Shown in pieces: positions 1 to 64,000 of a stretch of 64,000 nucleotides of DNA. The notes beneath the pieces are model-generated. The model did no database searches and had not been told where the DNA came from. It saw nothing but the letters and a program-made list of their open reading frames with translations. The DNA lies in the NCBI GenBank assembly GCA_035629865.1, contig DASPHC010000055.1, positions 134,940-198,939 on the forward strand. The letters are read 5' to 3'. This DNA comes from Thermoanaerobaculia bacterium. Its GTDB lineage: Bacteria > Acidobacteriota > Thermoanaerobaculia > Gp7-AA8. Positions within the stretch are counted from its first letter, which is position 1. Each line of letters starts with the position of its first letter. The position numbers and the translations under genes were made by a program.

Positions 1-295
1 CCTGCGCCGCAAGATCATCATCGTCCCGCCGCACATGGGGCGCGACATCGCCCGGATCCCGAACGCCGAGACGATTGCCCTCACCGGCTGGGCGCTGCAC
101 GGCACCCGGGACGCCGATCACGGCCTCCCGCTTTCCGATCATGCCGACTTCGGCGAGCTGGTCTCGTTCGCCGAAAGCTCGCGCGCCAGTGTCGTTTACG
201 TCACCCACGGCTCGAAGCGCTTCGCCGACGAGCTCCGCCGCCGCGGCATCCGCGCGGAGTTCCTCCGCGGGAAGCCGCAGATGCGGCTGTTCTGA
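1..295 (+). CDS. MBL-fold metallo-hydrolase (beta-CASP/RNA-processing-like), C-terminal fragment; 5' end lies outside the window
   Basis: Open in frame from base 1. Conserved C-terminal motifs HADFGELV and VYVTHG are typical of MBL-fold nucleases. Codon usage matches the neighbours. Confidence 0.5.
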   Translation, partial: LRRKIIIVPPHMGRDIARIPNAETIALTGWALHGTRDADHGLPLSDHADFGELVSFAESSRASVVYVTHGSKRFADELRRRGIRAEFLRGKPQMRLF

Positions 296-415
296 TTCTC
301 TGGGCGCGGCGTGCGCGTTCTGCTTAGAATGCGCGCTGACTGGGGACTCGCCTTCAGATCTTCGAAACCCAACGACTCATCCTTACGTAGTAAGCCCGTG
401 TTTGGGAGGACTTGC

Positions 416-2095
416 ATGACCGCTGTTCGACGGTTGATCACAACTTTGCTGGTGACGCTCGCGGCGACCGTACTGCTCGCGCAGGAGACCACGGCCCCAC
501 GGGCGGCGACCGAGACGGTTACCGCCGAGACGGACCAGGACGCAGCAAATCCGAGAGCGCTGCAGCTCTCGCTCGACCAGGCTGTTCGCACTTCCATCGA
601 ACGGAACCTCGGCGTCCGGCTGCAGGAGTTCGAGTACCAGGAAGCCGGCTGGGGCCTCCGCTCGCAGTACGGCATCTACGACTTTCTCGGCGTCGGCCGG
701 CTGCAGGAAGTGGGCTCTCAGTCGGCGGGAACCTCGTCGATCCAGGCATCGGCGGAACGGAACGTCTCGGCACGCTTCGGCGTGCAGCAGAACCTTCCGA
801 CCGGCGGCAACTACGAGGTTTCGTTCGGGACCAACCGCGACGTCAGCACGGGCGGCGTCTCCACCTTCAGCCCGTTCTACGGCCAGCGCCTCGGGTTCAA
901 CTTCGAGCAGCCGCTGCTCCGTGACTTCGGCATCGACGTCAATCGCCGCGGCATCACCATCGCCCGCAACACTCTGGGCATCAACCACGAGACTTTCCGC
1001 ACCGCCCTGATGGACACCGCGGTCTCGGTCGAGCAGGGGTACCTGAACCTGATCTACGCCCGCCGCCGCGTCGACGTGGTCAAGGAATCGCTCTTCCTGG
1101 CACGCGACCAGGCCCGCATCACCCAGATCCGCATCGACGTCGGCGCGTCCGCGCCGCTGGACATCCTCCAGCCGCGTGTGACCATCGCCACGAGCGAAGA
1201 GCAGCTCATCATCGCCGTCGCCGACGTCCGTGAAGCCGAGGACCAGCTCCGCGGCCTGCTGCACCTCGATCCCGCGGAGTGGGATCGCCCGATCATCCCG
1301 ACCGACGCGATCGAGTACACCCCTGTGGCGATCGACACGGCTGACGCGGTGCGCCGCGCGTACGAGCTGCGGCCCGAGCTCCGCCAGGACCGCCTCGCCA
1401 CGGATACGCGCCGCGTGCAGTACCTCTACGCCCGCAACCAGACCCTCCCGGTGCTCGACCTCGACCTCGACTATGGCCTCTCCGGCTTTGCCGGCACGCG
1501 CCGCGCAGGCGGCGTGGTCGAACGGATCCCGTATGGACGCGGACTGAGCAACATCGCCGAAATGGACTTTCCGGGCTGGACGATCGGCTTCAACGTTGGC
1601 GTGCCGCTCACGAACATCGGTCCGCGCGCCGAGGCGCGCCGTGCGGAGCTCGACCTTCGCCAGTCCGAGCTGACGCAGGAGCAGACCCGCCAGAACGTCG
1701 CCCTCGACGTGCGCGGCGCCGCACGCGACGTCGACACTGCTGCCCGCTCCATCACCGCCACCCGCGCCGCGCGCGATGCGGCCGAGCGGAACGTCGAGGC
1801 GGAGCGCCGCCGCTACGAGAACGGCATGACCACGAACTTCCAGGTGCTGGAAGTGCAGCAGCAGCTCTCCGACGCCCGCATCCGCGAGCTGCAGGCGCTG
1901 GTCGGTTACAACCAGGCGGTGGCCCGTTACCACCGCGCGGTCGGCGACGTCCTCGACGTTCGCGGCATCAGCGTCGACATCCCCGAGCTCCCGGAAGAAC
2001 CGCGTATCTTCAGCAATCTGGATCGGTACAATTGGCTGAACTACGGAAGCCGGGTCGATCTGGAGGAGCAGCCGAATGACGACGGGAAACCTTGA
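416..2095 (+). CDS. TolC-family outer membrane efflux protein
   Basis: Signal peptide LLVTLAATVLLAQE. Two OEP repeats with conserved LSLDQAV and SIERNLGV motifs. The ORF is about 560 aa. Confidence 0.8.
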   Translation: MTAVRRLITTLLVTLAATVLLAQETTAPRAATETVTAETDQDAANPRALQLSLDQAVRTSIERNLGVRLQEFEYQEAGWGLRSQYGIYDFLGVGRLQEVGSQSAGTSSIQASAERNVSARFGVQQNLPTGGNYEVSFGTNRDVSTGGVSTFSPFYGQRLGFNFEQPLLRDFGIDVNRRGITIARNTLGINHETFRTALMDTAVSVEQGYLNLIYARRRVDVVKESLFLARDQARITQIRIDVGASAPLDILQPRVTIATSEEQLIIAVADVREAEDQLRGLLHLDPAEWDRPIIPTDAIEYTPVAIDTADAVRRAYELRPELRQDRLATDTRRVQYLYARNQTLPVLDLDLDYGLSGFAGTRRAGGVVERIPYGRGLSNIAEMDFPGWTIGFNVGVPLTNIGPRAEARRAELDLRQSELTQEQTRQNVALDVRGAARDVDTAARSITATRAARDAAERNVEAERRRYENGMTTNFQVLEVQQQLSDARIRELQALVGYNQAVARYHRAVGDVLDVRGISVDIPELPEEPRIFSNLDRYNWLNYGSRVDLEEQPNDDGKP

Positions 2096-2840
2096 GTCTC
2101 CGGGCGCAGGCGCGCCTGTCCAACCGCCGAAGAAGAACGTGTTCGCCAGAATCGCGGGGGTGCTGTTTTCCCCCGCGGAAACGTTTGACGATATCGCCCG
2201 CCGGCCGGACATCATCGGGCCGCTGCTGATCATTCTCGCCATCGGATACGTCACGACGTTCCTGGTCATGCCGCATCTCGATTTCGAGGCGTTGGCAATG
2301 CAGCAGGCCGAAGCGATGAGGAAGCAGAATCCCAACATGGGCGAAGGCGACGTCGAGCGGGTCGCCAGCATGACCAAGACATGGGGCCGGGCGATGGGCT
2401 TCGTCGGTCCGGTGCTCGGGGTGTTCTGGTACCTCATCGTCGCGGCCGTCCTTCTGGGTGCGTCCCGTGCGATGGGAGGGGCAGGAGACTTCAAACAGGC
2501 GCTGTCCACGACGCTCTACGCCTGGATGCCGCTGGTGCTTTACGGCATCATCGTCACGGTGATCGTCATGGCGAAGGGAATGGTCGACCCTTCGCAGATG
2601 GCGACCGTGGTGAAGTCGAATCCGGCGTTTCTGACGGATATGAAGGAGCAGCCGATTCTTTTCTCGCTCCTCTCCTCGTTCGACATTTTCACGATCTGGA
2701 CGATCATCCTGATGATCTTCGGCTTCTCCGCCTTCTCGAAGTTTTCGCGGACGAAATCGGCCGCGATCGTGGTCTCTTTGTGGTTGGTGATCATCGTCGT
2801 CAAGCTTGGGTTCGCCGCTCTGGCGGCCTCGAGAGCCTAG
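2076..2840 (+). CDS. Yip1-domain integral membrane protein
   Basis: N-terminal FSPAETF...IARRP motif of the Yip1/DUF1282 family, followed by five hydrophobic helices. The start overlaps the TolC stop. Confidence 0.6.
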
Positions 2841-2850
2841 AACGGAACCT

Positions 2851-3546
2851 ATGAGCGCAATGCCCGATACCCAGCCGGCCCACCTGATCGAGATGCACGA
2901 ATTGACGCGCGTCTACGACCTGGGCCCGCAGCAGATCTTCGCCCTTCGCGGCGTGAACCTGATCATCGAGCCGGGGGAGTATGTCGCCATCATGGGACCC
3001 TCCGGCTCGGGCAAGTCGACGTTGATGAACGTCATCGGCTGCCTCGACACGCCGACGTCGGGGTCGTATCTGCTCGACGGCGTGCCGGTGGAGACGCTCA
3101 ACGACGACGAGCTGGCCGCGATCCGCAACCGCAAGATCGGCTTCGTCTTCCAGACCTTCAACCTGCTGGCCCGCACGACGGCGCTGCAGAACGTCGAGCT
3201 GCCGCTCGTCTACGCCAAGATCTCCCGCACCGAACGCCGCCAGCTCGCCGAAGAGGCGCTGGTGGCGGTGGGGCTCGGAGACCGCATGAGCCACCAGCCG
3301 AACGAGCTCTCCGGCGGCCAGCGCCAGCGCGTCGCCATCGCCCGCGCGCTGGTGAATAAGCCGTCACTGCTGCTCGCGGACGAGCCGACGGGGAACCTTG
3401 ATTCGCAGACCGGACGGGAGATTCTCGACCTGTTCCAGGAGCTGCACTCGAACGGCAACTCGATCATCATGGTCACGCATGAGGATGATGTGGCGAAGGA
3501 AGCGAAGCGCATCATTCACATCCGCGACGGGAAGGTGAAGGATTAG
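2851..3546 (+). CDS. ABC transporter ATP-binding protein (MacB/LolD-like)
   Basis: Walker [13 protein letters not shown] signature LSGGQRQR and Walker B LLLADEPT are present. Confidence 0.85.
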
Positions 3547-3557
3547 GCAGAGCACGC

Positions 3558-3643
3558 GATAGGACGAATAGGACTGATAGGACCTATAAGACGTATAGGA
3601 CTCCGATCGTCCTATCAGTCCCATAGGTCCTATCGGTCCTATG
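3558..3643. repeat. Intergenic palindromic repeat cluster (ATAGGAC x4-5 facing GTCCTAT x4)
   Basis: Seen directly. Left-half ATAGGAC copies and right-half GTCCTAT copies form a long imperfect hairpin. The same family is at 7914, 11645 and 43597. Confidence 0.7.
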
Positions 3644-3723
3644 ATCTCGACGCGCCTTCTCGAAGTCGGGAATAACACTGTTTGCACCCTTGGCACGCCT
3701 CGCGAAATGCCTTTTCGCGCAGG

Positions 3724-5559
3724 ATGGTTACACCCGCCGTGCTCACCCGAAAATTCAAGTTGTTCGTTGCGCTCGCTTTCGTCTGTCTGACGTCCGCGTC
3801 GACGCTCTCGGCTGCGGAGAAGATGCCGCTGTCGCAGGTCGAGAAGGGGATGAAGGGCTATGGCCTGACTGCCTTCGAGGGGACGAAGCTCGAGAAGTTC
3901 GACGTCGAGATTCTCGGCGTGCTGCACAACATCGGGCCCGGCCAGAACCTGATTCTGGCACATGTCGACCATCCGGTCATCCGCCGTGCGGGGGTCATCG
4001 CCGGCATGTCGGGATCGCCGATCTTCCTCGACGGCAAGGTCATCGGTGCGCTCGCGTACGCTTGGCAGTTCTCCAAGGAACCGGTCGCGGGCATTACCCC
4101 GATCGACGAGATGCTCACGCTCTCTTCCCGCCGGCTCGCGCCGAGCGGGGCCACTCCGGCGGGCGCCGTCCCACGCATGACCGCAACCGAGCTCCTGAGC
4201 GCGGTATCGCGGTCGAAGCCGGAAGAGGCCTTCGACAAGTTCATCAAGAACCTCGCCGCACCGGTCAGCGCCGTCAGCGGAGCCAGGCGGATCTCGATGC
4301 CGATGTCGGTCTCCAGCTTCAGCCCGGAGACCGTCCAGCGCTTCTCGCCTTATTTCGAACAGATGGGCTTCGTCGCCGTGCCGAGCGGTACCGCGACGGC
4401 CTCGGCTTCGACCGGCAGCAAGAGCAAGTTCAGCCCCGGCGATCCGATCGGCGCGGTGCTCCTCACCGGCGATCTGAACGTGGCGGCGACCGGTACGGTG
4501 TCGTGGGTCGACGGAAATAACGTCTACGCCTTCGGCCATCCGTTCCTCGACATGGGGGAGATCAACTTCCCGATGGCGACGTCGGAAATCGTGACGGTGC
4601 TGCCCAGCCTGGCCAGCTCATTCAAGTTCTCCAATACCGGCCCGATCGTCGGCGTCCTGCAGCAGGACCGCGCCGCCGGCATCATGGGCGTTCTCGGCGA
4701 GAAGCCGCAGATGATCCCGGTCGAGGTGACGCTCAACGGCTCCGGCCCCGAGCAGGCCTACAAGGTCAACCTCGTCCGTCACACGACGCTCTCGCCGCTG
4801 ATCCTGGCCATGGTCGCCGACTCGGTGGTCGCCAACGCCCAGCGGGCGGCGGGCGAGCGGACGGTGCTGATGGACGCGGAGATCCAGCTCAAGGGCTTCG
4901 AGCCGATCCGCCTCCGCGAGGGATGGGCCGGCGCGCAGGCGCGCCAGTCGATTCCGCAGTACCTCGCCGTGATCTCCGGCTACATGATGTCGAACGAGTT
5001 CAGCCCGACGGAGATCGAGAGCATCAAGATCCGTCTCCATCACGACGACGAGCTTCGCATTGCCCGCCTCATGGAAGCGTCGCTGGTGATGCCGGACAAG
5101 GGCCGCGTCTCGCCGGGCGACGTCGTCAAGGTGCGCACCGTCCTCAAGCCGTTCCGCGGTGAGTCGTTCGTCGAGACCTTCGACGTCCGGATCCCCGAGG
5201 ACCAGCCGGCCGGGCCGGCGTACCTGCTGGTGGGAAGCGGCTCGGTGATGAACGCCGTCGACTTCACACTCGTGCCGCCCGATCCACGGACGCTCCAGCA
5301 GGTCATCGGCGTCCTGGAGCGCCTCCGCCCGGCGACCGACCTCACCGTCGGTCTCTACTCGACCGGTGAAGGAGCGGTGACCTCCGGCGTGTATCTCCCG
5401 AATCTTCCGCCGTCGATGCAGGCGGTGGTCAGTGCGGACACGTCGAACGGACCGCAGGCGGTGGTGAAGTACCACCCCACCAAGCATGACGCCAAGCCGC
5501 TCGGCTACATCGTCGACGGCGCGCTGAAGATCGACCTCAACGTCAAACCCCAGATCTAG
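3724..5559 (+). CDS. Secreted peptidase S55 (SpoIVB-like) family protein
   Basis: Signal peptide FVALAFVCLTSASTLSA. The GMSGSPIF segment resembles the S55 serine-protease core. The ORF is long with consistent codon bias. Confidence 0.55.
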   Translation: MVTPAVLTRKFKLFVALAFVCLTSASTLSAAEKMPLSQVEKGMKGYGLTAFEGTKLEKFDVEILGVLHNIGPGQNLILAHVDHPVIRRAGVIAGMSGSPIFLDGKVIGALAYAWQFSKEPVAGITPIDEMLTLSSRRLAPSGATPAGAVPRMTATELLSAVSRSKPEEAFDKFIKNLAAPVSAVSGARRISMPMSVSSFSPETVQRFSPYFEQMGFVAVPSGTATASASTGSKSKFSPGDPIGAVLLTGDLNVAATGTVSWVDGNNVYAFGHPFLDMGEINFPMATSEIVTVLPSLASSFKFSNTGPIVGVLQQDRAAGIMGVLGEKPQMIPVEVTLNGSGPEQAYKVNLVRHTTLSPLILAMVADSVVANAQRAAGERTVLMDAEIQLKGFEPIRLREGWAGAQARQSIPQYLAVISGYMMSNEFSPTEIESIKIRLHHDDELRIARLMEASLVMPDKGRVSPGDVVKVRTVLKPFRGESFVETFDVRIPEDQPAGPAYLLVGSGSVMNAVDFTLVPPDPRTLQQVIGVLERLRPATDLTVGLYSTGEGAVTSGVYLPNLPPSMQAVVSADTSNGPQAVVKYHPTKHDAKPLGYIVDGALKIDLNVKPQI

Positions 5560-5560
5560 G

Positions 5561-5715
5561 CATGAGGTACGGGGTACGAGGAATGAGTGAGCACAGGCCT
5601 GCTCCTGCCGACGACCTCGTACCTCGTACCACTTCCGCGACAGCAGAGAGCCTGGAGATGAGTTAGGGTGCCGGTCGGCACCTCGTACCTCATGCCTCGT
5701 ACCGCATACCCCCGC
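5561..5715. repeat. Intergenic inverted repeat (GAGGTACG / CGTACCTC arms)
   Basis: catgaggtacggggtacgagg at the 5' side and cctcgtacctcatgcctcgtacc at the 3' side are reverse complements. Confidence 0.5.
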
Positions 5716-5733
5716 CGTTTTGGAAAGGAAATC

Positions 5734-7905
5734 ATGCGCCGATTCATCATCCTGATCTCGGCTCTCGTCGTTGCTACACACGCGCTCGCCGTCGCGCCGC
5801 AGTTCTGGCGCGTCGGAGCCGCCGAAGAGTTCCTGGCCGGCGAGCTCGAAGGCTTCGCCGTCACCTCGCGCGGAGAGCTGCGTGTCGCGCCGGCGATGAA
5901 GAAAGTCGCCTCCTTCACCGACCCGTTCGTCCTCTCCCAGACGGTTGCGCCGAACGGGGACCGTTTCTTCGGCACCGGCAATGACGGCAAGGTCTACCGC
6001 CTGCGCGGCGAAGAGCTGAAGGTGCTGTTCACCGCGCCGGAGCCGGAGATCTACGCCGTCTCCTTCGCGAACGGAGCCCTGCTCGCCGGCAGCTCGCCGA
6101 ACGGCAAGGTCTATCGCATCGATCCGGAGAGCGGCCAGCAGAGCGTCTTCTTCGAGCCGAAGCAGGCCTACATCTGGGCCATTGAGCCCGCGGGCAGCGA
6201 CGTCCTGGTCGCCACCGGCGTCGAAGGGCAGCTCTTCCGCGTTTCTGCAAAGGGCGAGGGCAAGATCTTCTACGACTCGGCCGACACGCACATCCGCTCG
6301 GTCGCCGTGCGGAAAGACGGGACCATCCTGGCCGGCGGGTCCGGCAAGGGACGCATCTATCAGATCGGCCGCGACGGCGCGGCCATCGCACTGTTCGAAT
6401 CGCCGCTGAACGAGATCACCGCGATCTACGTCGACGCCAACGGCACCGGCTGGGCGGCGGGGGCGAGCAACGTCCTGCCGTCGACCGCGCCGAAGACGCA
6501 GCCGAAGAGCGGCAGCGGCTCGCAACAGCAGCAGGGATCCGGCCAGTCGGGCTCCGGCGAAGCGAAGAAGGAAGGGGAGGCGACTCCGACCGTCGAAGTC
6601 TCGTTCTCCTTCGACGACTCCACCGCCACCGCGGCCTCGCAGGCCGGCTCGGCGGAGATCTATCGCATCGATGCCGACGGCTTCGTCGACACGGTCCGCA
6701 AATTCGAGCGCGAGATGATCTACGGCCTGAGCGGCGGTCCAAACGGCTCCATCCTCGTCGCGACCGGCCCGAACGGCCGCGTCTATGAATTGAGCGGCGG
6801 CGAGGTCGCTCTCGTCGGCGCCGTCCCCGAAAAGCAGGTGGTCTCCATCTCCGGCTCCGGCAACACGGCTCTGATCACCACCACCAACACCGGTGCGGTC
6901 TACCGGATGGAAGGGCGCAGCGCCGCCACCGCGGAGTTCCGCTCGGTGGCGAAGGACGCGGAGCGCTTCTCGCGCTTCGGCAACTATCGGATCGAAGGGC
7001 GCAACATGCCGGCCGGCTCGGTCGCCGTCTCGTTCCGCAGCGGCAACACCCGTACGCCCGACGCGACGTGGAGCAACTGGACCGCTCCGCAGTCGTCGCT
7101 CGAAGGGAACGTCGGCGCTCCCGCCGCGCGGTACATCCAGTGGAAGTTGACGCTGCCGAAGCCGGCCGCCGATGCGTCGGTCGACCACGTCACGGTCGCG
7201 TTCATGAACCGCAACGTGCCGCCGGAGATCGAGGCGGTCGGCGTGCAGGAGCCGGCCGTGGTCTTCATTACTTCGGCCTATCCCTCGGCGCCGCAGGTCG
7301 TGGAGGCGACGAATCCCGACGAGTACGGGATCTTCACGAGTCTCGACAATCCGCGCGAGCGCGCCGTCGCGGAGCAGGGGAAGCGGATGTTCCGCAAGGG
7401 CTTCCGCACCGTCTCCTGGCGCGCCAGCGACGACAACGGCGACACCATCCGCTACACCCTCTCGTTCCGCCGGAAGGGGAGCGAGCAGTGGCTGCGCCTC
7501 CGCGAGAACATCGAAGAGACGCAGATGAACTTCGACACCTCCCAGCTTCCGGACGGTCTCTACGAGCTGCGCCTCGTCGCCAGCGACGCCTCGGACAATC
7601 CGGAGATGCCGCTGACGGATACACGGGACGGGGTCGAGTTCCAAGTCGACAACACCGCGCCGAAGATTGCCGTCGCCACGAACGGCAGCGACGTGACGGT
7701 GCGGATCACGGATGACGTCTCGCCGATCGGCCGCGTCGAATACTCGGCCGACGCGGAGAAGTGGATCCGCATCCTCCCGGTCGACGGCATCGCCGACTCG
7801 CGCGACGAGACGTTCCGCCTCGACCGCAAGAGCGTGGACGGCAAGTTCGTGGTGGTCCGGGCGGTCGACGCGCAGTACAACGTGACCACCGAGTCGGTAC
7901 GGTAG
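5734..7905 (+). CDS. Secreted beta-propeller protein (two-component-regulator-propeller-like repeats plus Y_Y_Y/Ig-like C-terminal domains), no kinase or receiver domain
   Basis: RBS plus signal peptide RRFIILISALVVATHALA. The N-terminal region has repeated GKVYRL, GKVYRI, GRIYQI and GRVYEL blades. A Gly/Ser/Gln-rich linker follows. The C-terminus resembles Y_Y_Y domains (TVSWRASDDNGD, YELRLVASDASDN). Confidence 0.6.
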   Translation: MRRFIILISALVVATHALAVAPQFWRVGAAEEFLAGELEGFAVTSRGELRVAPAMKKVASFTDPFVLSQTVAPNGDRFFGTGNDGKVYRLRGEELKVLFTAPEPEIYAVSFANGALLAGSSPNGKVYRIDPESGQQSVFFEPKQAYIWAIEPAGSDVLVATGVEGQLFRVSAKGEGKIFYDSADTHIRSVAVRKDGTILAGGSGKGRIYQIGRDGAAIALFESPLNEITAIYVDANGTGWAAGASNVLPSTAPKTQPKSGSGSQQQQGSGQSGSGEAKKEGEATPTVEVSFSFDDSTATAASQAGSAEIYRIDADGFVDTVRKFEREMIYGLSGGPNGSILVATGPNGRVYELSGGEVALVGAVPEKQVVSISGSGNTALITTTNTGAVYRMEGRSAATAEFRSVAKDAERFSRFGNYRIEGRNMPAGSVAVSFRSGNTRTPDATWSNWTAPQSSLEGNVGAPAARYIQWKLTLPKPAADASVDHVTVAFMNRNVPPEIEAVGVQEPAVVFITSAYPSAPQVVEATNPDEYGIFTSLDNPRERAVAEQGKRMFRKGFRTVSWRASDDNGDTIRYTLSFRRKGSEQWLRLRENIEETQMNFDTSQLPDGLYELRLVASDASDNPEMPLTDTRDGVEFQVDNTAPKIAVATNGSDVTVRITDDVSPIGRVEYSADAEKWIRILPVDGIADSRDETFRLDRKSVDGKFVVVRAVDAQYNVTTESVR

Positions 7906-7913
7906 CAGCGCTG

Positions 7914-8012
7914 GACGAATAGGACCTATGGGACGAATAGGACTGATAGGACCAATGGGACTCCATGGGTCCCATCGGTCCTATTCGTCCCATTGGTCCC
8001 ATTTGTCCGATA
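7914..8012. repeat. Intergenic palindromic repeat cluster (ATAGGAC/GTCCTAT family, with GGGACC/GGTCCC variant units)
   Basis: Same family as 3558..3643. gacgaataggacctatgggacgaataggactgataggacc faces ggtcccatcggtcctattcgtcccattggtccc. Confidence 0.7.
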
Positions 8013-8042
8013 GCCTACCGGCCTGCACCGTATAATCGCTGC

Positions 8043-9683
8043 GTGGTGAGACTTCGTCCGCTCGTCCTGCCGCTGCTGCTTCTCTGCCTCGCCTGCGGCG
8101 GACCGGGCGAGAAACCGGTGGCCGATACTGCTGCGCCGCCTCCGGTCGTGGACGACCAGCCGCGGGACGGCGGGACGCTCTACCGCCGGCTCGACACTGA
8201 CATCGCCACCCTCAACCCCGTCGTCTCGACCAGCCGCTCCGACCGTCTGGTCGCGAACCTCCTGTTCACCCCGCTGATTTACATCGACCGCGACCTGCAG
8301 CCGATCCCCGGCCTGGCCGACTCCTGGGAGATCTCCGACGACGGGCTGCTGTACACCTTCGACCTCAACCCCAAAGCGACGTTTTCCGACGGCAGGCCTG
8401 TCCGGCCGCGCGACGTCATTTTCACGCTCGAGAAGATCCTCGATCCGAAATCGGAGGCGGTGCAGATCACCGGCTCCTTCGACCTGCTCGACGTGGCCCG
8501 CACCCGCGTCGTGGACGAGGACACCGTCGAGATCGCGTTCAAGCAGGCGCTCGCCACGCAACTCATCAAGTTCAATGACGTCATCATCGTCCCGGAGCAT
8601 GTCTATGCCCCGGGCAACTTCCGGAAGGACTACAACGACCGCGCCGTCGGCAGCGGCCCGTACCGCCTGGTGCGATGGGTGCCGGGGAAAGAAGTGGTCG
8701 TCGAGCGCCGCGCCGATTACTGGGGGAAGCGGCCTTACATCCAGACCGTCGTCTTCAAGGTGATCGGCGACCATGGCACCGCGTTCAACGCGCTCAAGCG
8801 GGGGGAGCTCGACGAGAGCATCGTCCCCTCGGACACCTGGTGGCGCGAGCGCAACAACCCGGAAGTGACCAAGAAGATCGAGTTCCAGCGCTTCTACACG
8901 CGGAACTACAACTTCATCGCCTGGAACAACCGCAACCCGCTCCTGAGCGACAAGCGCGTACGGCGCGCGCTGGCCATGAGCATCCCGATCGAGAGCATCA
9001 TCAAGGACATCTTCCACGACACCGCGCGCGCCATGACCGGCCACTTCACGCCGGACGAGTGGGCGTACAACCCCACCGTCCCGGCCATCCGTCACGACCT
9101 CGACGGGGCACGGAAACTTCTCGCCGCGGCCGGCTTTGTGGACAGCAACGGTGACGGTGTGGTCGAGAAGAACGGCCGCCCGTTCAAAATCTCGATCGTG
9201 ATCATCGCCGGCAGTTCGACCGCCCAGCAGATCGCGCAGATGGTCCAGGCGGAGCTGAAGAAAGTAGGCGTGCAGCTCGACATCGCCCTGATGGACGGCG
9301 CGATGGCCATCACCCGCATCCTGGCCGGCAACTACGAAGCCGCGTACCTGTCGTGGGACCTCGATCCCGATCCCGATCCGTACATCCTCTTCCACTCCTC
9401 GCAGATCCCGCCGCGCGGCCAGAACGTCGTCTACTACACGAACCCCGAGGCCGACCGGCTCATCGACGCGGCCCGGCGCGAGCTCGACGCCGGCAAGCGG
9501 AAAGACCTCTACTGGAGGCTCCACGAAGTGCTTTCCGAGGACCAGCCGTACGCCTGGATCGTGCAGGTGTCGGCAAAATGGGCCATGAGCAAGCGCGTGC
9601 ACGGGGTGGTGCCGAGCCGCGGCTTCGGCCTCTTCAACTGGTACCCCGCCGAGAACGACTGGTGGATCGCGCCGGAGCGATGA
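8043..9683 (+). CDS. ABC transporter substrate-binding protein, family 5 (peptide/nickel type), lipoprotein
   Basis: GTG start. Lipobox LLLCLACGG. SBP_bac_5 architecture with YRLVRWVPGKEVV and a C-terminal AWIVQ motif. Confidence 0.85.
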   Translation: MVRLRPLVLPLLLLCLACGGPGEKPVADTAAPPPVVDDQPRDGGTLYRRLDTDIATLNPVVSTSRSDRLVANLLFTPLIYIDRDLQPIPGLADSWEISDDGLLYTFDLNPKATFSDGRPVRPRDVIFTLEKILDPKSEAVQITGSFDLLDVARTRVVDEDTVEIAFKQALATQLIKFNDVIIVPEHVYAPGNFRKDYNDRAVGSGPYRLVRWVPGKEVVVERRADYWGKRPYIQTVVFKVIGDHGTAFNALKRGELDESIVPSDTWWRERNNPEVTKKIEFQRFYTRNYNFIAWNNRNPLLSDKRVRRALAMSIPIESIIKDIFHDTARAMTGHFTPDEWAYNPTVPAIRHDLDGARKLLAAAGFVDSNGDGVVEKNGRPFKISIVIIAGSSTAQQIAQMVQAELKKVGVQLDIALMDGAMAITRILAGNYEAAYLSWDLDPDPDPYILFHSSQIPPRGQNVVYYTNPEADRLIDAARRELDAGKRKDLYWRLHEVLSEDQPYAWIVQVSAKWAMSKRVHGVVPSRGFGLFNWYPAENDWWIAPER

Positions 9684-10669
9684 CCTCGTATCTCCTCCGG
9701 CGCCTCTTCTATGCAGTCCTGACGTTCTTCGGCATCACCGTCGCCACCTTCGTGCTGATCCACAGCGTGCCGGGCGACCCGGTTACTTTCTTCATCGGAC
9801 AGCAGGGGCTGCGCAACATCCCGCCCGAGACGGTGCAGGCGATCCGTGCGGAGTTCCATCTCGACGAGCCGCTGCCGAAGCAGTACGTCCGCTGGGTCGG
9901 GGCGGCAGTGACGCTCGACTTCGGGATCTCGATCATCGACCGCCGCCCGGTACGCGAGCGGATCTTCGAGAAACTGCCGAATACCTTCCAGCTCAACTGC
10001 GTCGCCTTCTTGCTGGCGGCACTCTTCGGCGTTCCGATCGGCCTCTGGAGCGCGACCCGCTCCGGCCGGCCGGCCGAACGGATCTCGGCCGTCGGCTTCT
10101 TTCTCCTCTATTCGCTGCCGAGCTTCTGGGTGGCGCTGCTGCTGATGCAGTTCTTCTCGGTGAAGCTCGATCTCTTTCCGCTGCTCGGTATGACCTCGGA
10201 CAACTACACCGAGCTGTCGGCCGCGGGACGGTTCACGGACCGGCTGAAGCATCTCGTGCTGCCGGTGGTCACGCTGGCCTACGCGCAACTGGCGATCTTC
10301 GCGCGCTTCTCCAAGTCGGCGCTGACGGAAGTGATCCGGCAGGATTTCATCACCGCTGCGCGGGCGAAAGGCGCCGGGCCGGCCAAGGTGCTGCTGCACC
10401 ACGCGCTCCGCAACGCCCTGATTCCGCTGATCACGCTCCTCGGGATCACCATCCCGTACCTGATCTCCGGGAGCGTGATCGTCGAGAAGATCTTCCAGTG
10501 GGACGGCATCGGCCTGCTATACCTGCAGTCGATCTTCTCGCGCGACTATCCGATGGTGATGGGGCTGACGGTGGTGACGGCGATCGTGACGCTGCTGGCG
10601 AATCTCCTGGCGGACGTGCTCTACGCCGTCGCCGATCCGCGGGTGAGGCTGGGGGAGGGGCATGACTGA
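9680..10669 (+). CDS. ABC transporter permease (DppB/OppB-like)
   Basis: ATGA overlap with the substrate-binding protein stop. N-terminal YLLRRLFYAVLTFFGITVATFVLIHSVPGDP is typical of BPD_transp_1. Confidence 0.85.
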   Translation: MTSYLLRRLFYAVLTFFGITVATFVLIHSVPGDPVTFFIGQQGLRNIPPETVQAIRAEFHLDEPLPKQYVRWVGAAVTLDFGISIIDRRPVRERIFEKLPNTFQLNCVAFLLAALFGVPIGLWSATRSGRPAERISAVGFFLLYSLPSFWVALLLMQFFSVKLDLFPLLGMTSDNYTELSAAGRFTDRLKHLVLPVVTLAYAQLAIFARFSKSALTEVIRQDFITAARAKGAGPAKVLLHHALRNALIPLITLLGITIPYLISGSVIVEKIFQWDGIGLLYLQSIFSRDYPMVMGLTVVTAIVTLLANLLADVLYAVADPRVRLGEGHD

Positions 10670-11645
10670 TTCCGGCATCGACTCCCTCTGGCGGCTGACC
10701 TGGCGCCGTTTCCGGCGGAGCAGACTGGCGTCGCTGGCGTTGCTCTACGTCGGAATCATCACCGCGCTGGCACTGCTCGCGCCGCTGGTCGCGAACCGAA
10801 AGCCGCTGCTGCAAAGGACGGCGGCTGGCTGGAACTCGCCGGCGCTGACCGACTTCTGGATCGCCGATCCCGACATCGACCTTCCTCCGGTCGAGACGAC
10901 GTTCGCGCTGCCGGCCCCGGTGGCGTTCTCCCCGAACACGATCGCGCTCGCCTCGCGCCTGATGCCGCCGGGCGGCGGGCATCTCCTCGGTACGGACGAT
11001 CTCGGGCGCGACGTGCTGTCGCGGATGATCCACGGCGCGCGGGTGTCGCTGACGGTCGCCTTCTTCGCCACCTTCATCGCGCTGCTGGTCGGCTCGTTCC
11101 TCGGCGCGCTCGCAGGCTACTACGGCGGCGGGGCCGACTGGATCATTTCCCGCCTCATCGAGGTCGTCCTCTGCTTTCCCTTCCTCTTTCTCGTCCTCGG
11201 CATCGTCGCGCTCTTCAAGCCGTCCATCCTGACGATCATGATCGCGCTGGGGCTGACGTCGTGGACGAGCGAGGCGCGCTACGTGCGCGGCGAGCTGCTG
11301 CGCATCCGGGACATGGAGTTCGCGCACGCCGCCCGGGCCAGCGGCGCCGGCGATGCCCGCATCGTGTTCCGGCACCTGCTGCCGAACGCACTCGCGCCGG
11401 TGATCGTCTCCGCCAGCTTCGGCGTCGCCTACGCCATCCTTACCGAGTCCGCCCTCTCGTTTCTCGGCCTCGGCGTGCCGCTGCCGACGGCATCGTGGGG
11501 AAGCATCCTCACCGCCGCCAACGAGCACATCGACTACGCCTGGTGGCTGATCCTCTTCCCCGGAATGGCGATCTTCACGACCGTGGCCGCGTTCAACGTG
11601 ATCGGAGAAAGATTCCGGGAGGCGCTGGATCCGAGGAGCGATTGA
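10662..11645 (+). CDS. ABC transporter permease (DppC/OppC-like)
   Basis: Overlaps the upstream permease. The EAA-like loop ARASGAGDARIVFRHLLPNA is present, with six transmembrane segments. Confidence 0.85.
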   Translation: MTDSGIDSLWRLTWRRFRRSRLASLALLYVGIITALALLAPLVANRKPLLQRTAAGWNSPALTDFWIADPDIDLPPVETTFALPAPVAFSPNTIALASRLMPPGGGHLLGTDDLGRDVLSRMIHGARVSLTVAFFATFIALLVGSFLGALAGYYGGGADWIISRLIEVVLCFPFLFLVLGIVALFKPSILTIMIALGLTSWTSEARYVRGELLRIRDMEFAHAARASGAGDARIVFRHLLPNALAPVIVSASFGVAYAILTESALSFLGLGVPLPTASWGSILTAANEHIDYAWWLILFPGMAIFTTVAAFNVIGERFREALDPRSD

Positions 11646-11675
11646 TGGGACCTATAGGTCCTATCAGTCCTATCA
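11645..11675. repeat. Partial copy of the ATAGGAC/GTCCTAT palindromic repeat
   Basis: gggacctataggtcctatcagtcctatc lies between the dppC-like stop and the coaD stop. Confidence 0.6.
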
Positions 11676-12161
11676 ACTCACCGCCACCGGCAGCCGTGCC
11701 GCGAGCGCGTCGATCACCGGCGGGGGCACCAGGTGCGTAACGTTGCCGCCGAGGCGGAACACCTCTTTCACCAGCCTTGACGAGACGAACGTGTACTCCA
11801 CCGCGGGGATCATGAAGATCGTCTCGGCGTCGGCGTTGAGCTCGCGGTTCATCAGCGCCATCTGCAGCTCGTACTCGTAATCCGAGACGGCGCGGATGCC
11901 GCGGATGACCACCGTGGCGTTGGCGCGGCGCATGAACTCGACCAGGAGGCCGGAGAAGGAGTGGACTTCGAGCCCCGGGATCCCGGCGGTGCAGCGGGTG
12001 ATCAGCTCCATCCGCTCGGGAACGGAGAAGAGCGGCGACTTGCCCTCGTTCTCGAGCACCGAGACCAGCACGCGGTCGAAGAGCCGCGTGGCGCGGCGGA
12101 TGATGTCGAGATGCCCGTTCGTGAGCGGATCGAACGATCCGGGATAGACGGCGACGCTCAT
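11673..12161 (-). CDS. coaD: Phosphopantetheine adenylyltransferase
   Basis: N-terminal VYPGSFDPLTNGHLDII plus conserved ISSSRVRE-like motifs across the full length. Confidence 0.9.
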   Translation of the reverse strand: MSVAVYPGSFDPLTNGHLDIIRRATRLFDRVLVSVLENEGKSPLFSVPERMELITRCTAGIPGLEVHSFSGLLVEFMRRANATVVIRGIRAVSDYEYELQMALMNRELNADAETIFMIPAVEYTFVSSRLVKEVFRLGGNVTHLVPPPVIDALAARLPVAVS

Positions 12162-12272
12162 GCGGCGGGATGGTAGCAGAGGGGCGCCGCACGGGGAAAC
12201 GTCAACAACTTGATGGTCAACGTCTTGACGATCGACGCGGAGCGTCCTAAGATATTGTCATTCAAGTCACTG

Positions 12273-12701
12273 ATGGACTGGGAGGGTGTGATGCGGGATC
12301 AGAGAATTGAAGTCAAGCGCTCGAATCCGTCCGGTGCCCGGGCCACCTCTGGCGCGCCGAGGGGCCGCCTCCTCAACACACTGCTGACCTACCTGCCCGG
12401 CGCGTGGATCGACCCGAAGAACAACGAGCTGATCACGCTCTACCGCCTCCGCTACCGCATGGCCATGGAGGAGGAGAAGTACGACACGGCGATGATCTTC
12501 CTCAACAAGATCCTCGAGCTCGACCCGATGAACCTCGAGGCGAAGCTCTGCAAAGGCGAGATCTACCACCGCTGCCTCGCCGACTACACCCGCGCCATCG
12601 AGCAGTACAACAAAGTGATCCGCCTCTCCGCCGGTGCCAACGAGGTGATCCACACCCGCGCCCGCGCCGCGATGAGCGAGATCATGGAACTGCTCTCGTA
12701 A
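12273..12701 (+). CDS. Hypothetical TPR-like protein
   Basis: TPR-like helices (AMIFLNKILELDPMNLEAKLCKGEIYHR..AIEQYNKVIRL). The start is uncertain and may be upstream at 12210. Confidence 0.45.
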   Translation: MDWEGVMRDQRIEVKRSNPSGARATSGAPRGRLLNTLLTYLPGAWIDPKNNELITLYRLRYRMAMEEEKYDTAMIFLNKILELDPMNLEAKLCKGEIYHRCLADYTRAIEQYNKVIRLSAGANEVIHTRARAAMSEIMELLS

Positions 12702-12725
12702 GGCAGCAGCTCTCTCAAGCCACCA

Positions 12726-13005
12726 AAATCAATGGATGCGTCATCGAAATCGACGGCCGCGCTGTCGAATTGATGGCTGCGTCATCGAAATTGGTAGCCA
12801 TGTCATCGAAATCGATGGTGATGCAATCGAAATCGATGGCGATGCAATCAAAATCGATGGCCATGCAATCAAAATCGATGACCATGCAATCGAAATCGAT
12901 GGCGATGTCATCAAAATCGATGGTGATGTCATCGAAATCGATGACGATGTCATCGAAATCGATGGTGTTGGCATAGAAAACGATGGCGGCGCATGAGAAA
13001 TCGAC
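12726..13005. repeat. Tandem direct repeat array, 21-bp unit x about 13 (consensus ATGCAATCGAAATCGATGGYG)
   Basis: Seen directly. Contiguous head-to-tail 21-mers with point variants, open in all six frames. Located in a convergent intergenic gap. Confidence 0.9.
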
Positions 13006-13053
13006 CGCAGCGCCGGCAAAACGCTGCACTTCGCCACGAAGCCGTTGGCGCGC

Positions 13054-14061
13054 TCAGCGATCGCGTTCCATCACGAAGTCGAGCGCCATCTCCAGTGTTT
13101 CTTTTGCCGGCGACGCCGGGAACGGGTCGAGGGCGCGGCGGGCGCGGTTGGAGTAGTCGCGGGCGATCTCGCGGGTCTGGTCGAGCGCTTCGTAGCGGTG
13201 GACGATGTGCAGGATCTCGGCCGGGTCGACGCCGTCGAAGGTCTTGTTCGAGGCGACGCGCGCGATCAGCTCCCGCTCCCGCGCCGTCAGGTGCGGCATG
13301 GCCAGGATCAGCGGCAGGGTGACTTTTCCTTCCTTCAGGTCGGAGAGGGCCGGCTTGCCGAGGACTTCGGTGCTGGAGGTGAAGTCGAGCAGGTCGTCGA
13401 TCAGCTGGAAGGCGACACCGAGGTTGTAGCCGTACTCTTTGAGCGACACCGCCGAGGCCTCGGGGAGGTCAACCAGGTACGCCGGGATGCGGCAGGTGGC
13501 GCCGAACAGGGCGGCGGTCTTCCGGCCAACGATGTCGAAATAGTCCTCGACCGAGATGTCGCTGCGGCCGTTCTGCTCCGTCCCGAGGATCTCTCCCTCG
13601 ATCATCTTGATGGTCGCGTCGGAGAGGAGGCGCAGGACCTCGAGATTCCCCTCGCCGAGGGCCATGTGCATCGAGTGCATGAAGATGTAGTCGCCGACCA
13701 GGACGGTCAGGTTGTTGCCCCAGCCGTAGTTCACCGAGGTGCGGCCGCGACGGACGTCGGCCTCGTCGATGATGTCGTCGTGCACGAGCGTCGCGGTGTG
13801 GATGAACTCCACGACCGCGCCGTAGGTGACGTCGCGGATGCCGTCGTAGCGGAGCATCTTCGAGACGAGGAGCAGCAGGGCAGGGCGGAGACGCTTCCCG
13901 CCGCCGCCGAGGATGTGCTCACCGACGTCGGAGATGGTGGCGATCTTGGAGCGGAAGTTGTTGCGCAGCTCTTCTTCCACAAGCTCCAGTTTTGGGGCGA
14001 TCAGCTCGAGGACACGCTCCGCGTATGCTGTCTGCCCGTTGAGAGTGCGAGGAGCGGTCAC
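13054..14061 (-). CDS. ispB: Polyprenyl diphosphate synthase (octaprenyl/heptaprenyl-type)
   Basis: First and second Asp-rich motifs LVHDDIIDEADVRRG and FQLIDDLLDF. Confidence 0.85.
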   Translation of the reverse strand: MTAPRTLNGQTAYAERVLELIAPKLELVEEELRNNFRSKIATISDVGEHILGGGGKRLRPALLLLVSKMLRYDGIRDVTYGAVVEFIHTATLVHDDIIDEADVRRGRTSVNYGWGNNLTVLVGDYIFMHSMHMALGEGNLEVLRLLSDATIKMIEGEILGTEQNGRSDISVEDYFDIVGRKTAALFGATCRIPAYLVDLPEASAVSLKEYGYNLGVAFQLIDDLLDFTSSTEVLGKPALSDLKEGKVTLPLILAMPHLTARERELIARVASNKTFDGVDPAEILHIVHRYEALDQTREIARDYSNRARRALDPFPASPAKETLEMALDFVMERDR

Positions 14062-14076
14062 GGCGCGAAGGATAGC

Positions 14077-14571
14077 TCAACCGCGGTAGTTGGTGAACTG
14101 GACGGGGATCCCGTAGTCCCCCCCTTTCACCAGGGCCATGGCTTTCTGCAGGTCGTCCTTGCTGCGGCCGGTCACGCGGACCTGGTCGGCCTGGATGGAG
14201 GCCTGCACTTTCATCTTGGCGTCCTTGATGGCCTTGACGATCGCCTTCGCCTTCTCGCTCTCGATCCCCTGCACGATCTTGATGTGCTGGCGGACGGTGC
14301 CGCCGGAGGCCTGTTCGAGCTTCTGGTAGTCGAGCGCTTTCAGTGCGACGCCCCGTTTGATCAGCTTCGTCTCCAGGATGTCCTTGACGCTGCGCAGCTT
14401 CCCTTCGTCGTCGCTGACGAGGACGATCTCCTCGGCGGTCAGCTCGATCGAGCTCTTGCTGCCCTTGAAGTCGAACCGCTGGGCGAGCTCTTTCTGAGCT
14501 TGCTGCACGGCGTTGGCGACTTCCTGCATCTCGGTCTTCGAGACGATGTCGAACGAGAATTCCTGAGCCAT
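14077..14571 (-). CDS. yajQ: YajQ-family nucleotide-binding protein (UPF0234)
   Basis: MAQEFSFDIVSK start and a full-length match to YajQ-family layout. The longer ORF upstream is repeat-encoded junk. Confidence 0.85.
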   Translation of the reverse strand: MAQEFSFDIVSKTEMQEVANAVQQAQKELAQRFDFKGSKSSIELTAEEIVLVSDDEGKLRSVKDILETKLIKRGVALKALDYQKLEQASGGTVRQHIKIVQGIESEKAKAIVKAIKDAKMKVQASIQADQVRVTGRSKDDLQKAMALVKGGDYGIPVQFTNYRG

Positions 14572-14589
14572 TGGTACCTCTTCGCGACG

Positions 14590-14690
14590 TTCGTTATCGG
14601 TTGTCAGTTGCCGGTTATCTGCACTGCATCGCCCGGGCGACAAGGTTTCCCCGGACCGACGACCGACAACTGACAACGTCATGAGCGCAC
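14590..14690. repeat. Inverted-repeat element (GTTATCGGTTGTCAGTTGYCGG ... CCGACAACTGACAAC)
   Basis: Terminal inverted repeats flank a spacer of about 60 bp. The same family is at 35780 and 54360. Confidence 0.7.
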
Positions 14691-14695
14691 GGACG

Positions 14696-15313
14696 TCAGT
14701 CCGCGCGAATGACCTGTACTCCAGCCGGCGGTGAGAAACTGAAGGTGCCGGCGGACGCGGCGCGGCGATGATATCCCGAGAAATCGAACGACGTGTGGTT
14801 GCCGTCGCGGTCGGTGTACTCGATCCGCTGGATGAGATGGGTCGACGGGGCGATCGTCACGGTGACGGTCCGGACCAGCGATCCCTTCTCACGCGGCTGG
14901 AGGGTGGTCACGACCGAGCCTCCGCGGTTCTGCTGCTTGACCACGAAATGCTTGTCGCGCGCGGCCGGGTCGCCGAGGAGGAGGAACGGGAGCTCGCGCT
15001 TCCGGGCTTCCGTCACACGGCCCTGCGTCACCTGCTTGTCGGCCGGGACGTAGAACCAGGAGTTGCTGCCGTCGAAAACGAACAGTTTCTGCTCGGGCTT
15101 GCTGTAGCTCCAGCGCATGGCCGGCAGGGCGCCGAACACGACCGAGCCACTCTCGACCTGGCTGTTTTTGAAGCCTTTGGCGGTGAAGCGATGGGTGAAG
15201 CTGGCTTCCATACCGGACATGGCGGCAGCAGCACGGTCGAGCTCGACCGGCGCCGCAATGGCGCCCGTGGCGAGCACGAGCGCAAAAGTAAGGACAAATG
15301 CAGTTCTCTTCAT
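14696..15313 (-). CDS. lolA: LolA-like outer-membrane lipoprotein carrier protein
   Basis: Signal peptide MKRTAFVLTFALVLATGAIAAP. LolA-like length with beta-rich content. Confidence 0.65.
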   Translation of the reverse strand: MKRTAFVLTFALVLATGAIAAPVELDRAAAAMSGMEASFTHRFTAKGFKNSQVESGSVVFGALPAMRWSYSKPEQKLFVFDGSNSWFYVPADKQVTQGRVTEARKRELPFLLLGDPAARDKHFVVKQQNRGGSVVTTLQPREKGSLVRTVTVTIAPSTHLIQRIEYTDRDGNHTSFDFSGYHRRAASAGTFSFSPPAGVQVIRAD

Positions 15314-15356
15314 GAGACCCCTTTCAGCAACGGCCTTGCCTGTTACAGGCAGTCCG

Positions 15357-15713
15357 TTAGCTGGCTTCGATCGATACGATCGCGGAGTTGACAACAAAGA
15401 TGCGGTCGTTTTTGCTCCGGTCGTCCGGGAAGAGAAAGAAGCCGTTCCGCTCGGGGTTGTAGTGGGCCGTCCCGCGGATGACCTCGCCGTCGTTGAATTC
15501 GATCGCCAACTGCATCCCGCTGGCGGGCTCGAGCAGCTCGTCGCTCACCGCACGGGGGAAGAAGACCGCCTTCAGGTCCGAGAACGGCACGTCGGACTCG
15601 CTGCCGTCGTCGTGGCGGACGGTCAGCATTTCGCGGGATGGGTCGATCGGATCGAGCGTCGCCCGCTCGGTCCGGCCATCTCGAAAGCGCAGCACTACCT
15701 TATCGTCGTTCAA
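15357..15713 (-). CDS. Hypothetical protein with an internal tandem duplication of a module of about 50 aa
   Basis: The two halves share the pattern xFxDGxxxxxxxxP...DDxSxxD..F...KAVFF. ATGA overlap with the kpsF stop. Confidence 0.5.
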   Translation of the reverse strand: MNDDKVVLRFRDGRTERATLDPIDPSREMLTVRHDDGSESDVPFSDLKAVFFPRAVSDELLEPASGMQLAIEFNDGEVIRGTAHYNPERNGFFLFPDDRSKNDRIFVVNSAIVSIEAS

Positions 15714-16684
15714 AACAGTTGCAACCCCCAGAGATCGTGGATGTGAATGATACCTTCGACGCGGCGAGTCTCGTCGACGATGAAGAGGGAGGTGATTTTC
15801 CGCTCTTCCATGATCTGCAGGGCGACCGAGGCAAGCTCGCTGCCGGCGATGGTGACCGGGTTCTGCTTCATCGACTGGCCGGCCGTCTTCCGGACCACGT
15901 CTTCATCATGCCCCAGCATCCGGCGGAGGTCACCGTCGGAGATTACTCCCTGCAGCTGCCCGTCGTCGTTCGTGACGGCGGTGATGCCGAATCCCTTGCG
16001 CGACATCTCGTAGACGAATTCGCGCATGGCCGCATTCTCGGTGACGACCGGCACGTCGTCGCCGCGGTGCATCAGCTCGCGGACCCGCAGGAAGCGTTTT
16101 CCGAGCTTGCCACCGGGATGGAGGAAGCCGAAGTCTTCCTCCTTGAAGCCGCGGCGGACCAGGAGCGCCATCGCGAGGGCGTCGCCGAGGGCGAGGGTGG
16201 CGGTGGTCGAGGCGGTCGGTGCCAGGCCCAGCGGGCACGCTTCCTCGGAGATGGCGACGCTCAGGTGATGATCGGCGGCGCGTGCGAGCGTCGAAGCCGG
16301 CTTGCCGGTGATGGCGATGATCTCGACGCCGAGGCGTTTGATGCTCGGCAGGAGGCGCACGAGCTCCTCGGTCTCGCCAGAGTTCGAGATCGCGACGACG
16401 ACGTCGCCGCTGACGAGCATGCCGAGGTCTCCATGGATCGCCTCGGTCGGATGCATGAAGAACGACGGGGTGCCGGTGGAGGCGAGGGTGGCGCTGACTT
16501 TTTTGCAGATGATGCCGGACTTGCCGACGCCCATCGTCACCACGCGTCCCTTGCAGACCGCGATGAGCTCGACCGCGTCGACGAACGCCTGGTCGAGATG
16601 CTGGATGACGCCGAGGATCGCCGCCGCCTCGACTTCGAGCACACGTTTCGCCTCGGCGAGGGCGGGATGCGTCATGACCTGCAT
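15710..16684 (-). CDS. kdsD: Arabinose-5-phosphate isomerase (SIS plus tandem CBS domains)
   Basis: SIS motif GVGKSGIICKKVSATLASTG and two CBS domains. Confidence 0.9.
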   Translation of the reverse strand: MQVMTHPALAEAKRVLEVEAAAILGVIQHLDQAFVDAVELIAVCKGRVVTMGVGKSGIICKKVSATLASTGTPSFFMHPTEAIHGDLGMLVSGDVVVAISNSGETEELVRLLPSIKRLGVEIIAITGKPASTLARAADHHLSVAISEEACPLGLAPTASTTATLALGDALAMALLVRRGFKEEDFGFLHPGGKLGKRFLRVRELMHRGDDVPVVTENAAMREFVYEMSRKGFGITAVTNDDGQLQGVISDGDLRRMLGHDEDVVRKTAGQSMKQNPVTIAGSELASVALQIMEERKITSLFIVDETRRVEGIIHIHDLWGLQLF

Positions 16685-16688
16685 CCTA

Positions 16689-17615
16689 TTACAACCCCCG
16701 CGCGGCCCGTTCCTGCGGCTCGAGGAGGTGGTAGAGAGTGTTGGTGACGGGCACCGCCACGCCGCTCTGCTGCGCCAGCCTCACGACCGCGCCGAGTTGC
16801 GCGTCGAGCTCGGACGGCTTCCCTTCCATGATGTCGCGCTGCATCGACGACGTGGAGGCCGGCGCGAGGGCGTCGTAGCGCTCCCAGGTCTTCGCGACGG
16901 CGTCCTCGCCGAGGTCGATGCCGCGCGCTTTCGCCAGCTCGACAATCTCCTTCAGGGAACCGTCGACGATCAGCCGAACCTCCGGATTGACGCGCCACAC
17001 GCCGATGGGAACGCGGGTCAGGGCGCCGATGGCGCTCATGGAGGCGATGAAGAGGAACTTGGTCCACATGGAGCGGTGGATGTCGGGAGGGATCTCGGCG
17101 TTGATCCCGGCGCGCTCGAATGTTGCGCGGAGCCTCTCCAGACGCTCCGTGCGGCGGTTGTCGAGCTCCCCGAACATCACCAGCGGCTCGAAGGCCACGT
17201 GGCGGATGTGCCCCGGGGCGACGGCCAGGCTGACGATCGCGCAGAGTCCGCCGAGGACGTGCTGGCTGCCGAGGATCGTGGCCAGGACGTCGGGAGCATC
17301 GATGCCGTTCTCCACCGGCACGACGACGGTGTCTTTACCGATGAGCGGCCGTATCTGCACCGCCGCCTCGGGGACCTGCCACGACTTGACGGTCATGAGG
17401 ACGGCGTCGACCGGGTCTATGGTGGAAGGGTCGTCGGTGGCTTGGACGTGGTCGAGGGTGAAGTCGCCGAGGATGCTGTCGACGCGGATGCCTTTGGTCC
17501 TGAGTGCGTCGAGGGTGAGGTCGCGCGCGATGAACGTCGTGTCGACCCCCGCCTGTGCCAGCCGCCCGCCAAAGTATCCACCGACACCGCCCGCGCCTAC
17601 GACTGCGATTTTCAT
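16689..17615 (-). CDS. panE: 2-dehydropantoate 2-reductase
   Basis: N-terminal MKIAVVGAGGVGGYFGGRLA Rossmann motif and ApbA C-terminal domain. Confidence 0.85.
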   Translation of the reverse strand: MKIAVVGAGGVGGYFGGRLAQAGVDTTFIARDLTLDALRTKGIRVDSILGDFTLDHVQATDDPSTIDPVDAVLMTVKSWQVPEAAVQIRPLIGKDTVVVPVENGIDAPDVLATILGSQHVLGGLCAIVSLAVAPGHIRHVAFEPLVMFGELDNRRTERLERLRATFERAGINAEIPPDIHRSMWTKFLFIASMSAIGALTRVPIGVWRVNPEVRLIVDGSLKEIVELAKARGIDLGEDAVAKTWERYDALAPASTSSMQRDIMEGKPSELDAQLGAVVRLAQQSGVAVPVTNTLYHLLEPQERAARGL

Positions 17616-17679
17616 GGGGGGATTTTATGCATGGAGGCGTCCCCCAATGTGTCTTCCTGAGACAGGGCACTGCGCGAGG

Positions 17680-17915
17680 CGCAGCGAAAGCGATCCGCCG
17701 CAGCCGCCGTAGGCGGCGAAAGATCTGTAGGCCCGGCCTTTAGGCCGGGTAAGGTCGAGGAGAAAGGCAAGTCCGCGAAGCGGGCGACAGTGTAGGTTTT
17801 TCGCGTGTCCCCTGTTCTGTCGCCCGCTTCGCGGACTCGCCTTCGTAGGCCCGCACGATACCCGCCCTGAAGGGCGGGCCTACAGATCTTCCCGCCGCCT
17901 ACGGCGGCTGCGGTG
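17680..17915. mobile_element. MITE-like palindromic element, about 230 bp, copy 1
   Basis: Terminal inverted repeats GCCGCCGTAGGCGGCGAAAGATCTGTAGGCCCGGCCTTTAGGCCGGGT and its reverse complement. Nested inner inverted repeat GTCGCCCGCTTCGCGGAC. Copies at 61527 and 63866. Confidence 0.7.
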
Positions 17916-17972
17916 CTCATTTCTTCACAGCCTCTCGGATGACAGGAAGAGGGGGCTTGTCTCTGCTCGGTC

Positions 17973-18488
17973 CTACCCCTTCTTCTTCCATGCCCCCTGC
18001 GCACGATGGCTCCGCATCCACACCTCATCCAACGCCCCACCATCGAACATCTTCGCGATCCACACCACCTGCCCCGTATGCGTCGCGAGGTGCGCGGTCA
18101 CGTTGATCAGATCCTCGACGATCAGGTTGTGCATCGTCGGCTCGGGTGACGCGTCGTTCATCCGCTCCGGGGTGAGCGTTTCGAACGTTTTCTCCGCGTT
18201 GGCGACCATTTCGTCGAACAGCGCCAGAAGTTCCGCCTTCGGAATGGCCTTGCGCTCGCTGAACTCCGCCGCCCGGTCGCGCGTGTAATCGAGCCCGCCG
18301 AGGTTCCGGTTGAGAAAGTGATTCAGCGAGCCGGTGAGGTGCAGGAGGATGTTGCCGATCGAGTTCGAAGCCTCGTTCGGCCGCCACCAGACCTGCTCGT
18401 CCGTCAGCTTCTCCACCGCCGCACGAATCTGCGCGGGGAAGACGCCGGTGATGCGGGTACGGAAGGCGTTGAAAGCGATTTCGTTCAT
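17973..18488 (-). CDS. DinB/YfiT-like (DinB_2 superfamily) protein
   Basis: Conserved His positions (ILLHLTGSLNHF, HLATHTGQ) typical of the DinB four-helix bundle. Confidence 0.65.
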   Translation of the reverse strand: MNEIAFNAFRTRITGVFPAQIRAAVEKLTDEQVWWRPNEASNSIGNILLHLTGSLNHFLNRNLGGLDYTRDRAAEFSERKAIPKAELLALFDEMVANAEKTFETLTPERMNDASPEPTMHNLIVEDLINVTAHLATHTGQVVWIAKMFDGGALDEVWMRSHRAQGAWKKKG

Positions 18489-19124
18489 GAGAGTTCCGAT
18501 CTGAGGCGGCCGACGGCGGCGTCGTAGGAGGTGAAGAGGTCGCAGGAGTAGATGCTCAAGAGGCTGCGAGCATGATCGGAAAAGTCGCGAGAATTGCGAG
18601 TCACGAAGATGCTGGGCGAGACGTCTCCGGCCTCTTGCCGGTCCTCGAGATCCGACATCACACTCGAGAAGATGAGCAGATCGTCTTCACCTGACGTCAC
18701 TCTGATGGCGCGGAAGACCTGCACCGACTCGACGGCGTTATGGGTCAGCGGAAGATAAACGGCCGCTGGCTCCAGATCCCGAATCTTTTCCTCCAGAAGC
18801 GCGATTTTGCTCTCAGTCGCATTGCGTAGCGCGGAGAGGGCAGTCTCGAGCACGTCCACCATGCCGGCAAAAGGGCGCATTCGGCGAAACTCGCGAATCT
18901 GCAGTTCGACATTTTTTCGAAGCGCGGTTTCTTCCTTCCATTTGCGCCGAACTGCGTTCTGAGCTTCGTGGAGCGCGTAGACCGGGATTCGCAGACCGAG
19001 GCGACCCTTTCGCCCAATCTACGATCTGCTGACAACTGTCGCACTCCTCCTGGCCGAGCGTCAGCTCCAGAATGAGGTTGGTCTCAGCGTAGACGATCAC
19101 GCTGCGGACGGAAGGTCGACCCAT
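18485..19124 (-). pseudogene. PIN-domain (VapC-like) gene interrupted by at least one frameshift
   Basis: The N-terminal piece (19124 down to about 19005) reads VIVYAETNLILELTLGQEE, a PIN strand 1. The C-terminal piece (18880..18485, a different frame) ends with IFVTRNSRDF, the PIN T-x-N-x-x-D-F motif. The sequence between is RS-rich out-of-frame text. Confidence 0.45.
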
Positions 19125-19534
19125 CCGTCGCGGACGGCGTCAGTAAAGCCGATGGTCTCGAGAATCTCCGGCATGGGAACTCCGTCGCGAGTCGCCGCAC
19201 CGAGCCATGCGAGAAGAATGTCAATGAGCGTTGTGTAAGCGACCGCCGCCGCCGGTTTTCCGAGCTCCTGCAGGTACTTGCTGAAGAGTTCATCCGTGGG
19301 AATGGCCGCGACGGGTACCGGCTGGCGGGCAGGATCCTTCCAGAAGTACGTCTGATCGCGGGTGACGAGGACGACATACGGCGGCTTTTCGTTGCGGTTC
19401 AGGATGTCCGGCAAACGCTGCATGGCGAGCTCGGTAGAGCTCTTCTCATGAGCCATGACCGTGGCGATCACGACAACCTCCCGCTGCTCAGGATCGCTTA
19501 CCAGAACATCTGCTCGCATACCTGTTCCCAACAA
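19097..19534 (-). CDS. Hypothetical protein overlapping the PIN gene start
   Basis: ORF of 145 aa with good codon bias. Its 3' end overlaps the PIN start by about 27 nt. No recognisable family. Confidence 0.4.
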   Translation of the reverse strand: MLGTGMRADVLVSDPEQREVVVIATVMAHEKSSTELAMQRLPDILNRNEKPPYVVLVTRDQTYFWKDPARQPVPVAAIPTDELFSKYLQELGKPAAAVAYTTLIDILLAWLGAATRDGVPMPEILETIGFTDAVRDGWVDLPSAA

Positions 19535-19562
19535 GCCTACTACAACCCTTATTTACATGCCG

Positions 19563-20594
19563 TCACGATACCAGCCCGAGCCGCCGGGCGTGCTGTAGCG
19601 CTTCGGCCGAATCGCGCACGTAAAGCATCTCCACCCCGGCCGTCTTCGCTTCTTCGATGATCCTCGCGACCGCCTGGTCACGCACGTCGGCGGTGACGTC
19701 GCGGATGATGGCGGCGAGGATGCGGTCGGGATGGGTCTGGATGACGCGCAGGTAGATCTCGGGGTCGTGCTGGCCGCTGTCGCCGATGAGGACGAAGCGG
19801 AGGGCGGGGTAGTACTCGACCAGGAGCTGGATCTGGGCGAGCTTGTGCTCCTCGTGCGCGGCCATGAGGAGCGTCTTCTCGTCGATGCCCCAGTCCTGCA
19901 GGAACATCGGGCCGTGGGGGATGCCCTGGAGATTCATGAAGTCGTGCAGGAGCTCGTAGAGGTTCCAGGGGCTGCTGCTGACATAGAAGATCGGGTTCAC
20001 GTCGCGATGGAGGGCGCGGTAGAGATCGGCCACCCCTTCGAATGGCAGGCGGGAGGCGGCGTTGCGGATCACCGAACGGACCATGCCCAGAAGGCTGGTG
20101 GCGTTTGTGACCAGGACGGTGTCGTCGATGTCGCTGATGACCGCGAACTGTGCCGCTTCGGACGGGAGCATCACGTGCGCCACGGCAGTGTTGTCGGAGC
20201 CGGGGAGGGAGAGGTTTACCTCGTGCCAGAGCGTGTGCTGAGCGAGCTCGCGCGGCTCGAGGCGGAACTGGAAATGGCCCTCTTCATCCGTGATCGTCTC
20301 GACCACCGCATCGCGGTAGCTGGCCTGTACTTTCACGCCGGCGAGCTCGTCGCTCTGGAAGCGGCGGTAGGTGTTGAGGACGTTCCGCCAGAGGGGCTCG
20401 GCCCCGCTGGCGCGGGTGATCTGCTTCTCGGCGAGGACGCGCCCGCGGACGAGCATCTCGTGACCGCGGCCGAAGCCGCGGTAGGGGCTGATGACCGCGT
20501 TTCCGGCGTCGAAACGGCGGCGGCGGCGGTCGAGGTGGCGCTCCAGTCCGTGAGCGGCGCGGTGCAGAGTCCGGCGAGTCGGCATCTCTTTCAT
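19563..20594 (-). CDS. App1-like phosphatase (DUF2183 family)
   Basis: HAD-like DIDDTVLVT and IGDSGQHDPEIY motifs characteristic of App1/DUF2183. Confidence 0.6.
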   Translation of the reverse strand: MKEMPTRRTLHRAAHGLERHLDRRRRRFDAGNAVISPYRGFGRGHEMLVRGRVLAEKQITRASGAEPLWRNVLNTYRRFQSDELAGVKVQASYRDAVVETITDEEGHFQFRLEPRELAQHTLWHEVNLSLPGSDNTAVAHVMLPSEAAQFAVISDIDDTVLVTNATSLLGMVRSVIRNAASRLPFEGVADLYRALHRDVNPIFYVSSSPWNLYELLHDFMNLQGIPHGPMFLQDWGIDEKTLLMAAHEEHKLAQIQLLVEYYPALRFVLIGDSGQHDPEIYLRVIQTHPDRILAAIIRDVTADVRDQAVARIIEEAKTAGVEMLYVRDSAEALQHARRLGLVS

Positions 20595-20694
20595 TTTGCT
20601 GTAGAATCCGCCCCCTCCGGAACGGGCGGCGCGATCTTTGCGTCGTTTTCAGGCCTCAAAGCGTCAACTCTAACTTCTCGAAAAGGATCCCTGC

Positions 20695-22302
20695 ATGAGC
20701 GAATTGGTGACCGCCACAGATACGCCTACGGTGCGTCCGTCGACGGGCCAGGACGGCAACCGCGACAAGTCGCTGCCGGTCGAGCCGAAGTCGGTCGTCT
20801 GGAACCCGACCCCCGAGCAGCTCCGGCAGTTCGCCGGGGAGATGCCGAATGCGCGCCCGACCGAGTTCGGCAATCTGAACGTCGCCACGCGCGTCGTCTC
20901 GCGCTCCAAATTGTCGACCTTCGTCGCCACCGACACCCCGGAGCAGCACTCGGACCAGACCATCACGCGCGCTGAGTATGACCGCATCTCGCGGCTCCAG
21001 AACGACTACATCAAGACGCACGACATGCTCGTCGTCGAAGGCTACATCGGAAACGACCCCGAGTTTCGCGTCCCGGCCCGCCTGATCATCGAGAAGGCGA
21101 ACGCCAACATCGCGGCGATGCAGGACATCCTCTATTACCGGGCCAGCGAGGACGAGATCGCCGATTTCCAGCCGGCCGCGACTGTCATCTACACGCCGAA
21201 CCTGCGCGCCGAGGGATATCCCGACGAGCGCCTGATCGCGGTCGACCTCGAGAGCTACATCACCCGCGTCTTCAACTCCGATTACTTCGGCGAGTCGAAG
21301 AAGGGCGGACTGCGGATGTGGAACAAGCTGGTTTACGAGCGCGGCGGTCTGGCGCTCCACGCCGGCTGCAAAGTCATTCCGGTAGGCGACACGAAGCGCG
21401 TCGGCCTCATCGTCGGACTCTCCGGCACGGGCAAGACCACCACGACTTTCACCAAGCAGAACGAGTCGCAGCCGGTGCAGGACGACTTTTGCGCGCTCAT
21501 GCCGGGCGGGAAAATCTACGCGACCGAGAACGGCTGCTTCGCCAAGACGTTCGGCCTCAATCCGAACGACGAGCCGACGATCTACCACGCCTGCGCCTCG
21601 ACGCACGCTTACCTCGAGAACGTCTCCCAGAACGAGGAAGGGAAAGTCGACTACTTCGACACGTCCTACACGCCGAACGGCCGGGCCGTCATCCGGATGG
21701 AGGACATCTCCGGTGCCGCCGACGCGCGCGAGATTACCAAGGCCGACTTCCTCCTGATCCTGAACCGCAACGAGAACATCATCCCGGCCGTGGCGAAGCT
21801 CGAGGGGCCGCTGGCGGCCGCCTTCTTCATGCTCGGCGAGACCAAGGGCACCAGCGCCGGCGGCGCGTCGGAAGCCGGCAAGTCGCTGCGCGTCCCCGGC
21901 ACCAATCCGTTCTTCCCGCTGCTGCACGCCTACCAGGGCAACCGGATGCTCGAGCTCATGAACGACAGCCCGATGGAGGTCTACCTCATGAACACCGGCG
22001 CCATCGGCGGCGACGGAAAGGCCGAGGGGTCGAAGAAGGTGAAGATCCAGCACTCGTCCGCGGTCGTGAAAGCAATCGCCGAGGGGACCATCAAGTGGGA
22101 GCGCGATCCTGACTTCGGATACCTCGTGGCGACGGAAGTCCCGGGCATCGACGACGCCGACTACCTGCAGCCGAAGAAGATGTATGAGCGGCAGGGGAGG
22201 CTCGACGAGTACAACCAACTCGTCGCCAAGTACAACAATGACCGCCGGGAGTACCTGAGGAAGTGGAAGGGGCTCTCCGAGGAAGTGGTCAACGCGATCT
22301 GA
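20695..22302 (+). CDS. pckA: Phosphoenolpyruvate carboxykinase (ATP)
   Basis: Kinase-1a motif GLSGTGKTT and full-length PEPCK-ATP layout. A terminator follows. Confidence 0.95.
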   Translation: MSELVTATDTPTVRPSTGQDGNRDKSLPVEPKSVVWNPTPEQLRQFAGEMPNARPTEFGNLNVATRVVSRSKLSTFVATDTPEQHSDQTITRAEYDRISRLQNDYIKTHDMLVVEGYIGNDPEFRVPARLIIEKANANIAAMQDILYYRASEDEIADFQPAATVIYTPNLRAEGYPDERLIAVDLESYITRVFNSDYFGESKKGGLRMWNKLVYERGGLALHAGCKVIPVGDTKRVGLIVGLSGTGKTTTTFTKQNESQPVQDDFCALMPGGKIYATENGCFAKTFGLNPNDEPTIYHACASTHAYLENVSQNEEGKVDYFDTSYTPNGRAVIRMEDISGAADAREITKADFLLILNRNENIIPAVAKLEGPLAAAFFMLGETKGTSAGGASEAGKSLRVPGTNPFFPLLHAYQGNRMLELMNDSPMEVYLMNTGAIGGDGKAEGSKKVKIQHSSAVVKAIAEGTIKWERDPDFGYLVATEVPGIDDADYLQPKKMYERQGRLDEYNQLVAKYNNDRREYLRKWKGLSEEVVNAI

Positions 22303-22330
22303 GCTCGCAGCTCTAAGCTCGCAGTTCAAA

Positions 22331-22358
22331 GGCCCGGGCAAATCCCGGGCCTTTTCAT
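22331..22358 (+). terminator. Rho-independent terminator downstream of pckA
   Basis: GGCCCGGGcaaatCCCGGGCC stem-loop followed by TTTTCATTT. Confidence 0.65.
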
Positions 22359-22388
22359 TTCGCGTGTCTTTCTCCTGAGAGCTGCGAG

Positions 22389-24818
22389 CTACGTCTCCAC
22401 GTGTAAAAACATGTACAGCGCCGCCAGTGCAAACAGGATGTTCGCGCTCCACGCCGAGAGCAGCGGCGGCAGGTTCCCCACCTCGCCGAACTTCGTGAAG
22501 ATTCCGAAGATCGTCCAGTAGACGATTCCCAGGACCAGTGCGAGGCCGACGCCGTACAGCGCGCCCCGTTTGCCCATCCGGAAGGCGAACGGCATCGCGA
22601 TGAGGGCCATGACCAGGCAGATCGCCGGCCACGAAGTCTTCTCGTACAGCTTCGCGGCGAGGTTGTCGGCGCCATACCCGGAGGCGCGGAGGGTGTTCAC
22701 GTAGCGCCGCAGTTGCGCGTACGTCATCTGCTCGGGCGCCTTGACCTCGGTGGCGAAATCCTCCGGCGTCTCTTTGTAGAAGAGCGGCAACGGCTTGTCG
22801 ATCACCGAGAAAGTCGAGCTGCCGTCGTCGCGGAACGAGCGCATCCAGCCGTCCTCGAACGCCCACGCCTCGCCGTTCCAGGTCGCGCGGTGGGCGTAGA
22901 CACGCCGCGTCATCCGCCACTCCGTCGGATGGAACTCGTATACCTGCACCTGGGTCAGCCGCTTCTGGTCGCGGTTGTAGCCGAGGAAGTTGATGATGTA
23001 GCGCCCCTTGCCGAGGTACCAGAGCTTCTGCTGCGCCTCGGCGGCGATGGCCGGTTTCCCGTCGATCCTTCGCTTCAACTCGCTGACCCGGCTGGATGAG
23101 TACGGAAGGACGAAGTCGAGATTGAGGTACGCCACGATGCTGAGCAGCGCCGCCACGGCGATGATCGGCGCGCCGATGCGGTAGAGCGAGACCCCGCTCG
23201 ACTTGATCGCCGTCACCTCGTTGTTCTTCGACATCATCGCGAACGTGACCAGCGTGGCCACGAGCACCGAGATCGGCAGCGTCCAGTTCAGGACGCCGAA
23301 GATGTGGAAGCGGTAGTAGGTGAGCAGCGTCGACGCGGCCACGCCGTTTTCGCGGGCGTCCTTCGCCGTGTCGGTGTAGTCGATGATTACGAAGAGCGCC
23401 GCGACCGAAAACAGGACCAGCACCAGCACTTTCAGGAACTCCCGGAGGATGTAGCGGTCGAGGATGTTCGGGAAAGTGATGTCGAGCCGGTTCAGCAGCG
23501 CCCGCTCGTCCGAGGCGGCAGAAGGGGAGCGACGGGCGACCTTTCGCCCGAGCCATTCGGCCACTCGCCGGAAAACGCCGCCTTCCGCCCGGCCGCCGAC
23601 CATGTCCCGGTTCGCGCGGCCGAGGAAGTAGATGCCGGCCGCGAGGAGTATCAGGTTCGCCCCCCACATGCCGAGCCACGTCGGGATCTTCCCGTTGATG
23701 GCCAGTTGCTCGCCGTTGTTGAACATCAGGTAGTAGACGACGATGATCGCAATACTTAAAGAGAAACCTGAGCTTTTGCCGCCGCGGCGGTTGGTGATGC
23801 CGAGCGGCAGCGCGAGCACGCCGAAGGCGATGCAGGCGAACGGGATGGCGAACTTCTTATGGATCTCGACCCGGGCGATGTTCCGGTTGATCCGGTCGCT
23901 GTCGCCCTTGCCGCGGCTGAGGTGGCGCTCCTGGTCCAGCAGCTCGCGCAAGTTCATTTCACGGAACGACTTGGCCAGCGTCCTGGCGTCGAAGGCCGTA
24001 TTGGTCGTCGGCATCAGGATACGCTGCGACTCGTTCCTGGTGTGGTCGTAGCGGTCGGGCCGCCGTGAGTCCCACACGTGGGTTTCGGCGCCTGTCAGGT
24101 TCATCCAGATGTTTTTGGAGCCATCGGCGGCCTGGATGACCGACAGATTGCCGCCCTCGGCGGCGATGATCCGCTGTCCGCCGCCTTGCTGCGACAGCGC
24201 CGCGACGTCGTCTTCCTCCGGCTCGGCCATGTTCTCGCTCATCTGCTTCGGCGTCGTCGCGTCGCGCGATTCGTCGCTGCGGGTGTCGGAAACGAACACG
24301 CCTTTCCAGTTCCCGGTGGCCGGGTCAACCTGGTCGACGTAGATCATCAGCTCTTCGTACTTGTCGTAGAAGACCCGCGGCTTGACGGCCTGCTCGGCGG
24401 CGGAGGTCGTGAGCTCGATCCGGAACGTCTGGAGCTGCTGATTGCCTTTCGGCAGCACCTCGTTCACCAGGTAGAGGTTGAGGAGGAACATCAGCACGCT
24501 GAAGAAGAAGACCGGGCGGTAGATGGTGCGCGTCGACATGCCGAGAGCGCGCATGGCGACGACTTCAGAGTCCGAGGAGAGCCGGCCGACCGCGATCAGG
24601 ATTCCGAACAGCAGGGACATCGGCAGGGTCAGCACGATGATGTGCGGAAGCGAATACAGAAGCAGGCGGCCAACAGCGGCGCCCGGCAGCGACTGGCGGA
24701 TGATCAGGCCCGCCATGTCGAAGAGGTTCTGCATCAGGATGAGGGTCGTGTAGAACAGGAGCCCCAGGAACGTGGGAGCGACCATCTCCTTGAAGATGTA
24801 GCGCGTGAGGATGCTCAT
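22389..24818 (-). CDS. Fused LptF/LptG-type LPS export permease (two YjgP/YjgQ modules in one polypeptide)
   Basis: Two sets of transmembrane segments, each followed by a periplasmic beta-jellyroll region. Both halves carry the RYILREF/RYIFKEM YjgP start motif. Confidence 0.8.
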   Translation of the reverse strand: MSILTRYIFKEMVAPTFLGLLFYTTLILMQNLFDMAGLIIRQSLPGAAVGRLLLYSLPHIIVLTLPMSLLFGILIAVGRLSSDSEVVAMRALGMSTRTIYRPVFFFSVLMFLLNLYLVNEVLPKGNQQLQTFRIELTTSAAEQAVKPRVFYDKYEELMIYVDQVDPATGNWKGVFVSDTRSDESRDATTPKQMSENMAEPEEDDVAALSQQGGGQRIIAAEGGNLSVIQAADGSKNIWMNLTGAETHVWDSRRPDRYDHTRNESQRILMPTTNTAFDARTLAKSFREMNLRELLDQERHLSRGKGDSDRINRNIARVEIHKKFAIPFACIAFGVLALPLGITNRRGGKSSGFSLSIAIIVVYYLMFNNGEQLAINGKIPTWLGMWGANLILLAAGIYFLGRANRDMVGGRAEGGVFRRVAEWLGRKVARRSPSAASDERALLNRLDITFPNILDRYILREFLKVLVLVLFSVAALFVIIDYTDTAKDARENGVAASTLLTYYRFHIFGVLNWTLPISVLVATLVTFAMMSKNNEVTAIKSSGVSLYRIGAPIIAVAALLSIVAYLNLDFVLPYSSSRVSELKRRIDGKPAIAAEAQQKLWYLGKGRYIINFLGYNRDQKRLTQVQVYEFHPTEWRMTRRVYAHRATWNGEAWAFEDGWMRSFRDDGSSTFSVIDKPLPLFYKETPEDFATEVKAPEQMTYAQLRRYVNTLRASGYGADNLAAKLYEKTSWPAICLVMALIAMPFAFRMGKRGALYGVGLALVLGIVYWTIFGIFTKFGEVGNLPPLLSAWSANILFALAALYMFLHVET

Positions 24819-24966
24819 CGGGCGCGGATTATCTCGCGGGATTCACGCCAGACAGCGGATTCGGCGGGCGTTCTCACAGTTTCCACAAAGTCTATTAAGA
24901 TCGATTATGTTAAACAATGACTATCGTGTGGCCTCTCCGTCCCGGCCGACTTTGTCTGCCGGCGGC

Positions 24967-25410
24967 TCAGCGTCCGCGCTGTGCAGCGATCCTCGCCTCG
25001 CGTGCGCGTTGCAGCGCGAGCTGCCATCCTGCGCGTGATGCCTCGGGCAGTACGCCGATCGTCACGTCGACGGCTCTCTTTTGCCCATTCCGGATGATGT
25101 GAAACGTCATCCTGCTGCCGGGCTTCTGCGCGGCCAGGAACAGCAGCACGTCGAGATCGTCGGCAAAACGAAGCGATGCGCCGCCGACGGCCGTAATCAG
25201 GTCGCCCCCGCGGATGCCGGCGCTGTCGGCCGGGCCTCCAGGCGTCGTGCGCTCCACGAACAGAAACGGCTCGGACGCCCTGGTCCGATGCGGCCGGACG
25301 CTCATTCCGAACCACGGCTGCTGCGGCTCGGTGCGCTTCTCCGCACCGCGTAGGTCTCCGCTGCCGGTCAAGATCACGATGAGGAGCCCGAGAACGCCGA
25401 TCCGTTTCAT
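24967..25410 (-). CDS. Secreted PDZ-domain protein
   Basis: Signal peptide MKRIGVLGLLIVILTGSGDLRGA. PDZ core GGPADSAGIRGGDLITAVGG. ATGA overlap with the upstream gene. Confidence 0.6.
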   Translation of the reverse strand: MKRIGVLGLLIVILTGSGDLRGAEKRTEPQQPWFGMSVRPHRTRASEPFLFVERTTPGGPADSAGIRGGDLITAVGGASLRFADDLDVLLFLAAQKPGSRMTFHIIRNGQKRAVDVTIGVLPEASRAGWQLALQRAREARIAAQRGR

Positions 25411-27578
25411 GTCCGTCCTTCTTCTTCCTGTTTCTTTCTCGGCTGGAGATCCACGTTGTGCGTGGAGCCGGGTTGAACGACGACTTCGTGGCAGTCTTCT
25501 CTGGGAGAGCGGCTGCTGGGACAGAGCGTGTAGAGACCGGGCTCCACGTAAATCGCGCCGCCGAACCGGCCGAGCGGCTCAGGAAAGTGGAAGATGTACG
25601 CTGGGGCAACAACCCCACGCGCCGAGACCGACGCGCGATCGCCGAAACGGATCAGGCCTCCCTGCCGTGGCAGCTGGATTCGGAGAGGTTCCCGCGTAAT
25701 CGCCGTAGAAAGGACGGTTGCCGGATAATCGTATGTCAGCACGATCATTTGAACGGCCGTCGTGCCGCGACTCAACGGGCGTTCGAAGTAGCCGTTCAGC
25801 CCGGCGACGCCACCCGACCACGAACGGCCGCCGTCGACCGACATCTGGATTGACGCGCCGCTCGCAGGTAAGCCGTCGGGCGTGAGCACATACCCGGAGA
25901 CCAGCACTACAGGAGCGGTTTTCAGTGTCAGCTCGGCGGTTTCATCCTCTTCAATCCGGACGTCCAGGGGCGCCGGCGTGCTCCCGGCCGCGGACTGTGC
26001 GTCGACCTGGTAATCGCCGGCTGACAAACCGACGAGGTCAAACCGGCCGTCGCCGTTCGTCCGCTGCTGGGCAACGATCCGGCCACCGCGGAACAGGTGG
26101 ACGACCGCGGGATCACGTTGGCCGTCGTCACCGATGACCTCCCCGCGGATGCGCCCGCCTGGTAACTGAACCTCAATTTCGTGGAGAGACCCGCGCTGTG
26201 CGTCTTCCGCGATCCGGACAGGAGACGCTTCGATGCGCGCCGGCGCCGCGCCGTGTGGATAAAGGACCGTTACGGCCCACGTGCCGGCGGCAGGCAAAAT
26301 CCCTTCGAACCTCCCCTTTTCATCCGCAGTCATCCGGACGACTCCCGCAGACGGATGAGCGAGGTGGAGGTCCGCCTCGAGAGGGTCGTCGCCGGCGCGC
26401 ACGGCGCCGCGAATCCGCAACGCGTGAATCGCCAGCAGAATCGTCCGGCGGCCCCCCTCGTACAAGTCGATCTCGGTCCGAAGCGCGACCGCGTCGTCAC
26501 CGTCCCGAACCACCACTTCGTACAGGTCGACCCGGAGACCCTCGACCACCACGCGGCCGTCGAGACCAGCCTTAAGCAATGACGTGCGCGGTGGCTCGCC
26601 CGGCAGGAGCGGCGTCACCTCGGTCACTTCCACACGCCACGGCCGCCCCTGCGGGTCAGCCGCCGGCTCGAATACGATGTCGGCCTCGCCGATTGGTGCA
26701 TGCAGAATCGGGAACGGAAGCTTGACCGCCTCGCCGGTCCGGAGCTCGACCTCGGCAATGATGGCCGCCGACCACCCGGACGCCTCCGACACGATGCGGT
26801 AGTGACCGGCGTCGAGGCCGGCGATCTGGAAGAAGCCGCGCTTGTTGGTTTGTGATCCGCGCATCCGGCGTCCGGCCAGGTCATCGCGCCGGCTGTTACC
26901 CTGGAACTGCAGCGGGATCAGCGTCACAGAAGCACCCGCGAGCGGCTTCTTCTCCGCGTTCTGAACCCACCCGATGATGCTCGCACCCGGCCGTAACGCT
27001 GCCGGCTCGAGGACTCGCAGGCCCTGTGCGCCGGCGACGACGTCCCAGTAGTAAACGGCAGAAAACCCTGGGACTTCGAGACGGAGATCGAAGGTGACAC
27101 CGGCCGGTACGGCGCAGTGCCAACGCGTGCCGTCGAGGCTGCAACTGGTGGCGCTCTCGGGCATCGGTACAGCTGAGGCGAGCACGGAGACAATCCCCTT
27201 CACTCCCCGCAGCTTCGTTCCGCGCGGTGCCTCCAGCGTACTCTCGGCTGCCGCCGCCGCATACGCCGTCAGAGTCAGTCCCGACTCGTCATCAGCCGTC
27301 CAGCGGCGGGTCTCGCTCCAGCAGTCCGCTTTGCGAAGCGAGATCGACCACTCTTGTGTCTCGGCGAGCCGGAGGCTGTACTCATTGCGCGCCGGGTTTG
27401 TCGGAATGGTGACCGGCGTACCCTGGTCGGGAATCGCGATGAGCTCCGCACCTGCCAGACATTCACCGGCGGCCGGCGCGACCTCGATGTGAATCTTCAC
27501 GTCGGCGCGCGCAGGCATGATCACAACGCCGCTGCTGATCAGCAGCACCGCCGGCCACTGGCGGATCAGGCTTTTCAT
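25407..27578 (-). CDS. Secreted multi-domain carboxypeptidase-regulatory-like (CarboxypepD_reg) protein
   Basis: Signal peptide MKSLIRQWPAVLLISSGVVIMPARA. At least four repeats of the G.V..DG.P..GA.V.L......T..DG.F.L.GL.AG.Y motif. Confidence 0.65.
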   Translation of the reverse strand: MKSLIRQWPAVLLISSGVVIMPARADVKIHIEVAPAAGECLAGAELIAIPDQGTPVTIPTNPARNEYSLRLAETQEWSISLRKADCWSETRRWTADDESGLTLTAYAAAAAESTLEAPRGTKLRGVKGIVSVLASAVPMPESATSCSLDGTRWHCAVPAGVTFDLRLEVPGFSAVYYWDVVAGAQGLRVLEPAALRPGASIIGWVQNAEKKPLAGASVTLIPLQFQGNSRRDDLAGRRMRGSQTNKRGFFQIAGLDAGHYRIVSEASGWSAAIIAEVELRTGEAVKLPFPILHAPIGEADIVFEPAADPQGRPWRVEVTEVTPLLPGEPPRTSLLKAGLDGRVVVEGLRVDLYEVVVRDGDDAVALRTEIDLYEGGRRTILLAIHALRIRGAVRAGDDPLEADLHLAHPSAGVVRMTADEKGRFEGILPAAGTWAVTVLYPHGAAPARIEASPVRIAEDAQRGSLHEIEVQLPGGRIRGEVIGDDGQRDPAVVHLFRGGRIVAQQRTNGDGRFDLVGLSAGDYQVDAQSAAGSTPAPLDVRIEEDETAELTLKTAPVVLVSGYVLTPDGLPASGASIQMSVDGGRSWSGGVAGLNGYFERPLSRGTTAVQMIVLTYDYPATVLSTAITREPLRIQLPRQGGLIRFGDRASVSARGVVAPAYIFHFPEPLGRFGGAIYVEPGLYTLCPSSRSPREDCHEVVVQPGSTHNVDLQPRKKQEEEGRT

Positions 27579-27583
27579 GGCGG

Positions 27584-27832
27584 TCAGATGTCGTAGCAAT
27601 AGGCAGACTGCCGGCACCAACAGCCCTTCCGGCCATCACACATGCCTTGGCAGAACAAAGATCTCGTCCACGAGATCATCCCGTCACATGGCGGGTTGTT
27701 GCAGGCCAGCATGATGTTGCAGGCCGCGTAGTCTTCGCCTCTGACGCAAGCCCAGTACTCACACTCTGCAGATACCGGAAGTGCGGCAACAAGAAGGACG
27801 GCCAGCACGAAAAGAACCCGGACGAGTCTCAT
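27584..27832 (-). CDS. Small secreted cysteine-rich peptide (12 Cys in a 60-aa mature region)
   Basis: Signal peptide MRLVRVLFVLAVLLVAALPVSA. Mature ECEYWACVRGEDYAACNIMLACNNPPCDGMISWTRSLFCQGMCDGRKGCWCRQSAYCYDI. Lies 5 nt upstream of the CarboxypepD_reg gene. Confidence 0.55.
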   Translation of the reverse strand: MRLVRVLFVLAVLLVAALPVSAECEYWACVRGEDYAACNIMLACNNPPCDGMISWTRSLFCQGMCDGRKGCWCRQSAYCYDI

Positions 27833-27894
27833 GGACGTTACCTTTCTTTCTTTCTTTCGGTACCGCCATCATACCCGCGCTCAGGCTATGTGTG

Positions 27895-28725
27895 CTATTG
27901 CTCCGCTTCCAGCCGGCGCAGCAGCTCCCGCACCGCCTCGATCACTTCGCTCTTCTCCACGTTCGGCTTCTTGAACGCCAGGTTGAGGGTGAACGGGAGC
28001 GCTTTGTCTTTGAGAGCGAAGACGTAGTTTTTGGGGCGGCCGGCTTTCGATTCCGGTTTGGTGGAGGTCTGCTTGCGCAGGTCGTCGCGGGAAAGCTCGC
28101 CGGCGGCGTAGGCGCGGACGAACTGCTCCATCGCCTCTTCGGAGCCGGCGCGGGCGACCTGGACGAGGACGCTCTTGTTCGCGATTCCGGCTTCCCGGCA
28201 CATCGCCCGGATCCGGTCCGGGATGTCGTTGATGAGCAGCGTCTCGGTGACTGTCGTCCGGGACTTGCCGATGACCTGGGAGATCTTCTCGTGGGTGTAG
28301 CCGAACTTCTGCTGCAGGATGTACAGCCCTTCCGCCTCTTCGAACGGCGTCAGGTCTTTCCTCTGGATGTTCTCGATGAGGGCGATCTCGAGCTGCTCGC
28401 GGTCGTCGACGTCGAGCTCGATGGCCGGGATCTCATCGAGGCCGGCCATGGTGGCGGCGCGGTAGCGGCGCTCGCCGGAGATGATCTGGTAGCGGTTCGG
28501 CCCGATCTGGCGGACCAGGATCGGCTCCAGCACGCCCTTGTCGCGGACGCTGGAGGCCAGCTCTTCGATATTGCCGAGCTGGGTGCGCGGCTGATTGGCG
28601 TTTGGCTCGATGAACTGGAGCGGCAGCATCGAGCCGATGTGCCGGCCGGAGCGGCGGGTCAGCTCGTCGACATAGTGCGAGTCGGCGCGCATTACGGAGC
28701 GTTCGGGAAGGCCACGCTTAGCCAT
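27895..28725 (-). CDS. parB: Chromosome partitioning protein ParB
   Basis: ParB box GERRYRAA and HTH region. Confidence 0.9.
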   Translation of the reverse strand: MAKRGLPERSVMRADSHYVDELTRRSGRHIGSMLPLQFIEPNANQPRTQLGNIEELASSVRDKGVLEPILVRQIGPNRYQIISGERRYRAATMAGLDEIPAIELDVDDREQLEIALIENIQRKDLTPFEEAEGLYILQQKFGYTHEKISQVIGKSRTTVTETLLINDIPDRIRAMCREAGIANKSVLVQVARAGSEEAMEQFVRAYAAGELSRDDLRKQTSTKPESKAGRPKNYVFALKDKALPFTLNLAFKKPNVEKSEVIEAVRELLRRLEAEQ

Positions 28726-28754
28726 GGGACGAGGTCCTCAGAACGAGAGATGAG

Positions 28755-28838
28755 AGATGAGAGATGAGCGATGAACGGAGAGCCGCTGAGCGTTCATCGC
28801 TCATCTCTCCTCGCTCATCTCTCGTACCGCGCAGCATG
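28755..28838. repeat. Palindromic repeat (GAGAGATGAGCGATGA family)
   Basis: gagagatgagagatgagagatgagcgatgaacg faces cgttcatcgctcatctctcctcgctcatctctc. Family copies at 56224 and 63787. Confidence 0.7.
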
Positions 28839-28841
28839 GTC

Positions 28842-29597
28842 CTATACACGGGACAGAAGCTCCTCGGACAGACTGTAGTACTCCATCGCCCCGCTCGATT
28901 TCGGGGCGAACGTGAAGATCGATTCTTTGTAGGCCGGGCTTTCCTCGAGGCGGATCGACTTGGTGATCACGGTATTGAAGACCCGGTCGCCGAAGACGTT
29001 GCCGATGGCCTCGTGGATGTCCTTCGACAGCGTGGTCCGCTTGTCGTGCATGGTGATGACGACGCCGAGGAGCTGCAGATTCGGGTTCGGGCGAGCCTTG
29101 ATCTTCTCGATCGTCTCGAGGAGGTCGTCCGTCCCTTCCAGCGCAAAGTACGACGACTGGATCGGCACCAGGACGTGCGTCGAGGCCACCAGCGCGTTCA
29201 CCGTGATCATGCCGAGGGTCGGCGGCGTGTCGATGAAGACGTAGTCGTACTCGTTGGCGGTCTCTTTCATCCGGTCCTTGAGGCGGAACGGACCGTCCAT
29301 GTCTCCGATGAGCTTCGACTCGAGCTTGGCCAGGGCGATCTTGGATGGCGCGACGAAGAGGTTCGGCACCGGCGTCGGCACGATGACCTCGGCCAGCTCC
29401 ATCTCCTCGCTCACCATGACGTCGTACATCGACCGCGTGATGGCGCGTGCGTCGACGTAGCTCATCGTCGAGTTTGCCTGCGGATCGAGGTCGATCAGCA
29501 GCGTTTTGAGGCCCTTGTTTGCGACCGCGGCGGAGAGGTTGATGGCGGTGGTGGTCTTTCCGACACCGCCTTTCTGGTTGGCGACAGTGATGATCAT
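28842..29597 (-). CDS. parA: Chromosome partitioning ATPase ParA/Soj
   Basis: Deviant Walker A KGGVGKTT and full ParA layout. Confidence 0.95.
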   Translation of the reverse strand: MIITVANQKGGVGKTTTAINLSAAVANKGLKTLLIDLDPQANSTMSYVDARAITRSMYDVMVSEEMELAEVIVPTPVPNLFVAPSKIALAKLESKLIGDMDGPFRLKDRMKETANEYDYVFIDTPPTLGMITVNALVASTHVLVPIQSSYFALEGTDDLLETIEKIKARPNPNLQLLGVVITMHDKRTTLSKDIHEAIGNVFGDRVFNTVITKSIRLEESPAYKESIFTFAPKSSGAMEYYSLSEELLSRV

Positions 29598-29638
29598 GAA
29601 CCGGAAATGATTCTACCGGATCGCACGACCGCGCCGCC

Positions 29639-30145
29639 TCACATCTTGTACTTGCCGAGGTCCTCGGGGGAGAGATTCTCAAACCACTTCTTCGATCTCT
29701 CGTCCGGATCCTCGCCGTCTTCCGGCGTGATGGTCTGGGCCTGTTCGAGCACGGACTGGGCGACGAAGATCGGCGCCTCGGCGCGCAGCGCCAGGGCGAT
29801 GGCGTCGCTGGGACGCGCGTCGATCTCCAGCATCCGGTCATTGCCGCCGCGGGTGATCAGCAGGCGGATCTGGGCGAAGAACGTCGAGTCGCGAAGATCG
29901 TTGATGACGATGCGCGAGACCCGCGCGTCGAGCTCCGCGATCATCGTCCGCAGCAGGTCGTGGGTCATCGGCCGCGGCGTGCTGATGTTTTCCAGCTGCA
30001 GCGCGATGGCGTTGGCCTCGAAGATCCCGACCCAGATCGGCAGGAAGAACTTCTCCTCGTCATCCTTGAGGACGACGATCGGCGAGTTCGACACCGGGTC
30101 GAGCATCAGCCCTTTGATCGACATCGGTACGAGCTCACTGGTCAT
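29639..30145 (-). CDS. Bifunctional nuclease family protein (DUF151/BFN domain)
   Basis: IWVGIFEANAIA and ARPSDAIALALR motifs of the BFN family. Confidence 0.7.
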   Translation of the reverse strand: MTSELVPMSIKGLMLDPVSNSPIVVLKDDEEKFFLPIWVGIFEANAIALQLENISTPRPMTHDLLRTMIAELDARVSRIVINDLRDSTFFAQIRLLITRGGNDRMLEIDARPSDAIALALRAEAPIFVAQSVLEQAQTITPEDGEDPDERSKKWFENLSPEDLGKYKM

Positions 30146-31440
30146 GCGACAGCCTCCCCGCGCAACGTATGGTGCTGCGCCGATTCGATGCGCACCGCCA
30201 GAATACTCCCGAGCGGCGTGGAAGGGTCGGCATGAAAATTCACTACCCAGAAATCGTCGGTTCTTCCGGAGAGCATGGCCGGGTCATGGCGGCTCGGTCC
30301 TTCGACCAATACCGGCAGCACACGGCCGCGATACGACTCCAGCCGCTCGCGTTTGTGCCGCTCGTGGAGATCGAATAATCGCTGCAGACGCTCCGACGCG
30401 ACGGCGTCGTCGACCGGCGGACCGATCCGCAGCGACGGCGTCCCCGGCCGCGGCGAATACTTGAACGCGAACAGCGAGCCGTAGCGGACTTCCTCCAGGA
30501 GGCTCAGCGTCTCCTGGAAGTCTTCCTCGGTCTCGCCCGGGAAACCGACGATGAAGTCGGTCGAGAACAGCATTTCCGGGACCGCCGCACGGATCCGGCC
30601 GATCGTTTCGAGGTACTTCTCGCGCGTGTACAACCGCTTCATCCGTCGCAGCACGCGCGACGAGCCCGACTGCACCGGCAGATGGAGGTAGCGGGAGATG
30701 TTCTCGTGGTCGCGCATGGCGGCGATCATCGAATCGCTCACTTCCGCCGGGTGCGAGGTCATGAAACGGAGGCGGGCGACGCCGGGGATCTCCGCGACGG
30801 CGCGCAGCAGGCCGCCGAAATCGCGTCCGCTTTTCGGGCAGCGGTAGGCATTGACGGTCTGGCCGAGGAGCTCGATCTCCACTCGCCCGCTTCCGACGGC
30901 CGTGCTGACCTCGGCCAGTACATCTTCGAAGACCCGCGACTGCTCGCGGCCGCGCGTGGTCGGGACGATGCAGAACGTGCAGTTCTTGTTGCAGCCTTCG
31001 ATGATCGTCACCCACGCCCGGGTCGCGGAGGTGCGGTCGATGTTCGTGTAGTCGTAGTTGCGGTCTTCGTGAAACTCGAGCGCGATGCGCTTCCCGTTCT
31101 CCAGCACGTCGTCGAGGTGTCCGACGTTGCCCGGACCCATGACAAAGTCGACCCAGGGGGCGCGCTCGAGGATCTGCTCCCCTTCCTGCTGTGCCACGCA
31201 GCCGCAGACGCCGATCTTGAGCTCGCGCTCGTTCTTCAGCTCGCGGAGCCGTCCGAGATGGGAGTAGACCTTCTGCTCCGACTTGTCGCGGATCGAGCAG
31301 GTGTTGAGGAGGATCAGGTCCGCCTCGCTCTCCGCCTCGACGCGCTTGTACCCGCGCAGCTTCAGATGACCCGACAGCCGCTGCGTGTCGAGCTCGTTCA
31401 TCTGGCAGCCCCAGGTTTCGATGTAATAGGACTTGGTCAT
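30142..31440 (-). CDS. miaB: tRNA-2-methylthio-N6-dimethylallyladenosine synthase
   Basis: UPF0004 cysteines, radical-SAM CNKNCTFC and TRAM domain. Confidence 0.95.
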   Translation of the reverse strand: MTKSYYIETWGCQMNELDTQRLSGHLKLRGYKRVEAESEADLILLNTCSIRDKSEQKVYSHLGRLRELKNERELKIGVCGCVAQQEGEQILERAPWVDFVMGPGNVGHLDDVLENGKRIALEFHEDRNYDYTNIDRTSATRAWVTIIEGCNKNCTFCIVPTTRGREQSRVFEDVLAEVSTAVGSGRVEIELLGQTVNAYRCPKSGRDFGGLLRAVAEIPGVARLRFMTSHPAEVSDSMIAAMRDHENISRYLHLPVQSGSSRVLRRMKRLYTREKYLETIGRIRAAVPEMLFSTDFIVGFPGETEEDFQETLSLLEEVRYGSLFAFKYSPRPGTPSLRIGPPVDDAVASERLQRLFDLHERHKRERLESYRGRVLPVLVEGPSRHDPAMLSGRTDDFWVVNFHADPSTPLGSILAVRIESAQHHTLRGEAVA

Positions 31441-31503
31441 TGTTAAGCTCGCAGCTCTCAGCTCGCAGCTCTCAGGGGGTTTTTGCTGAGAGCTGAGAAC
31501 TGC
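31441..31503. repeat. AGCTCGCAGCTCT repeat with a hairpin
   Basis: agctcgcagctctcagctcgcagctctcag ... ctgagagctg. A related copy flanks the pckA terminator at 22303..22392. Confidence 0.5.
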
Positions 31504-31945
31504 CGCCCGCGAGCTGTTCGAGCTCTTTCCTCGCCGTATCCAGCCGCGTCTTCACGTCATTGAACTGCTTCACGAGCTCGCCATCGCGGCGGTCGAGGTC
31601 ATCCTCTTCGTAATACCTCTGTTCGAGCGCGGCCAGCTCTTTTTCGAGCGTGGCCACGTTCGCTTTGGCGGCCGCGAGCAGTTGATTGTGCTCGGCGCGT
31701 ATTTTCCTGTCGGCTGCGTGCTTCTCGGCGAGCGTCGGCTGCGGGGGCTCGTCCGGCAGCGGACGGAGCGGCGTCTCCAGGAGCTTTCCCTTCGACTTCT
31801 TCACGTCCTCGTTGGTGATGACCTTGGACGTACTCTTCTTGCGCTTCGCCTTTGCCGTGCGGGCGGTCTCGACGAGATCATCCGCGGCTGCGCCGAACGA
31901 CCAAGTCGTGGCCAGCAGCAACAGCGCGAGCGCGAGCGGTTTCAT
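31472..31945 (-). CDS. Secreted coiled-coil protein (hypothetical)
   Basis: Signal peptide MKPLALALLLLATTWSFGAAADD, Lys-rich segment and coiled-coil C-terminus. The longer upstream ORF is RG-rich shadow. Confidence 0.5.
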   Translation of the reverse strand: MKPLALALLLLATTWSFGAAADDLVETARTAKAKRKKSTSKVITNEDVKKSKGKLLETPLRPLPDEPPQPTLAEKHAADRKIRAEHNQLLAAAKANVATLEKELAALEQRYYEEDDLDRRDGELVKQFNDVKTRLDTARKELEQLAGGSSQLSAKTP

Positions 31946-32319
31946 GCGCGACCGTATCGATCCTCGAGGCGGACCACGTCCTGCAGCTCCGGCGTCGAGA
32001 CCTCCGCCACGTCGGTGTCGACAACCGCGTACATCCGATGAATCAAACGGGGCGGGATATGAAACGCCTCCCCTTTCCGCAGCGACAGCTCCCGGCGATC
32101 GCCGTCGTGCTCGATCGTCAGTTTCAGCTCGCCGTCGACAACGTACAGCGTCTCGTCTTTCATTTCGTGGTACTGGAGGCTCAGCGACTCCCCCTGGTTC
32201 ACATGCAGGATCTTCCCGACGTACCGCTCGGTGTGGGCGAAGATCAGCTCGTAGCCCCACGGCTTCGGGACGTGGGTGATCGGGCGGTGCTTGAAGAACA
32301 GCTCTCGTTCGTCGCTCAT
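31942..32319 (-). CDS. Cupin-domain protein
   Basis: Cupin motifs GESLSLQYHEMKDETLYVVDG and EAFHIPPRLIHR. ATGA-type overlaps with the ptsI stop and the downstream gene start. Confidence 0.7.
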   Translation of the reverse strand: MSDERELFFKHRPITHVPKPWGYELIFAHTERYVGKILHVNQGESLSLQYHEMKDETLYVVDGELKLTIEHDGDRRELSLRKGEAFHIPPRLIHRMYAVVDTDVAEVSTPELQDVVRLEDRYGRA

Positions 32320-34103
32320 AGGGGTTGATTGACCAGTCCTTCCGGGAAACGCATGGCCACGCTCTCGATCACGAACTCCTCGATCTCCTGCGCGGTCTTC
32401 TTCTGCAGTGCCATCTCGGCGATACGCCGGCAGTCTTTGTAACGCACCGAGCGCACCACATTCTTGATCACCGGGATCGACGACGGGTTCATCGAGAAAA
32501 TCTCCAGGCCGAGGCCGATGAGCACGATCGCGTAGATCGGGTCGGAAGCCATCTCGCCGCACATCTCCACCGGGATTCCGGCCCGCTTGCCGGCGTCGAT
32601 GACCATCTTCACCAGCCGGAGGATGGCCGGATGCAGCGGCTCGTACAGATAGCTGACGTTCTCGTTGCTCCGGTCGATGGCCAGCGAGTATTGAATGAGG
32701 TCGTTCGTCCCGATGGCGAAGAAATCCGCCTCGGTGGCCAGCAGGTCGGCGATCACCGCGGCCGACGGCACTTCGATCATGATCCCGATCTGCAGGTCTT
32801 TGTTGTGGGCGATCCCCTCGGCGTCGAGCTCCTGGCGGATCTCGCGGACGAGCGTCTTCACCTGCCGCAGCTCCTGCACGCCGGAGACGAGCGGGAACAT
32901 GATCTTGATCTTCCCGTGCGCCGAGGCGCGCAGCAGGGCCCGCAACTGGGTCTTGAACATGTCGCGGTGCTGCATGCAGAGCCGCAGCGCGCGGAGACCG
33001 AGGACCGGATTGTCTTCCTTCGAGCCCATCACCTCGCGGGCCAGCTTCTTCCCGCCGAGGTCGAACGTCCGGATGATGCACCAGTTCGGCGCCGTCGATT
33101 CCGCGATCTTCCTGTAGATGTTGAAGTGCTCTTCCTCGGTCGGCAGATCGGGGCTGGTGGAGATGTAGAGGAATTCGCTGCGATAGAGCCCGATCCCTTC
33201 TGCGCCGAACTTGTTCGCGTCGTCCAGCTCCTCGACCAGCTCGATGTTCGCCTGCAGCGAGATCTTCCGGTTGTCCTTCGTGATCGCCGGCAGGAGGCGG
33301 TTCTCGAGCAGCTTCTGCTCCGCTTCCTCGTGCCGGGAGACGCGGCTGATGTACTCCGAGACCATCGCCGGGGTCGGGTTGACGACGAGGGTCCCCTCGT
33401 AGCCGTCGACGATCACCAGCTCGTCGTTGTCGACGATCTTGGTGAGGCGCGGCACGCCGATGACGGCGGGCATGAAAAGCGACTTGGCGATGATCGAGGT
33501 GTGCGACGTCCTGCCGCCGACCTCGGTCGCGAAGCCGACGATCGGACGGCGGTTGAAATGGATCGTGTCCGACGGCGTCAGATCGTCGGCGATGATGATG
33601 ACGTCGTGCTTGATCTCGGAGAGGTCGTGATGCGCGACTCCCATCAGGTTCACCAGCACGCGCTCGGCGACGTCCTTGACGTCGGCCACGCGCTCGCGGA
33701 GGTACTCGTCGTCGAAGGACGCGAAGCGGGCCTGTAGCTCTTCCTGCACCTCGGCGAGTGCCCACTCGGCGTTCACCTGCTCGTTCTCGATCTTCTGGAC
33801 GACTTTGTCGGCGAACGAGGCATCGCCGACGATCATGGCGTGGGCCTCGAAGATCTGGGCGTACTCATCACCCATCGAGCGGCTGACTTTGAGCTTCAGC
33901 TCGAGCAGCTCGTCGCGGGTCTTCTCCAGCGACTCCAGGAACCGTGTGACCTCGGAGTCGACTTCCTCCTCGCGAATCGGGACCCGGTAGACCGAAGCCA
34001 CGCGCTTCTCGACGATCACCGCCCTGCCGATGGCGATGCCGGGAGAGACCCCGACGCCTTTGTAGGTGCGAATGTCGCTACGCGTTTGAGCTGAGGACGG
34101 CAT
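32316..34103 (-). CDS. ptsI: Phosphoenolpyruvate-protein phosphotransferase (PTS Enzyme I)
   Basis: Active-site region GGRTSHTSIIAKSL and PEP-utilizing C-terminal domain. Confidence 0.9.
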   Translation of the reverse strand: MPSSAQTRSDIRTYKGVGVSPGIAIGRAVIVEKRVASVYRVPIREEEVDSEVTRFLESLEKTRDELLELKLKVSRSMGDEYAQIFEAHAMIVGDASFADKVVQKIENEQVNAEWALAEVQEELQARFASFDDEYLRERVADVKDVAERVLVNLMGVAHHDLSEIKHDVIIIADDLTPSDTIHFNRRPIVGFATEVGGRTSHTSIIAKSLFMPAVIGVPRLTKIVDNDELVIVDGYEGTLVVNPTPAMVSEYISRVSRHEEAEQKLLENRLLPAITKDNRKISLQANIELVEELDDANKFGAEGIGLYRSEFLYISTSPDLPTEEEHFNIYRKIAESTAPNWCIIRTFDLGGKKLAREVMGSKEDNPVLGLRALRLCMQHRDMFKTQLRALLRASAHGKIKIMFPLVSGVQELRQVKTLVREIRQELDAEGIAHNKDLQIGIMIEVPSAAVIADLLATEADFFAIGTNDLIQYSLAIDRSNENVSYLYEPLHPAILRLVKMVIDAGKRAGIPVEMCGEMASDPIYAIVLIGLGLEIFSMNPSSIPVIKNVVRSVRYKDCRRIAEMALQKKTAQEIEEFVIESVAMRFPEGLVNQPL

Positions 34104-34107
34104 CAGC

Positions 34108-34377
34108 TCATTCTACTTCGTCGAATTTGGCGTCGATCAGCTTCTCGATCGCATCGAGGGCGTCGCGCTCGTCCTGGCCGTCCGCCCGGACGAGAATCGA
34201 CGACCCGCGACCGGCGGCGAGCAGCAGGATTCCGAGAATCGACTTGCCGTCGACCTCTTCCTCCCCTTTCCGGATCTTGATGTCAGCTTTGAAGCGCGCC
34301 GCGGTGTGCACCAGCTTCGCCGCGGCGCGTGCATGAAGTCCGAGCTTGTTCTTGATCTCGATCGACCGCTCGGTCAC
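34108..34377 (-). CDS. ptsH: Phosphocarrier protein HPr
   Basis: GLHARAAAKLV around His15 and GKSILGIL around the Ser46 region. Inferred GTG start overlaps the EIIA stop (GTGA). Confidence 0.8.
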   Translation of the reverse strand: MTERSIEIKNKLGLHARAAAKLVHTAARFKADIKIRKGEEEVDGKSILGILLLAAGRGSSILVRADGQDERDALDAIEKLIDAKFDEVE

Positions 34378-34799
34378 GCCGTGGCTCCGGCGCGTTTCTC
34401 CGCCGTCAGCAGGTCGGACGCCACGCGGATGGCTTTCGAGCCCTTCTCGCTGATCACGTGGGCCAGCGTGGAGACGTCCTTCGACTCCTGCTTGACCATG
34501 GCGAACTTCACCACCATCGGCAGGTTCACGCCGGTGACGATCTCGATCCTCCCCTGCTCCAGAAACGAGAGGCTGATGTTGCTCGGCGTCCCGCCGAACA
34601 TGTCGGTAAAGATGATGACGTCGCGGTCGTGCCCGATCCGCTCGAGGGCGCCGGCGATCTTCTCGCGCGCCTCGTCGACGGTGTCGCTCCATTCGAGCGG
34701 TACGGCTTCGATGCCGGAAACGTCTGCTTCGATCTGGCGGGCCGCGTTCAACAGCTCGTACGCCAGATTTCCATGGGTAACAATCAATGCCCCGATCAA
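34374..34799 (-). CDS. PTS EIIA component, mannose/fructose/sorbose family
   Basis: N-terminal MIGALIVTHGNLA is the EIIA-Man signature. Confidence 0.8.
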   Translation of the reverse strand: MIGALIVTHGNLAYELLNAARQIEADVSGIEAVPLEWSDTVDEAREKIAGALERIGHDRDVIIFTDMFGGTPSNISLSFLEQGRIEIVTGVNLPMVVKFAMVKQESKDVSTLAHVISEKGSKAIRVASDLLTAEKRAGATA

Positions 34800-34869
34800 G
34801 AACTACCTCCGCGGGTGCGCATAATAAGACAAATCGGCCGGCACCCCGCCGGATGGCGAACGCGGCCGC

Positions 34870-35742
34870 TCACCTCTTATAGTCCCGGTGCACCGTCTCC
34901 ACGGCGTACCCGGCCTCTTCGAGGTCGTCGCTGAGGCGCTGGCCGATGGCGACGGAGCGGTGCTTGCCGCCGGTGCAGCCGATGCCGATGGTCAGGTAGC
35001 TCTTCATCTCCTTCCGGTAGCCCGGGAGGACGTACGTTACGAAGTCGAGCAGGCGGGCGTAGAACTCTTCGTACCCTTCCTGCTCGCGCAGATATTCGAT
35101 GACCTCGGGGTCGAGCCCGGTCTTCGGCCGCAGCGATTCGACGAAGTGCGGGTTCGGCAGGAAGCGGACGTCGAAGAGGAGGTCGAGATTGTACGGAAGG
35201 CTGTATTTGAAGCCGAAGGTGATCAGGGTGACGAGCATGGTCGGCTCGTGGCCCGGGATCTGGAACCGGCGCAGGACCTCGGCTTTCAGCTCGTGCACGG
35301 AGAACTGGGAGGTGTCGAGGGACATGTTCGCCAGCGACTTGACCTCGGTCAGGGCATCACGCTCGGCTTTGATGGCCTCCAGCAGCGGCCGATCTTTCGC
35401 CAGCGGGTGCGGGCGCCTCGTCTCCGAGTAGCGCCGGGCCAGCGCCTCGTCGCTCGCCTCGAGGAAGATCAACACCGTGTTCGGGACGAGCTTCTGCAGC
35501 CGCTCGCGATAGAAGTTCGGGAAGATGGTGGCGAAGTCGCGGGTCCGGACGTCGACGACGATGCCGACCCGGTTCGCTTTCTCGTGCGTCGTGACCTCGG
35601 CGAGATACGGCTCGATCAACTGGATCGGCAGGTTGTCCGTGCAATAGAAGCCAAGATCCTCCAGCGTCGACTGTACGTAGCTCTTGCCGGAGCCGGAAAG
35701 GCCGGTGATGACGACGAGATATTCAGGAGGTTGAATACTCAA
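34870..35742 (-). CDS. rapZ: RNase adapter protein RapZ (YhbJ)
   Basis: Walker A GLSGSGKS and C-terminal GCTGGKHRSV motif. Confidence 0.9.
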   Translation of the reverse strand: MSIQPPEYLVVITGLSGSGKSYVQSTLEDLGFYCTDNLPIQLIEPYLAEVTTHEKANRVGIVVDVRTRDFATIFPNFYRERLQKLVPNTVLIFLEASDEALARRYSETRRPHPLAKDRPLLEAIKAERDALTEVKSLANMSLDTSQFSVHELKAEVLRRFQIPGHEPTMLVTLITFGFKYSLPYNLDLLFDVRFLPNPHFVESLRPKTGLDPEVIEYLREQEGYEEFYARLLDFVTYVLPGYRKEMKSYLTIGIGCTGGKHRSVAIGQRLSDDLEEAGYAVETVHRDYKR

Positions 35743-35779
35743 ACGAGACAGTTCCTCCGCGAGAGGTGAAGTTTAACGA

Positions 35780-35895
35780 GGTTATCGGTTGTCAGTTGTC
35801 GGTTATCTGTCAGTCCTCGGCTTCGGTTGCCGTACCGCGAGTGCCGTCCAGGCGATCAATGGCAGACAACTGACAACCGACAACTGCTTCACCGT
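35780..35895. repeat. Inverted-repeat element (GTTATCGGTTGTCAGTTGTCGG ... CCGACAACTGACAACCG)
   Basis: Same family as 14590 and 54360. Lies between hprK and rapZ. Confidence 0.7.
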
Positions 35896-36965
35896 TGCCT
35901 CCGCGTGCGGTCGATCACGTCCGGTGCGAATCGCGTGCGCGAATGCACGCTCCGGAGCTCCGAGCTGGCCTTCTCTTCGTTGTTGCTGGGCGGCAGGTGG
36001 TCGCTCATCGCCGCCGATCCCTGCCGGGCGATCTTCTCGTCGATGCGCCGGGTGAACTCGCGCGCGGAGTCGTAGCCCTGCAGCTTCATCAGGTGATTGC
36101 GGGCCGCGACCTCCACGAGCAGCGCCAGGTTGCGCCCCGAGGCAACCGGCAGCCGGACGTACGGTTTTTTCACCCCGAGCAGCTCGTAGGTCTCGCCGCT
36201 GATGCCGAGGCGGTCGTACTCCGCCCCTTCCACCCACTTCTCCAGCTTCACCACCATGTCGATCGGCTTCACGTCGCGGGTCGAGGCGACGCCGAAGAGG
36301 TCCTTGATGTCGATGATGCCGATGCCGCGCAATTCCATGTGATGGCGCAACAGGTCGTTCGAGTAGCCGAGCAGCACGTCGTTTGGATGGCGCTTGATGA
36401 CCACCAGGTCGTCGGCGATGAGCCGATGGCCGTTCGAGACGAGGTCGAGCGCGCATTCGCTCTTGCCGATGCCGCTGTCGCCGAGGAGCAGCACGCCGAT
36501 GCCGTAGACGTCGAGAAGGCCCGAGTGCATGGTCAGCCGGGGGGCCATGTTCTCTTCGAGGAAGTAAGTCGTCCGGGTGATGGTCGTCGACGACATGGCC
36601 GGCGTGGAGAAGAGCGGCACGGAGCGCTTCTCGCACTCGACCCGCAGCTCGTCCAGAGGCGTGATCCCTTTGGTGACGATGAAGCAGGAGATATCGAGCC
36701 CGCTGACGTCGCGGATCCGCTTCTCCCGCAGGCGCGGCGGAAGACTCTGCAGATACTTCGTCTCCGAGGCCCCGATGATCTGCACCCGCCACGGCTTGAT
36801 GTACTCGTAGTAGCCGGCAAAGGCGAGCCCCGGCTTCTGCACGCGCGGACGCTGGATGACGTTGTGAAGTCCGTCGTCGCCGGTGACGAGCTTGAGCTGG
36901 AGGTCCTCCATCTCGCCCACCATCAGCGACTGCACCGTGGTCTCTATGTAGTCTTCATCGGTCAC
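35889..36965 (-). CDS. hprK: HPr kinase/phosphorylase, with a C-terminal extension of about 45 aa
   Basis: Walker A GDSGIGKSE and HprK signature LRGIGIIDI. Confidence 0.9.
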   Translation of the reverse strand: MTDEDYIETTVQSLMVGEMEDLQLKLVTGDDGLHNVIQRPRVQKPGLAFAGYYEYIKPWRVQIIGASETKYLQSLPPRLREKRIRDVSGLDISCFIVTKGITPLDELRVECEKRSVPLFSTPAMSSTTITRTTYFLEENMAPRLTMHSGLLDVYGIGVLLLGDSGIGKSECALDLVSNGHRLIADDLVVIKRHPNDVLLGYSNDLLRHHMELRGIGIIDIKDLFGVASTRDVKPIDMVVKLEKWVEGAEYDRLGISGETYELLGVKKPYVRLPVASGRNLALLVEVAARNHLMKLQGYDSAREFTRRIDEKIARQGSAAMSDHLPPSNNEEKASSELRSVHSRTRFAPDVIDRTRRQR

Positions 36966-36999
36966 ACGTGCAGTTTATCGTCCCTGTGTGGGAGCGCGG

Positions 37000-37656
37000 C
37001 TACTTCTTGAGCGACGTCCTGGCCTGCTTCTCCATCAGCTCCTGCCCTTCCTTCTCCTTGGTGCGGCCGGCGAAGCGGTCTTTGCCGGTGGCGCCGTCGG
37101 CTTCGACGACGAAGGTCAGGTCTTTGACGTCGAACGTCTTGGCGATCTCGGGGCCGCTGAAGGTGATCGAATAGGTGCGGATCATGTTGGACGTGCTCAT
37201 GCTGCCGCCGAGGTTCGTCCCGCCGTCATCCGACTTGCCGCCGCCGCTGGAGCCGATGTTCGAGAGCGCCCCTGCCACGGCCGGATTGTCGCGCTTGGTC
37301 GTGGTGTCGGTGCGGTCGGAGACGTTGATGCCGGACGGCGGCCCGAACAGGACGATCAGCTTGCCGCGAAGGGTCTTCGAGGCGGGGATCTTGCCGATGG
37401 TGAGGTACTTGTCGGCCTGTTCGGCGCGCTTCTTCACCTCGGCCTCGAACTCGGGACCGCGGCCGGCCAGAAAGTCCGAGACGAACTTCGCCGCGGCGGC
37501 TTCACTGGTCAGAGCGCCCCACTGGTCGCGCTCCGCCTTGGTCATGAAATAGCCGGCCGGCGTCTCGTTCCAGCCGTCGTACTTGCCAAGGTTCGCAGCG
37601 AAAAGGGGAACGGCGAGAAACGCGACTGCCACGGCGAGAATGCTGATCCGACGCAT
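37000..37656 (-). CDS. Secreted hypothetical protein
   Basis: Signal peptide MRRISILAVAVAFLAVPLFAA and a Gly/Ser-rich low-complexity middle region. Confidence 0.5.
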   Translation of the reverse strand: MRRISILAVAVAFLAVPLFAANLGKYDGWNETPAGYFMTKAERDQWGALTSEAAAAKFVSDFLAGRGPEFEAEVKKRAEQADKYLTIGKIPASKTLRGKLIVLFGPPSGINVSDRTDTTTKRDNPAVAGALSNIGSSGGGKSDDGGTNLGGSMSTSNMIRTYSITFSGPEIAKTFDVKDLTFVVEADGATGKDRFAGRTKEKEGQELMEKQARTSLKK

Positions 37657-37720
37657 GAGGCCTCCAGGGTTTGTGTTTGGCCCCGATGGTACACCGCGCC
37701 GCGGTAACGATGCTGTTACT

Positions 37721-37800
37721 ACAAAGGCAGAAGGCAGAAAGCAAAAGGCAGAAGGTTCACATCCTTCTGCCCTCTGCCTTCTGACTTCTGCCTTTGACTT
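37721..37800. terminator. Long perfect hairpin (GGCAGAAGG repeats) downstream of hpf; putative terminator
   Basis: aaaggcagaaggcagaaagcaaaaggcagaagg-ttcacat-ccttctgccctctgccttctgacttctgcctttg. A related motif is at 40637..40668. Confidence 0.5.
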
Positions 37801-37809
37801 TTGTGCGGC

Positions 37810-38373
37810 TCAGAATTCGGGCGAGATCAGGCCGAGATTGTTGTCGCGGCGCTTGTAGATCACCGAGACCCGGTCCGTGTCGATGTCGCGGAAGACGATG
37901 AACTCGTTCTTCGAGTCGTCGAGCCGGAGGGCGGCCTCTTCGATCGACATCGGCCGGATGGCGATGCTGTTGGTCTTGACGATGCGCGGCGCGCGCTCCT
38001 CGGTCTCCTCGCGGAGCTGTCCGGGCTCAAGCACCTGCACGTTCCATTCGCTGATGCCCGGCTTCGAGCCGTCGTTGCGATGGTGGTCGCGGAGCTTGCT
38101 GCGGTTCTTCTGGGCCTGGCGCTTGATGTGGTCGAGGGCGGAGTTGACGGCGTCCTGCATCGACTCGTCGGACTCCTGCACGCTCTTGACGTCGTGCTCC
38201 TTCCCCTTGATCAGGATCTCGCAGATGTTGCGGTACTTCTCGACCTGCAGGACCACCCGCACGTCGATCACGTCGTCGAACAGTTTCTCCTGGATCTTGG
38301 CCAGCTTCTTCTCGACCAGGTCCCGGACGTCGGGAGGAATCTCGTAATTACGGCCGGAAATCTCGGTTGCCAT
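37810..38373 (-). CDS. hpf: Ribosome hibernation promoting factor (long form)
   Basis: N-terminal ISGRNYEIPPDVRDLVEKKLAKI and C-terminal dimerisation extension. Confidence 0.85.
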   Translation of the reverse strand: MATEISGRNYEIPPDVRDLVEKKLAKIQEKLFDDVIDVRVVLQVEKYRNICEILIKGKEHDVKSVQESDESMQDAVNSALDHIKRQAQKNRSKLRDHHRNDGSKPGISEWNVQVLEPGQLREETEERAPRIVKTNSIAIRPMSIEEAALRLDDSKNEFIVFRDIDTDRVSVIYKRRDNNLGLISPEF

Positions 38374-38388
38374 ACACCACACCTCGAA

Positions 38389-39843
38389 CTAAAAGATTTG
38401 CTTGCGGTCCGTCGACGAAGGGATGTTGAGCTCGTCGCGATACTTCGCCACGGTCCGGCGGGCGATATTGATTCCCTCGTCGTTCAGGATCTTCATGATC
38501 TTGGAGTCGCTGAGGGGCTTGCGCGGGTCCTCGTTCTCGATGTAGCTCTGGATCTTCTTCTTCACCGTCAGGGAGGAGATGTCTTCGCCGGTGTCGGAGT
38601 CGATGCCGGAGTGGAAGAAATACTTCATCAGGAAGAGGCCGCGCGGCGTGTGCATGTACTTGTTGGACACGACACGGGAGACGGTGGACTCGTGCATCTG
38701 GATGTCGTCGGCGACGTCGCGGAGCACGAGGGGACGCAGGAAGTCGATGCCGCGCTCGAGGAACTCGCGCTGGTGCTTGACGATGGACTCGGCCACTTTG
38801 TAGATCGTGCGCTGGCGCTGGTCGAGGCTCTTGATGAGCCACACCGCGGAGCGGATCTTGTCTTTGATGTAGTTGACCGTCTCGCCGTCCTGCTTGGAGT
38901 CCATGGAGTTGAGCATCGAGCGGTAGCCGCTGTTGATGCGCAGCTTGGGCATGCCGTCCTCGTTGAGGACGATTACGTACTCGTCGCCGACCTTGTGCAC
39001 GTAGACATCGGGCTCGACGTAGATCGCTCGCTCATTGGAGTATTTCCTCCCAGGCTTGGGATCGAGGTGCTTGATGATCTCGACCATGCCCTCGAGCGTC
39101 TTCATGTCGATGCCGAGGGACTTGGCCAGCGGAACGAACTTTCGCTGCATGAACTCGTCCCAGTGGTCGCGGATGATCACCTCGACCAGAGGGGCGTCGA
39201 CTTCGAGGAACCGCATCTGCAGCAGCAGGCACTCCCGGAGATCGCGGGCCCCGACGCCGATCGGGTCGAGCGACTGCACGGCCTTGATCGCGGTCTCCAC
39301 TTCCTCGGCGCCGTAGCCGCCCGAGGCCACGATCTCCTCCTCGTTGGCCCGCAGATACCCGTCCTCGTCGATGTTGCCGATGATGAACTGGGCGATCTCC
39401 TTGGTCCGCGGTGAAGCATCGGACATGGAGAGCTGCCAGGTGAGGTGGTCGGAGAGGTTCGGCGGGCGGGTGAGCGTGTTCTCGATGGGGAACTCTTCGT
39501 GCTCCTCCCCCATCCCGCGCGGGTTGTAGCCGTACTCGATGTAGTCCTGGAAGTAGGCGTCGTAGTCGATCTCTTCGAACGAGTCCTTTTCTTTTTCCTG
39601 GGTCTCGACCTTCGGAGCCTCGGCCGCTGCTTCGTTCTCGCTCTTGGTTTCCTCAGCCTGCGTTTCTTCGGCTTTGACTTCTTCGGCGGTCTCGTCGAGA
39701 AGCGGGTTCTCGAGCAGTTCCTGGTTCAGGACTTCCTGAAGCTCGAGCTTCGAGAGCTGCAGCAGCTTGATCGCCTGCTGCAGCGACGGCGTCATGATCA
39801 GCTTCTGGCTGAGTTTGAGATGAAGCTTCTGTTCAAGTGCCAT
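38389..39843 (-). CDS. rpoN: RNA polymerase sigma-54 factor
   Basis: N-terminal LQLSQKL, RpoN box ARRTVAKYRE and HTH region. Confidence 0.95.
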   Translation of the reverse strand: MALEQKLHLKLSQKLIMTPSLQQAIKLLQLSKLELQEVLNQELLENPLLDETAEEVKAEETQAEETKSENEAAAEAPKVETQEKEKDSFEEIDYDAYFQDYIEYGYNPRGMGEEHEEFPIENTLTRPPNLSDHLTWQLSMSDASPRTKEIAQFIIGNIDEDGYLRANEEEIVASGGYGAEEVETAIKAVQSLDPIGVGARDLRECLLLQMRFLEVDAPLVEVIIRDHWDEFMQRKFVPLAKSLGIDMKTLEGMVEIIKHLDPKPGRKYSNERAIYVEPDVYVHKVGDEYVIVLNEDGMPKLRINSGYRSMLNSMDSKQDGETVNYIKDKIRSAVWLIKSLDQRQRTIYKVAESIVKHQREFLERGIDFLRPLVLRDVADDIQMHESTVSRVVSNKYMHTPRGLFLMKYFFHSGIDSDTGEDISSLTVKKKIQSYIENEDPRKPLSDSKIMKILNDEGINIARRTVAKYRDELNIPSSTDRKQIF

Positions 39844-39870
39844 GGATGCGACTGCAGGTACCTTCCTCGG

Positions 39871-40623
39871 TCAGTTTAGATTGAATGTCTCGCCCAGGTA
39901 AATTCGCCGGACCTCAGCGTCGGCCGATAGGCTCTCGGGCTCTCCCTGCCGGAAGATCTCACCTTCTTTGATGATGTAGGCCCGATCGGTGATCTTCAAT
40001 GTTTCCCGTACGTTGTGGTCCGTAATGAGGATCCCGATCCCCCGGACCCGCAGTTGCGAAACGATGCGTTGTATTTCGAAGACTGCGATTGGATCGATTC
40101 CTGCAAACGGTTCGTCTAGCAAGATGAATGCCGGGTTGATCGCCAGACTTCTCGCGATCTCCACCCTCCGTCTTTCCCCACCCGACAACGCATACGCCCT
40201 GCTCCGCGCGATGTGTGTGATCCCGAACTCTTCCAGCAACGCGCGCGTGCGCCGTTCGCGCTCGGCCCGCGGCAGACGCATGGTCTCGAAGACCGATAAA
40301 AGGTTCTCTTCCACGGTGAGTTTCCGGAACACCGACGCTTCCTGCGGGAGATAACTGATGCCCCGCTGCGCGCGCAGGTACATCGGCAGCTCGGTGATGT
40401 CGTCGTCGCCCAGAGCCACCGTTCCGCCGTCCGGCTTCACCAGCCCGACGATCATGTAGAACGTGGTCGTCTTCCCCGCGCCATTCGGCCCGAGCAACCC
40501 CACGATCTCCCCCTGCCGGATCTCCACGGAAACATCCCGTACCACCCTTCGCCCCTTGTAAACCTTCACCAGATGGGTCGCGGTGAGATGCAGCGGCTCC
40601 TGTTTGGCAACGCCATCAGCCAT
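39871..40623 (-). CDS. lptB: LPS export ABC transporter ATP-binding protein
   Basis: Walker [10 protein letters not shown], signature [13 protein letters not shown], synteny with rpoN. Confidence 0.9.
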
Positions 40624-40695
40624 GCGCGGCGGAGAGTATCAGGTGAGGGCAGAAGGACGAAGGCAGAAGGCAGAAGTGGGAAAAGAGTTACAGCG

Positions 40696-40917
40696 TCACG
40701 CTCCCACGACGACGTATTCGGCGAACGCGCTCGACTGCGGAATCGGCAGACCATCTTCGCGCAGCCCTTCGACGTGCAATTGAATCGCTTCGTACATGTT
40801 GCGTTCCGTCTCTTCGCGCGTCGCGCCGGTGGCGACACAGCCCGGCAAATCGGGCGAGTACGCCGAGAAGTTCTGGCCTGCGTCTTCGATCACGATCAGA
40901 AACCGATGCACGTTCAT
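40696..40917 (-). CDS. hicB: HicB-family antitoxin (UPF0150)
   Basis: FSAYSPDLPGCVATGATREE is a HicB N-terminal-domain motif. 4-nt overlap with hicA. Confidence 0.75.
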   Translation of the reverse strand: MNVHRFLIVIEDAGQNFSAYSPDLPGCVATGATREETERNMYEAIQLHVEGLREDGLPIPQSSAFAEYVVVGA

Positions 40918-41108
40918 TTCAAGCCTGCCTGTTTGAGGATGCTGTTGAATGTTCCGGGCGCGAGATCATCGCTCAGTTTACCGGCGATCGTCACACGGCC
41001 TGGCTTCGACGGATGCCGGAACTGACGGTGACTGCTGCCGCCCGAAGGCACTTGGTACCAGCCGTCATCCTCAACGATCCCAATGGCATCGCGGACCTTC
41101 GTCGGCAC
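40914..41108 (-). CDS. hicA: HicA-family toxin (mRNA interferase)
   Basis: GSHRQFRHPSKPGRVTIAGK...LAPGTFNSILKQAGL is the HicA/YcfA signature. Confidence 0.75.
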   Translation of the reverse strand: MPTKVRDAIGIVEDDGWYQVPSGGSSHRQFRHPSKPGRVTIAGKLSDDLAPGTFNSILKQAGLK

Positions 41109-41131
41109 GCGGTCATTCTAAACCGCGATTC

Positions 41132-43102
41132 CTACGGCCCCTCGTGTTTGTACGTCCCCTTGGTCTTGCCGTCCGGGCTGAGCACCTGTACGCGGTCTCG
41201 GGCGACGTCGAAGACGATCTGCTGGCCGGAGACGTCGCCGTTCGGGTCGCTGATTTTGGCCGGAGTGCCGAAGACGTAGATCATTTTTTTGTCGACGTGG
41301 TAGATGGCTTTGTCGCCGGCGCCTTTGCGGCCGGTGGAGGACTCGCTCATCGCCACCGCGGTCTCCGCTTCCATGCGCTGCACTTTGCGGTTCTCGTCGA
41401 GGAAGAGCGTCGCTTTCTCCGACTTGAGGTTGCGGGTCTCGTCGACGATGTTGACCTTGCCGAGGAACTCCACGCGGCGCTCGCCGCGGCGGGCGATGAG
41501 CTGGTCGCTCGTGGTCTGCATCGGGGCCTTGCGCGCCTCGGCGCCGCTGGTGTTGTAGAGCAGCGTGCGGACGTTGCCGCGGGCGGTGATGGAGTCGCCG
41601 TTCCCCTGCACCTGCATCTCGTGGGCGAGGATGGTGTTGCTGTCCTGCCACGCTTTCACGTTGCCGGTGAAGACGGCGATCTTCTGCTGCTGGCGCATGA
41701 TCAATTCGTCGGCGTTGACGAAGACCGGCTTGGCTGATGGGAAGAGGTTCGTGGCATCGGCGGTCGGTCCGCCTCCCTTTCCCTTCCCGACGAGCTGCGC
41801 GATCACCGAACCGCTGGCGCGGGCCACCTGTGCCCGCGGCGAAAACTCGATCTGTTTCGCCTTCAGGATCTGGCCGTCGGCAACGACCGTCGCCTGCCAG
41901 CCCGGATCGGTGGTCAGGATGATCTTGTCGCCGGCGATGTCGTAATTCGCGCGGAACGCCGAGGCGGTGTTCTTCGGGTCGGCGTAGCGAAAGGCGCCTT
42001 CGAGATGCGCCGAGCGCGCGCGGCGCGTGGTCTGGTCGTAGTAGACGGTCACGTGCTCGGCGTTGATCTGCCGCGTCTCCGGTCCCATTTCCTTCATCAC
42101 CACCTGCCAGTCGGCCTTGATCTCCTGGATCAGCCGGTTGGCGATGGCCACGCGGAAGTTGCGCGCGGTGATCTCGCGGCGCGGCGGTCCGTCGAGCACC
42201 GCCCTGGCGATGTTCTCCGCGGAGATGGCGTTGAAGGCGTTGATCTGGCCGTCGGGACCGAGCTCGGTGTTGAAGGAGTCGGAGGTGATGGTCTTGCGGC
42301 CGCCGAGGTCCTCGCCGGGAAGCTGGTTCGCCCCGACGACGATCACGCAGTTGCGCTGCCCTTCCATCCCGATGAGCTGGCGGCGGTCCTGGGTGAAGCG
42401 GCCGGTCATGAAGTCGGCGCGGAGGCTGTCGGCGCCGCGGTCCATCTGCACCTGGTCGCGGAACTCGACGATGTTCTCGCGGCGGCGAAAAATGCTCTCC
42501 ACTCCGCGGAGGGTCATCGGCACTTCGGCCGGCTGCGAGGGGACCATGGTGGCGTCGACCTGCTTGTGGAGGCGCAGGGTCTCTCCCTCGACGTCGAGGT
42601 CGAGCGCGCCGGCTTTGCCGTTCCAGCGGTCGACCTTGAACTCGACCGGGATGTCGTTGGTCAGCCGGGCGCCGTCGTAGCGGATCTCGGCGGTCTTGAT
42701 CTCGATGTTGTCGCTGGAGGTGACGCGCACGCCCCCCTTGGCCTCGGCTTCTTTGGTCTTGCTGTTGAACTGGGCTTCGGGGCAGGAGATGACGTACGTG
42801 AGGCCGTTGGCGCGGTAGAGGGTGAGGGTGACCCCTTCGAGCGTGGTCCAGCCCGACTGAAACGAGACGATCCGGGTGGCCACGATCTCCGAAACGACGC
42901 GTCCGCCGATCGTCTGCACGTCGCGAAAGGCCTTTCCTTCAACCAGCGGGGCATCCTGGGGACGCTGGGTGGAGGTGACGGCCTCGGCGGGCTTGCGCGC
43001 GCCCCGGCCGCGGGAGGCGGTCCAGTTGGCGATGATGACGCCGAGAAATGCGAGGAAGACGATCGGCAGCGCGATGCGGAGTGCCTTGACGGTGCGCTGC
43101 AT
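41132..43102 (-). CDS. LptC/LptA-like LPS transport protein (N-terminal membrane anchor plus several OstA-like beta-jellyroll domains)
   Basis: Transmembrane anchor ALRIALPIVFLAFLGVIIANW. Repeated OstA_N-like segments. Position immediately upstream of lptB. Confidence 0.65.
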   Translation of the reverse strand: MQRTVKALRIALPIVFLAFLGVIIANWTASRGRGARKPAEAVTSTQRPQDAPLVEGKAFRDVQTIGGRVVSEIVATRIVSFQSGWTTLEGVTLTLYRANGLTYVISCPEAQFNSKTKEAEAKGGVRVTSSDNIEIKTAEIRYDGARLTNDIPVEFKVDRWNGKAGALDLDVEGETLRLHKQVDATMVPSQPAEVPMTLRGVESIFRRRENIVEFRDQVQMDRGADSLRADFMTGRFTQDRRQLIGMEGQRNCVIVVGANQLPGEDLGGRKTITSDSFNTELGPDGQINAFNAISAENIARAVLDGPPRREITARNFRVAIANRLIQEIKADWQVVMKEMGPETRQINAEHVTVYYDQTTRRARSAHLEGAFRYADPKNTASAFRANYDIAGDKIILTTDPGWQATVVADGQILKAKQIEFSPRAQVARASGSVIAQLVGKGKGGGPTADATNLFPSAKPVFVNADELIMRQQQKIAVFTGNVKAWQDSNTILAHEMQVQGNGDSITARGNVRTLLYNTSGAEARKAPMQTTSDQLIARRGERRVEFLGKVNIVDETRNLKSEKATLFLDENRKVQRMEAETAVAMSESSTGRKGAGDKAIYHVDKKMIYVFGTPAKISDPNGDVSGQQIVFDVARDRVQVLSPDGKTKGTYKHEGP

Positions 43103-43161
43103 GTTGTTGCGACGTAACAGCTTCGCCTCGCATTTCGTTCCGCGGGCGGTACACTGGCGTC

Positions 43162-43581
43162 ATGCGGCTCGCCCTCTTCGCAGTTGCGCTCCTCCTTTTC
43201 GCCACCCCCGTCCTGCCGGATGATGAGAACAAGCACGTCAAGGAGCTGATGGCGGCCATCAAGGGGAAAGAGAACCGCCCCGCCGGCGAGGTCTTCAAGA
43301 ACGTCCAGATGATGAAGGACGTCCCCGCTGGCCGCTTCCTCAAGATCATGGACACCGGCTTCAACAAGGCCCTCGGCACCACCTGCGATCACTGCCACGC
43401 CGAGGACCGCTGGGAAGCCGACGAAAAGCGCCCCAAACGCGCCGCACGGGAGATGATGGTCCTGGTCAACCAGATCAACGACAGCCTCCAGAAGCTCCAG
43501 GACATCGACACCTCGGATGCGACGGTGAACTGCACCACGTGCCACCGGGGGTATGTGAAACCGGCCACGCAGATGCGGTAG
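43162..43581 (+). CDS. c-type cytochrome with two CXXCH motifs
   Basis: Signal peptide plus the haem-binding motifs CDHCH and CTTCH. Confidence 0.65.
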   Translation: MRLALFAVALLLFATPVLPDDENKHVKELMAAIKGKENRPAGEVFKNVQMMKDVPAGRFLKIMDTGFNKALGTTCDHCHAEDRWEADEKRPKRAAREMMVLVNQINDSLQKLQDIDTSDATVNCTTCHRGYVKPATQMR

Positions 43582-43596
43582 GTGGGTGGGGTGAAC

Positions 43597-43622
43597 CCAT
43601 AGGTCCTATTCGGTCCTATCAG
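43597..43622. repeat. Partial copy of the ATAGGAC/GTCCTAT repeat
   Basis: cataggtcctattcggtcctatc between the cytochrome and recJ stops. Confidence 0.55.
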
Positions 43623-45286
43623 CCCGGCGCCACATCCACCACATTCAACCTGGCGCCGCACCACTTGTCCGGCTCTACGTGCACCAGCAGATCCACGGTG
43701 CCCACGAGCAACACCCCCAACTGCTTCACGCTCGGCCAGAGCACGCCGGTAGCGTTGCCGGTTGCATCCTGCAACGACAGCTCGCAGCAATCCTCGGCGA
43801 AATTGCGGGTTCCGGTGACGGTCACCCCACGAATCACAAAAAGCGGCTGGGCGTTCCCGGCCCCGAAGGGCTGCAGCATTTCGTGGACGGCGAGGAACTC
43901 CGCGTCCACATCCGCGAACGTCAGCGTGGCATCGACGTGCGCTTCGCGGCGGTAGAGCGTCTCGTCGAGGCGCGCGAAACTCTCGAGCAGGCGGCGGCGG
44001 AGCTCCGGGAGGTTGCGCGTTTCGAGGGAAAAGCCGCAGGCGAATTCGTGGCCGCCGAAGTGGGTGAAGAGGTCCGCCACCTCTTCGAGCCGGCCGTGCA
44101 GGTCGATGGTCGGGATGCTGCGGGCGGAGCCGACGCAGAGGTCGCCCTCGATGGTCATCACCAGCGCCGGCCGGTAATAACGCTGGGCGATGCGGCCGGC
44201 GGTCAGGCCGAGAACCCCGCGATGCCATCCCTCCCCTGCCAGGATCAGCACCGGCTCGTCACCTTTTACCTGCTCCTCCGCCGACGCGCGGACCTCTTTC
44301 TCGATCTGCTGCCGCTCGGCGTTCATCCGGTCGAGCTCCGCGCAGATCTCCCACGCCGCCTCTTCGGTCGCCGCGCCGAACAGGTCGATGGCCGTATTCG
44401 CCGACGCCAGCCGTCCCGCGGCATTGATGCGCGGGCCGATCTTGAAGCCGACATCTACAGCTCGTAGAGGACGCCCTGCGAGGCCGAGCCGCTTCAAAAG
44501 CGCCCGCAGGCCGGGATTCTTCACGTCCGCGAGACCGGCTAACCCGAGGGAGGTGATGGTCCGGTTCTCGCCGATCAGCGGAGCGACGTCGGCCACGGTC
44601 CCGATCGCGGCGATCTTCAGAAGCGAGGCGATCGAAATCTTCCCGGCGCTCTCTGAGGGACGCCTGCGGATCAACTCGCAACAGAGCTTGAACGCGACTC
44701 CAACCCCCGCCAGCTCCTTGAACGGATACTCACACCCCGGCTGCTTCGGGTTCAGCACCGCCGCGGCCTCGGGGAGATGTCCGGGCGGCAGGTGATGGTC
44801 GGTGATGATGACGTCGATCCCCCGCTCGATGGCCCGGCGCACCGGCTCGACGCTGGTGATGCCGCAGTCGACGGTGATGACCAATTTCACATTGCGCTCG
44901 GCCAGCACCCGGTCGAGCACCTCCATCTTCAGCCCGTAGCCGTCGACCAGCCGGTGCGGCACGACAAACCCCGCATCCGCGCCGAGGGAGCGCAGGACTG
45001 ACTGCAGGAGAACGATCGACGTGACGCCGTCGACGTCGTAATCACCGTAGATGACGATCGCCTCCCCATCGCGCACGGCCCGCGCGATCCGCTCGCAGGC
45101 GTGATCCATCCCATGAATGCCCGAAGGATCGTGCAGGTCGCCGATGGCGGGAGCGACGAACCGCCGGAACGACTCCTCATCCGATACGCCGCGCCGGATC
45201 AAAAGTGAGCGCAGCGTCGCGTTCGCAACCGGGATGCGGGGATTGTCGGGAGGAGACTCGGAAAGGGTCCAGAAGTCGTGGATCAC
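43619..45286 (-). CDS. recJ: Single-stranded-DNA-specific exonuclease RecJ
   Basis: DHH motifs IYGDYDVDGVTS, ITVDCG and ITDHH, plus DHHA1 domain. Confidence 0.9.
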   Translation of the reverse strand: MIHDFWTLSESPPDNPRIPVANATLRSLLIRRGVSDEESFRRFVAPAIGDLHDPSGIHGMDHACERIARAVRDGEAIVIYGDYDVDGVTSIVLLQSVLRSLGADAGFVVPHRLVDGYGLKMEVLDRVLAERNVKLVITVDCGITSVEPVRRAIERGIDVIITDHHLPPGHLPEAAAVLNPKQPGCEYPFKELAGVGVAFKLCCELIRRRPSESAGKISIASLLKIAAIGTVADVAPLIGENRTITSLGLAGLADVKNPGLRALLKRLGLAGRPLRAVDVGFKIGPRINAAGRLASANTAIDLFGAATEEAAWEICAELDRMNAERQQIEKEVRASAEEQVKGDEPVLILAGEGWHRGVLGLTAGRIAQRYYRPALVMTIEGDLCVGSARSIPTIDLHGRLEEVADLFTHFGGHEFACGFSLETRNLPELRRRLLESFARLDETLYRREAHVDATLTFADVDAEFLAVHEMLQPFGAGNAQPLFVIRGVTVTGTRNFAEDCCELSLQDATGNATGVLWPSVKQLGVLLVGTVDLLVHVEPDKWCGARLNVVDVAPG

Positions 45287-45309
45287 GTGAGGACTACGTT
45301 AACGCACGT

Positions 45310-46260
45310 TCACTTCTCGAACACGCCCATCTTCCGAAACTTCTTGTACCGCTCGTCCAGGAGCGCCGGCACTTTCAGCTTTTGCAGCTCGCGGATGATA
45401 CGTTCGAGCACCGGGCCGATCAGCTCGGCGGCGGCGGCGGGGTCGGCGTGGGCTCCGCCGACCGGTTCGGGGATGATCTCGTCGATGATGTTGAGCTTTT
45501 TGAGATCCTGGGCGGTGATCTTCATCGCCGCGGCTGCGTCGGGAGCGGCCGAGGAGTTTTTCCAGAGGATGGCGGCGCAGCCTTCGGGGGAAATGACCGA
45601 GTAGACGGCATGCTCGAGCATCAGCACGCGGTCGCCGACGCCGAGGGCCAGGGCGCCGCCGCTGCCACCTTCGCCGATGACGGTGATGATAATCGGAACG
45701 GTGAGCGCGGCCATCTCGCGGAGGTTCACCGCGATCGCTTCCGCCTGCCCACGCTCCTCGGCGCCGACGCCGGGATAGGCGCCCTGGGTGTCGATGAACG
45801 AGAGGACCGGCAGGTGGAACTTCTCGGCGAGCTTCATCACCCGCAGCGCCTTCCGGAACCCTTCCGGACGCGGCTGGCCGAAGTTGCGGAGGACCTTTTC
45901 CTTGGTGTTCCGCCCTTTCTGGTGGCCGACCACACAGCACGGGATGCCGCGGAAGCGGCCGAACCCGGACACGACGGCCGGATCGTCGCCGAACTTGCGG
46001 TCGCCGGCGATCTCCTGCCACTCCTCGATCATCATGCTGATGAAATCGAGCGTGTAGGGGCGCTGGGGATGGCGGGCGACCAGCGTCTTCTGCCAGGGGG
46101 TGAGGTTCGAATAGATTTCGTTCGAGACTTTGGTAAGCTTCTGGCGGAGCTCGGCGATCTCGGTTTCCGTAGCTGTTCCCGCTTCGGCCGCGGTGAGCTC
46201 TTCGATTCGACGCCGGATCCGCAGGATTGGCTCTTCGAATTGCGTCGGGTCTGCGCTCAT
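45310..46260 (-). CDS. accA: Acetyl-CoA carboxylase carboxyltransferase alpha subunit
   Basis: TFIDTQGAYPG and GEGGSGGALA motifs. Confidence 0.95.
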   Translation of the reverse strand: MSADPTQFEEPILRIRRRIEELTAAEAGTATETEIAELRQKLTKVSNEIYSNLTPWQKTLVARHPQRPYTLDFISMMIEEWQEIAGDRKFGDDPAVVSGFGRFRGIPCCVVGHQKGRNTKEKVLRNFGQPRPEGFRKALRVMKLAEKFHLPVLSFIDTQGAYPGVGAEERGQAEAIAVNLREMAALTVPIIITVIGEGGSGGALALGVGDRVLMLEHAVYSVISPEGCAAILWKNSSAAPDAAAAMKITAQDLKKLNIIDEIIPEPVGGAHADPAAAAELIGPVLERIIRELQKLKVPALLDERYKKFRKMGVFEK

Positions 46261-46289
46261 GTGGGCGTGACCCTAACAAAGAAAGCGAC

Positions 46290-46877
46290 ATGCTGGCAAC
46301 TGAAGAACATCCATCCTCGGCCGACGAGCCCCAGTCGAGACCCGACTCGCGCCCGAGCCTGCTCGAAACGCACGCGCACAACGAGCGCATGCGCCATATC
46401 CCATCCACCGCCTCGATCGTCCAGAAACTGGACGCCGACCTGCGCCGCAGGATCGAGCGGCTCTGGCTCCCCTACAACGACCTCCCGGCCAGCGATCCGC
46501 GCCATCCGGCGATGGAAGTGGAGTTTCGCGCACTCTGCCGCTCGCTCGACCGAATCGGCGACTGCGCCCGCAACCATCACCACCACCGTGGCCACAACCA
46601 CCCGCCGAACGACCTCGGCCACCGGCTCACCTGGACGCTCAACCAGACCATCGCCGCCCTGAACGCCGCCGAGGCGGAGACATTCGGCAGGCGCTTTCCC
46701 TTCCAGACCTTCGAACGCTCCAACGCCGAGCCGCTCTGGGCCGCGGTCCTCGCGTCGATCCAGCACGTGCAGAAGCTGCAGGAGCTGGTTCGCGAGATCG
46801 AGCCGGAGATCGACGAGCGGATGTACGAAGGGCTGGTGGTGTTGCAGGAACCGTTAAGGCGAGAGCCGATGGCCTGA
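46290..46877 (+). CDS. Hypothetical protein with a His-rich patch
   Basis: ORF with acceptable codon bias, divergent from accA. No family recognised. The gene call itself is uncertain. Confidence 0.35.
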   Translation: MLATEEHPSSADEPQSRPDSRPSLLETHAHNERMRHIPSTASIVQKLDADLRRRIERLWLPYNDLPASDPRHPAMEVEFRALCRSLDRIGDCARNHHHHRGHNHPPNDLGHRLTWTLNQTIAALNAAEAETFGRRFPFQTFERSNAEPLWAAVLASIQHVQKLQELVREIEPEIDERMYEGLVVLQEPLRREPMA

Positions 46878-46904
46878 AGGTCCGCTGGTCTACGGATAGC
46901 CGGT

Positions 46905-46965
46905 TTTCGCCGGAGCGCCGGTTTTCAAAACCGGCCGGTCCGCCGACCTCGGGTCGGCGGGCTCT
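46905..46965. terminator. Two adjacent perfect hairpins between convergent genes (putative bidirectional terminator)
   Basis: CCGGTTTTcAAAACCGG and CCGCCGACCtcgGGTCGGCGG. A related repeat family is at 52880..53140. Confidence 0.55.
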
Positions 46966-47032
46966 TGCGCTGCGTGAACGCGGGCCGGTCGGAGACCGGC
47001 GCTCCATTACGAAGACCGGCGCTCCAACTCGC

Positions 47033-47728
47033 TTACTGGATCGCGGTCACCGGGTGCAGTTCCCAGCCGTTGGTCGTCTTCAGGTTCGCGCCGCCGTAGC
47101 ACGTCGTCGTTCCGCTGTTTCCGCCCGGATGCTGGGTATCCCAGAACGGTCCGCCCGTGACGGTGACGGCGATCGGGACCGGGAGACAGGTGTACGTGCT
47201 CCGCGGCAGCTGCAGAGGGTTTCCAACGAGTTGCAGAAATGCGTTGCGCACGGCCGTGAACGGCGCATTGCCCGGCCCCGGCAGTCCCGACACTTCCACG
47301 TTGATGAGGTTCGTCACACCCGCCATGAAGACAGGCGTGTCGCCGAGGATGACGTGGAAGTCGTTGTCGTTGGGGAGGTTGTAGGCGTACATGTAGGCGC
47401 CGAAGGATGCGCGGTTGTTTTCCACCCCGGTTCGCGGCGCCACGTTGTTCAGGCCAGGCGGAATCGGCAGCGTGGTGACGGCGGTGATGGAGGTGTACGA
47501 GACCGGGACCGCCGTCGTCACCATCGTGGTTTTGGCGCTGGCTCGCACCTTCCCGTCGAACACCAGGTTCGGCAGGTTGTCGACGATCAGCACCATCTGG
47601 CCCGCAACCGCCTCTTCCCCCTCCTCCCGCAACTCGACCTGGGGAAGGGGCTGGACGGTCCTGCACGCGGAGAAGAAGAACGTGACCACCAGGGCCGGGA
47701 TCAACAAAAATTGTTTGAGCTTCATCAA
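47033..47728 (-). CDS. Hypothetical lipoprotein
   Basis: Signal peptide plus lipobox VVTFFFSAC. Thr/Val-rich middle region. Confidence 0.55.
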   Translation of the reverse strand: MMKLKQFLLIPALVVTFFFSACRTVQPLPQVELREEGEEAVAGQMVLIVDNLPNLVFDGKVRASAKTTMVTTAVPVSYTSITAVTTLPIPPGLNNVAPRTGVENNRASFGAYMYAYNLPNDNDFHVILGDTPVFMAGVTNLINVEVSGLPGPGNAPFTAVRNAFLQLVGNPLQLPRSTYTCLPVPIAVTVTGGPFWDTQHPGGNSGTTTCYGGANLKTTNGWELHPVTAIQ

Positions 47729-47813
47729 AGCCTCCGGAGAGGAGGGTCACGGCGATGGAAGATCCCTACCCAGGAGCCGGCGCAGCCGACCGAGCGCCGA
47801 CTCTATAGGACTG

Positions 47814-50246
47814 TTAGAGGATGTTGATCGGATCCACGTCGATCGCCACCTCCACCCCCTTCCACTTTCTCGGTAACAGCACCGCCTCCACCGCTCGCCG
47901 CAGCGCTGTCCGCTGCGCGGAGCGCAGCAGAATCTGGTAGCGCCAGACCCCCTTGATCCTCGCCATCGGCGCAGGTGCCGGGCCCTGCACGCGCGTTCCC
48001 GCCAACGGCGCGACCGCCTCTTCCAGCATCTGCCCACACTCCCGCGCCGCCTTCTCCACATCCATCAAATTCTCGCCGCGGAAGAGGATGGCGATCATGG
48101 CCGTCACCGGCGGGTAGTGAAATGTCCGCCGGAATTGGATCTCGGCTTCGAAGAAGGCTTCGTAGTCGTGCTGCAAGGCGTGCTGAATCGCGTAGTGTGC
48201 CGGAAACGCCGTCTGGATCATCACCTTGCCGCGTAACTCCCCCCGTCCCGCCCGCCCGGCCACCTGGGTCAGCAGGTAGAACGTCTTCTCGGCCGACCGA
48301 AAGTCGGGGTAGCCGAGGATCGAGTCGGCGTTCAACACACCGGTCAACGTCACGTTCGGGAAGTGGTGCCCCTTGCTGAGCATCTGCGTCCCGATCAGCG
48401 CCTGGGTCTCGCGTCTCCGGAAGCGGTCGAGGATCGCGACCATCGAGCCTTTTTTGCGGGTCGAGTCGCGGTCGAGGACGTCGACGGTCACGCCGGGGAA
48501 GTCGCGCTGGAAGCGCTCTTCGACCTTCTCCGTCCCGAAGCCGATCGGCTGCAGGACTTCTCCCTGGCAGAGGGGGCATTTGGCGGGGATGGTCTTGCGC
48601 GCGCCGCAGTAGTGGCAGATGAGGAGGTTGTCCCGGCGGTGGACGGTCAGCGTGACGCTGCAGTCGTTGCAGCGGAATTCGTGGCCGCACTCGCGGCAGA
48701 GCAGGTACGGCGCGTAGCCGCGGCGGTTGATGAGGATGATCACCTGCTCGCCGGCGACGAAGATCTCCCGCATGGCGTCGCGGAGGGTGGCGCTGAAGAT
48801 GACGAAGCCTTTGTCTTCCTTCTCCGCCTTCTCTTTGCGGAGGTCGATCAGCTCCACGTCCGGCAGGGCGCGCGCTTCGACGCGTTTCTTCATCCGCAGC
48901 AGGGTGTACTTGCCGCGGGCGGCGTTCTCGCGCGACTCGAGCGACGGCGTGGCCGAGCCGAGGACCACCGGGATGCCGCGTCCCTGGGCGCGGACGACGG
49001 CGAGGTCGCGGGCGTTGTAGCGCGGCGTCTCTTCCTGCTTGTAGGCGCCGTCCCCCTCTTCGTCGACGACGATCAGGCCGAGGCGCTGGAAGGGGACGAA
49101 TAGCGCGGAACGGGGACCGATGGCGACGTCGACCTCGCCGCGGCGCGTCCGCCACCATTGGTCGTACCGCTCACTCGCGGAGAGGCTGCTGTGGAGGATG
49201 GCGATCCGCTCGCCGAAGCGCTCTTTCAACCGCGAGGCGAAGACGGGCGTGAGGGCGATCTCGGGGACGAGCAGCAGGGCCTGTTCTCCCCTTTTCACGA
49301 CGGCCCGCATCAATTCGATGTAGACCTCGGTCTTGCCGGAGCCGGTCACCCCTTCGAGCAGAAACGGCGCGAACGTGCCGAGGGAAGCCTCGACGGCGGA
49401 AATGGCGGCTTTCTGCTCGTCGGAGTAGCGGATCTCCCCTGCCCCGGCGTCTTCCAGTCCGGCCAGAAAGGCGTCGAGGGTGTGCCGGCGCGCCCGGCGC
49501 TCGATCCGCACGACTTCCTTCTTCGCCAGCGCCGACAGCACCGCCGCGCTCACGCCGGCGTGCTCGAGCGCGCGCACCGACAGCTCGCCTCCGCGCGACT
49601 GCATCAGTCCGACGGCGGCCTGCTGCTTCGGCGTCAGCCCGCCCGGATCGCTCTCCAGCACGACGAAGCGGTCGTACCGCACGCCTTCGTTGTCCTTGAG
49701 CCGGTCGCGCAACGCGATGATGCCGGCGTCGCGCAACCGGTCGACGGCGCTCCTCGGCACGCGCATCTCCTCGAAGATCGTCGCCACCGGCAACGGCCGC
49801 TTCGCCAGCTCGGCGACGACGGCGAGGTCGCTCTCCAGGATCTGTCTGGCCATCACCGCCGCCTCGATCATCTCCGTCGTGGCGGTCAGCACGGCCTGCC
49901 GTTTTCCTCGGGCGGCCATGTTGGCGGGTAAGGCGGTGCGCAACATCTCGCCCAGCGGGGCGAGGTAGTATTCGGCTGCCCAGCGGCAGAGGTCGATGAT
50001 CTCGGGAATGAGCGCGGGCTCGTCGTCGTCGAGGACCGAGCGGATCGGCTTCATCTTCGCCGCATCGACCGGCGCCTCGTCGACGAGCGAGACGACGAAG
50101 CCGGTCGTCAGCTTGGTGCCGAGCGGCACCTCGACGCGCGAGCCGAGCCGTACGCCGTCGCGCAGCGATTCCGGAATGGCATAAGTGAAGGTATCGTGCA
50201 CCGCGAGCGGAATCGCCACCGCGGCGTACGCGGAAAGACCGGACAT
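47814..50246 (-). CDS. priA: Primosomal protein N' (replication restart helicase)
   Basis: Walker A GVTGSGKT, DEAH-like DEEGD, and the double Cys zinc-binding region CRECGHEFRCNDC...CHYCG. Confidence 0.9.
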   Translation of the reverse strand: MSGLSAYAAVAIPLAVHDTFTYAIPESLRDGVRLGSRVEVPLGTKLTTGFVVSLVDEAPVDAAKMKPIRSVLDDDEPALIPEIIDLCRWAAEYYLAPLGEMLRTALPANMAARGKRQAVLTATTEMIEAAVMARQILESDLAVVAELAKRPLPVATIFEEMRVPRSAVDRLRDAGIIALRDRLKDNEGVRYDRFVVLESDPGGLTPKQQAAVGLMQSRGGELSVRALEHAGVSAAVLSALAKKEVVRIERRARRHTLDAFLAGLEDAGAGEIRYSDEQKAAISAVEASLGTFAPFLLEGVTGSGKTEVYIELMRAVVKRGEQALLLVPEIALTPVFASRLKERFGERIAILHSSLSASERYDQWWRTRRGEVDVAIGPRSALFVPFQRLGLIVVDEEGDGAYKQEETPRYNARDLAVVRAQGRGIPVVLGSATPSLESRENAARGKYTLLRMKKRVEARALPDVELIDLRKEKAEKEDKGFVIFSATLRDAMREIFVAGEQVIILINRRGYAPYLLCRECGHEFRCNDCSVTLTVHRRDNLLICHYCGARKTIPAKCPLCQGEVLQPIGFGTEKVEERFQRDFPGVTVDVLDRDSTRKKGSMVAILDRFRRRETQALIGTQMLSKGHHFPNVTLTGVLNADSILGYPDFRSAEKTFYLLTQVAGRAGRGELRGKVMIQTAFPAHYAIQHALQHDYEAFFEAEIQFRRTFHYPPVTAMIAILFRGENLMDVEKAARECGQMLEEAVAPLAGTRVQGPAPAPMARIKGVWRYQILLRSAQRTALRRAVEAVLLPRKWKGVEVAIDVDPINIL

Positions 50247-50291
50247 TGGACGCGAAGCATTCGCCGGTCGTAGGAGTGTTGTCAATCGACG

Positions 50292-51221
50292 ATGAGCAGG
50301 AACGAGGAAGTCGCACGAGAGTTCTGGAACCGTGAGGTCCACACCCCCACGCACTCGAACTGGATGGCCCACCCGCTGGTGCGCGCCTACATCAACCGCT
50401 CCATCGCCGGAGACTCCGGCCAGTGGCCGATGGACTGGCTGGAGACGTGGCTGGCCGGGCGGCGGTTCAAGCGCGGCCTGAGCGTCGGCTGCGGCGCCGG
50501 CTCGCTGGAGCGTGACCTGATTCGCCGCAACCTGTGCGAGCAGATGGACGCCTTCGACGGCTCACCGGAATCGATCCGGGTGGCCATCGACGAGGCGGCG
50601 AAGCTCGGCTACGGCGACCGCATCCACTACCGCACCGGCGATTTCAACGAGCCGCAGCTCCCGTCCAATACGTACGACATCGTCTTCGTCCACCAGGCCA
50701 TGCACCACGTGGCCAAGCTCGAAAAACTCTACCGGGCCATCATGAAGACGCTGGCGCCGGACGGGCTGCTCTACCTCGACGAGTACATCGGCCCCTCGCG
50801 CCACGAATGGACGGAGCAGAACTTCGCCCCGATCCAGGGCGTCTTCCAGTCCATCCCGCGCGAGAAGCGGAACCTCGACTCCCTCCTCCTCCCGATCCAG
50901 GTCCACGACCCCTCGGAGGCGATCCGCTCCAGCGAGATCCTGCGCGAGCTGGCAGTCGGCTACGACACCCTCGTCCGCCGCGACTACGGCGGCAACGTCC
51001 TCTCCATCATCTACGGCCAGGTCGAAGACACCGACGCCATGACCGAGCACCTGATCGTCGAGGAGGAAAAGCTGCTGCGCGAAGGGATGGAGCCCTTCCT
51101 CTCGATCATCATCGCCAAACCAAAGCGAGGGATCGCCGGAGCGGTGGCGCGAGGACGGTATTTCCTGGAACCGAAGCTCAAGCGGATCGGGCGCGAGGTG
51201 CGAAAAGTCGTGTCGCGTTGA
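50292..51221 (+). CDS. Class I SAM-dependent methyltransferase
   Basis: Motif I LSVGCGAGSLE and an acidic post-I residue. Confidence 0.7.
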   Translation: MSRNEEVAREFWNREVHTPTHSNWMAHPLVRAYINRSIAGDSGQWPMDWLETWLAGRRFKRGLSVGCGAGSLERDLIRRNLCEQMDAFDGSPESIRVAIDEAAKLGYGDRIHYRTGDFNEPQLPSNTYDIVFVHQAMHHVAKLEKLYRAIMKTLAPDGLLYLDEYIGPSRHEWTEQNFAPIQGVFQSIPREKRNLDSLLLPIQVHDPSEAIRSSEILRELAVGYDTLVRRDYGGNVLSIIYGQVEDTDAMTEHLIVEEEKLLREGMEPFLSIIIAKPKRGIAGAVARGRYFLEPKLKRIGREVRKVVSR

Positions 51222-51388
51222 GCCGCATTTCTCGCCACGAGAGGCGAAGAGCCGCCACTCGTGCCATGAAGTTGATCGTCTGGAACCAACTTGTGAGCGA
51301 GGGGAGGCAGCGACGCAGTGAGGGTAAGCCTATGCATTGTTGCGGCATGTCCACCCATCGGCCATGCCGGAATTTACGGCGGGTAGCG

Positions 51389-51680
51389 CGGACTCATCGA
51401 TGAGTAGCGCGGACTCATCGGTCGGTCGGGATCGACTCATGGATCGGTCGGGATCGACTCATGGATCGGTCGGGATCTACCCATGGATCGGTCGGGATCG
51501 ACCCATGAATCGGTCGGGATCGATCCATGGATCGGTCGGGATCGACCCATGGATCGGTCGGGATCGACCCATGGATCGGTCGGGATCGACTCATGGATCG
51601 GTCGGGATCGACTCATCGCCGGTCGGGATCGACTCATCGGCCGGTCGCGATCGACTCATCGGCCGGTCGCGATCGACTCA
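51389..51680. repeat. Tandem direct repeat array, 22-bp unit x about 13 (consensus CGGTCGGGATCGACYCATGGAT)
   Basis: Seen directly. Head-to-tail 22-mers with decay at both ends and two GATC per unit. Located in a convergent intergenic gap. Confidence 0.9.
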
Positions 51681-51681
51681 C

Positions 51682-52377
51682 CTAAGCGCCGATCCCCAGC
51701 TCCGTCATCACCTTCTTCATGTCGTTCCAGACGTCCTTCTTCGCCGAAGGGGTCCGGAGCAGGTACGCCGGGTGGTACGTCGGCATCAGTTTGATGCCGT
51801 TGTAGTCGAGCCACTGGCCGCGGACGGCGGAGATGCCGTAGCTCTTCTCCGTCAGCGACTGCAGGCCGAAGCGGCCGAGGGTGACGATGACTTTGGGCTG
51901 GATCAGCGCGACCTGGCGTTGGATGAAGGGGCGGCAGCTTTCCAGCTCGTCAGGCTCGGGATTGCGGTTCTCCGGCGGGCGGCATTTGATGACGTTGGCG
52001 ATGTAGACGTCGTCGCGGGTGAGCTTCATGGCCTTGATGATGTCGGTCAGCAGTTGTCCGGCGCGGCCGACGAACGGCTCCCCCTTCTTGTCCTCGTCAA
52101 AGCCCGGAGCCTCGCCGATGAACATCAGGTCGGCGTTCGGGTTGCCGACGCCGAAGACGACATTGGTGCGCGTCCCCGCGAGGCGGCACGACTGGCAGTT
52201 GTGGGCTTCGAGTCGGAGGGCGTCGAAGGCGCCGGGCTGGTCTCCCGCTGCTTCCAGCGCTGCGTCCCCCATTGCTTCCACGGCTGCTTCAGTTTTCGTC
52301 CGGACCGGGGTGAGGTCGAGATGGGTATATCCAAGCTCGCGGAGGTAGGCGAGCTCCTGCAGGACGTCGGGATTCAT
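51682..52377 (-). CDS. Uracil-DNA glycosylase, family 4
   Basis: 4Fe-4S cysteines CQSCRL...C and motifs GEAPG and HPAYLLR. Confidence 0.85.
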
Positions 52378-52440
52378 GCCGTCGATTATCGTCTATACTC
52401 GCCTCGGTCCAACACCTCGAACAAGGAGAACCCCAGCCCC

Positions 52441-52794
52441 ATGAAGAAGTTGACGAAGCTCACGCTCGCCGCTCTGCTCGTCTGCTCGGTCGCCGCCCCC
52501 GCCTTCGCCCGCAAGGCCACCGTCAAGATCATCAACCAGAGCAAATGGGAGATTCACCACCTCTTCCTCTCCTCCACCGAGGAAGAAACGTGGGGCCCGG
52601 ATCAGCTCGAAGACGAGATCCTGACCAAGGGACAGTCGCTCACCCTCACCAAGATCCCCTGCGACCTGTACGACATCAAAGTCGTCGACGAAGACGGCGA
52701 CGAATGCGTGATCGAGCAGGTGGATCTGTGCGGGGATGACAGTTACTGGAAGATCACGGACAAGGATCTGCTGGAGTGTGAGGGGTATCAGTAA
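52441..52794 (+). CDS. Small secreted hypothetical protein
   Basis: RBS AAGGAGA at 52423. Signal peptide MKKLTKLTLAALLVCSVAAPAFA. Four Cys residues. Confidence 0.55.
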   Translation: MKKLTKLTLAALLVCSVAAPAFARKATVKIINQSKWEIHHLFLSSTEEETWGPDQLEDEILTKGQSLTLTKIPCDLYDIKVVDEDGDECVIEQVDLCGDDSYWKITDKDLLECEGYQ

Positions 52795-52879
52795 CGGTTG
52801 CTGGTTGTCGGTTGCTGGTTGTCTGGGCCGTCTCGCGATAGATGAACGGTGACGCGAGAGCTGCCCCTCGGGTCTCGGC

Positions 52880-53140
52880 GTTACGGAGCGCCGACGTTCC
52901 GTCGGCCGGTCCGCCGACCTTCGGTCGGCAGTCTCTCGGGGTGAGTGAAGATCGACAGATCACCATCCTCCCGAGGGCGACCGGACTAAAAGTCCGGCCC
53001 ACATGTGGCCAGGATTTCCTAGCATCGGCTGCCCACATGTGGCGCGGACTTTTAGTCCGGGCCGGCACTCGCGACGCGCAGACTGCCGACCGAAGGTCGG
53101 CGGACCGGCCGGTCGAAGACCGGCGCTCCTTTGGTTCGCC
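52880..53140. mobile_element. MITE-like palindromic element of about 260 bp (family 2)
   Basis: Outer inverted repeats GAGCGCCG..CCGGCCGGTCCGCCGACCTTCGGTCGGCAG. Inner inverted CCGGACTAAAAGTCCGG and duplicated CCCACATGTGGC. Confidence 0.65.
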
Positions 53141-53160
53141 GCGGAGCGGCGAACTCGCGC

Positions 53161-54348
53161 TCAGGCCTTGACGCGCGCCACGACCAGATCCAACAACCGG
53201 TCCGCAATCACGTTCTTCGGCGCCCTCCCGATCCGCGTGAGACTCCCATCCGCGGCGATCACCATCACTTCGTTCTGGTCCGAATCAAACCCGATGCTCG
53301 CATCGGCCACGTCGTTGGCGACGATCAGGTCCGCCCCTTTGCGCACCAGTTTCTCTCTGGCGTTCTGTTCGACGGAGTCGGTTTCGGCGGCGAAGGCGAC
53401 GATGAAGGGGCGGGGGTCGAGGCGGGCGACGGCGGCGAGGATGTCGGGGTTTTTGCGGAGGACGAGGGTGAGCTCGTCGCTTCCTTCGACTTTCTTGATC
53501 TTCCGGTCGGCCACCTCGGCGGCGGCGTAGTCGGCGACGGCGGCGGCTTTGATGAGGATCTGGTGCCGCGGGGCGGCGGCCATTACGGCGTCGTGCATCT
53601 CCCGGGCGGTGCGGACGCGGGTGACGTCCACTCCCGCCGGCGCGGTGCGGGCGGTGGGGCCGGAGATGAGGGTGACGCTCGCTCCCCTCTTCCGCGCCGC
53701 CTCGGCGATGGCGTAGCCCATCTTCCCCGAGGAGCGGTTGGAGATGTAGCGGACGGGATCGATCGGCTCGCGGGTCGGACCGGCGGTGACGAGGATGGTG
53801 CGCCCTTCGAGATCGCGCTTCCCGAACTGCGTTTTCACGAGCTCGACGAGCACCGGGACGTCCGGCATCTTTCCGGCGCCTTCTTCGCCACAGGCGAGGA
53901 GGCCGTTGACCGGCTCGATGATCTCGACACCGCGCGCGCGCAGCCGCTCGATGTTCTCCGCGACGGTCGGGTGGGCGAGCATGTGGGTGTTCATGGCCGG
54001 CGCGACCACGACCGCGGCCCGATGGGCCAGCGCGTAGGTGGTGAGGGCGTCGTCGGCGATGCCGGCGGCGAGCTTGGCGAGGATGTTGGCGGTGGCGGGG
54101 GCGATGAAGAGGAGCTCGGCCCAGCGGGCGAGCTCGATGTGATCGACGCCGCCATGTCCGGCGTCGCCCCACTGGTCGGTGATGACGCCGTGGCCGGAGA
54201 CGGCGGCGAGGGAGAGCGGAGAAACGAAGCGGGCGGCGTTGGGGGTGAGGATGACCCGGACCTCGGCGCCGATGTCTCTGAGGCGCCGCACGAGCTCGGG
54301 GGCCTTGTAGGCGGCGATGCCGCCCGATACGCCGAGGACGATCTTCAT
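53161..54348 (-). CDS. coaBC: Bifunctional phosphopantothenoylcysteine decarboxylase / phosphopantothenate-cysteine ligase
   Basis: N-terminal flavoprotein domain (KIVLGVSGGIAAYK) and C-terminal DFP domain (SSGKMG). Confidence 0.95.
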   Translation of the reverse strand: MKIVLGVSGGIAAYKAPELVRRLRDIGAEVRVILTPNAARFVSPLSLAAVSGHGVITDQWGDAGHGGVDHIELARWAELLFIAPATANILAKLAAGIADDALTTYALAHRAAVVVAPAMNTHMLAHPTVAENIERLRARGVEIIEPVNGLLACGEEGAGKMPDVPVLVELVKTQFGKRDLEGRTILVTAGPTREPIDPVRYISNRSSGKMGYAIAEAARKRGASVTLISGPTARTAPAGVDVTRVRTAREMHDAVMAAAPRHQILIKAAAVADYAAAEVADRKIKKVEGSDELTLVLRKNPDILAAVARLDPRPFIVAFAAETDSVEQNAREKLVRKGADLIVANDVADASIGFDSDQNEVMVIAADGSLTRIGRAPKNVIADRLLDLVVARVKA

Positions 54349-54359
54349 GGCTGCGCCGC

Positions 54360-54452
54360 CGTTATCGGTTGTCCGTTGTCAGTTGTCCGAACCGACGACG
54401 CTCGGAGGGCCGTGCATCGACAGACAACCGACAACTGACAACTGTTTTCAAC
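54360..54452. repeat. Inverted-repeat element (GTTATCGGTTGTCCGTTGTCAGTTGTCCG ... CAGACAACCGACAACTGACAAC)
   Basis: Third copy of the family seen at 14590 and 35780. Confidence 0.7.
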
Positions 54453-54668
54453 CTACTCGTTGTTATCCAGCGAGGTGCTCTCTTCGCTCGGGGGCGTGAG
54501 CTGCCACTTCACCTGGTCGCGCTCGACTTCTTCCATGGCCACGCGCGTCGGCTTGGCGTGCTTGCTCTTGGTGCGCGGCTGGGCGCCCTGGATGAGCTGC
54601 TCCGCCCTCTTGCTGACCAGCAGCACGTAGCGGAACTTGGAGTCAATTCCTTCCGGCAGTCCTTCCAT
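54453..54668 (-). CDS. rpoZ: DNA-directed RNA polymerase subunit omega
   Basis: SKFRYVLLVSKRAEQL omega signature. Sits downstream of gmk as in many bacteria. Confidence 0.8.
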   Translation of the reverse strand: MEGLPEGIDSKFRYVLLVSKRAEQLIQGAQPRTKSKHAKPTRVAMEEVERDQVKWQLTPPSEESTSLDNNE

Positions 54669-55329
54669 TGCGGTCCTCCTCTTTGAAGCGCTCGGCCATC
54701 CTGCCGATGGCTTCGAGCGCGGTCTTGGTCTGTAGTTTCTTGGCGATGATCGCGGCCTTCAGGCATTCGGTCGCGATCTCGAGGTCGTCGTTGATGATGA
54801 TGTAGTGGTAAAAATCCTTCCCCTCGTTGATCTCGTCGATGGCCTTGCGCAGCCGGATGTCGATCTCCTCCTCCGTGTTCAGGCCGCGGCTGATCAGCCG
54901 CCGCTCCAGCACGTCGAGGGAGGGAGGGAAAATGAAGACGCTCAGCGAGCGGGCGCTCAGATCGTGGTCCTGCGCGATCTGTTTCGCTCCCTGATAGTCG
55001 ATGTCAAGGATCACATCCTGCCCGGCTTTGAGCCTTCCGAGCACTTCAGAACGGGATGTCCCGTACAAATTGGCATGAACGTGCGCCCATTCGAGAAATT
55101 CCCCCTGGGCGGCCATGCCCCGGAACGTCTGATCGGACACGAAGTAGTAGCTGGTCCCTTCGGTCTCCCCCGGGCGAGGGTCGCGGGTGGTGTGCGAGAC
55201 CGAGAAATAGAGCTCGATCTGCAGTGGACGAAGACGCTCGCGGACGGTGTTGATCAGGGTCGTCTTCCCTGCGCCAGACGGGCCGGAGATGATGAACAAC
55301 GTCCCGTCCGCGTGGAAGTTACTCGACAT
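54643..55329 (-). CDS. gmk: Guanylate kinase
   Basis: P-loop GPSGAGKTT and the GMP-binding region. Confidence 0.9.
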   Translation of the reverse strand: MSSNFHADGTLFIISGPSGAGKTTLINTVRERLRPLQIELYFSVSHTTRDPRPGETEGTSYYFVSDQTFRGMAAQGEFLEWAHVHANLYGTSRSEVLGRLKAGQDVILDIDYQGAKQIAQDHDLSARSLSVFIFPPSLDVLERRLISRGLNTEEEIDIRLRKAIDEINEGKDFYHYIIINDDLEIATECLKAAIIAKKLQTKTALEAIGRMAERFKEEDRNGRTAGRN

Positions 55330-56209
55330 TCTGTACCTGCTCGCGGATGCGCTCCACCTCCGTCTTCAATTCTACGACAAGGGTGCGGATGGCCGCGGAG
55401 CGCGACTTGGAGCCCATGGTGTTGATCTCGCGGAGGGTCTCCTGCGACATGAAGTCGAGCTTCTTGCCGGCCGGCTCTTTGCCGGCAATGGCTTTCTCGA
55501 CCTGGTCGAGGTGATGCGCGAGGCGGGTGAGCTCCTCGGCGATATCCCCCTTCTCGACCATCATCACCACTTCCTGGGCGATCCGCTCCTGGGCGATCTC
55601 GACGTTGGCCGAGGCGGCGATCTCGTGGACGCGCTGCTGGTACGACGCCAGGAGCTCGGAGCGGACTTCGTCGCGATGGGCGGAGATCTCGTCGCTGAGC
55701 CGGCGGATGGTGGCCACCCGCGCGGAGATGTCGTCCCGCAGCGAGACTCCCTCGCGGGACCGCAGCTCCTGCAACGCGGTAAACGCGTGCCGCACGAGGG
55801 CGAGCAACCCTTCCCGCTCTTCATCGGCGACCTCGGCGTCATTCGCCTCGACCTGCAGCAGGTCGGGAACGCGCATCAGGTCGCTCCCGGTGAGCGACGA
55901 GCCGAGCCCGAGCTCTTCGGCGATCGCGCGGAGCTGCGGGATGATCTGGTTGGCGATCCCGGTGTTGATGCGGACGCTGTAGTCCGGCTGCTGCGTTCGC
56001 TGGATGCGGATGGAGAGGTCGACTTTTCCGCGGGAGAAGAATTCGGAGGCAAGGGCCCGCAGCGGCGCTTCCATGTCCCACATCCACTCCGGGAGGCGGA
56101 CCGAGACTTCGAGAAAACGATGGTTGACGCTCTTGGTCGTGACCGTGGCGAAATAGCGGGGCGAAAGCGCCCCCGACGCGCGGCCGAAGCCTGTCATTGA
56201 ATGAATCAT
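55319..56209 (-). CDS. yicC: YicC-family stress-induced protein
   Basis: MIHSMTGFG start and YicC N- and C-terminal domains. The longer ORF begins inside a repeat and is not used. Confidence 0.85.
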   Translation of the reverse strand: MIHSMTGFGRASGALSPRYFATVTTKSVNHRFLEVSVRLPEWMWDMEAPLRALASEFFSRGKVDLSIRIQRTQQPDYSVRINTGIANQIIPQLRAIAEELGLGSSLTGSDLMRVPDLLQVEANDAEVADEEREGLLALVRHAFTALQELRSREGVSLRDDISARVATIRRLSDEISAHRDEVRSELLASYQQRVHEIAASANVEIAQERIAQEVVMMVEKGDIAEELTRLAHHLDQVEKAIAGKEPAGKKLDFMSQETLREINTMGSKSRSAAIRTLVVELKTEVERIREQVQNVE

Positions 56210-56223
56210 AAATTCGAGAGATG

Positions 56224-56300
56224 AGCGATGAGAGATGAGCGATGAACCTCGGGGAAGGCTCTGCTCATCTCTCATCGCTCATCGTTCATCTCGCTCCTGT
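56224..56300. repeat. Palindromic repeat (GAGAGATGAGCGATGA family)
   Basis: gagagatgagcgatgagagatgagcgatgaac faces gctcatctctcatcgctcatcgttcatctc. Confidence 0.7.
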
Positions 56301-56901
56301 ACCAGTCGTTCTGCCTCATCAGCGAGGTCGTTCATCGCACGCTCCACTCTCAGCCGCCATTCCTCGACGTTCCCGTCACGCGGGACGACCATCGGCTCTC
56401 CATAGAGAAAGAGCGCCTTCGAGAACGGCAGCGGGACGACCATGCGATCCCACGAGCGCAGATGCTTTTTTTTTTAGCGGCGAAGGCGATCGGGATGATC
56501 GGCAGGCCGGTGGTCTTTGCTGCATAGACGACGCCGTCTTTGGCGACCCGGGCCGGCCCCTTCGACCCGTCGGGGGTGAAAACGATGTTCCGGCCGTCGC
56601 GCGCCAGGCGGACGAGCTGGCGCAGGGCGGCCGTCCCGCCGCGGGTGGACGAGCCGCGTACCACCTCCACGTCGAACCAGCGGAACGTGCTCGCGCTGAT
56701 CTGGCCGTCCTTCGAGCGGGAGCTGATCACCGCGATCGGGCGCCGGAACTTCGAATGCAGCATCAACAGCAGATGAGCGTGCCAGAACGACAGGATGTAC
56801 TGGGGCGTCCCGGTGATGTTCTCCGGGTGGACGTGCCTCACCCGCAGGGTGGCGTGCAGGACGCGGACGAACAGGCTGATCAGGAACGAGGCAAACGTCA
56901 C
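56287..56901 (-). CDS. Lysophospholipid-acyltransferase-like protein (DUF374 family), interrupted by a frameshift in an A10 homopolymer at 56464..56473
   Basis: The N-terminus matches DUF374 (FWHAHLLLMLHS, VVRGSSTRGG, FTPDGSKGP). After the A10 tract the annotated frame is Arg/Ser-rich junk. The +1-A frame reads HLRSWDRMVVPLPFSKALFLYGEPMVVP, the conserved DUF374 C-terminus. Confidence 0.6.
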
Positions 56902-56962
56902 GGTTCGGCGCGCAGTGTATCGAAGAAGAACGAAGGTGTGACCCCTGTGTGAAAATACGCGC

Positions 56963-59287
56963 GTGGCCGATGCCTTCCCGACAGTTCTGGACCATTACCG
57001 AGTCCTCTCGCTGATCGGCGCGGGAGGCATGGGCGAGGTCTACCTGGCCAGCGACGACAAGCTCGGCCGGAGGGTGGCGATCAAGATCCTCCCCGACTCC
57101 GTCAGCCGCGACACCGAGGCGAAGCTGCGCATGCTCCGCGAGGCCCGGGCCGTGGCGGCGCTCGATCATCCGAACGTCTGCACGATCTATGAGGTCGGCG
57201 AGCACGAGGGGCGTCCCTACATCGTCATGCAGTTCGTCGAGGGCGAGACGCTCTTCGACCGGCTCCAGCAGTCGCGCATGTCCCCGACTGAATGCCTCGA
57301 CGTGGCCACGCAGGTCGCGGCGGCGCTCGACGAGGCCCACAGCCACGGCGTGGTCCACCGCGACATCAAGCCGATGAACATCATGCTCACCCCGCGCGGC
57401 GTGGTGAAGGTGCTCGACTTCGGCCTGGCGAAGTTCACCGGCGGTATCGACGCCACGGCCGACTCGCTCAAGTCGCGCACCGGCATCATCACCGGGACGG
57501 CGCCGTACATGTCGCCGGAGCAGCTTCGCGGCTCGACGGTCGACGCGCGCACCGACATCTTCTCCCTTGGCGTGGTTCTCTACGAGATGGTCACCGGCCG
57601 CCGCCCCTTCGAGCGTGGCAGCACGGTCGCGACGATCACGGCCATCCTCTTCGAGGAGCCGAACCCGGTCGACGAGCCGGGCTTCACGGCCTTCGTGCCG
57701 ATCCTCCGCCGGGCCATGGCGAAGGAACCGTCGAAACGCTACAGCACCGTCGGGATGCTGCTCGAGGCGCTGCAGGACGTGAAGGCGCGGCCTCGCTCCG
57801 GCGCGAAGCGCCCCCCGCGCGCTGCCACCGCGGAGCTCGACCCGACGGAGTCGATGGAGCGTCCGGCCGTGACCCGCCCGCGCAGCGGACGGATCGAATC
57901 GCTGGCCGTGCTGCCGTCGGTGAGCGGCGACCTCGAGGCCAGCCTCGAATATCTCGTCTACGGCCTCAGCGAAGGGATCGTCAACGCGCTCGCCCAAGTC
58001 CGGAAGCTGCGCGTGATCGCGCCCGGCACGGCCGCCCAGTACGCCGGTACCGAGCCGGATCCGCGGGAGGCGGGACGCGAGTTGAACGTCGCCGCGATCG
58101 TGGTCGTGAGGGCGCGCGTCGACGGTGACCAGCTGCACGCGGACGTCGACCTGGTCAGCACCGCCGACGGCTCGCTGCTCTGGTCGTCGAAGTACACACG
58201 CGCGGTCCACGAGGTCGCGGCGCTCTCCGAGGCCATCGCGGACGACATCGCGGAACGGATCCGCGGCGGCACCACCACGTCGCCGCGGCGCGCAGCGAAG
58301 AAGAAGCGAGCCATCGACGTGGAAGCGGAGCAGTTGCACCTCAAGGGGCGCTTCCAGTGGATCAAGCGCCATCCGGAGGCGGTCAAGCGGGCCATGACCT
58401 TCTTCCAGCAGGCGGTGGAGCGCGACCCGTCGTTCGCCCTCCCCTACGCCGGTCTCGCCGACTGCTTCGTGATGCTCGGCTTCATGCAGGCCCTCCCGCC
58501 GCGGGAGATCCTGCCGAAAGTGAAGGCGGCGGCGAAGAAAGCGATCGAGCTCGATCCGCTGCTCGCCGATCCGCACGCCACGCTCGGCTATGCCGCCGGC
58601 CTGTTCGAGTGGAACCTGGAGGCCGGCCAGCTCGAGCTCGAGGAGGCGATGCGCCTCAACCCGAATTATCCGTGGGCGCCGCACTGGCTGGGCATCCTCA
58701 TGTCCGGCCGCGGGCATACGCGGCGCGCGCTGGAGCTGATCGACATGGGGAAGGACCTCGATCCGCTCTCCCCGATCATCAACGTCAGCGCCGGGATCCC
58801 GCTCCACATCGCCCGCCGCTACGACGACGCGGTGAATTGCTACCGCTCGGTCCTGGAGATGGACCCGACGCTCGCCCCCGGCCACTATTACCTCGGCATG
58901 TCGCTGCAGATGCGCGGCGAGTACGACGAGGCCGCGCGCTCCATCGAGCGCGCCATCGAGATCGCCGGCCCGGCCCCGATCTTCCTCGGCGGCATCGCCC
59001 ACGTCTTCGCCTCCGCCGGCCGCACCGCCGACGCGACGCGCATGGTCGACGAGCTACACACCATGGCCCGCCAGCGCTACGTCTCCCCCTATGGCTTCGC
59101 CATCGCCCACACGGGCCTCGGCCAGAACGACGAGGCCCTGGCCGCGCTGGAGAAAACGCTCGACGAGCACAACGCCTGGGCGTACTTCATCCCGGTGGAC
59201 CCAAGGTTCGACAGCCTGCGCGAGGATGCGCGGTTTGGACCGCTGGTGGAGAAGTATGGGCTGCCGGCCAGTTGCGAGATCGACTGA
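56963..59287 (+). CDS. Serine/threonine protein kinase with C-terminal TPR domain
   Basis: GxGxxG IGAGGMGEVY, VAIK, HRDIKPMN, DFG and APE motifs. TPR repeats lie in the C-terminal 330 aa. Confidence 0.85.
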   Translation: MADAFPTVLDHYRVLSLIGAGGMGEVYLASDDKLGRRVAIKILPDSVSRDTEAKLRMLREARAVAALDHPNVCTIYEVGEHEGRPYIVMQFVEGETLFDRLQQSRMSPTECLDVATQVAAALDEAHSHGVVHRDIKPMNIMLTPRGVVKVLDFGLAKFTGGIDATADSLKSRTGIITGTAPYMSPEQLRGSTVDARTDIFSLGVVLYEMVTGRRPFERGSTVATITAILFEEPNPVDEPGFTAFVPILRRAMAKEPSKRYSTVGMLLEALQDVKARPRSGAKRPPRAATAELDPTESMERPAVTRPRSGRIESLAVLPSVSGDLEASLEYLVYGLSEGIVNALAQVRKLRVIAPGTAAQYAGTEPDPREAGRELNVAAIVVVRARVDGDQLHADVDLVSTADGSLLWSSKYTRAVHEVAALSEAIADDIAERIRGGTTTSPRRAAKKKRAIDVEAEQLHLKGRFQWIKRHPEAVKRAMTFFQQAVERDPSFALPYAGLADCFVMLGFMQALPPREILPKVKAAAKKAIELDPLLADPHATLGYAAGLFEWNLEAGQLELEEAMRLNPNYPWAPHWLGILMSGRGHTRRALELIDMGKDLDPLSPIINVSAGIPLHIARRYDDAVNCYRSVLEMDPTLAPGHYYLGMSLQMRGEYDEAARSIERAIEIAGPAPIFLGGIAHVFASAGRTADATRMVDELHTMARQRYVSPYGFAIAHTGLGQNDEALAALEKTLDEHNAWAYFIPVDPRFDSLREDARFGPLVEKYGLPASCEID

Positions 59288-59462
59288 CGGTTGGACCCTT
59301 TCCCGACATCCCTTGCGGCGAGACGCCGCCGGCGCCGGGACGGCCCCCGACCAGACGGGGGAGACGCCGGCGCTCCCCGTGGCGGGAGCGGAGGTGCTCG
59401 GGAGGCCGGCAGGGGTGTGGACGAGAGCTACCAAACCACGGCAAGCCATCGTGCGTACATAG

Positions 59463-60440
59463 TTGGTGCGCTCCATGATGACTCGCGTTCTCCCGCTGGT
59501 TCTGCTGTGCGTCCTCACGGTTTCATCGCCCGCCTGGTGCGAGACGGTCGCCGGCCCTCCGGGACGGATGGTCGATGTCGGAGGGCGGCGTCTGCATCTG
59601 CTCTGCGTCGGTGCCGGCTCCCCAACCGTCGTTTTCGAATCCGGTCTCGGCGAAGGCTCGTACGCATGGGCTCTCGTACAGCCTGCCGTCGGACGGCAGT
59701 ATCGTGCCTGCTCCTACGACCGCAGCGGCATCGCGTTCAGCGATCCCGATCCGGCCCCGCGGTCTGTTGCCGGATTGGTGAGTGACCTTCATGAACTGCT
59801 GGGTCGTTCGGGCGAGCGCGGACCCTATCTTCTTGTCGGTCACTCGCTGGGCGGACTCTTCGTCCGCCGGTACGCGATGCGCTATCCGGACGAGGTCGCG
59901 GGATTAGTGCTCGTCGACTCGTCGCACGAGGACGGACGCCGCACCGCATCGCGCGAGATCGCCGACGCACAGGCGAAGGCTCTGGCAGCGAGAGGCGAAC
60001 AGATGAAGAGGTGGCGTGTGTCCGGACAGTTCGAGGAGATGGGATTCCATGACAAGGTCCCGAAGAGCATGCTCAGGGTGCTCAAACCTCGCAGCGGGTC
60101 GGAGAACTGGTGGGATGCACGGTTCCGTGAAAACAGCCTGCCCGATGCACAGGACGACCTCACGCCCGAGCAGCGGCGTCTCCAGGTACCGGTTGTCGTG
60201 ATCACCGCGACCGAGTGGCCTACGCCGCGAAACTATCCTCCGATCGCGTGGAAGCAACACATCGAAACCCGGATGCGCCTGCAGGAAGAGCTCGCGTCCC
60301 GGTCGCCGCGCTCGAAGCATATCGTCGTTCGGACTGAGCATCACGTCCAGTTCGAGAACCCGGACATTGTCATCAAATCGATCGTCGAGCTGGCACGCCA
60401 CTGGCGGACCTGGCCTTCGACGGGATCTCCTTCGCAGTGA
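59463..60440 (+). CDS. Secreted alpha/beta hydrolase
   Basis: Signal peptide plus nucleophile elbow GHSLGG. Confidence 0.7.
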   Translation: MVRSMMTRVLPLVLLCVLTVSSPAWCETVAGPPGRMVDVGGRRLHLLCVGAGSPTVVFESGLGEGSYAWALVQPAVGRQYRACSYDRSGIAFSDPDPAPRSVAGLVSDLHELLGRSGERGPYLLVGHSLGGLFVRRYAMRYPDEVAGLVLVDSSHEDGRRTASREIADAQAKALAARGEQMKRWRVSGQFEEMGFHDKVPKSMLRVLKPRSGSENWWDARFRENSLPDAQDDLTPEQRRLQVPVVVITATEWPTPRNYPPIAWKQHIETRMRLQEELASRSPRSKHIVVRTEHHVQFENPDIVIKSIVELARHWRTWPSTGSPSQ

Positions 60441-60495
60441 ATACCGCCGCAGTGACGAACCAGAAATTTGGGGTCACCGCCCCTTCCTCCGCGCC

Positions 60496-60909
60496 TCAGT
60501 GCGTCATCCCCCACCCCACGAGAAAGATTCCGATGGCGAGCAGCACCACGGAGCAGCCGATCTTGCGGGTACGGGGAACGGGACGGGCGCCCGAGGGAAG
60601 GTTCGGGTCGTACGCCACCTGCAGCGGCGCCCCGACGGTTTTGGGAGCATCGGCGGCGTCGATCTCGTACTCGACGCCATCGGCCGCGCGAAAGCGGACG
60701 ATGGGAACGGTATAGAACGAATCGCTGGACGTCGGGGCGTTCCTCGACAGATGTCCTCTCCTCCCAATGCGGGAAACGAAGCCTTCGGCCTTCGCCGCTC
60801 CGGCACACCACACCTCATGGCTCCGGTGCGCCTTGCTGTCGGCCCGCCAGAAAAACGCCGCGACCGCGCAGGCAGCCGCACCGGCTGCGACCAGGGACGT
60901 GTCCGGCAT
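60496..60909 (-). CDS. Hypothetical membrane protein (DUF3592-like)
   Basis: N-terminal transmembrane segment and C-terminal transmembrane segment flank a beta-rich segment. The start is uncertain. Confidence 0.4.
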   Translation of the reverse strand: MPDTSLVAAGAAACAVAAFFWRADSKAHRSHEVWCAGAAKAEGFVSRIGRRGHLSRNAPTSSDSFYTVPIVRFRAADGVEYEIDAADAPKTVGAPLQVAYDPNLPSGARPVPRTRKIGCSVVLLAIGIFLVGWGMTH

Positions 60910-60986
60910 GCGGCCATGATCGAGAGATCGGCGGCGAATGTCCACCGGCGTTGGTGATGCAGGACGTGCCGGCGGAACCGGCACCC

Positions 60987-61358
60987 TCAGCGGTGCTGAT
61001 CGACGAGAACCGGGTTTCCGTCGGGGTCCTCCGCGATGAAGCTGGCCGGACCGGTCGTGCTCTCATCGGCTTCGCTGACGAACTGAACGCCCTGTGCCTT
61101 CAACTGGCGCTGCAATTCGCGGACGTCCGTGAACGTCGCCAACTCCTGGGCATTGCTGTCCCAGCCAGGGTTGAAGGTCAGGATGTTCTTCTCGAACATG
61201 CCCTGAAAGAGCCCGATGACATGGTCGCCGTTCTTCAGGAGCAGCCAATTCTGGGAAGGATCGCCCCCGAACGCTTTGAACCCGAACTTCTCATAAAACT
61301 CCCTCGATGCGCCGAGGTCCTTGACCGCCAGGCTGATCGAAAACGCGCCGAGCTCCAT
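60987..61358 (-). CDS. VOC-family (glyoxalase/bleomycin-resistance fold) protein
   Basis: Full-length beta-alpha-beta-beta-beta glyoxalase fold pattern, with PDGNPV near the C-terminus. Confidence 0.7.
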
Positions 61359-61526
61359 GTCCTGCTCCCGTGTGTTTCAAGATTCCGGAGCGATGTGCTT
61401 CGCCGGTCGGAGAGTGAGGGCGGAATGGTACCGCTTCCTCGCAACGGTGTGCCGTACCGACTGCTCTGACCCCCACCTCTTCCGGAAATAGGCGGCCGCT
61501 CGCGGGTGCAAAGACTCCGACGAGAG

Positions 61527-61740
61527 GCGCCGAAGGCGGCGAAAGATCTGCGTAGGCCCGCCCTTTAGGCCGGGTTACGCGTGGACACGTTCCAAGCCCG
61601 CGTAGCGGGCGACAGAACACAAGCCCGCGCAGACGTGCTTTTCTGTCGCCCGCTACGCGGGCTCACCTGAGGGGCGCTTGTGAAACCCGGCCTAAAGGCC
61701 GGGCCTACAGATCTTTCGCCGCCTTCGGCGGCTCCTGCAA
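61527..61740. mobile_element. MITE-like palindromic element, copy 2 (same family as 17680..17915)
   Basis: GCCGAAGGCGGCGAAAGATCTGCGTAGGCCCGCCCTTTAGGCCGGGT ... GTCGCCCGCTACGCGGG ... ACCCGGCCTAAAGGCCGGGCCTACAGATCTTTCGCCGCCTTCGGCGGC. Confidence 0.7.
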
Positions 61741-61913
61741 GGTCAGAGGACACCGTTTCCTGGAAACGGCACTTAGATGGCGCAGAAGTCGACGTTGGGA
61801 TCAGAAGTCGCTGCTCTGCCTCCAGGCGAGGAGTGTCGGCACATCGCTTCGTCCCTACCCAGCGAACGTACGCGATCTGGTTTTTCAACAGAACCGAGAC
61901 AGCCGTGAGCTGT

Positions 61914-63782
61914 CTACCCCGCTGCCGGCTGTAGCGGTAACTCGTCATCCACAAACTGCAGGTCATACAACTTCCGGTACACCCCGCGCCGCGCCAGCAG
62001 TTCTTCGTGCGTTCCCACCTCCACGATCGCTCCCTTGTCGAGCACCACGATCTTGTGGGCGCTGCGGATGGTGGAGAGGCGGTGGGCGATGACGAGGGTG
62101 GTGCGGCCTCGCATGAGGTTGTTGAGGGCTTGCTGGACGAGGCGTTCGGATTCGGTGTCGAGGGCGGAGGTGGCTTCGTCGAGGATGAGGATGGGGGGGT
62201 CTTTGAAGAGGGCGCGGGCGATGGCGAGGCGCTGGCGCTGGCCGCCGGAGAGGAGGACGCCGCTTTCGCCGATGGAGGTGTCGTAGCCTTTGGGGAGGTT
62301 GGTGATGAATTCGTGGGCGTTGGCGGCCTGGGCGGCTTCGATGACCTGGCGTTCGTCGACGTCGGAGCGGCCGTAGGCGATGTTGTTGCGGACGGTGTCG
62401 TTGAAGAGGATGACTTCCTGGGTGACGAAGCCCATGAGGCCGCGCAGCGATTTGAGACGGGTGTCGCGGATGTCGACGCCGTCGACGGTGATCCGGCCTT
62501 CGCTGACGTCGTAGAAGCGCGGGAGGAGGTTGACCAGGGTGGACTTCCCTGCCCCGCTGCCGCCGACGAGGGCGACGATCTCGCCCGGCGCGACGTCGAG
62601 GTTGACGTTGCGGAGGACGGGGTCGTTGCCGTAGGTGAAGGTGACGTTTTCGTAGTGCACGCCGCTGCCGACGGACTGGATCTCGACGGCGTCCGGCTTC
62701 TCGGTGACTTCGTTGGGGATGTCGAGCATGCGGAAGACGCGCTCGGCGGCCGACAAGGCGGTGTTGAGGGAGAGGTTGACTTTGTTGAGCTTCTTGATCG
62801 GCGCGTACATCAGGGCCAGGGCGGTGAGGAAGCTGGCGAATTCGCCGCCGGTGAGGGTGCCGGCGGCGATGCGGGACTGGGCGTAGCCGAAGAGCATGAC
62901 CATGCAGAAGCCGGCCAGGAGCTCCATCACCGGCGAGGTCATGGCCTGCACGCGCTGCGCGCTAAGGGTCCAGCGGAGGTGCTTGCGGGTGGCTTCGTGG
63001 AAACGGCCGATCTCGAACGGTTCCATGGTGAAGGCTTTGACGATGCGGACGCCGCGGATGGTCTCTTCGAGCAGGGTCGCGATCTCGGCCATGCGCTCCT
63101 GGGAGCGATGGGTGGTCTTGCGGAGGCGTTTCCCGAACTGCACGACGGGAAAGACGATCAGCGGTGCGCCGACGAGGCTGACCAGGGCGAGCACGGGGTT
63201 GAGGATGAAGAGCCAGCAGATCAGGCCGACCAGCGTGACCGATTCCTGCAGCAGGTCGCCCATGCGGGTCGACACGGCGGCCTGGATGGCGTCGGCGTCG
63301 GAGACGACCCGGCTGACGATCTCGCCGGTGGAGCGCTCGCTGAAGAAGCGATGGCTCTGGCCGATCATCCGTTCGTAGAGTTGGTTGCGCAGCGCGCGGA
63401 CGGTGGATAGGCCGACTTTCTGGAATGAGTATTCGGAGAGGAACGAGGTGATGGCCCGGACGACGAAGACCATCAGCAGGATGGTGAGGACGCGCTTCCA
63501 GCGCAACTTCGGGTCGCCGTTCCACCACGCCTTGAAGCGCTTCTGGACGCGGTTGACGGCGGGCAGGTTCTGCTCGAGGAATCGTTCGGCGCCGGAGACG
63601 CGGGGGTTGGGCTCCCCTTTCCTCTGGATGCCCGGAGGCGTGAGAACGTCGTCGACGATCGGCTGCACGAGCGCCGCGAGAACGGTCTGGGTCAGCGCGA
63701 AGACGATCATCGAGCCGAAGGCGAGGAATGCCCAGGCTTTGTAGGCGCGGAGGTAGCCGTAGAGGCGGCGGAGGGGGGTCAT
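61914..63782 (-). CDS. msbA: ABC transporter ATP-binding/permease protein, MsbA-like lipid exporter
   Basis: Six-TM ABC_membrane domain plus NBD motifs ([29 protein letters not shown]). Confidence 0.85.
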   Translation of the reverse strand: MTPLRRLYGYLRAYKAWAFLAFGSMIVFALTQTVLAALVQPIVDDVLTPPGIQRKGEPNPRVSGAERFLEQNLPAVNRVQKRFKAWWNGDPKLRWKRVLTILLMVFVVRAITSFLSEYSFQKVGLSTVRALRNQLYERMIGQSHRFFSERSTGEIVSRVVSDADAIQAAVSTRMGDLLQESVTLVGLICWLFILNPVLALVSLVGAPLIVFPVVQFGKRLRKTTHRSQERMAEIATLLEETIRGVRIVKAFTMEPFEIGRFHEATRKHLRWTLSAQRVQAMTSPVMELLAGFCMVMLFGYAQSRIAAGTLTGGEFASFLTALALMYAPIKKLNKVNLSLNTALSAAERVFRMLDIPNEVTEKPDAVEIQSVGSGVHYENVTFTYGNDPVLRNVNLDVAPGEIVALVGGSGAGKSTLVNLLPRFYDVSEGRITVDGVDIRDTRLKSLRGLMGFVTQEVILFNDTVRNNIAYGRSDVDERQVIEAAQAANAHEFITNLPKGYDTSIGESGVLLSGGQRQRLAIARALFKDPPILILDEATSALDTESERLVQQALNNLMRGRTTLVIAHRLSTIRSAHKIVVLDKGAIVEVGTHEELLARRGVYRKLYDLQFVDDELPLQPAAG

Positions 63783-63786
63783 GTTG

Positions 63787-63835
63787 CGAGAGATGAGAGA
63801 TGAGCGATGAGAGATGAACGATGAGAGATGAACGG
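63787..63835. repeat. Palindromic repeat (GAGAGATGAGCGATGA family), direct-repeat-rich copy
   Basis: gagagatgagagatgagcgatgagagatgaacgatgagagatgaacg immediately upstream of the msbA start. Confidence 0.65.
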
Positions 63836-63865
63836 GGGCCGGCCGGCGACAGGACGCCCATGCCT

Positions 63866-64000
63866 CTGCTGCCGTAGGCAGCAAAAGATCTGTAGGCCCG
63901 GCCTTCAGGCCGGGTAAAGCGTGGATCGATGTTCGAGTCCGCGTAGCGGACGACAGACCAGAAACGCGCCGGTGGTCTTTTCTGTCGCCCGCTACGCGGG
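63866..64000. mobile_element. MITE-like palindromic element, copy 3 (cut by window end)
   Basis: GCCGTAGGCAGCAAAAGATCTGTAGGCCCGGCCTTCAGGCCGGGT ... GTCGCCCGCTACGCGGG matches copies 1 and 2. Confidence 0.65.

Follow-up and report, generated by a model that had tools for sequence, protein, structure and literature searches.

Introduction

SpoIVB of Bacillus subtilis (MEROPS family S55, clan PA; PF05580; PDB 9lnf) is an exported serine peptidase in which a His-bearing N-terminal barrel and a Ser-bearing C-terminal barrel are accompanied by a PDZ domain, and it belongs to a sporulation context that includes SpoIVFA, BofA and BofC. Other envelope proteases, such as Prc with NlpI and CtpA with LbcA, depend on adaptors, and tricorn, prolyl oligopeptidase and PorU–PorZ are peptidases gated by a propeller. 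Extracytoplasmic propellers are also found, two to a protein, in the Bacteroides hybrid two-component sensors (4a2l, 3ott, 3va6), together with Y_Y_Y, transmembrane, kinase, receiver and HTH modules.

Here we describe two neighbouring genes, p1 and p2, on a contig from a Thermoanaerobaculia metagenome-assembled genome (MAG), analysed in a window of 64,000 nucleotides. The host, a soil bacterium of the Acidobacteriota, is non-sporulating, and SpoIVFA, BofA and BofC are absent from the context of p1. The pair resembles the adaptor-dependent and propeller-gated proteases in combining an exported peptidase (serine or cysteine in those systems) with a putatively interacting, substrate-selecting and non-catalytic repeat partner or domain. 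Those enzymes, however, belong to families S41, S9 and C25, which are unrelated to p1, their adaptors are TPR lipoproteins or else propeller and protease form a single chain, and none of them is homologous to p1 or p2. A search for experimental literature on the p1–p2 pair found none.

Results

The two genes and their pairing

Both p1 (3724–5559, + strand; 611 residues, with the NCBI start five codons later) and p2 (5734–7905, + strand; 723 residues) are genuine genes, identical (100%) to the NCBI entries 'SpoIVB peptidase S55 domain-containing protein [Thermoanaerobaculia bacterium]' and hypothetical protein VEK57_11310, respectively. An earlier sequence-only reading had proposed two secreted proteins outside any sporulation context, the second of them lacking transmembrane, kinase and receiver modules. 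This was confirmed: the two same-strand open reading frames occupy precisely the positions given and both begin with Sec signal peptides, domain searches revealed no transmembrane, kinase, receiver or PDZ module in either protein, and no sporulation, site-2 protease or anti-sigma gene was found near p1.

Relatives are numerous, with 6828 for p1 (among 50%-identity cluster representatives) and 1362 for p2. At about 55 of the 74 testable GTDB species loci the gene immediately after p1 is p2. These loci come from Thermoanaerobaculia, Aminicenantes, Vicinamibacteria, Terriglobia, Bryobacteraceae, part of Blastocatellia, Polarisedimenticolia and one Latescibacterota MAG, with identities ranging from 27 to 35%. 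When metagenome loci were found through p2, p1 was the immediately preceding same-strand gene in every testable case (64/64). In relatives, most gaps between the two genes fall between −4 and about 60 nt, and the genes downstream of two further divergent p1 members, of 724 and 333 residues (the latter truncated by the contig end), both match p2. No true fusions of the two were found. The spacing is thus operon-like and the co-occurrence one-sided, being obligate for p2. Within 8 kb of about a quarter of p1 genes, in Pyrinomonadales, Chloracidobacterium and some Blastocatellia, p2 is absent, and p1 can therefore work alone. The proposal that the genes form a functional pair is supported by this synteny, which holds in distant relatives, and both S55 and propeller matches were obtained, as described below. 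The pairing had also been called unusual; it is instead the normal arrangement across Acidobacteriota and not peculiar to this genome.

The peptidase p1

The signal peptide, read from the sequence, covers residues 1–31 (MVTPAVLTRKFKLFVALAFVCLTSASTLSAA; 3724–3816, + strand); residues 8–25 are helical in the AlphaFold2 model, and a cleavage-like site lies between TLSAA and EK, with no lipobox. As SpoIVB is, p1 would thus be exported, by the Sec route. The model is confident (pLDDT 92.3, pTM 0.90) and contains two six-stranded barrels, at residues 44–126 and 241–324. The first, bearing the serine, is assigned to residues 38–126 (3835–4101, + strand). It matches PF05580 (Peptidase_S55) with 42.6 bits against a cut-off of 25, although the match covers only profile positions 117–201 of 210 (p1 residues 38–123), and all of 34 diverse p1 relatives match the same family. 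In the crystal structure of SpoIVB (chain 9lnf) it matches residues 223–308 (E 1e-7), and Foldseek aligns the p1 model with 9lnf at a probability of 1.0 and an rmsd of 3.2 Å over 104 columns. This barrel is a homologue (27% identity) of the C-terminal barrel of SpoIVB, here placed N-terminally, and the earlier description of p1 as S55-peptidase-like holds. Matches to PA-clan structures each span one barrel only (about 100–135 columns).

The GMSGSP motif of p1 (4003–4020, + strand), with Ser96 encoded at 4009–4011 (+ strand), agrees with the nucleophile motif G-M-S-G-S/A-P of SpoIVB and would be the counterpart of GDSGGP in chymotrypsin. Gly94, Ser96, Gly97, Ser98 and Pro99 are invariant in an alignment of 147 sequences, of which one shares 54% and the others only 27–37% identity with p1.

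The second barrel (residues 236–326; 4429–4701, + strand; strands 241–324, pLDDT about 96) bears His272 (codon 4537–4539, + strand), conserved in 147/147 sequences, and the candidate acid residues Asp250 (4471–4473, + strand; 145/147) and Asp315 (4666–4668, + strand; 146/147). It shares with SpoIVB the G-T-x-T...G-H histidine motif and an aspartate 22–23 residues before the histidine (Asp250 in p1, Asp213 in SpoIVB). No match to this barrel was found in Pfam or TIGR02860, and it aligns with the N-terminal barrel of SpoIVB only after the halves of p1 are swapped. When this was done in silico p1 became collinear with SpoIVB, His272 falling on His236, Ser96 on Ser378 and Asp250 on Asp213. The alignment of the swapped protein to the profile of the SpoIVB family covered 162 columns, compared with 94 in the native order, where a second match was non-collinear; the Pfam alignment grew from profile positions 117–201 to 77–193 with a gain of 4.7 bits. 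Scored with an HMM of the His-bearing barrel, SpoIVB reached 10.1 bits and the best of 2000 shuffles 7.5. Taken alone, this barrel is only weakly similar to SpoIVB, with an hhalign E value of about 0.003 at a probability of 11%, a score equalled by 3 of 300 shuffles. The swapped alignment suggests that the core of p1 is a circularly permuted S55 double barrel without a PDZ domain, the Ser96 barrel coming first, followed by an insert of about 105 residues and then the His272 barrel, in the reverse of the SpoIVB order.

Of the catalytic triad that the sequence-only reading proposed to look for, the serine and histidine are present, both being invariant, and the acid is ambiguous. Asp82, which aligns with Asp363 of SpoIVB, is retained in just 9 of the 147 relatives, so that Asp363 is not conserved in the p1 family; Asp315, on the other hand, falls at an Asn/Ser position in SpoIVB. 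The third active-site residue is likely to be Asp315 or Asp250. We infer the geometry of the site, that is the pairing of Ser96 with His272 and the packing of the barrels against each other.

The insert (residues 127–235; 4102–4428, + strand) is helical with small β elements in the model, poorly conserved and variable in length among the aligned relatives, and matches neither PDZ nor any other Pfam family. The C-terminal region (residues 330–611; 4711–5556, + strand), about 280 residues more than SpoIVB has, is confidently modelled as α/β and β-sandwich domains. Searches of Pfam and the PDB gave no relatives by sequence for it, and its conserved positions are Gly465, Pro491, LP562xS564 and Gly599.

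The partner protein p2

The signal peptide of p2 ends at a cleavage-like site between THALA and VAPQFW, again without a lipobox. It is followed by a β-propeller of seven Reg_prop/PQQ-like repeats (residues about 22–395; 5797–6918, + strand), a count taken from sequence motifs and not from structure, in which the blades repeat the pattern G-x-x-G-K/R-V/I-Y-R-I/L. A low-complexity loop within the fifth repeat (residues 247–305; 6472–6648, + strand) is variable in the family alignment. Matches in the PDB are to PQQ/WD40-type propellers, with profile matches to Cake, 3hxj and PkwA. The N-terminal propeller proposed previously is therefore upheld by its blades, by these structures and by Reg_prop matches in 37 of 41 family members (best E 2e-15), although for the p2 of the window itself Reg_prop stays below threshold (E 0.05; 14.3 bits vs 20.4).

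The middle domain (residues 400–495; 6931–7218, + strand) carries the motif R-S-G-N-T..PD.TWS.W...ARY.QWK, with Arg435, Gly437, Pro442, Trp446, Trp449, Arg466 and Gln469 near-invariant in the family alignment. It has no Pfam match and is presumably a β-sandwich. Two Ig/FN3-like domains (residues 552–640 and 641–723; 7387–7902, + strand) complete the protein. They match FN3 chains in the PDB and, in the window protein, reach only sub-threshold scores for Big_3_3 (E 2e-4) and fn3; Big_13 and Big_3_3 are each present in 9 of the 41 relatives. Conserved Asp and Asn residues run through the pair (D566, D570, D618, N622, D639-N640-x-x-P643, D660, D684, D688 and D712). No enzyme family was found in p2, the matches being to propeller and Ig families only.

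The C-terminus had been read as Y_Y_Y-like, resembling that of the Bacteroides hybrid sensor kinases. That assignment was rejected: PF07495 matched neither p2 nor its C-terminal fragment and does not figure in the list of families for the 41 relatives, the domains being generic Ig/FN3-like ones. The p2 family does resemble the Bacteroides sensors in the Reg_prop-type repeats of most relatives, and its profile weakly matches 3ott, 3va6 and 4a2l in their propeller parts only. It differs from them in having one propeller of about seven repeats and not two, in lacking Y_Y_Y, transmembrane, kinase, receiver and HTH modules, and in being soluble, secreted and genetically tied to a protease.

Neighbouring genes

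A strong hairpin (5565–5625, + strand; units GGTACGAG / CCTCGTACC; dG −38 kcal/mol, z −3.5) separates p1 from p2 in the window, and taken by itself counts against a two-gene module. It is missing in most relatives.

Downstream of p2 are genes for an Opp/Dpp-type peptide importer (7965–11645, + strand; PF00496, E 1e-83), comprising a lipoprotein solute-binding protein (ending at 9683, true start near 8040, + strand; signal LLLCLA-C) and two permeases (about 9680–10669 and 10662–11645, + strand). Such genes directly follow the pair on the same strand only in Thermoanaerobaculia, Polarisedimenticolaceae and one Terriglobia locus. The importer is a possible functional associate of the pair. The p1–p2 pair appeared in a single conserved copy with housekeeping neighbours, among them coaD, gidB, lon and aminotransferase genes. 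Across 160 loci no site-2 protease, anti-sigma factor, ECF sigma factor or other regulator is conserved beside them.

Discussion

We favour, as a reasonably probable reading, that p1 and p2 form an extracytoplasmic proteolytic module of two genes, a peptidase and a non-catalytic adaptor. In this scheme p1 is predicted to belong to the SpoIVB lineage and to be active as a Ser/His endopeptidase, with its extra C-terminal domains following the core, and p2, which has no catalytic motif, would be exported to the same compartment. There the propeller and Ig-like domains would most likely recruit substrates to p1 or gate access to it, perhaps within a physical complex and by analogy with NlpI for Prc, LbcA for CtpA and PorZ for PorU.

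A different role with the same chemistry would be nutritional, both proteins being secreted for the digestion of external proteins, with p2 binding the polymer and the importer taking up the peptides. Both proteins are exported, and SBP_bac_5 and two permease genes lie downstream in the window, at nine Thermoanaerobaculia loci, at one Polarisedimenticolaceae locus and at the Terriglobia locus. Most lineages that keep the pair, however, have no adjacent Opp genes, secreted nutritional proteases are usually expanded and variable families whereas this pair, seen in single copy beside housekeeping genes, does not look like one, and neither a secretion system nor a CTD signal was seen, so that we regard this role as unlikely.

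It is less likely still that p2 is an inhibitor or chaperone holding p1 inactive, in the manner of BofC, or that the two act independently and are merely co-transcribed. The lineages with p1 alone, about a quarter, show p2 to be dispensable for catalysis and agree with this, and the constant presence of p1 beside p2 fits any accessory role, inhibition included. A multi-domain propeller/Ig protein of 723 residues is nevertheless large for a dedicated inhibitor, and strict one-sided dependence over deep divergence speaks against independent functions.

The sequence-only reading had seen p1 as a signalling-type protease; in such a role it would cut a membrane-anchored regulator and trigger regulated intramembrane proteolysis once p2 had sensed a ligand. 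Distant homology to SpoIVB was the basis of this view, and hybrid sensors typically have Reg_prop repeats in the periplasmic domains that bind their ligands. The claim does not fare well: p1 lacks the PDZ domain and falls far below the SpoIVB equivalog cut-off (37 bits vs 305), p2 lacks Y_Y_Y, transmembrane and kinase modules, and no site-2 protease, anti-sigma factor or other regulator is conserved beside the pair in the 160 loci, making this a decidedly improbable role. In a last alternative p1 would resemble sortases, acting as a transpeptidase or attachment enzyme, and p2 would supply the acceptor, a glycan or lipid, in the way PorZ serves PorU in type IX secretion. This draws on analogy, the pairing of a peptidase with a Reg_prop-type propeller, but the clans differ (Ser/His clan PA in p1, Cys/His C25-like in PorU), T9SS genes and CTD signals were not seen in the neighbourhoods, and the idea can be set aside as highly improbable.

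Returning to the adaptor-assisted protease, our preferred guess is that its substrates are envelope or extracellular proteins, and in Thermoanaerobaculia the products of p1 may feed the adjacent peptide importer. Such a module would probably be ancestral to the Acidobacteriota, among which the gene pair is widespread.

Genes, export and setting

The span singled out in the sequence-only reading as an S55-like peptidase gene adjoined by a second secreted protein is exactly filled by two + strand open reading frames, p1 (the S55-related protease, 3724-5559, 611 aa) and p2 (its putative propeller partner, 5734-7905, 723 aa). NCBI has proteins identical to both in a Thermoanaerobaculia MAG (Acidobacteriota), on a contig of 241 kb; p1 is listed there as 'SpoIVB peptidase S55 domain-containing protein' and p2 as 'hypothetical protein'. 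Each N-terminus is positively charged and then hydrophobic, with an A-x-A-type signal peptide and no lipobox Cys, so that both proteins would be expected to be periplasmic or extracellular. The window has a GC content of ~65% and holds no other gene paralogous to p1 or p2. No defence system was recognised in it by PADLOC, and a scan for promoter and terminator consensus sequences gave nothing above chance.

The serine barrel of p1 and its conserved residues

p1 matches Pfam PF05580 (Peptidase_S55) with 42.6 bits, above the gathering cut-off of 25, as do 34/34 diverse relatives, in keeping with the S55-like assignment. The match is limited to residues 38-123, equivalent to positions 117-201 of the 210 in the profile. 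The only solved relative is SpoIVB (crystal chain 9lnf), where the match is again confined to the Ser barrel (p1 residues 38-126). Here GMS96GSP of p1 aligns with GM(S378A)GAP of 9lnf, placing Ser96 on SpoIVB Ser378; the SpoIVB query sequence differs from 9lnf at only two residues, both Ala in the GMAGAP of the crystal chain, namely the S378A mutation and residue 380. The Pfam and PDB matches span only half of the protease domain. In SpoIVB the Ser barrel makes up the C-terminal half of this domain; in p1 it directly follows the signal peptide, leaving no space upstream for the His-bearing half.

The p1 family has 6828 representatives at 50% clustering, 2277 of them scoring below 1e-30, and its members are mostly full-length at about 600 aa. 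Across a sample of 147 sequences, 27-37% identical to p1 save for one closer relative at 54%, G94, S96, G97, S98, P99, G108, G249, H272, G278 and G465 are strictly invariant, while 145/147 have D250 and 146/147 have D315. The serine and the candidate histidine of the anticipated S55 triad are thus present in all 147 sequences, but the aspartate is not: D82 of p1 aligns with SpoIVB Asp363, yet Asp is found at this position in only 9/147 relatives. This agrees with the 2025 SpoIVB crystal structure, in which Asp363 lies 24 Å from His236 and its role was questioned (PMC12502668). The R-D-S motif of SpoIVB (Asp213), invariant in an alignment of 37 SpoIVB sequences, is aligned with G-D250, which is near-invariant in the p1 family; at the position of D315, SpoIVB has a non-acidic residue. 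Either D250 or D315 may be relevant to the third catalytic residue of SpoIVB, which is in dispute.

Order of the two barrels

An AlphaFold2 model of p1 built with 36 close homologues had a pLDDT of only 45 and was replaced by one from the diverse 147-sequence alignment (pLDDT 92.3, pTM 0.90). This model has a first six-stranded barrel (residues 44-126), a helical/small-beta insert (127-235), a second six-stranded barrel (241-324) and three further domains extending to residue 611. His272 is just past the third strand of the second barrel, likewise the position of the histidine in the N-terminal barrels of the chymotrypsin fold. Foldseek matched the model to SpoIVB (prob 1.0, rmsd 3.2 Å) and to other members of clan PA, among them Rv3671c, 3C proteases, MucD, trypsins and viral S39/NIa proteases, each of these matches covering only 100-135 columns, equivalent to one barrel. 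The Ser barrel (38-126) comes first and the His barrel (236-326) second in p1, rather than in the collinear His-then-Ser order of S55.

When p1 residues 232-330 were joined to 36-130, hhalign aligned this swapped construct with the SpoIVB family profile in one collinear alignment of 162 columns. In this alignment G-D250...A-T-G-T-V-S-W...A-F-G-H272 of p1 lies on R-D213-S-A-A-G-I-G-T-M-T-F...A-L-G-H236 of SpoIVB, and S96 lies on S378. In the native order, by contrast, only 94 columns aligned, with a second, non-collinear match between p1 301-324 and SpoIVB 276-299, and H272 aligns with SpoIVB His236 only in the swapped order. Against Pfam S55 the swap widened the alignment to profile positions 77-193 with a gain of 4.7 bits. 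The His barrel alone scored 10.1 bits against SpoIVB in HMMER, with a maximum of 7.5 in 2000 shuffles; its hhalign match was weak (E about 0.003, probability 11%), a score reached by 3/300 shuffles. Because the isolated fragment 227-325 had no match in Pfam and the swapped construct gained only 1.3 bits against TIGR02860, the permutation reading rests on hhalign, the shuffles and the secondary structure of the model. From these it would seem probable that the S55 core of p1 is circularly permuted. We know of no described circular permutation of a clan-PA (chymotrypsin-fold) serine protease, and a literature search for permuted chymotrypsin-like proteases returned nothing relevant.

p1 is distinct from SpoIVB proper

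The score of p1 against the SpoIVB equivalog TIGR02860 is 37.4 bits compared with a cut-off of 305. Whereas Bacillus SpoIVB homologues carry PDZ families, p1 has no PDZ match in Pfam. SpoIVB is the sigma-K checkpoint protease, but p1 comes from a member of the Acidobacteriota with no sporulation genes nearby, the sporulation context being absent as the sequence-only reading had it. p1 is therefore related to S55 yet lacks several of the features that define SpoIVB: domain order, PDZ domain, Asp363, equivalog score and sporulation context. MEROPS places S55 in clan PA with SpoIVB as the sole characterised member (PMC3944710). A literature search for S55 proteins outside sporulation found none treated, save that one catalogue calls the family 'widely detected' in acidobacteria (PMC8841776).

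Architecture of p2

The N-terminal two thirds of p2 contain seven repeats of the type G-T/S-G-x-x-G-K/R-V/I-Y-R-I, and in the PDB the p2 family profile picks out propellers of the PQQ/WD40 type, designed as well as natural (Cake 1e-48, 3hxj 4e-20, PkwA 3e-14). Of the p2 relatives, 37/41 match the proposed Reg_prop family (PF07494; best E 2e-15), and the copy in the window falls just below the cut-off (E 0.05, 14.3 bits versus 20.4). A low-complexity loop of variable length (residues 247-305) splits the fifth repeat. The propeller is followed by a middle domain (residues 400-495) with no database match and a conserved R-S-G-N-T..P-D.T-W-S.W...A-R-Y.Q-W-K motif, and then by two Ig/FN3-like domains, rich in conserved Asp/Asn, with sub-threshold matches to Big_3_3, fn3 and Big_13. 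p2 ends at residue 723, after these domains, and has no match to a catalytic family.

The likeness of the C-terminus to Y_Y_Y domains proved to be an impression at the level of motifs. PF07495 did not match the whole protein at E <= 0.1 or its C-terminal fragment at E <= 10, nor does Y_Y_Y appear among the families listed for p2 relatives (25 of the 31 matched families). Solved ectodomains of hybrid sensors match the p2 family profile only in the propeller part. Hybrid two-component sensors have a TM helix, HisKA/HATPase, receiver and HTH_AraC modules, none of which Pfam finds in p2, and the absence of TM, kinase and receiver modules had been correctly noted before. The repeat type is all that p2 has in common with hybrid-sensor ectodomains.

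Pairing of p1 and p2

The co-occurrence of the two genes was followed from both sides. Among p1 relatives, taken from one genome per GTDB species, 74 loci had enough downstream DNA, and in about 55/74 of these p2 is directly downstream on the same strand, with 27-35% identity, its start codon usually -4 to about 60 nt past the p1 stop. The paired loci belong to Thermoanaerobaculia, Aminicenantes, Vicinamibacteria, Terriglobia, Bryobacteraceae, Solibacteraceae, Polarisedimenticolia, part of Blastocatellia and one Latescibacterota MAG, and the loci with no p2 within 8 kb are concentrated in Pyrinomonadales, Chloracidobacterium and some Blastocatellia. Starting from p2, 64 of 80 metagenome loci had at least 1.9 kb upstream, the remaining 16 being too short, and p1 is immediately upstream on the same strand in 64/64. 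No p2 lacking p1 turned up in this second sample, whereas p1 can stand alone, and this is the pattern of an accessory subunit. Two apparent p1-p2 fusions of 1321 and 1257 aa (loci L015 and L046) are artefacts, in which the p2 frame extends without stops over p1 in high-GC DNA, in frames that differ from that of the p1 match.

No neighbours are conserved with the pair save for Opp/Dpp-type importer genes in some lineages: a binding protein and two permeases immediately follow the pair in Thermoanaerobaculia, Polarisedimenticolaceae and one Terriglobia locus. In the window these genes occupy 7965-11645, the binding protein being a lipoprotein (signal ...LLLCLA-C). There are no adjacent ATPase genes, and the importer is followed by coaD on the opposite strand. 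The group upstream of p1 (311-3546), a TolC-like outer-membrane factor (PF02321), an overlapping Yip1-domain membrane protein and a MacB/LolD-type ABC ATPase, was rejected as part of the module since it is not conserved with the pair; at one relative locus (L001) a MacB_PCD/FtsX permease directly precedes p1 in its place. Genes for an alpha/beta hydrolase, MobA-like protein, SDR, aminotransferase, epimerase, anthranilate synthase, GidB and Lon-N were likewise set aside as lineage-specific housekeeping genes.

Repeat-built hairpins and arrays

Long, perfect-looking hairpins at 3553-3645, 7911-8010 and 11646-11672 lie directly past the stops of three genes, those for the ABC ATPase, p2 and the second permease. 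Tandem 9-nt units, (TAGGACNNA)n, make up the arms, with 19 matches to TAGGACNNATAGGAC versus 0.29 expected, and folding energies of dG -49.6 (z -5.8) and -74 kcal/mol (z -12.3). These elements look REP-like or terminator-like, and give rise to spurious 'GPIGPIGP' and 'SYxSY' open reading frames. A second unit type, GGTACGAG / CCTCGTACC, forms a hairpin at 5565-5625 (dG -38 kcal/mol, z -3.5) in the gap between p1 and p2, where most relatives have a very short gap instead. Between the TPR gene and the polyprenyl synthase gene is a tandem array (12740-12988) of about 10 copies of the 21-bp unit GTCATCGAAATCGATGGCCAT, with 84% matches and a ATCGAAATCGAT motif, open in several frames on both strands.

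Discussion

p1 and p2 form an exported pair that looks co-transcribed, with an S55-type nucleophile motif, an invariant His, two confidently predicted barrels and a co-occurrence that is obligate from one side. p1 would be an active endopeptidase using Ser and His, perhaps with Asp315 or Asp250, its barrels packing as in clan PA despite their swapped order. p2 would bind p1 and use its propeller and Ig-like domains to select or gate substrates, presumably envelope or extracellular proteins. In the lineage of the window the products may be taken up by the nearby peptide importer. In Prc-NlpI and CtpA-LbcA a protease is in physical complex with a non-catalytic, substrate-selecting partner; the coupling seen for p1 and p2 is genetic, one of gene neighbourhood. 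We hold this molecular picture with moderate confidence, and any specific biological role with far less.

Several other readings compete with substrate selection by p2. p2 might instead inhibit p1, or act independently of it. The pair might serve nutritional digestion, or an attachment like that of PorU/PorZ. The sequence-only observation itself largely holds, but SpoIVB-like signalling, the interpretation first offered for these genes, draws on a distant relationship of p1 to SpoIVB and is not supported, nor is the Y_Y_Y reading.

What is new here is a putatively permuted, PDZ-less S55 protease with an apparently dedicated propeller partner, conserved across a major soil phylum, the predicted permutation and the strict pairing being the key points. 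A bolder reading takes the p1 family for a natural circular permutant among clan-PA (chymotrypsin-fold) serine proteases which, with its obligate propeller/Ig partner, forms a hitherto unrecognised, phylum-wide envelope proteolytic machine of the Acidobacteriota with its own substrate selection; this is tentative and on balance rather unlikely. If the barrel swap is true, it would be an instructive example of the chymotrypsin fold circularly permuted in nature and would extend family S55 well beyond sporulation. The conserved positions of D250 (SpoIVB D213) and D315 are candidates for the third catalytic residue debated for the SpoIVB crystal structure. In databases the p1 and p2 families appear only under 'SpoIVB peptidase S55 domain-containing' or 'hypothetical/WD40'. 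Acidobacteriota rank with the most abundant bacteria of soil, and little is known of the biology of their envelope; an exported protease and partner, conserved and apparently single-copy in most classes of the phylum, give a concrete handle on it.

Follow-up and report, generated by a model that had tools for sequence, protein, structure and literature searches.

A 21-bp tandem array between convergent genes of a Thermoanaerobaculia genome, probably a non-coding minisatellite

A tandem array of 21-bp period lies in the convergent gap between a small TPR-like gene and an ispB-like gene of a soil bacterium of the Thermoanaerobaculia (Acidobacteriota), and is in our judgement probably a non-coding, VNTR-like bacterial minisatellite of fast turnover, set in the 3′ spacer between two housekeeping genes and known to vary between lineages. 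The array occupies 12719-13033 of the window, by which we mean the whole 64-kb stretch of DNA analysed, and was confirmed there with both TRF and manual phasing. Support for this assignment comes from a homogeneous centre flanked by decayed, GC-rich edges; presence or absence of the array in near relatives, where the locus is gained, lost and remodelled; divergence that outpaces four-fold sites; and a lack of coding constraint. To these can be added that slippage-type repeats are common in the genome, which also holds a 22-bp array of 12 copies and at least eight repeat hairpins.

Between the stop codon of the plus-strand TPR-like gene (12701) and that of the minus-strand polyprenyl synthetase gene (13054) the gap measures 352 bp, and most of it is filled by the array, much as the earlier note on this DNA had described. 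TRF reports the repeat at 12781-12987 (period 21, 9.9 copies, 84% matches, score 211) and again at 12740-12988 with a period of 42, and manual phasing resolves 15 units from 12719 to 13033, for a total of about 13-15 copies. The consensus of the unit is GTCATCGAAATCGATGGCGAT (the unit is also written ATCGAAATCGATG), and eight consecutive units at 12802-12969 match it at 16-20 of 21 positions; those at the edges retain only 7-17 of 21, with progressive decay and a rise in GC content on both sides, and one of them (12761-12780) is 20 rather than 21 bp long. A tandem array thus stands where thirteen near-identical 21-mers had been described, with the correction that eight units are near-identical and the rest degenerate; likewise, the ATCGAT site that had been assigned to each unit is found in eight of them and is absent from the others. 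All units run in direct orientation. The lag-21 autocorrelation of the gap is 0.67, and further peaks at 6, 15 and 27 in the array point to motifs spaced about 6 bp apart inside the unit (ATCGAA, ATCGAT, GGCGAT). The array also stands out in composition, at 46% GC vs. 64% for the window. Searching the window for the unit with up to three mismatches returned 6 matches against 0.01 expected, all of them within the array and none anywhere else in the 64 kb, and a second copy of the unit family was found neither in the window nor in the 96 retrieved loci. The units are contiguous and lack the unique spacers of a CRISPR layout, and no MITE-type terminal inverted repeats or target-site duplications were found around the array.

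Table 1. Coordinates of the array, its flanks and the repeat hairpins in the window, and the state of the orthologous gap in relatives
Feature	Sequence	Position or gap length	Strand	Remarks
Whole 21-bp array with degenerate edges	window	12719..13033	none	15 phased units, one of 20 bp; manual phasing, TRF, autocorrelation
Homogenised core, 8 units	window	12802..12969	none	one ATCGAT and a same-phase AAA/AAAA tract per unit, as read from the sequence
Left degenerate units	window	12719..12801		GC-richer; include the 20-bp unit 12761-12780; align unit by unit with the L093 array
Right degenerate units	window	12970..13033		consensus matches drop from 16 to 7 of 21
Example near-palindromic core	window	12804..12817	none	matches both strands, with 2 mismatches on minus
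Left flank, small TPR-like protein gene	window	12210..12701	+	TPR matches under the Pfam cut-off
Right flank, ispB-like polyprenyl (octaprenyl) diphosphate synthase gene	window	13054..14061	-	PF00348, E 5.9e-67
7-/9-nt repeat hairpins	window	3559-3642, 7913-8008, 28745-28823, 31446-31500, 37724-37800, 54359-54444, 56216-56290, 63788-63834		
Half elements of 7-/9-nt repeat hairpins	window	11646-11675, 40648-40676		
Orthologous array	L093	737-905		contig breaks inside the array
Orthologous array	L096	1127-1508		decayed, inverted ends
Gap with 21-bp array	window, L096	352-382 bp		21-bp arrays
Gap without content	L004, L013, L095, L097, L098	4-5 bp		no content
Gap without content	L007, P0241 contig	19-24 bp		no content
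Gap with strong hairpins	L001, L002, L005, L008	73-147 bp		z -5.5 to -10.5; some arms made of 7-nt tandem repeats
Gap without folding	L094	73 bp		z +0.8
Gap with other DNA	L006, L010, L011	470-730 bp		in L010 including a 59-bp array of 3.9 copies

The genes around the array are housekeeping ones, with coaD, TPR, ispB, yajQ, lolA, ABC transport, panE and others in the neighborhood, and no par, rep, regulator or DNA-binding genes were found near it. BLAST against plasmids and phages in "distant" mode gave no similarity, and a pattern scan of viral contigs gave 0 matches. The ispB product of the window is 100% identical to a protein from a Thermoanaerobaculia MAG at NCBI and 83% identical to its best matches among GTDB species representatives. 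The 5′ end of the TPR-like ORF has probably been set too far out: most homologues are 130-136 aa long and begin with MRDQRIEV, which makes ATG 12291 the probable true start. At its other end a small hairpin (CTGCT...AGCAG, 12690-12709) predicted by minimum free energy spans the stop codon, and a self-complementary sequence resembling it is visible at the same place in the related contigs L093 and L094.

Across the family the gene order yajQ-ispB / TPR-coaD is kept and the length of the gap is highly variable, from 4 bp to as much as 726 bp (Table 1). Orthologous 21-bp arrays were found in two other assemblies, both of them JGI soil metagenome contigs. In the first, L093, whose TPR protein is 94% identical in amino acid sequence, seven units are collinear with the left part of the window array, with two 1-bp indels. 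Nucleotide identity between the two arrays is 78.6%, vs. 89.5% at the four-fold sites of the adjacent TPR gene, so that the array changes at roughly double the rate of such sites. The second, L096 (ispB 92% identical at the amino acid level), spans the complete gap, which is 382 bp long and consists of some 17 units in heavy decay, with a GC content of 60% and a lag-21 autocorrelation of 0.51; the units at its right end are inverted relative to those at the left, yielding 61-nt arms that are 72% complementary and a predicted large hairpin. The array is absent from both L094 and the P0241 contig, which at 94.6% ispB identity to the window are closer to it than L096 is, so that a single origin requires at least two losses and the alternative is repeated gains. 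All more distant relatives also lack the array, their gaps being either 4-147 bp long, often with short-repeat hairpins, or 470-730 bp long and occupied by other DNA. Among the gap stretches of these relatives (L010 4749-4976, L008 1068-1214, L011 5400-5594), a REP-like palindrome, GTGGCACAGACACTCYTGTCTGTGC, has copies in the ispB/TPR gap of L008, L010 and L011, and in L006 and L011 a small extra ORF has apparently been inserted in the same gap.

Together, these data fit the VNTR and slipped-strand options, two of the three that the earlier note had listed without a choice among them: presence and unit content vary among relatives, the edges decay, and divergence exceeds that of four-fold sites. 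The units are arranged head to tail and fall within the range of about 10-100 bp that is usual for minisatellites, and length and content vary at the same locus between related genomes. We propose that a short palindromic motif would have been amplified by replication slippage or unequal recombination, with the hairpin-forming capacity of the units favoring amplification; ongoing slippage and conversion would keep the middle units alike, and point mutation under the GC pressure of the genome would erode the ends and, in some lineages such as that of L096, the whole array. The array would persist because repeats that arise between convergent genes interrupt no promoter, which makes such a spacer a 3′ "safe haven." Structured repeats collect in this gap throughout the clade, as they do at many other gene 3′ ends, and no sequence-specific function is required. 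A long imperfect hairpin available to both transcripts would be a by-product, and may stand in for the short-repeat hairpins that relatives have in the gap.

Several observations count against this minisatellite reading. Selection could equally have given rise to the period of exactly two helical turns, to the palindromic cores and to the strong self-complementarity (z -4.5 to -7); L096 keeps the 21-bp register despite heavy point substitution; and an array with identical unit variants at a different locus, that of L087, is more than local slippage alone can account for. The last of these came from a metagenome pattern scan, which returned 11 stretches, with L087 the only one clearly related. 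There, a 21-bp array of 10.4 copies (L087 1-262, Ga0190275_10000151) sits at a contig end, the contig stopping inside the array, and shares identical unit variants with the window array, for example GCAATCGAAATCGATGGCCAT. It lies downstream of another gene, encoding a membrane protein without a homologue in the window, and abuts an ATAGGAC 9-mer repeat that is also present in the window, L005 and L092. The locus is non-homologous, so that the unit family extends beyond a single locus. A second stretch, the PVC-like metagenome contig L086 (60% GC), contains two different degenerate 21-bp arrays (4540-4830 and 12460-12680), each beginning shortly past the stop codon of the upstream gene and one of them with a AAATCGATG core; it is probably unrelated, sharing only that core and not being self-complementary (z -1.8). 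The remaining stretches, L081-L085 and L088-L091, are mostly chance matches or coding matches for acidic DFD/IEID-type peptides.

Among known repeat families, MIRUs are elements of about 40-100 bp found inside operons, which can carry small ORFs overlapping the neighboring genes. The array resembles VNTR and MIRU loci in consisting of head-to-tail, intergenic, non-coding repeats tens of bp long, in its lineage-variable presence and content, in its homogenised centre and degenerate edges, and in a possible second locus; it differs from MIRUs in its 21-bp palindromic unit, in that the variation seen here is between lineages, and in having only one known extra locus, which is in another genome. 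The MIRU-VNTR loci of Mycobacterium tuberculosis are minisatellites with copy-number variation (PMC3635867).

Each unit is built from a 14-bp near-palindrome, CATCGA-AA-TCGATG (6-bp inverted arms around a 2-bp centre), followed by a 7-bp spacer, an anatomy that, together with the self-complementarity of the whole array, had previously been missed. Perfect copies of the 14-bp core are also present at 12930-12943 and 12951-12964, and inverted half-sites recur every 21 bp in 8-10 units. Because its units are palindromic, the array is self-complementary and both strands fold well: relative to shuffled sequences, RNA folding of the window gap gave z -4.8 on the plus strand and -4.5 on the minus strand, and the array core alone z -6.05, with values of -8.0 for the L087 array and -6.8 to -7.0 for that of L096. 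The array may act as a terminator-like hairpin. In the main rival explanation, selection for self-complementarity would have made it a working 3′ structure, in RNA or DNA, akin to REP/BIME elements. Set between convergent transcription units, it would terminate transcription in both directions, stabilise mRNA 3′ ends or be a target for supercoiling or gyrase, replacing at this site the short-repeat hairpins of relatives. We regard this explanation as unlikely. In its favor, the two strands of the gap score far above shuffled sequences in folding, as do the core and the L087 and L096 arrays; the inverted ends of L096 match the architecture of the 7-/9-nt repeat hairpins of the window; where the gap of a relative measures 77-147 bp, it holds a strong hairpin (z -5.5 to -10.5); and all such elements seen are downstream of gene 3′ ends, with none in a divergent gap. 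Yet units that are palindromic make an array self-complementary in any case, the stems measure only 6 bp and are relatively AT-rich, and a consensus scan for intrinsic terminators (GC-rich stem plus U-tract) gave no canonical site; the single weak stem that it returned within the array (6 bp, minus strand) is no more than shuffles yield. Furthermore, L004, L007, L013, L095, L097, L098 and the P0241 contig have gaps of 4-24 bp without structure, and the gap of L094 does not fold; structure at this site is therefore dispensable.

REP and BIME elements of enterobacteria and pseudomonads are imperfect palindromes clustered at gene 3′ ends and linked to mRNA stabilisation, termination and the binding of gyrase or IHF. 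The array shares with them the imperfect palindromes in a 3′ or convergent spacer, the indel polymorphism between relatives, the folding of both strands and, in L096, the inversion of the two ends. It departs from them in its direct units of fixed 21-bp pitch without alternation, in a palindrome that is short (14 bp) and relatively AT-rich, and in being present at one locus in 64 kb rather than as a high-copy family. A broader variant of the structural explanation, which we consider quite improbable, would unite the 21-bp arrays (window, L093, L096, L087) with the 7-/9-nt hairpins in one Thermoanaerobaculia-specific REP/BIME-like class that spreads between 3′ sites and is kept since its structure, or a dimeric protein or gyrase bound in phase at every second helical turn, insulates convergent transcription units.

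The regular spacing of the palindromes lends itself to yet another explanation, the third option of the earlier note, in which a dimeric protein would bind CATCGA-AA-TCGATG on one DNA face every two helical turns, making the array a phased platform of the centromere, iteron or nucleoid type; we deem this very improbable. In the same 8-10 units, 6-bp inverted half-sites flank a 2-bp centre at a constant 21-bp interval, each unit has an A3-4 tract in the same phase, and an AT-rich island with phased A-tracts (46% GC in a 64% GC genome) could attract a nucleoid protein. When the window is compared with L093, core positions have a small nominal lead in identity over spacer positions (83% vs. 75%). 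Neither the comparison with relatives nor the gene context supports such a platform: the cores are eroded in L093 and L096, the array is missing in equally close relatives, no isolated 14-bp palindrome occurs elsewhere in the 64 kb with up to two mismatches, and the neighbors are housekeeping genes, with no par, rep or regulator gene and no similarity to plasmid or phage records. The iterons of plasmids and the ParR-type centromeres (parC) are direct repeats of about 10-22 bp bound cooperatively by Rep or ParR. The array is like them in that its direct repeats follow one another at roughly two helical turns and contain a dyad-symmetric core, and unlike them in its chromosomal housekeeping context, in having no rep or par genes nearby and no plasmid or phage similarity, and in not being kept in close relatives.

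That the array might instead encode a small heptad-repeat protein is most improbable. Two ORFs over it are candidates, one of 104 aa on the minus strand (13029-12715, IDFDDI repeats, 25 nt downstream of ispB) and one of 86 aa on the plus strand (12736-12996, IEIDGDA repeats). All six frames had been described as open; two of them contain 6 and 8 stops and are closed, and the other four, with 1-2 stops each across the gap, stay open through the core. Start codons, which had been said to be lacking, do exist (ATG 12736, GTG 13029, GTG 13037), and the companion claim holds in that no convincing Shine-Dalgarno sequence lies upstream of the array ORFs. Gene callers annotate such ORFs as well: JGI gene calls cover the arrays at L093 792-905 and L096 1024-1329 and 1357-1512, and NCBI accession numbering suggests that a CDS was called in this gap in the source MAG. 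The JGI calls are almost certainly spurious. The orthologous arrays differ by single-base indels, those of the window (with its 20-bp unit) and L093 being different, and the frame drifts in L096, so that no reading frame is conserved and the window, L093 and L096 share none. GC3 of the array frames is 0.19-0.65, vs. 0.73-0.92 for the genes of the window, and a gene here would be missing in close relatives. A Pfam search with three array ORFs gave no match, and the four open frames, concatenated, matched none of 5.8 billion proteins at E<=1e-3, a negative result that is weak evidence because HMMER bias filters may suppress repeats. Rfam 15 likewise gave nothing at the gathering score, only chance sub-threshold matches to miRNA models (26 bits vs. 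98). With no conserved ORF, no gene-like codon usage and no homologues, the array is non-coding, in agreement with the earlier view that no genes lie in the overlapping ORFs. The source is a metagenome-assembled genome from short reads, and the L093 and L087 assemblies both end inside related arrays; an assembly artefact, by which copies would have been collapsed, expanded or joined as chimeras, is nevertheless scarcely credible. No exact repeat within the array exceeds 24 bp and each unit variant can be told from the others, so that any assembler k-mer above 24 follows a unique path and resolves the copy number, and independent assemblies from other samples have arrays at the same site, that of L096 being spanned in full. 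Both the coding and the artefact explanation, the latter named in the earlier note as a possible refutation, are effectively excluded.

The minisatellite-like array is not the only repeat in the 3′ spacers of the window. A second array at 51412-51680, composed of 12.3 copies of a 22-bp unit (GACTCATGGATCGGTCGGGATC, 93% matches), fills the convergent gap between a SAM-methyltransferase gene (50292-51221, plus strand) and a uracil-DNA glycosylase gene (51682-52377, minus strand). Its unit bears no relation to the 21-mer, is absent from the 96 retrieved loci and folds weakly (z -2.8). In addition, at least eight intergenic hairpins of the window have inverted arms composed of 7- or 9-nt tandem repeats, with dG from -27 to -74 kcal/mol and arm repeats that include ATAGGACNN, GAGAGAT/GAGCGAT, AGCTCGC, AAGGCAG and GGTTGTC. 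These 7-/9-nt repeat hairpins are all downstream of gene 3′ ends, none in a divergent gap, and relatives feature hairpins of similar style built from other units (GGTTGGC in L001, TTTTCGG in L005). They look like a clade-wide, REP/STRR-like terminator class.

STRR stands for short tandemly repeated repetitive sequences, heptanucleotide elements of heterocystous cyanobacteria. The window and its relatives are similarly rich in intergenic 7-/9-nt tandem repeats, 21 bp corresponds to three heptads, and the array has an internal spacing of about 6 bp; the short repeats here nonetheless differ from STRRs in forming inverted-arm hairpins, the 21-mer is longer and composite, the phylum is another one, and there is no sequence similarity. 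The term STRR is used in PMC2670836.

By itself the array brings no new mechanism and is of more interest as an example of repeat richness. The clade fills gene 3′ spacers with slippage-derived structured repeats, among them the 7-/9-nt hairpins and the 21-, 22- and 59-bp arrays, in what looks like an undescribed Acidobacteriota counterpart of REP/BIME or STRR elements. We found nothing relevant in the literature on 21-bp intergenic arrays or on repeats in Thermoanaerobaculia, and the richness of their intergenic 3′ regions in slippage-built structured repeats is apparently undescribed. For annotation, such arrays matter in that gene callers put spurious ORFs on them and assemblies break in them; if polymorphic within a species, the array would be usable as a strain marker for uncultured Thermoanaerobaculia. 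More broadly, the structured 3′ repeats of this clade could inform our understanding of transcription termination or supercoil management in a phylum with almost no genetics.

Follow-up and report, generated by a model that had tools for sequence, protein, structure and literature searches.

The window (the whole 64-kb stretch of DNA analysed here, in which Rfam finds no match) carries on its minus strand three genuine open reading frames that encode, from 5′ to 3′, a small cysteine-rich protein, a large protein built of β-sandwich domains, and a PDZ protein. Both the ORF list and the sequence confirm the tight packing described in the earlier note, with a 5-nt gap between the first two genes and an ATGA overlap between the last two. 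The features are the following.

27584..27832, minus strand: mini-protein precursor gene, 82 aa, stop codon included (ORF list and sequence; homologues with aligned cysteines)
27767..27832, minus strand: predicted Sec signal peptide of the mini-protein, 22 aa, MRLVRVLFVLAVLLVAALPVSA (by eye from the sequence)
27587..27766, minus strand: mature part of the mini-protein, 60 residues with 10 Cys and a net charge of -2, C terminus ...YCYDI
27841..27846, minus strand: putative Shine-Dalgarno-like GAAAGG, 8 nt 5′ of the mini-protein ATG
27579..27583, minus strand: 5-nt spacer from the mini-protein stop codon to the large gene's start codon
25407..27578, minus strand: large exported protein gene, 723 aa, from the ATG of MKSLIRQW
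25407..25410, minus strand: 4-nt ATGA shared by the end of the large gene and the beginning of the PDZ gene (sequence)
24967..25410, minus strand: gene for a stand-alone exported PDZ protein, 147 aa (Pfam PDZ_2)
25303..25317, minus strand: PWFGM (PDZ protein residues 32-36), presumed carboxylate-binding loop of the form x-hydrophobic-G-hydrophobic

All three products were said to carry signal peptides and, judged by eye, all three N termini are indeed Sec-like, with a K/R n-region (R-rich in the mini-protein) leading into a hydrophobic core and then small residues just ahead of the predicted cleavage sites, which fall between VSA and ECEY in the mini-protein, ARA and DVK in the large protein, and RGA and EK in the PDZ protein. 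None of them qualifies as a bacterial lipoprotein, as the lipobox [LVI][ASTVI][GAS]C is missing: the mini-protein reads VSA-E-C, and in the other two sequences there is no Cys close to where cleavage is predicted. Similar spacing is seen beyond the window. The stop of the peptide gene lies within 40 nt of the start of the large gene, or overlaps it, in 26/28 loci, a count restricted to loci in which the large gene has an identifiable signal peptide–like start and in which gaps are approximate because our heuristic picks the earliest such start, and the ATGA-type 4-nt overlap of the large and PDZ genes is also present in loci L003, L013, and L015. The three genes form a tightly packed, probably translationally coupled cassette of Sec-exported proteins; their adjacency and coupling show co-expression, as distinct from binding.

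The mini-protein gene is genuine and conserved. A filter for a signal peptide followed by a Cys-rich sequence was passed by only one of the 366 small ORFs in the window, which is the mini-protein ORF and is therefore beyond chance. Searching 5.8 billion protein clusters yielded a window-type family of five members, in which the cysteines of the homologues (P0002, P0013, P0015, and P0016) align with those of the window mini-protein and all 10 are aligned in 4/5 members. Every one of these five peptides is encoded directly 5′ of a large-protein homologue, in differing genomic contexts, and the gene shows a dN/dS of 0.15 against L001. Conservation of the ORF, on which the earlier note had staked its reading, is thus what we found, and together with the dN/dS it leads us to reject a spurious ORF. 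The lengths originally given for the precursor and its mature part also stand, whereas the 12 cysteines do not, since we count 10. None of the peptides has a match in Pfam, NCBIfam, PADLOC, or PDB, and a PDB sequence search with the mature peptide returned nothing significant, MCoTI-II, which would bear on the knottin likeness raised in the earlier note, appearing at an E value of 2.2. An AlphaFold model of the mature peptide built with all five family members reached a pLDDT of 48 and a pTM of 0.26, and for this reason was not used for fold searches or disulfide pairing; at this low confidence, it contains strands only and no helix.

The large protein consists of a signal peptide followed, in a confident AlphaFold model, by ~8 tandem transthyretin-like/CarboxypepD_reg β-sandwiches, twice the minimum of four initially proposed. 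Pfam CarboxypepD_reg (PF13620) matches it above the gathering threshold in three stretches, with an E value of 1.4e-26. The model is all-β, with matches only at the level of single domains to transthyretin-like, CnaB, or pilin domains (Foldseek TM ≤0.14). The protein has six cysteines (positions 40, 86, 146, 155, 686, and 696), and its homologues share invariant G, P, W, and F residues as well as Cys pairs; neither the alignment nor Pfam nor the AlphaFold model reveals conserved catalytic residues or a recognisable catalytic domain. The fold, a string of β-sandwiches, is shared with SdrD B repeats, Gram-positive pilins, the TIE protein, the GhpA neck, NOMO, and the N-terminal extension of SusC. 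However, unlike these tandem transthyretin-like/CnaB/CarboxypepD_reg arrays, the large protein has, by inspection, no LPXTG and no thioester motif and, according to Pfam, no TonB-dependent barrel. It is not a sortase-assembled pilin or MSCRAMM adhesin, its charged C terminus (...DLQPRKKQEEEGRT) having no LPXTG and its NCBIfam MSCRAMM matches falling far under the cutoff, nor a TonB-dependent receptor, as Pfam detects no plug or barrel and the model comprises β-sandwich domains only. The bacterial α-2-macroglobulin ECAM and thioester-containing proteins, which are also multi-β-sandwich proteins and appear among low-ranked Foldseek matches, were rejected as well: a regular-expression search finds no CxEQ motif, and compared with the periplasmic ECAM the protein is half the size and has no pbpC partner gene. 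We know of no such array that has a small secreted Cys-rich protein as its partner.

Using the large protein as a query, we found 34 loci in Thermoanaerobaculia, Gemmatimonadales, and metagenomes, the latter coming from a scan with a sub-alignment around the RGFFQI motif of the large protein; a first metagenome scan with alignment A4 gave no loci, and both a scan of viral contigs and a tblastn search of PLSDB plasmids were negative. Manual reading identified a small Cys-rich ORF with a signal peptide immediately 5′ of the large gene in ~30/34 loci, which bears out the suggestion that the two are co-conserved. The automated version of the filter recovered the adjacent upstream ORF in 23/33 loci and gave five matches elsewhere in 218 kb, three of which are extra copies. 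These peptides are hypervariable in sequence, with common features: an even number of cysteines in 24/28, a negative net charge in 26/28 (none is positive), a high aromatic content (mean 13% W/Y/F), and, in 17/28, a last Cys exactly three residues from the C terminus (Cys-x-x-x-COOH). Two loci stand out, L025 with three tandem peptide copies and L012 with a DsbA-like gene within the cassette. Both the type of peptide and the presence of the PDZ gene follow the clades of the large protein. The conserved core is a two-gene module, in which a hypervariable, anionic, aromatic-rich, Cys-even mini-protein is followed by a large β-sandwich protein.

The PDZ gene is an accessory third gene of this module. 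The assignment of its product as a PDZ protein was upheld by Pfam PDZ_2 (E value of 2e-9, 38 bits for a cutoff of 27; PF13180/PF17820), while all NCBIfam full-length cutoffs were missed by a wide margin. Its nearest solved relatives are the PDZ1 domains of DegP/DegQ (E value of 8e-10), and it shares with those of the HtrA proteins DegP, DegQ, and DegS the hydrophobic-G-hydrophobic loop. It is not itself an HtrA/DegP serine protease: the match covers the PDZ region only, and a stand-alone protein of 147 aa with no protease domain would be able to bind but not to cleave. Homologues lie 3′ of the large gene in seven other loci, mainly in two clades, and roughly half of the loci lack the gene; the proposed co-conservation of the PDZ gene holds for these two clades. 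The loop, which we take to bind carboxylates from general knowledge of PDZ domains, aligns in 8/8 PDZ proteins, with the variants PW[FYL]GM (window, L003, and L015), PGW[ML]G[MF] (L014, L016, and L018), PGYLGF (L024), and GMVGI (L013). Binding of hydrophobic C termini is well established for HtrA-type PDZ1 domains, and the two clades, including that of the window, have peptides ending in hydrophobic-x-V/I/A. The ends at PDZ-bearing loci are YDI, MDV, YFV, YFV, and YQV, and those in YDI, YFV, and YQV fit the PDZ1 preference. There are PDZ-bearing loci where the peptide tail fits poorly (L003, ending in YYD, and L013, ending in HWA), and the link between PDZ and peptide C terminus is confounded by phylogeny since it is based on two clades only. 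Finally, one weak homologue, P0009, is a fusion of five CarboxypepD_reg domains with a C-terminal PDZ; no small gene is called beside it, and it hints at a possible Rosetta-stone link between the two partners.

The overall explanation that we favour, with about equal weight for and against, is that a disulfide-bonded variable mini-protein is held by a rod-like partner, with the PDZ protein docking its C terminus. The mini-protein would be oxidised after export into a disulfide-bonded fold, as suggested by the even Cys counts and the DsbA-like gene in L012, and would bind its cognate rod-like partner in a complex of fixed stoichiometry; the partner would carry, present, or receive it. The three residues past the last Cys (YDI-COOH here) may be a free tail serving as a docking handle, captured in the clade of the window by the PDZ protein; the Cys-x-x-x ends, the peptide ends at PDZ loci, and the conserved PDZ loop all point to such a handle. 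The large protein, which the pattern of invariant residues and the all-β model portray as non-enzymatic, is most plausibly a dedicated binding partner of the mini-protein. Of the dedicated apparatus for binding or processing once proposed, the first part survives and the second is unsupported, as neither partner shows any enzymatic sign. The variable mini-protein would be the specificity-determining part and would bind an extracytoplasmic target, in adhesion, antagonism, or recognition, acting neither by catalysis nor as a RiPP nor as a cationic membrane-active peptide.

Several other explanations have to be weighed. The mini-protein might be a Sec-dependent bacteriocin or defensin-like toxin, with the large protein, alone or together with the PDZ protein, as carrier or sequestering immunity factor in the envelope of the producer, which we consider unlikely. 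Hypervariable small Cys-rich secreted peptides and the tandem copies in L025 would suit a toxin, as would the divergence of the cassette, whose dS of 0.9-1.2 far exceeds the 0.27-0.36 of the flanking parA and parB genes, a pattern of polymorphic antagonism loci, and a genomic context that varies among loci and includes a relaxase adjoining the cassette in L005. However, the predominance of anionic peptides, an unconserved CS-αβ motif, and a low-confidence model with no helix argue against it, and the first two of these also leave a classical defensin or cationic antimicrobial peptide unsupported. Furthermore, the surroundings of the cassette at the loci examined show no recurrent exporter, membrane immunity protein, or lysis gene, and a soluble immunity protein of 720 aa would be unusual.

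The same excess of dS over the flanks could instead reflect a co-evolving ligand–receptor pair for self/non-self or kin recognition, with the mini-protein as ligand of a rod-shaped surface partner. Compared with close relatives, the large protein has diverged most in its N-terminal domain (24-26% identity versus ~40% elsewhere, in L003 and L015), and peptide types track large-protein clades, although simple vertical co-inheritance explains this tracking equally well. Against such a pair are a large protein with no membrane anchor or signalling domain, the lack of a regulator consistently linked to the cassette at the loci examined, and a cassette dN/dS of 0.15-0.23, which gives no sign of positive selection in this pairwise comparison; we judge it decidedly unlikely. 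Very improbable, in our view, is a disulfide-stabilised polysaccharide- or surface-binding module, comparable to hevein or CBM1, on a carbohydrate-binding-like β-sandwich scaffold: the peptides are suitably rich in aromatics and disulfides, but hypervariability is unexpected for substrate-binding modules, the loci examined have no glycoside hydrolase or lyase in common around the cassette, and no CBM family was matched. The idea of a RiPP precursor, raised originally, or of a periplasmic thiolate metal-binding peptide processed or loaded by the partners is barely credible despite the dense cysteines and a radical-SAM gene 2.3 kb 5′ of the cassette in the window, because that protein has the UPF0004, Radical_SAM, and TRAM architecture of MiaB-type methylthiotransferases, is thus probably housekeeping, and is unlinked to the cassette at other loci, the only co-conserved neighbours being the large and PDZ proteins with no conserved modifying enzyme nearby, while the N terminus is a Sec signal peptide and not a leader, neither catalytic residues nor catalytic domains are found in the partners, Cys spacing differs between peptide types where a metal site would need conservation, and disulfides are indicated by the even numbers of cysteines and the DsbA gene in L012.

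Returning to the favoured reading of a mini-protein held by a rod-like partner, the cassette matches no described system, in keeping with its initial billing as an undescribed extracytoplasmic system, and no description of the module was found in the literature searched on Cys-rich peptides with CarboxypepD_reg, Thermoanaerobaculia, or Acidobacteria. None of its three proteins in the window matches a PADLOC model of anti-phage defence. Among known peptides, bacterial cis-defensins (CS-αβ, e.g., xanthusin-1) are also small, disulfide-rich, and very variable, come from soil bacteria, and have three to four disulfides in a conserved CXXXC...GXC...CXC framework with a helix; one class IV member was reported from an unidentified Acidobacteria bacterium, and the paper, whose text has neither "operon" nor "neighbor," reports no partner gene (PMC11561630). 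In contrast, the window mini-protein has 10 Cys, among them a CQGMC and a CWC, and lacks GXC, its family member P0015 (L015) has lost the CXXXC, the model has only strands, albeit with low confidence, and the cassette peptides are mostly anionic. Given the missing motifs and the lack of a significant PDB sequence match, we rejected membership in the cis-defensins. The SCR/SP11–SRK self-incompatibility system of plants, in which a hypervariable Cys-rich secreted ligand is encoded beside its co-evolving partner, is an analogy only, since it is eukaryotic, shows no homology, and relies on a receptor kinase.

In eukaryotes, mini-proteins rich in disulfides have central roles in defence, venom, and recognition, while to our knowledge their bacterial counterparts are barely charted past a few dozen defensin-like peptides. 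Should the cassette prove to have an ordinary function, e.g., as a structural pair of the envelope, this study would be of value only for annotating a new family. What it has found is a recurrent gene-linked context for very diverse bacterial Cys-rich secreted mini-proteins in poorly studied soil phyla, consisting of a dedicated β-sandwich partner and, in some cases, a PDZ protein. As the large protein is detectable by sequence and the peptides are not, it can be used to find hundreds of peptides that would otherwise go unrecognised, and the cassette might yield stable peptide scaffolds or narrow-spectrum antagonists. A bolder proposal, which we regard as rather doubtful, is that the cassette might represent a new class of extracytoplasmic two-component systems, in which a hypervariable, anionic, disulfide-knit mini-protein, as toxin or recognition ligand, is the polymorphic determinant of specificity, a co-evolving rod of transthyretin-like domains displays or delivers it, and a PDZ protein loads it by gripping its C-terminal tail. 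This class would cover Thermoanaerobaculia, Gemmatimonadota, and relatives, with the PDZ chaperone in some clades only, and, if true, would be a bacterial analogue of the eukaryotic Cys-rich ligand/partner pairs used for self/non-self discrimination or defence.

The cassette, whose three genes encode a Cys-rich peptide, a large β-sandwich protein and a stand-alone PDZ protein, is a genuine, conserved and undescribed extracytoplasmic module. It is laid out as follows:

27584..27832, minus strand, peptide ORF, 82 aa
25407..27578, minus strand, large ORF, 723 aa counted from the ATG of MKSLIRQW (the ORF listing runs on to a TTG at 27620)
24967..25410, minus strand, PDZ ORF, 147 aa

The tight packing and export signals described in the earlier note are borne out: 5 nt separate the peptide stop from the large-gene start, the large-gene stop and PDZ-gene start share an ATGA, and all three products carry Sec-type signal sequences, read by eye as VSA/ECEY, ARA/DVK and RGA/EK. 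A GAAAGG lies 8 nt 5' of the peptide ATG. A consensus scan also places a hairpin and T-run resembling a terminator within the peptide CDS (27660-27677, minus strand), which is probably due to chance because such sites are about as numerous as shuffling predicts. Directly downstream of the cassette, an 809-aa ORF (22389-24818, minus strand) contains two LptF_LptG permease stretches (E 5.6e-161), and LptF and LptG therefore appear to be joined as one polypeptide.

The peptide ORF is real and conserved. Its mature product has 60 aa and 10 Cys, not the 12 counted in the earlier note, whose observation is otherwise essentially correct, and matches no Pfam or NCBIfam model. A filter for a signal-peptide-like N terminus and at least 6 Cys at 8% or more passes 1 of the 366 small ORFs in the 64-kb window, namely this one. 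Among 5.8 billion protein clusters, the sole matches were the peptide itself and a homologue, P0002 (72% identical); P0013 came from searching 1.84 billion representatives exhaustively with a profile, and P0015 and P0016 from a further profile search. All ten Cys are aligned in 4/5 members of this window-type family, and all five end in C-[YM]-[DE]-[IV]. P0015 lacks both Cys22 and Cys27, a joint loss that fits mutual bonding of the pair. The locus of P0002, L001, is syntenic (miaB-like gene, BFN nuclease, parA, parB, peptide, large protein), and its peptide gene differs from that of the window with a dN of 0.19 and a dS of 1.24, the resulting dN/dS of 0.15 pointing to purifying selection on the reading frame. 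A large-protein homologue directly follows the peptide gene in 5/5 window-type cases, including L007, where a two-component system replaces parAB upstream. Together, these results dispel the concern that the ORF might be absent or unconserved in relatives, or have poor coding statistics; co-conservation extends to the large gene in all five cases and to the PDZ gene only in some loci. Between the window (24967-29597) and L001 (3827-6995), divergence of the cassette genes greatly exceeds that of neighboring parA/parB, even at synonymous sites (dS 0.92-1.24 versus 0.27-0.36); possible causes are weak codon constraint, replacement of alleles or an old polymorphism.

The large protein contains CarboxypepD_reg in three stretches (Pfam, E 1.4e-26), and AlphaFold modeling with five homologues predicts an all-β chain of about eight sandwich domains (mean pLDDT 79.8). 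The residues invariant across five homologues (G, P, W, F, one Cys pair, two Arg and one Asp) form no recognizable catalytic constellation. Its six Cys (40, 86, 146, 155, 686 and 696) probably pair within domains, a motif search found no thioester motif, and the sequence shows neither a membrane anchor nor an LPXTG or lipobox. Divergence among close relatives peaks in the first domain (24-26% identity in L003/L015 versus about 40% elsewhere).

Homologues of the large protein, gathered by homology search and from GTDB genomes and metagenome contigs, define 34 distinct loci (L numbers), counting the window, L001, L007 and L036. The six genome hits comprise four Thermoanaerobaculia (including Candidatus Multivoradales, lineage checked), one Gemmatimonadales and one unclassified. 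Almost all loci with upstream sequence have a small signal-peptide ORF with many Cys immediately 5' of the large gene. The automated filter finds one there in 23/33 loci and yields only 5 matches elsewhere in 218 kb, three of which are additional genuine copies (downstream in L005, the third tandem copy in L025, and L026 8085-8381). Manual reading adds peptide ORFs in L009 (12 Cys), L012, contig-truncated L016, L024 and L027, together with short forms in L003 and L006; L028 has none, and the L014 contig has no upstream sequence. The peptide stop lies within 40 nt of, or overlaps, the large-gene start in 26 of the 28 loci with a heuristically found signal-peptide-like start, the heuristic taking the earliest such start.

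Several loci depart from this layout. L025 has three tandem paralogous peptide genes (69-332, 424-711 and 803-1087) ahead of a single large gene. A second module may begin in L026 with the ORF at 8085-8381, which sits at the contig end, 2.4 kb 3' of the cassette. In L013 (4551-8191), the large gene is split by an inserted ORF of 353 aa (5875-6936), a putative transposase, with the peptide gene upstream and the PDZ gene downstream intact. The L019 peptide looks frameshifted, its signal peptide and Cys-rich part being in different frames (3100-3380), and a gene for an M14 zinc carboxypeptidase (5803-7695) comes after the L019 large gene, a single case.

Peptide sequences differ to the point that at least three or four types fail to align mutually, and not one peptide has a match in Pfam or NCBIfam. 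Nevertheless, the peptides share features: Cys number is even in 24/28, net charge is negative in 26/28 and positive in none (mean -4.6), aromatic residues make up 13%, and the last Cys lies exactly three residues before the C terminus in 17/28. Tails include CYDI, CMDV, CYFV, CLYI, CYQV, CLEV, CYLA, CRWA, CHWA, CVWA, CTYY, CYYN and CSYM. A disulfide-bonded state is supported by L012, where a DsbA-like thioredoxin gene (DsbA/Thioredoxin_4, 3532-4500) is flanked by two large genes, paralogous to each other, at 1207-3516 and 4314-6833; the peptide upstream of the first has a poly-Gly tract. Tracts of 6-10 G occur in several peptides (L006, L011, L012, L023 and L026), between signal peptide and Cys-rich part or inside the latter. 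Some C-x-[WF]-A peptides (L008, L021, L027 and L030) run 20-40 residues past the motif, which could be a C-terminal propeptide.

The third product matches PDZ_2/PDZ_6/PDZ in Pfam, lacks a protease domain, and has PDZ1 of DegP and DegQ as closest solved relatives (E 8e-10). PDZ homologues lie 3' of the large gene in L003, L013, L014, L015, L016, L018 and L024, a 4-nt overlap with the large-gene stop is common to the window, L003, L013 and L015, and a hydrophobic-G-hydrophobic loop (PWFGM in the window) is aligned in 8/8 PDZ proteins. Clustering of the large proteins defines clade i (window, L001, L003, L014 and L015) and clade ii (L016-L018, L024, L031, L033 and L034), in which a PDZ gene is present wherever the contig extends far enough and peptides mostly end hydrophobic-x-V/I/A (exceptions are YYD in L003 and HYTG in L034; L014 gives no terminus). 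In the C-x-[WF]-A clade, no PDZ gene lies downstream in L004, L005, L008, L019, L020 and L021, all with enough sequence; L013, which pairs such a peptide with a PDZ gene, was excluded from the clustering on account of its split large gene. Peptide type and PDZ presence thus track the same large-protein clades. HtrA-type PDZ domains bind hydrophobic C termini, and the PDZ protein therefore plausibly grips the peptide tail, although this association is confounded by phylogeny.

Alongside the co-conservation, tight coupling, export signals, non-enzymatic partner, co-diversification and disulfide-consistent features established here, we propose that the oxidized peptide would form a complex with its cognate large protein, the three-residue tail past the last disulfide serving as a docking handle that the PDZ protein of the window's clade would capture, and that the variable peptide would confer specificity towards an extracytoplasmic target. 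A bacteriocin paired with its carrier or with an immunity protein would account for the hypervariable peptides, tandem copies and high divergence, but is unlikely, as the peptides are uniformly anionic and no transporter or immunity gene is present. A kin-recognition pair is improbable, and carbohydrate or surface binding slightly more so. A RiPP or a metal-binding role is very hard to reconcile with the lack of enzymes, the Sec signal and the unconserved Cys spacing.

The two larger proteins consist of domains with known folds. The peptides fit no family, and a description of the gene association was found neither in Pfam, NCBIfam, PADLOC and PDB sequences nor in the literature searched. The nearest named class, bacterial cis-defensins (PMC11561630), has a defining framework that the peptides do not display, and searches of the viral and plasmid collections did not find the module. 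The earlier note's idea of a dedicated partner system therefore survives, and its RiPP and defensin-like readings do not. On these grounds, we rate the module as outside known kinds, its novelty lying in the gene association and the peptide diversity, and consider it worth experimental follow-up.

Follow-up and report, generated by a model that had tools for sequence, protein, structure and literature searches.

The tandem array of 22-bp units at positions 51383-51681 of the analysed window (the whole stretch of 64,000 nucleotides, or 64 kb) is very probably a young, lineage-specific minisatellite (VNTR), which is confined to a single locus, does not code for protein and has been shaped by slippage or unequal exchange. 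Several patterns fit such a process, namely indels of whole units between nearly identical strains, a complete lack of substitutions in the shared units and the adjacent spacer although the wider flanks diverge by 0.37%, and a homogeneous interior of the array between degenerate edges.

TRF reported a core at 51412-51680 with 12.3 copies (period 22, 93% matches, 0% indels, score 391), which bears out the 22-bp tandem array of the initial annotation, and the consensus GACTCATGGATCGGTCGGGATC is the unit given there in another rotation. The periodicity begins about 6 bp before position 51389. When we searched with CGACYCATGGATCGGTCGGGAT and allowed up to 3 mismatches, it turned out that all 9 matches were within the array, compared with 0 in 100 dinucleotide-preserving shuffles, and no further copy of the unit was found elsewhere in the 64-kb window at 3 mismatches.

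Read in register, the array starts with two degenerate units at its 5' end (A-type; 51383-51432; GTAGCGCGGACTCATCG...), which include a perfect 14-bp palindrome, ACTCATCGATGAGT, at 51392-51405. They are followed by eight homogeneous core units of 22 bp (B-type; 51433-51608) with the sequence CGAC(C/T)CATGGATCGGTCGGGAT, each of which has 0-1 mismatch to CGACCCATGGATCGGTCGGGAT. The 3' variant units (C-type) are located at 51609-51629 (21 nt; CGACTCATCGCCGGTCGGGAT), 51630-51651 and 51652-51673 (both CGACTCATCGGCCGGTCGCGAT), and a partial unit at 51674-51681 abuts the stop codon of the next gene. The units at both edges carry 3-11 mismatches, as opposed to 0-1 in the core, so the array has the homogenised interior and the degenerate edge units of a VNTR or minisatellite. 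A homogeneous centre with degenerate edges is the classical pattern of arrays under unequal exchange. All units are in direct orientation and contiguous, without spacers; a CRISPR array was rejected on the contiguity of the units and the lack of unique spacers. Besides, the unit is quasi-palindromic about CATG (self-reverse-complement identity 0.74, p=0.014), and its period of 22 bp corresponds to about 2.1 helical turns.

The two genes around the array were confirmed by Pfam, and the location between the stop codons of a methyltransferase and a uracil-DNA glycosylase (UDG), as originally described, stands. On the + strand, a class-I SAM-dependent methyltransferase of 309 aa (50292..51221; stop TGA at 51219-51221) matches Methyltransf_11/25/31/12/23, which are generic class-I families of the small-molecule type only and not DNA methylase families. 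On the - strand, a family-4-type UDG of 231 aa (51682..52377; stop TAG at 51682-51684) matches PF03167 with E=7e-41, and its homologues are annotated as uracil-DNA glycosylase family 4 from Thermoanaerobaculia. The gene neighbourhood consists of methyltransferase, UDG, PriA and CoaBC (Pfam), and RpoZ and Gmk also belong to this housekeeping context. The convergent gap between the methyltransferase and the UDG is 460 bp long, and its array-free part is a unique, non-repetitive spacer (51222..51382); the segment 51222-51411 has no second copy in the window or in the fetched loci.

The array is non-coding, since neither the 22-bp unit nor the 110-bp difference between two alleles (see below) is divisible by 3, and this difference breaks every reading frame. 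The ORFs that cross the array are either antisense to the UDG or restricted to the array itself. Scanning the gap gave no promoter-like site and no stem followed by a U-tract, the single match of the terminator scan lying within the methyltransferase gene, and an intrinsic (Rho-independent) terminator was rejected for the gap, which contains no G+C-rich stem-loop with a U-tract. A G+C-rich hairpin without a U-tract is located at 51236-51263, directly after the methyltransferase stop. No Rfam 15 model matched the window at gathering score, and the permissive scan returned only miRNA-hairpin models, whose scores of 18-29 bits fall far below the thresholds of 45-100 and reflect a general capacity to form hairpins. 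In folding, each strand of the gap surpasses shuffled sequences (z -3.16 and -3.46), because several units can pair across the quasi-palindrome; the DNA hairpin of two units (a dimer of the 22-mer) does not rise above the shuffled level (z -0.4 and -0.65).

These folding results bear on another reading of the array, in which it would be a bidirectional barrier to transcription or a stabiliser of RNA 3' ends for both convergent genes, similar to REP/BIME elements. Transcripts entering from either side would fold into long imperfect hairpins of several units and would stop RNA polymerase or block 3' exonucleases. The position of the array exactly between two convergent stop codons, one of which it abuts, the lack of a canonical stem-plus-U-tract terminator in the gap, the folding of both strands beyond the shuffled level and the dyad symmetry of the unit are all in favour of it. 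However, in the closest relative the same convergent pair manages with a gap of 68 bp and no array, the two-unit hairpin folds at the level of shuffled sequence, the methyltransferase stop is already followed by a G+C-rich hairpin of its own, the copy number is not constant, and the intergenic hairpins elsewhere in the lineage are of a different kind, built from heptamers. We regard such a barrier as unlikely. REP/BIME elements (REPIN) of Enterobacteria and Pseudomonas are imperfect palindromes which favour gene 3' ends and convergent gaps and can form RNA hairpins. They are dispersed in hundreds of copies, in clusters of alternating orientation and linked to RAYT, whereas the units here are direct and belong to a single locus, and no RAYT (Y1 transposase) was found among the about 55 genes of the window.

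The minisatellite reading draws on a second complete allele. A JGI soil-metagenome contig of 12.6 kb (Ga0190275_10002732, sample 3300018432; hereafter L001) was found by its identical UDG protein, and its flanks are 99.4-99.7% identical to the window, a divergence of about 0.37%. It contains 17.3 copies in a gap of 570 bp, compared with 12.3 copies in 460 bp in the window, so the copy number does vary between strains, contrary to the lack of variation that the initial annotation had named as a refutation. The 110 extra bases in L001 are made up of four core units and one unit of the terminal (3' variant) type: the core block has 12 units in L001 and 8 in the window, and there are three full C-type units in place of two. 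The core units 1 to 7 have the same sequence and the same order in both alleles without any substitution, including the variants CTACCC, CATGAAT and CGATCC, and two of the four additional core units of L001 are private variants absent from the window allele. Compared at the sequence level, the two alleles point to at least two separate whole-unit indel events, at no fewer than two places in the array. Indels far outpace substitutions here, because whole units were gained or lost while the shared units and the 190-bp spacer show zero substitutions. This unique spacer (51222-51411) is 100% identical in the window, in L001 and in a third dataset, the Logan assembly contig of SRR6958552 (L012), which also has the identical methyltransferase. 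The 5' degenerate units are identical in L001 and L012, and the L012 contig stops exactly where the homogeneous units start, the usual break of a short-read contig at a tandem repeat.

Could the array, or its difference in copy number, be an artefact of assembly, such as a repeat that was collapsed or expanded, or contigs joined as a chimera? Every source is a metagenome assembly, the arrays of both complete alleles (about 270-380 bp) exceed typical short reads, and the short-read contig L012 does break at the array. However, three independent datasets share the 5' junction of the array, and the two full alleles share the order of seven units, three distinctive variants among them, as well as the 3' junction with the UDG stop. 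Moreover, the extra units of L001 include two variants that the window allele does not have, so no simple over-expansion of identical units accounts for them. We consider an artefact very unlikely, and the misassembly that the initial annotation had named as a possible refutation was not upheld: the ordered variant units recur in L001, and L012 breaks at the array. Judged from these assembled sequences, the existence of the array is secure, because three datasets share its 5' junction and the full alleles share the seven-unit order and the 3' junction, while the exact copy numbers are provisional. They could depend on the assembly: 88 bp of the allele difference are internal and lie between junctions that share 47 identical bases, and a de Bruijn assembler could shortcut this difference through the shared 47 bases.

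To judge from its distribution, the array is a recent, species-level expansion at a single locus. The closest relative recovered (L005) has a UDG with 83% identity and the same order of UDG, methyltransferase and PriA, and its UDG-methyltransferase gap of 68 bp is free of repeats. In five further relatives (L006, L009, L010, L014 and L015; UDG about 78-81% identical), the UDG is followed directly by PriA, and neither the methyltransferase nor the array is present. The array is taken to be recent because L005, with the same gene order, and these five relatives are without it. Among the fetched loci, no array with a period of 15 or more and 3.5 or more copies was found except for the copies in L001. 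We also searched for dispersed copies with a 20-mer from the unit in 596 Gb of species-representative genomes plus JGI metagenome contigs, the collection to which L001 belongs, and only the L001 contig was recovered, together with two single chance matches (one per collection) in unrelated sequence. As a source of the unit, we considered the hairpin CCGGTC-TAC-GACCGG in the L005 gap, taken as the ancestral one; it aligned best with the 3' variant unit, matching at about 21 of 26 positions when 3 gaps were allowed (p=0.13), and this origin was rejected and is kept as a lead only.

The comparison of these loci also concerns the methyltransferase gene, which is itself an insertion between UDG and PriA specific to one lineage: of the loci compared, only those of the window lineage and of L005 carry it. 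In the relatives lacking it, UDG and PriA are co-directional with gaps of 0 to about 110 bp. By longest-ORF calls, the methyltransferase start in the window overlaps the predicted start region of PriA by 81 bp (50292-50372).

Taken together with the structure of the array, these comparisons suggest how it may have formed. A quasi-palindromic seed of about 22 bp in the 3' spacer between the convergent genes would have been duplicated, after which the array would have grown and shrunk by replication slippage, by unequal recombination between misaligned units, or by both. Misaligned exchange would homogenise the centre of the array and leave degenerate units at both edges, and the dyad symmetry of the unit may favour misalignment assisted by hairpins. 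Changes in length would cost little in a convergent gap without a promoter or start codon, and the array would be tolerated there; it persists, on this account, because the gap holds neither. The sequences themselves establish the tandem structure, the difference in copy number, the absence from relatives, the single locus and the lack of a reading frame and of any known RNA or protein-binding signature; from their patterns we infer the mechanism of slippage or unequal exchange and the near-neutrality of the array. Dyad symmetry could have an incidental effect on transcripts that enter the array, and no data require a function.

The initial annotation also drew attention to GATC, with two sites per unit and about 26 sites in all, as a possible methylation or restriction-site cluster. 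Two sites per unit are correct for most core units, but a single site is left in one core unit and in the 3' variant units; counted from 51433, 4 of the 11 full units lack the first GATC, and the interval contains 20 sites rather than about 26. In the core, the sites alternate at spacings of 10 and 12 bp. Across the window, GATC occurs at Markov expectation (O/E 0.96; 0.95 without the array), and no Dam/D12 methylase or restriction enzyme was found by Pfam among the about 55 genes of the window, which leaves the methylation or restriction cluster unsupported. The density of GATC arises because one unit that happens to carry two GATCs was amplified, and the apparent cluster is a by-product of this amplification. 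Likewise, the high content of GATC, TCGA and CCATGG and the period of roughly two helical turns are properties of the amplified unit and not separately selected. Among 4-bp palindromes in the window, CTAG is nearly absent (4 sites against about 53 expected, O/E 0.08), while the others are at 0.8-1.9 of expectation.

A related reading is that the DNA serves as an array of protein-binding sites, on which a dimeric factor would occupy a quasi-palindrome of 14-20 bp every two helical turns, or a SeqA-like or otherwise methylation-dependent reader would recognise GATC. The period of about 2.1 helical turns with a palindromic core in each unit would suit it, as would the alternation of GATC at 10 and 12 bp, which places the sites on one face of the helix, and chromosomal-type parB and parA genes are present in the window at 27895-29597. 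However, ParAB lie at a distance of 22 kb, the adjoining genes include no Rep, Par, Dam or restriction gene, the unit is unlike parS, GATC is unbiased in the window, the array is absent from all relatives examined, the unit of the second array in the window is unrelated, and annotated plasmids and phages match only as chance hits of about 60 nt. Such a binding array is, on these sequence comparisons, highly improbable. Iterons and centromere arrays, such as the 22-bp iterons of R6K and sopC of F, consist of direct repeats of about 20 bp with two-turn phasing, each a site for a dimeric protein. They are found beside the rep or par genes of mobile replicons, with which they are conserved, in contrast to the chromosomal housekeeping context of the 22-bp array, and an iteron or centromere array was rejected on the lack of an adjacent rep or par gene, the relatives without the array and the lack of plasmid or phage similarity. 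As for parS, a search of all 64 kb that allowed up to 2 mismatches gave no canonical site (TGTTNCACGTGAAACA), so parS is either located beyond the window or has diverged in this lineage. The GC-skew of the window follows gene orientation, and we draw no inference from it on an origin or terminus.

The array could also act at the level of RNA, if its transcript in the methyltransferase sense titrated a protein as CsrB and RsmZ do, with GGA motifs exposed partly in the 4-nt loops of GGUCG-GGAU-CGACC hairpins. There are 19 GGA on the + strand of the array and 1 on the - strand, a GGAU loop on a 5-bp stem occurs in every unit, and the GGA density resembles that of CsrB, which has about 22 GGA in about 370 nt. 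However, this strand asymmetry follows automatically from amplifying one unit, and even the sister lineage (L005) does not share the array. Besides, neither a promoter-like site, nor a CsrA gene in the window, nor an Rfam match accompanies it. We regard a titrating RNA as extremely unlikely.

A second tandem array is found at 12740-13013 with about 13 units of 21 bp (78-84% match), between a TPR protein (stop at 12701) and a polyprenyl synthetase (stop at 13054), and decay has gone further in it than in the 22-bp array. The unit includes CATCG-AAAT-CGATG and is dyad-symmetric as well (self-reverse-complement identity 0.77, p=0.008), and the dimer folds as DNA with z about -2.9. A - strand ORF over this array (12715..13029) reads as IDFDD(I/M)x heptads, 21 being a multiple of 3; it is probably spurious because its stretch looks A+T-rich for the genome. 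Exact-protein look-ups with the TPR protein and the polyprenyl synthetase gave no matching contigs, and the CoaD-bearing contig L013 ends short of the position of the 21-bp array. In a relative with 86% identity, contigs from three sequencing runs (L016, L017 and L018) break off 28 bp beyond the stop of the polyprenyl synthetase. The ends of L016 (4509-4536) and L017 (3413-3440) finish in a run of more than 20 G, which is probably an artefact of two-colour chemistry and not a real homopolymer.

In the initial annotation, the two arrays were linked by shared cores (ATCGA and CATGG/GATGG) and by their placement, from which a common mechanism was proposed. The cores do not hold as a link: the best cyclic alignment of the 21- and 22-bp consensus units in both orientations did not exceed what shuffled units (p=0.20) and random 21/22-mers drawn from the genome (p=0.37) give, and these values are no evidence for common descent of the units. 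At the level of sequence, this argues against a shared sequence-specific binding factor, and the sole property common to them is dyad symmetry. Gene calls and Pfam agree that both arrays sit in convergent gaps. A rough gene map based on GC3 counts about 9 convergent junctions among about 53 in the window, which puts two of two arrays in such gaps at p about 0.03 by junction count and at a weaker value by base pairs. Convergent gaps are the least constrained intergenic class, and the placement needs no special mechanism, because gaps without promoters or start sites tolerate length-variable DNA best. The proposed common mechanism is retained in part, as slippage or unequal exchange, which the five-unit difference between the alleles supports, and dropped as a shared binding factor; the argument from placement is weak. 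The apparent kinship of the two arrays is a by-product of unit amplification plus chance.

A further reading would make the array a non-neutral, fast-evolving functional element whose copy number tunes its effect, either as a buffer of multiple hairpins against head-on transcription or as an RNA or DNA platform that titrates a factor, with the unrelated but likewise dyad-symmetric 21-bp array as a second instance of the class in this lineage. A structural role may be suggested by the symmetry of both units (p=0.014 and p=0.008) and by the folding of both gap strands beyond the shuffled level, and we hold such an element to be decidedly unlikely.

As a young non-coding minisatellite, the array resembles loci that are well described in other bacteria. 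Intergenic tandem repeats with variable copy number have long been known there as VNTR/MLVA loci, MIRUs and BrickBuilt (PMC3899988, PMC12817950, PMC4596501), and phase-variable copy number of tandem repeats is reported for M. tuberculosis (PMC12817950). Like the MIRU-VNTR loci of Mycobacterium tuberculosis and the MLVA loci of Xanthomonas and others, the array consists of non-coding, head-to-tail units in the range of 10-100 bp, its copy number differs between near-identical strains, slippage or unequal exchange accounts for it, and a homogeneous centre is flanked by degenerate edges (PMC12817950, PMC3899988, PMC4045669). Unlike these loci, it comes from an uncultured lineage of Thermoanaerobaculia, its unit is private to one locus and only two alleles are known so far. 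Among the papers searched, none combined Thermoanaerobaculia, a class that has been little studied, with tandem repeats.

BrickBuilt of Porphyromonas gingivalis is a minisatellite within a MITE, with spacer-less, imperfect units of 23 nt in 1-22.8 copies, always intergenic and species-specific; it occupies 19 loci per genome and has promoter activity and a conserved leader and tail with terminal inverted repeats (PMC4596501). The 22-bp array shares with it the spacer-less, imperfect units of 20-odd bases, the intergenic location and the restriction to one species (PMC4596501), but it occupies a single locus with a unique 190-bp flank and has no promoter-like site. A BrickBuilt-type MITE was rejected, as no dispersed copies were found in the 64-kb window or in the genome and metagenome scans beyond L001 and chance hits. 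The structure of a MITE was not found either: there is no tail (the array abuts the UDG stop), the leader is unique, and terminal inverted repeats are not convincing, the sole candidate (19 nt, 79%) having one arm inside the UDG coding sequence.

Another kind of repeat is found in the window, that is, long intergenic hairpins at many loci, in which each arm consists of 4-5 tandem copies of a unit of 7 nt or 9 nt. Both arms were seen at 3557-3642, 7913-8008, 28743-28825, 37721-37804 and 54359-54444, single heptamer runs at 31446-31475, 40648-40676 and 52795-52823, and further sites lie at 56216-56290 and 63788-63834. For example, GAGAGAT x4 faces its complement, AAGGCAG faces CCTTCTG, and ATAGGACGT faces GTCCTATCG. 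The three best hairpins that we checked have arms of 34-35 nt with 85-94% complementarity and loops of 7-13 nt; at 54361-54435, only arms of 16 nt, 43 nt apart, were found. The heptamer unit differs by locus. The hairpins often separate genes that point the same way, and one separates parB from parA. The same architecture with other heptamers occurs in relatives (L006 at 277-354 and 2150-2227, L010 at 580-656). These runs recall the cyanobacterial STRR and the TAACTGA repeats of Beggiatoaceae (PMC4679880), but unlike those they are organised as inverted pairs. The heptamer hairpins look more lineage-typical than the 22-bp array and are possibly more interesting. In addition, a HicB-like antitoxin ORF of 73 aa (40696-40917) is located between the LPS-export genes lptB (39871..40623) and an LptC/LptA-like one (41132..43102), and no HicA partner was called beside it in the rough gene map.

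In conclusion, the array is best read as real but ordinary non-coding DNA, not as a regulatory or methylation device. If it did act in the control of convergent transcription or in titrating a factor, it would show such elements arising from nothing within a species; the present evidence gives no such indication. Short-read assemblies of this lineage break or are mis-sized at the array, which calls for caution in their use. With this array, the minisatellites, a well-known class in bacteria, gain a representative from the Acidobacteriota. Its practical value is modest: it provides a ready-made strain-typing marker for uncultured soil Thermoanaerobaculia, for which PCR over 51222-51700 should give length alleles.
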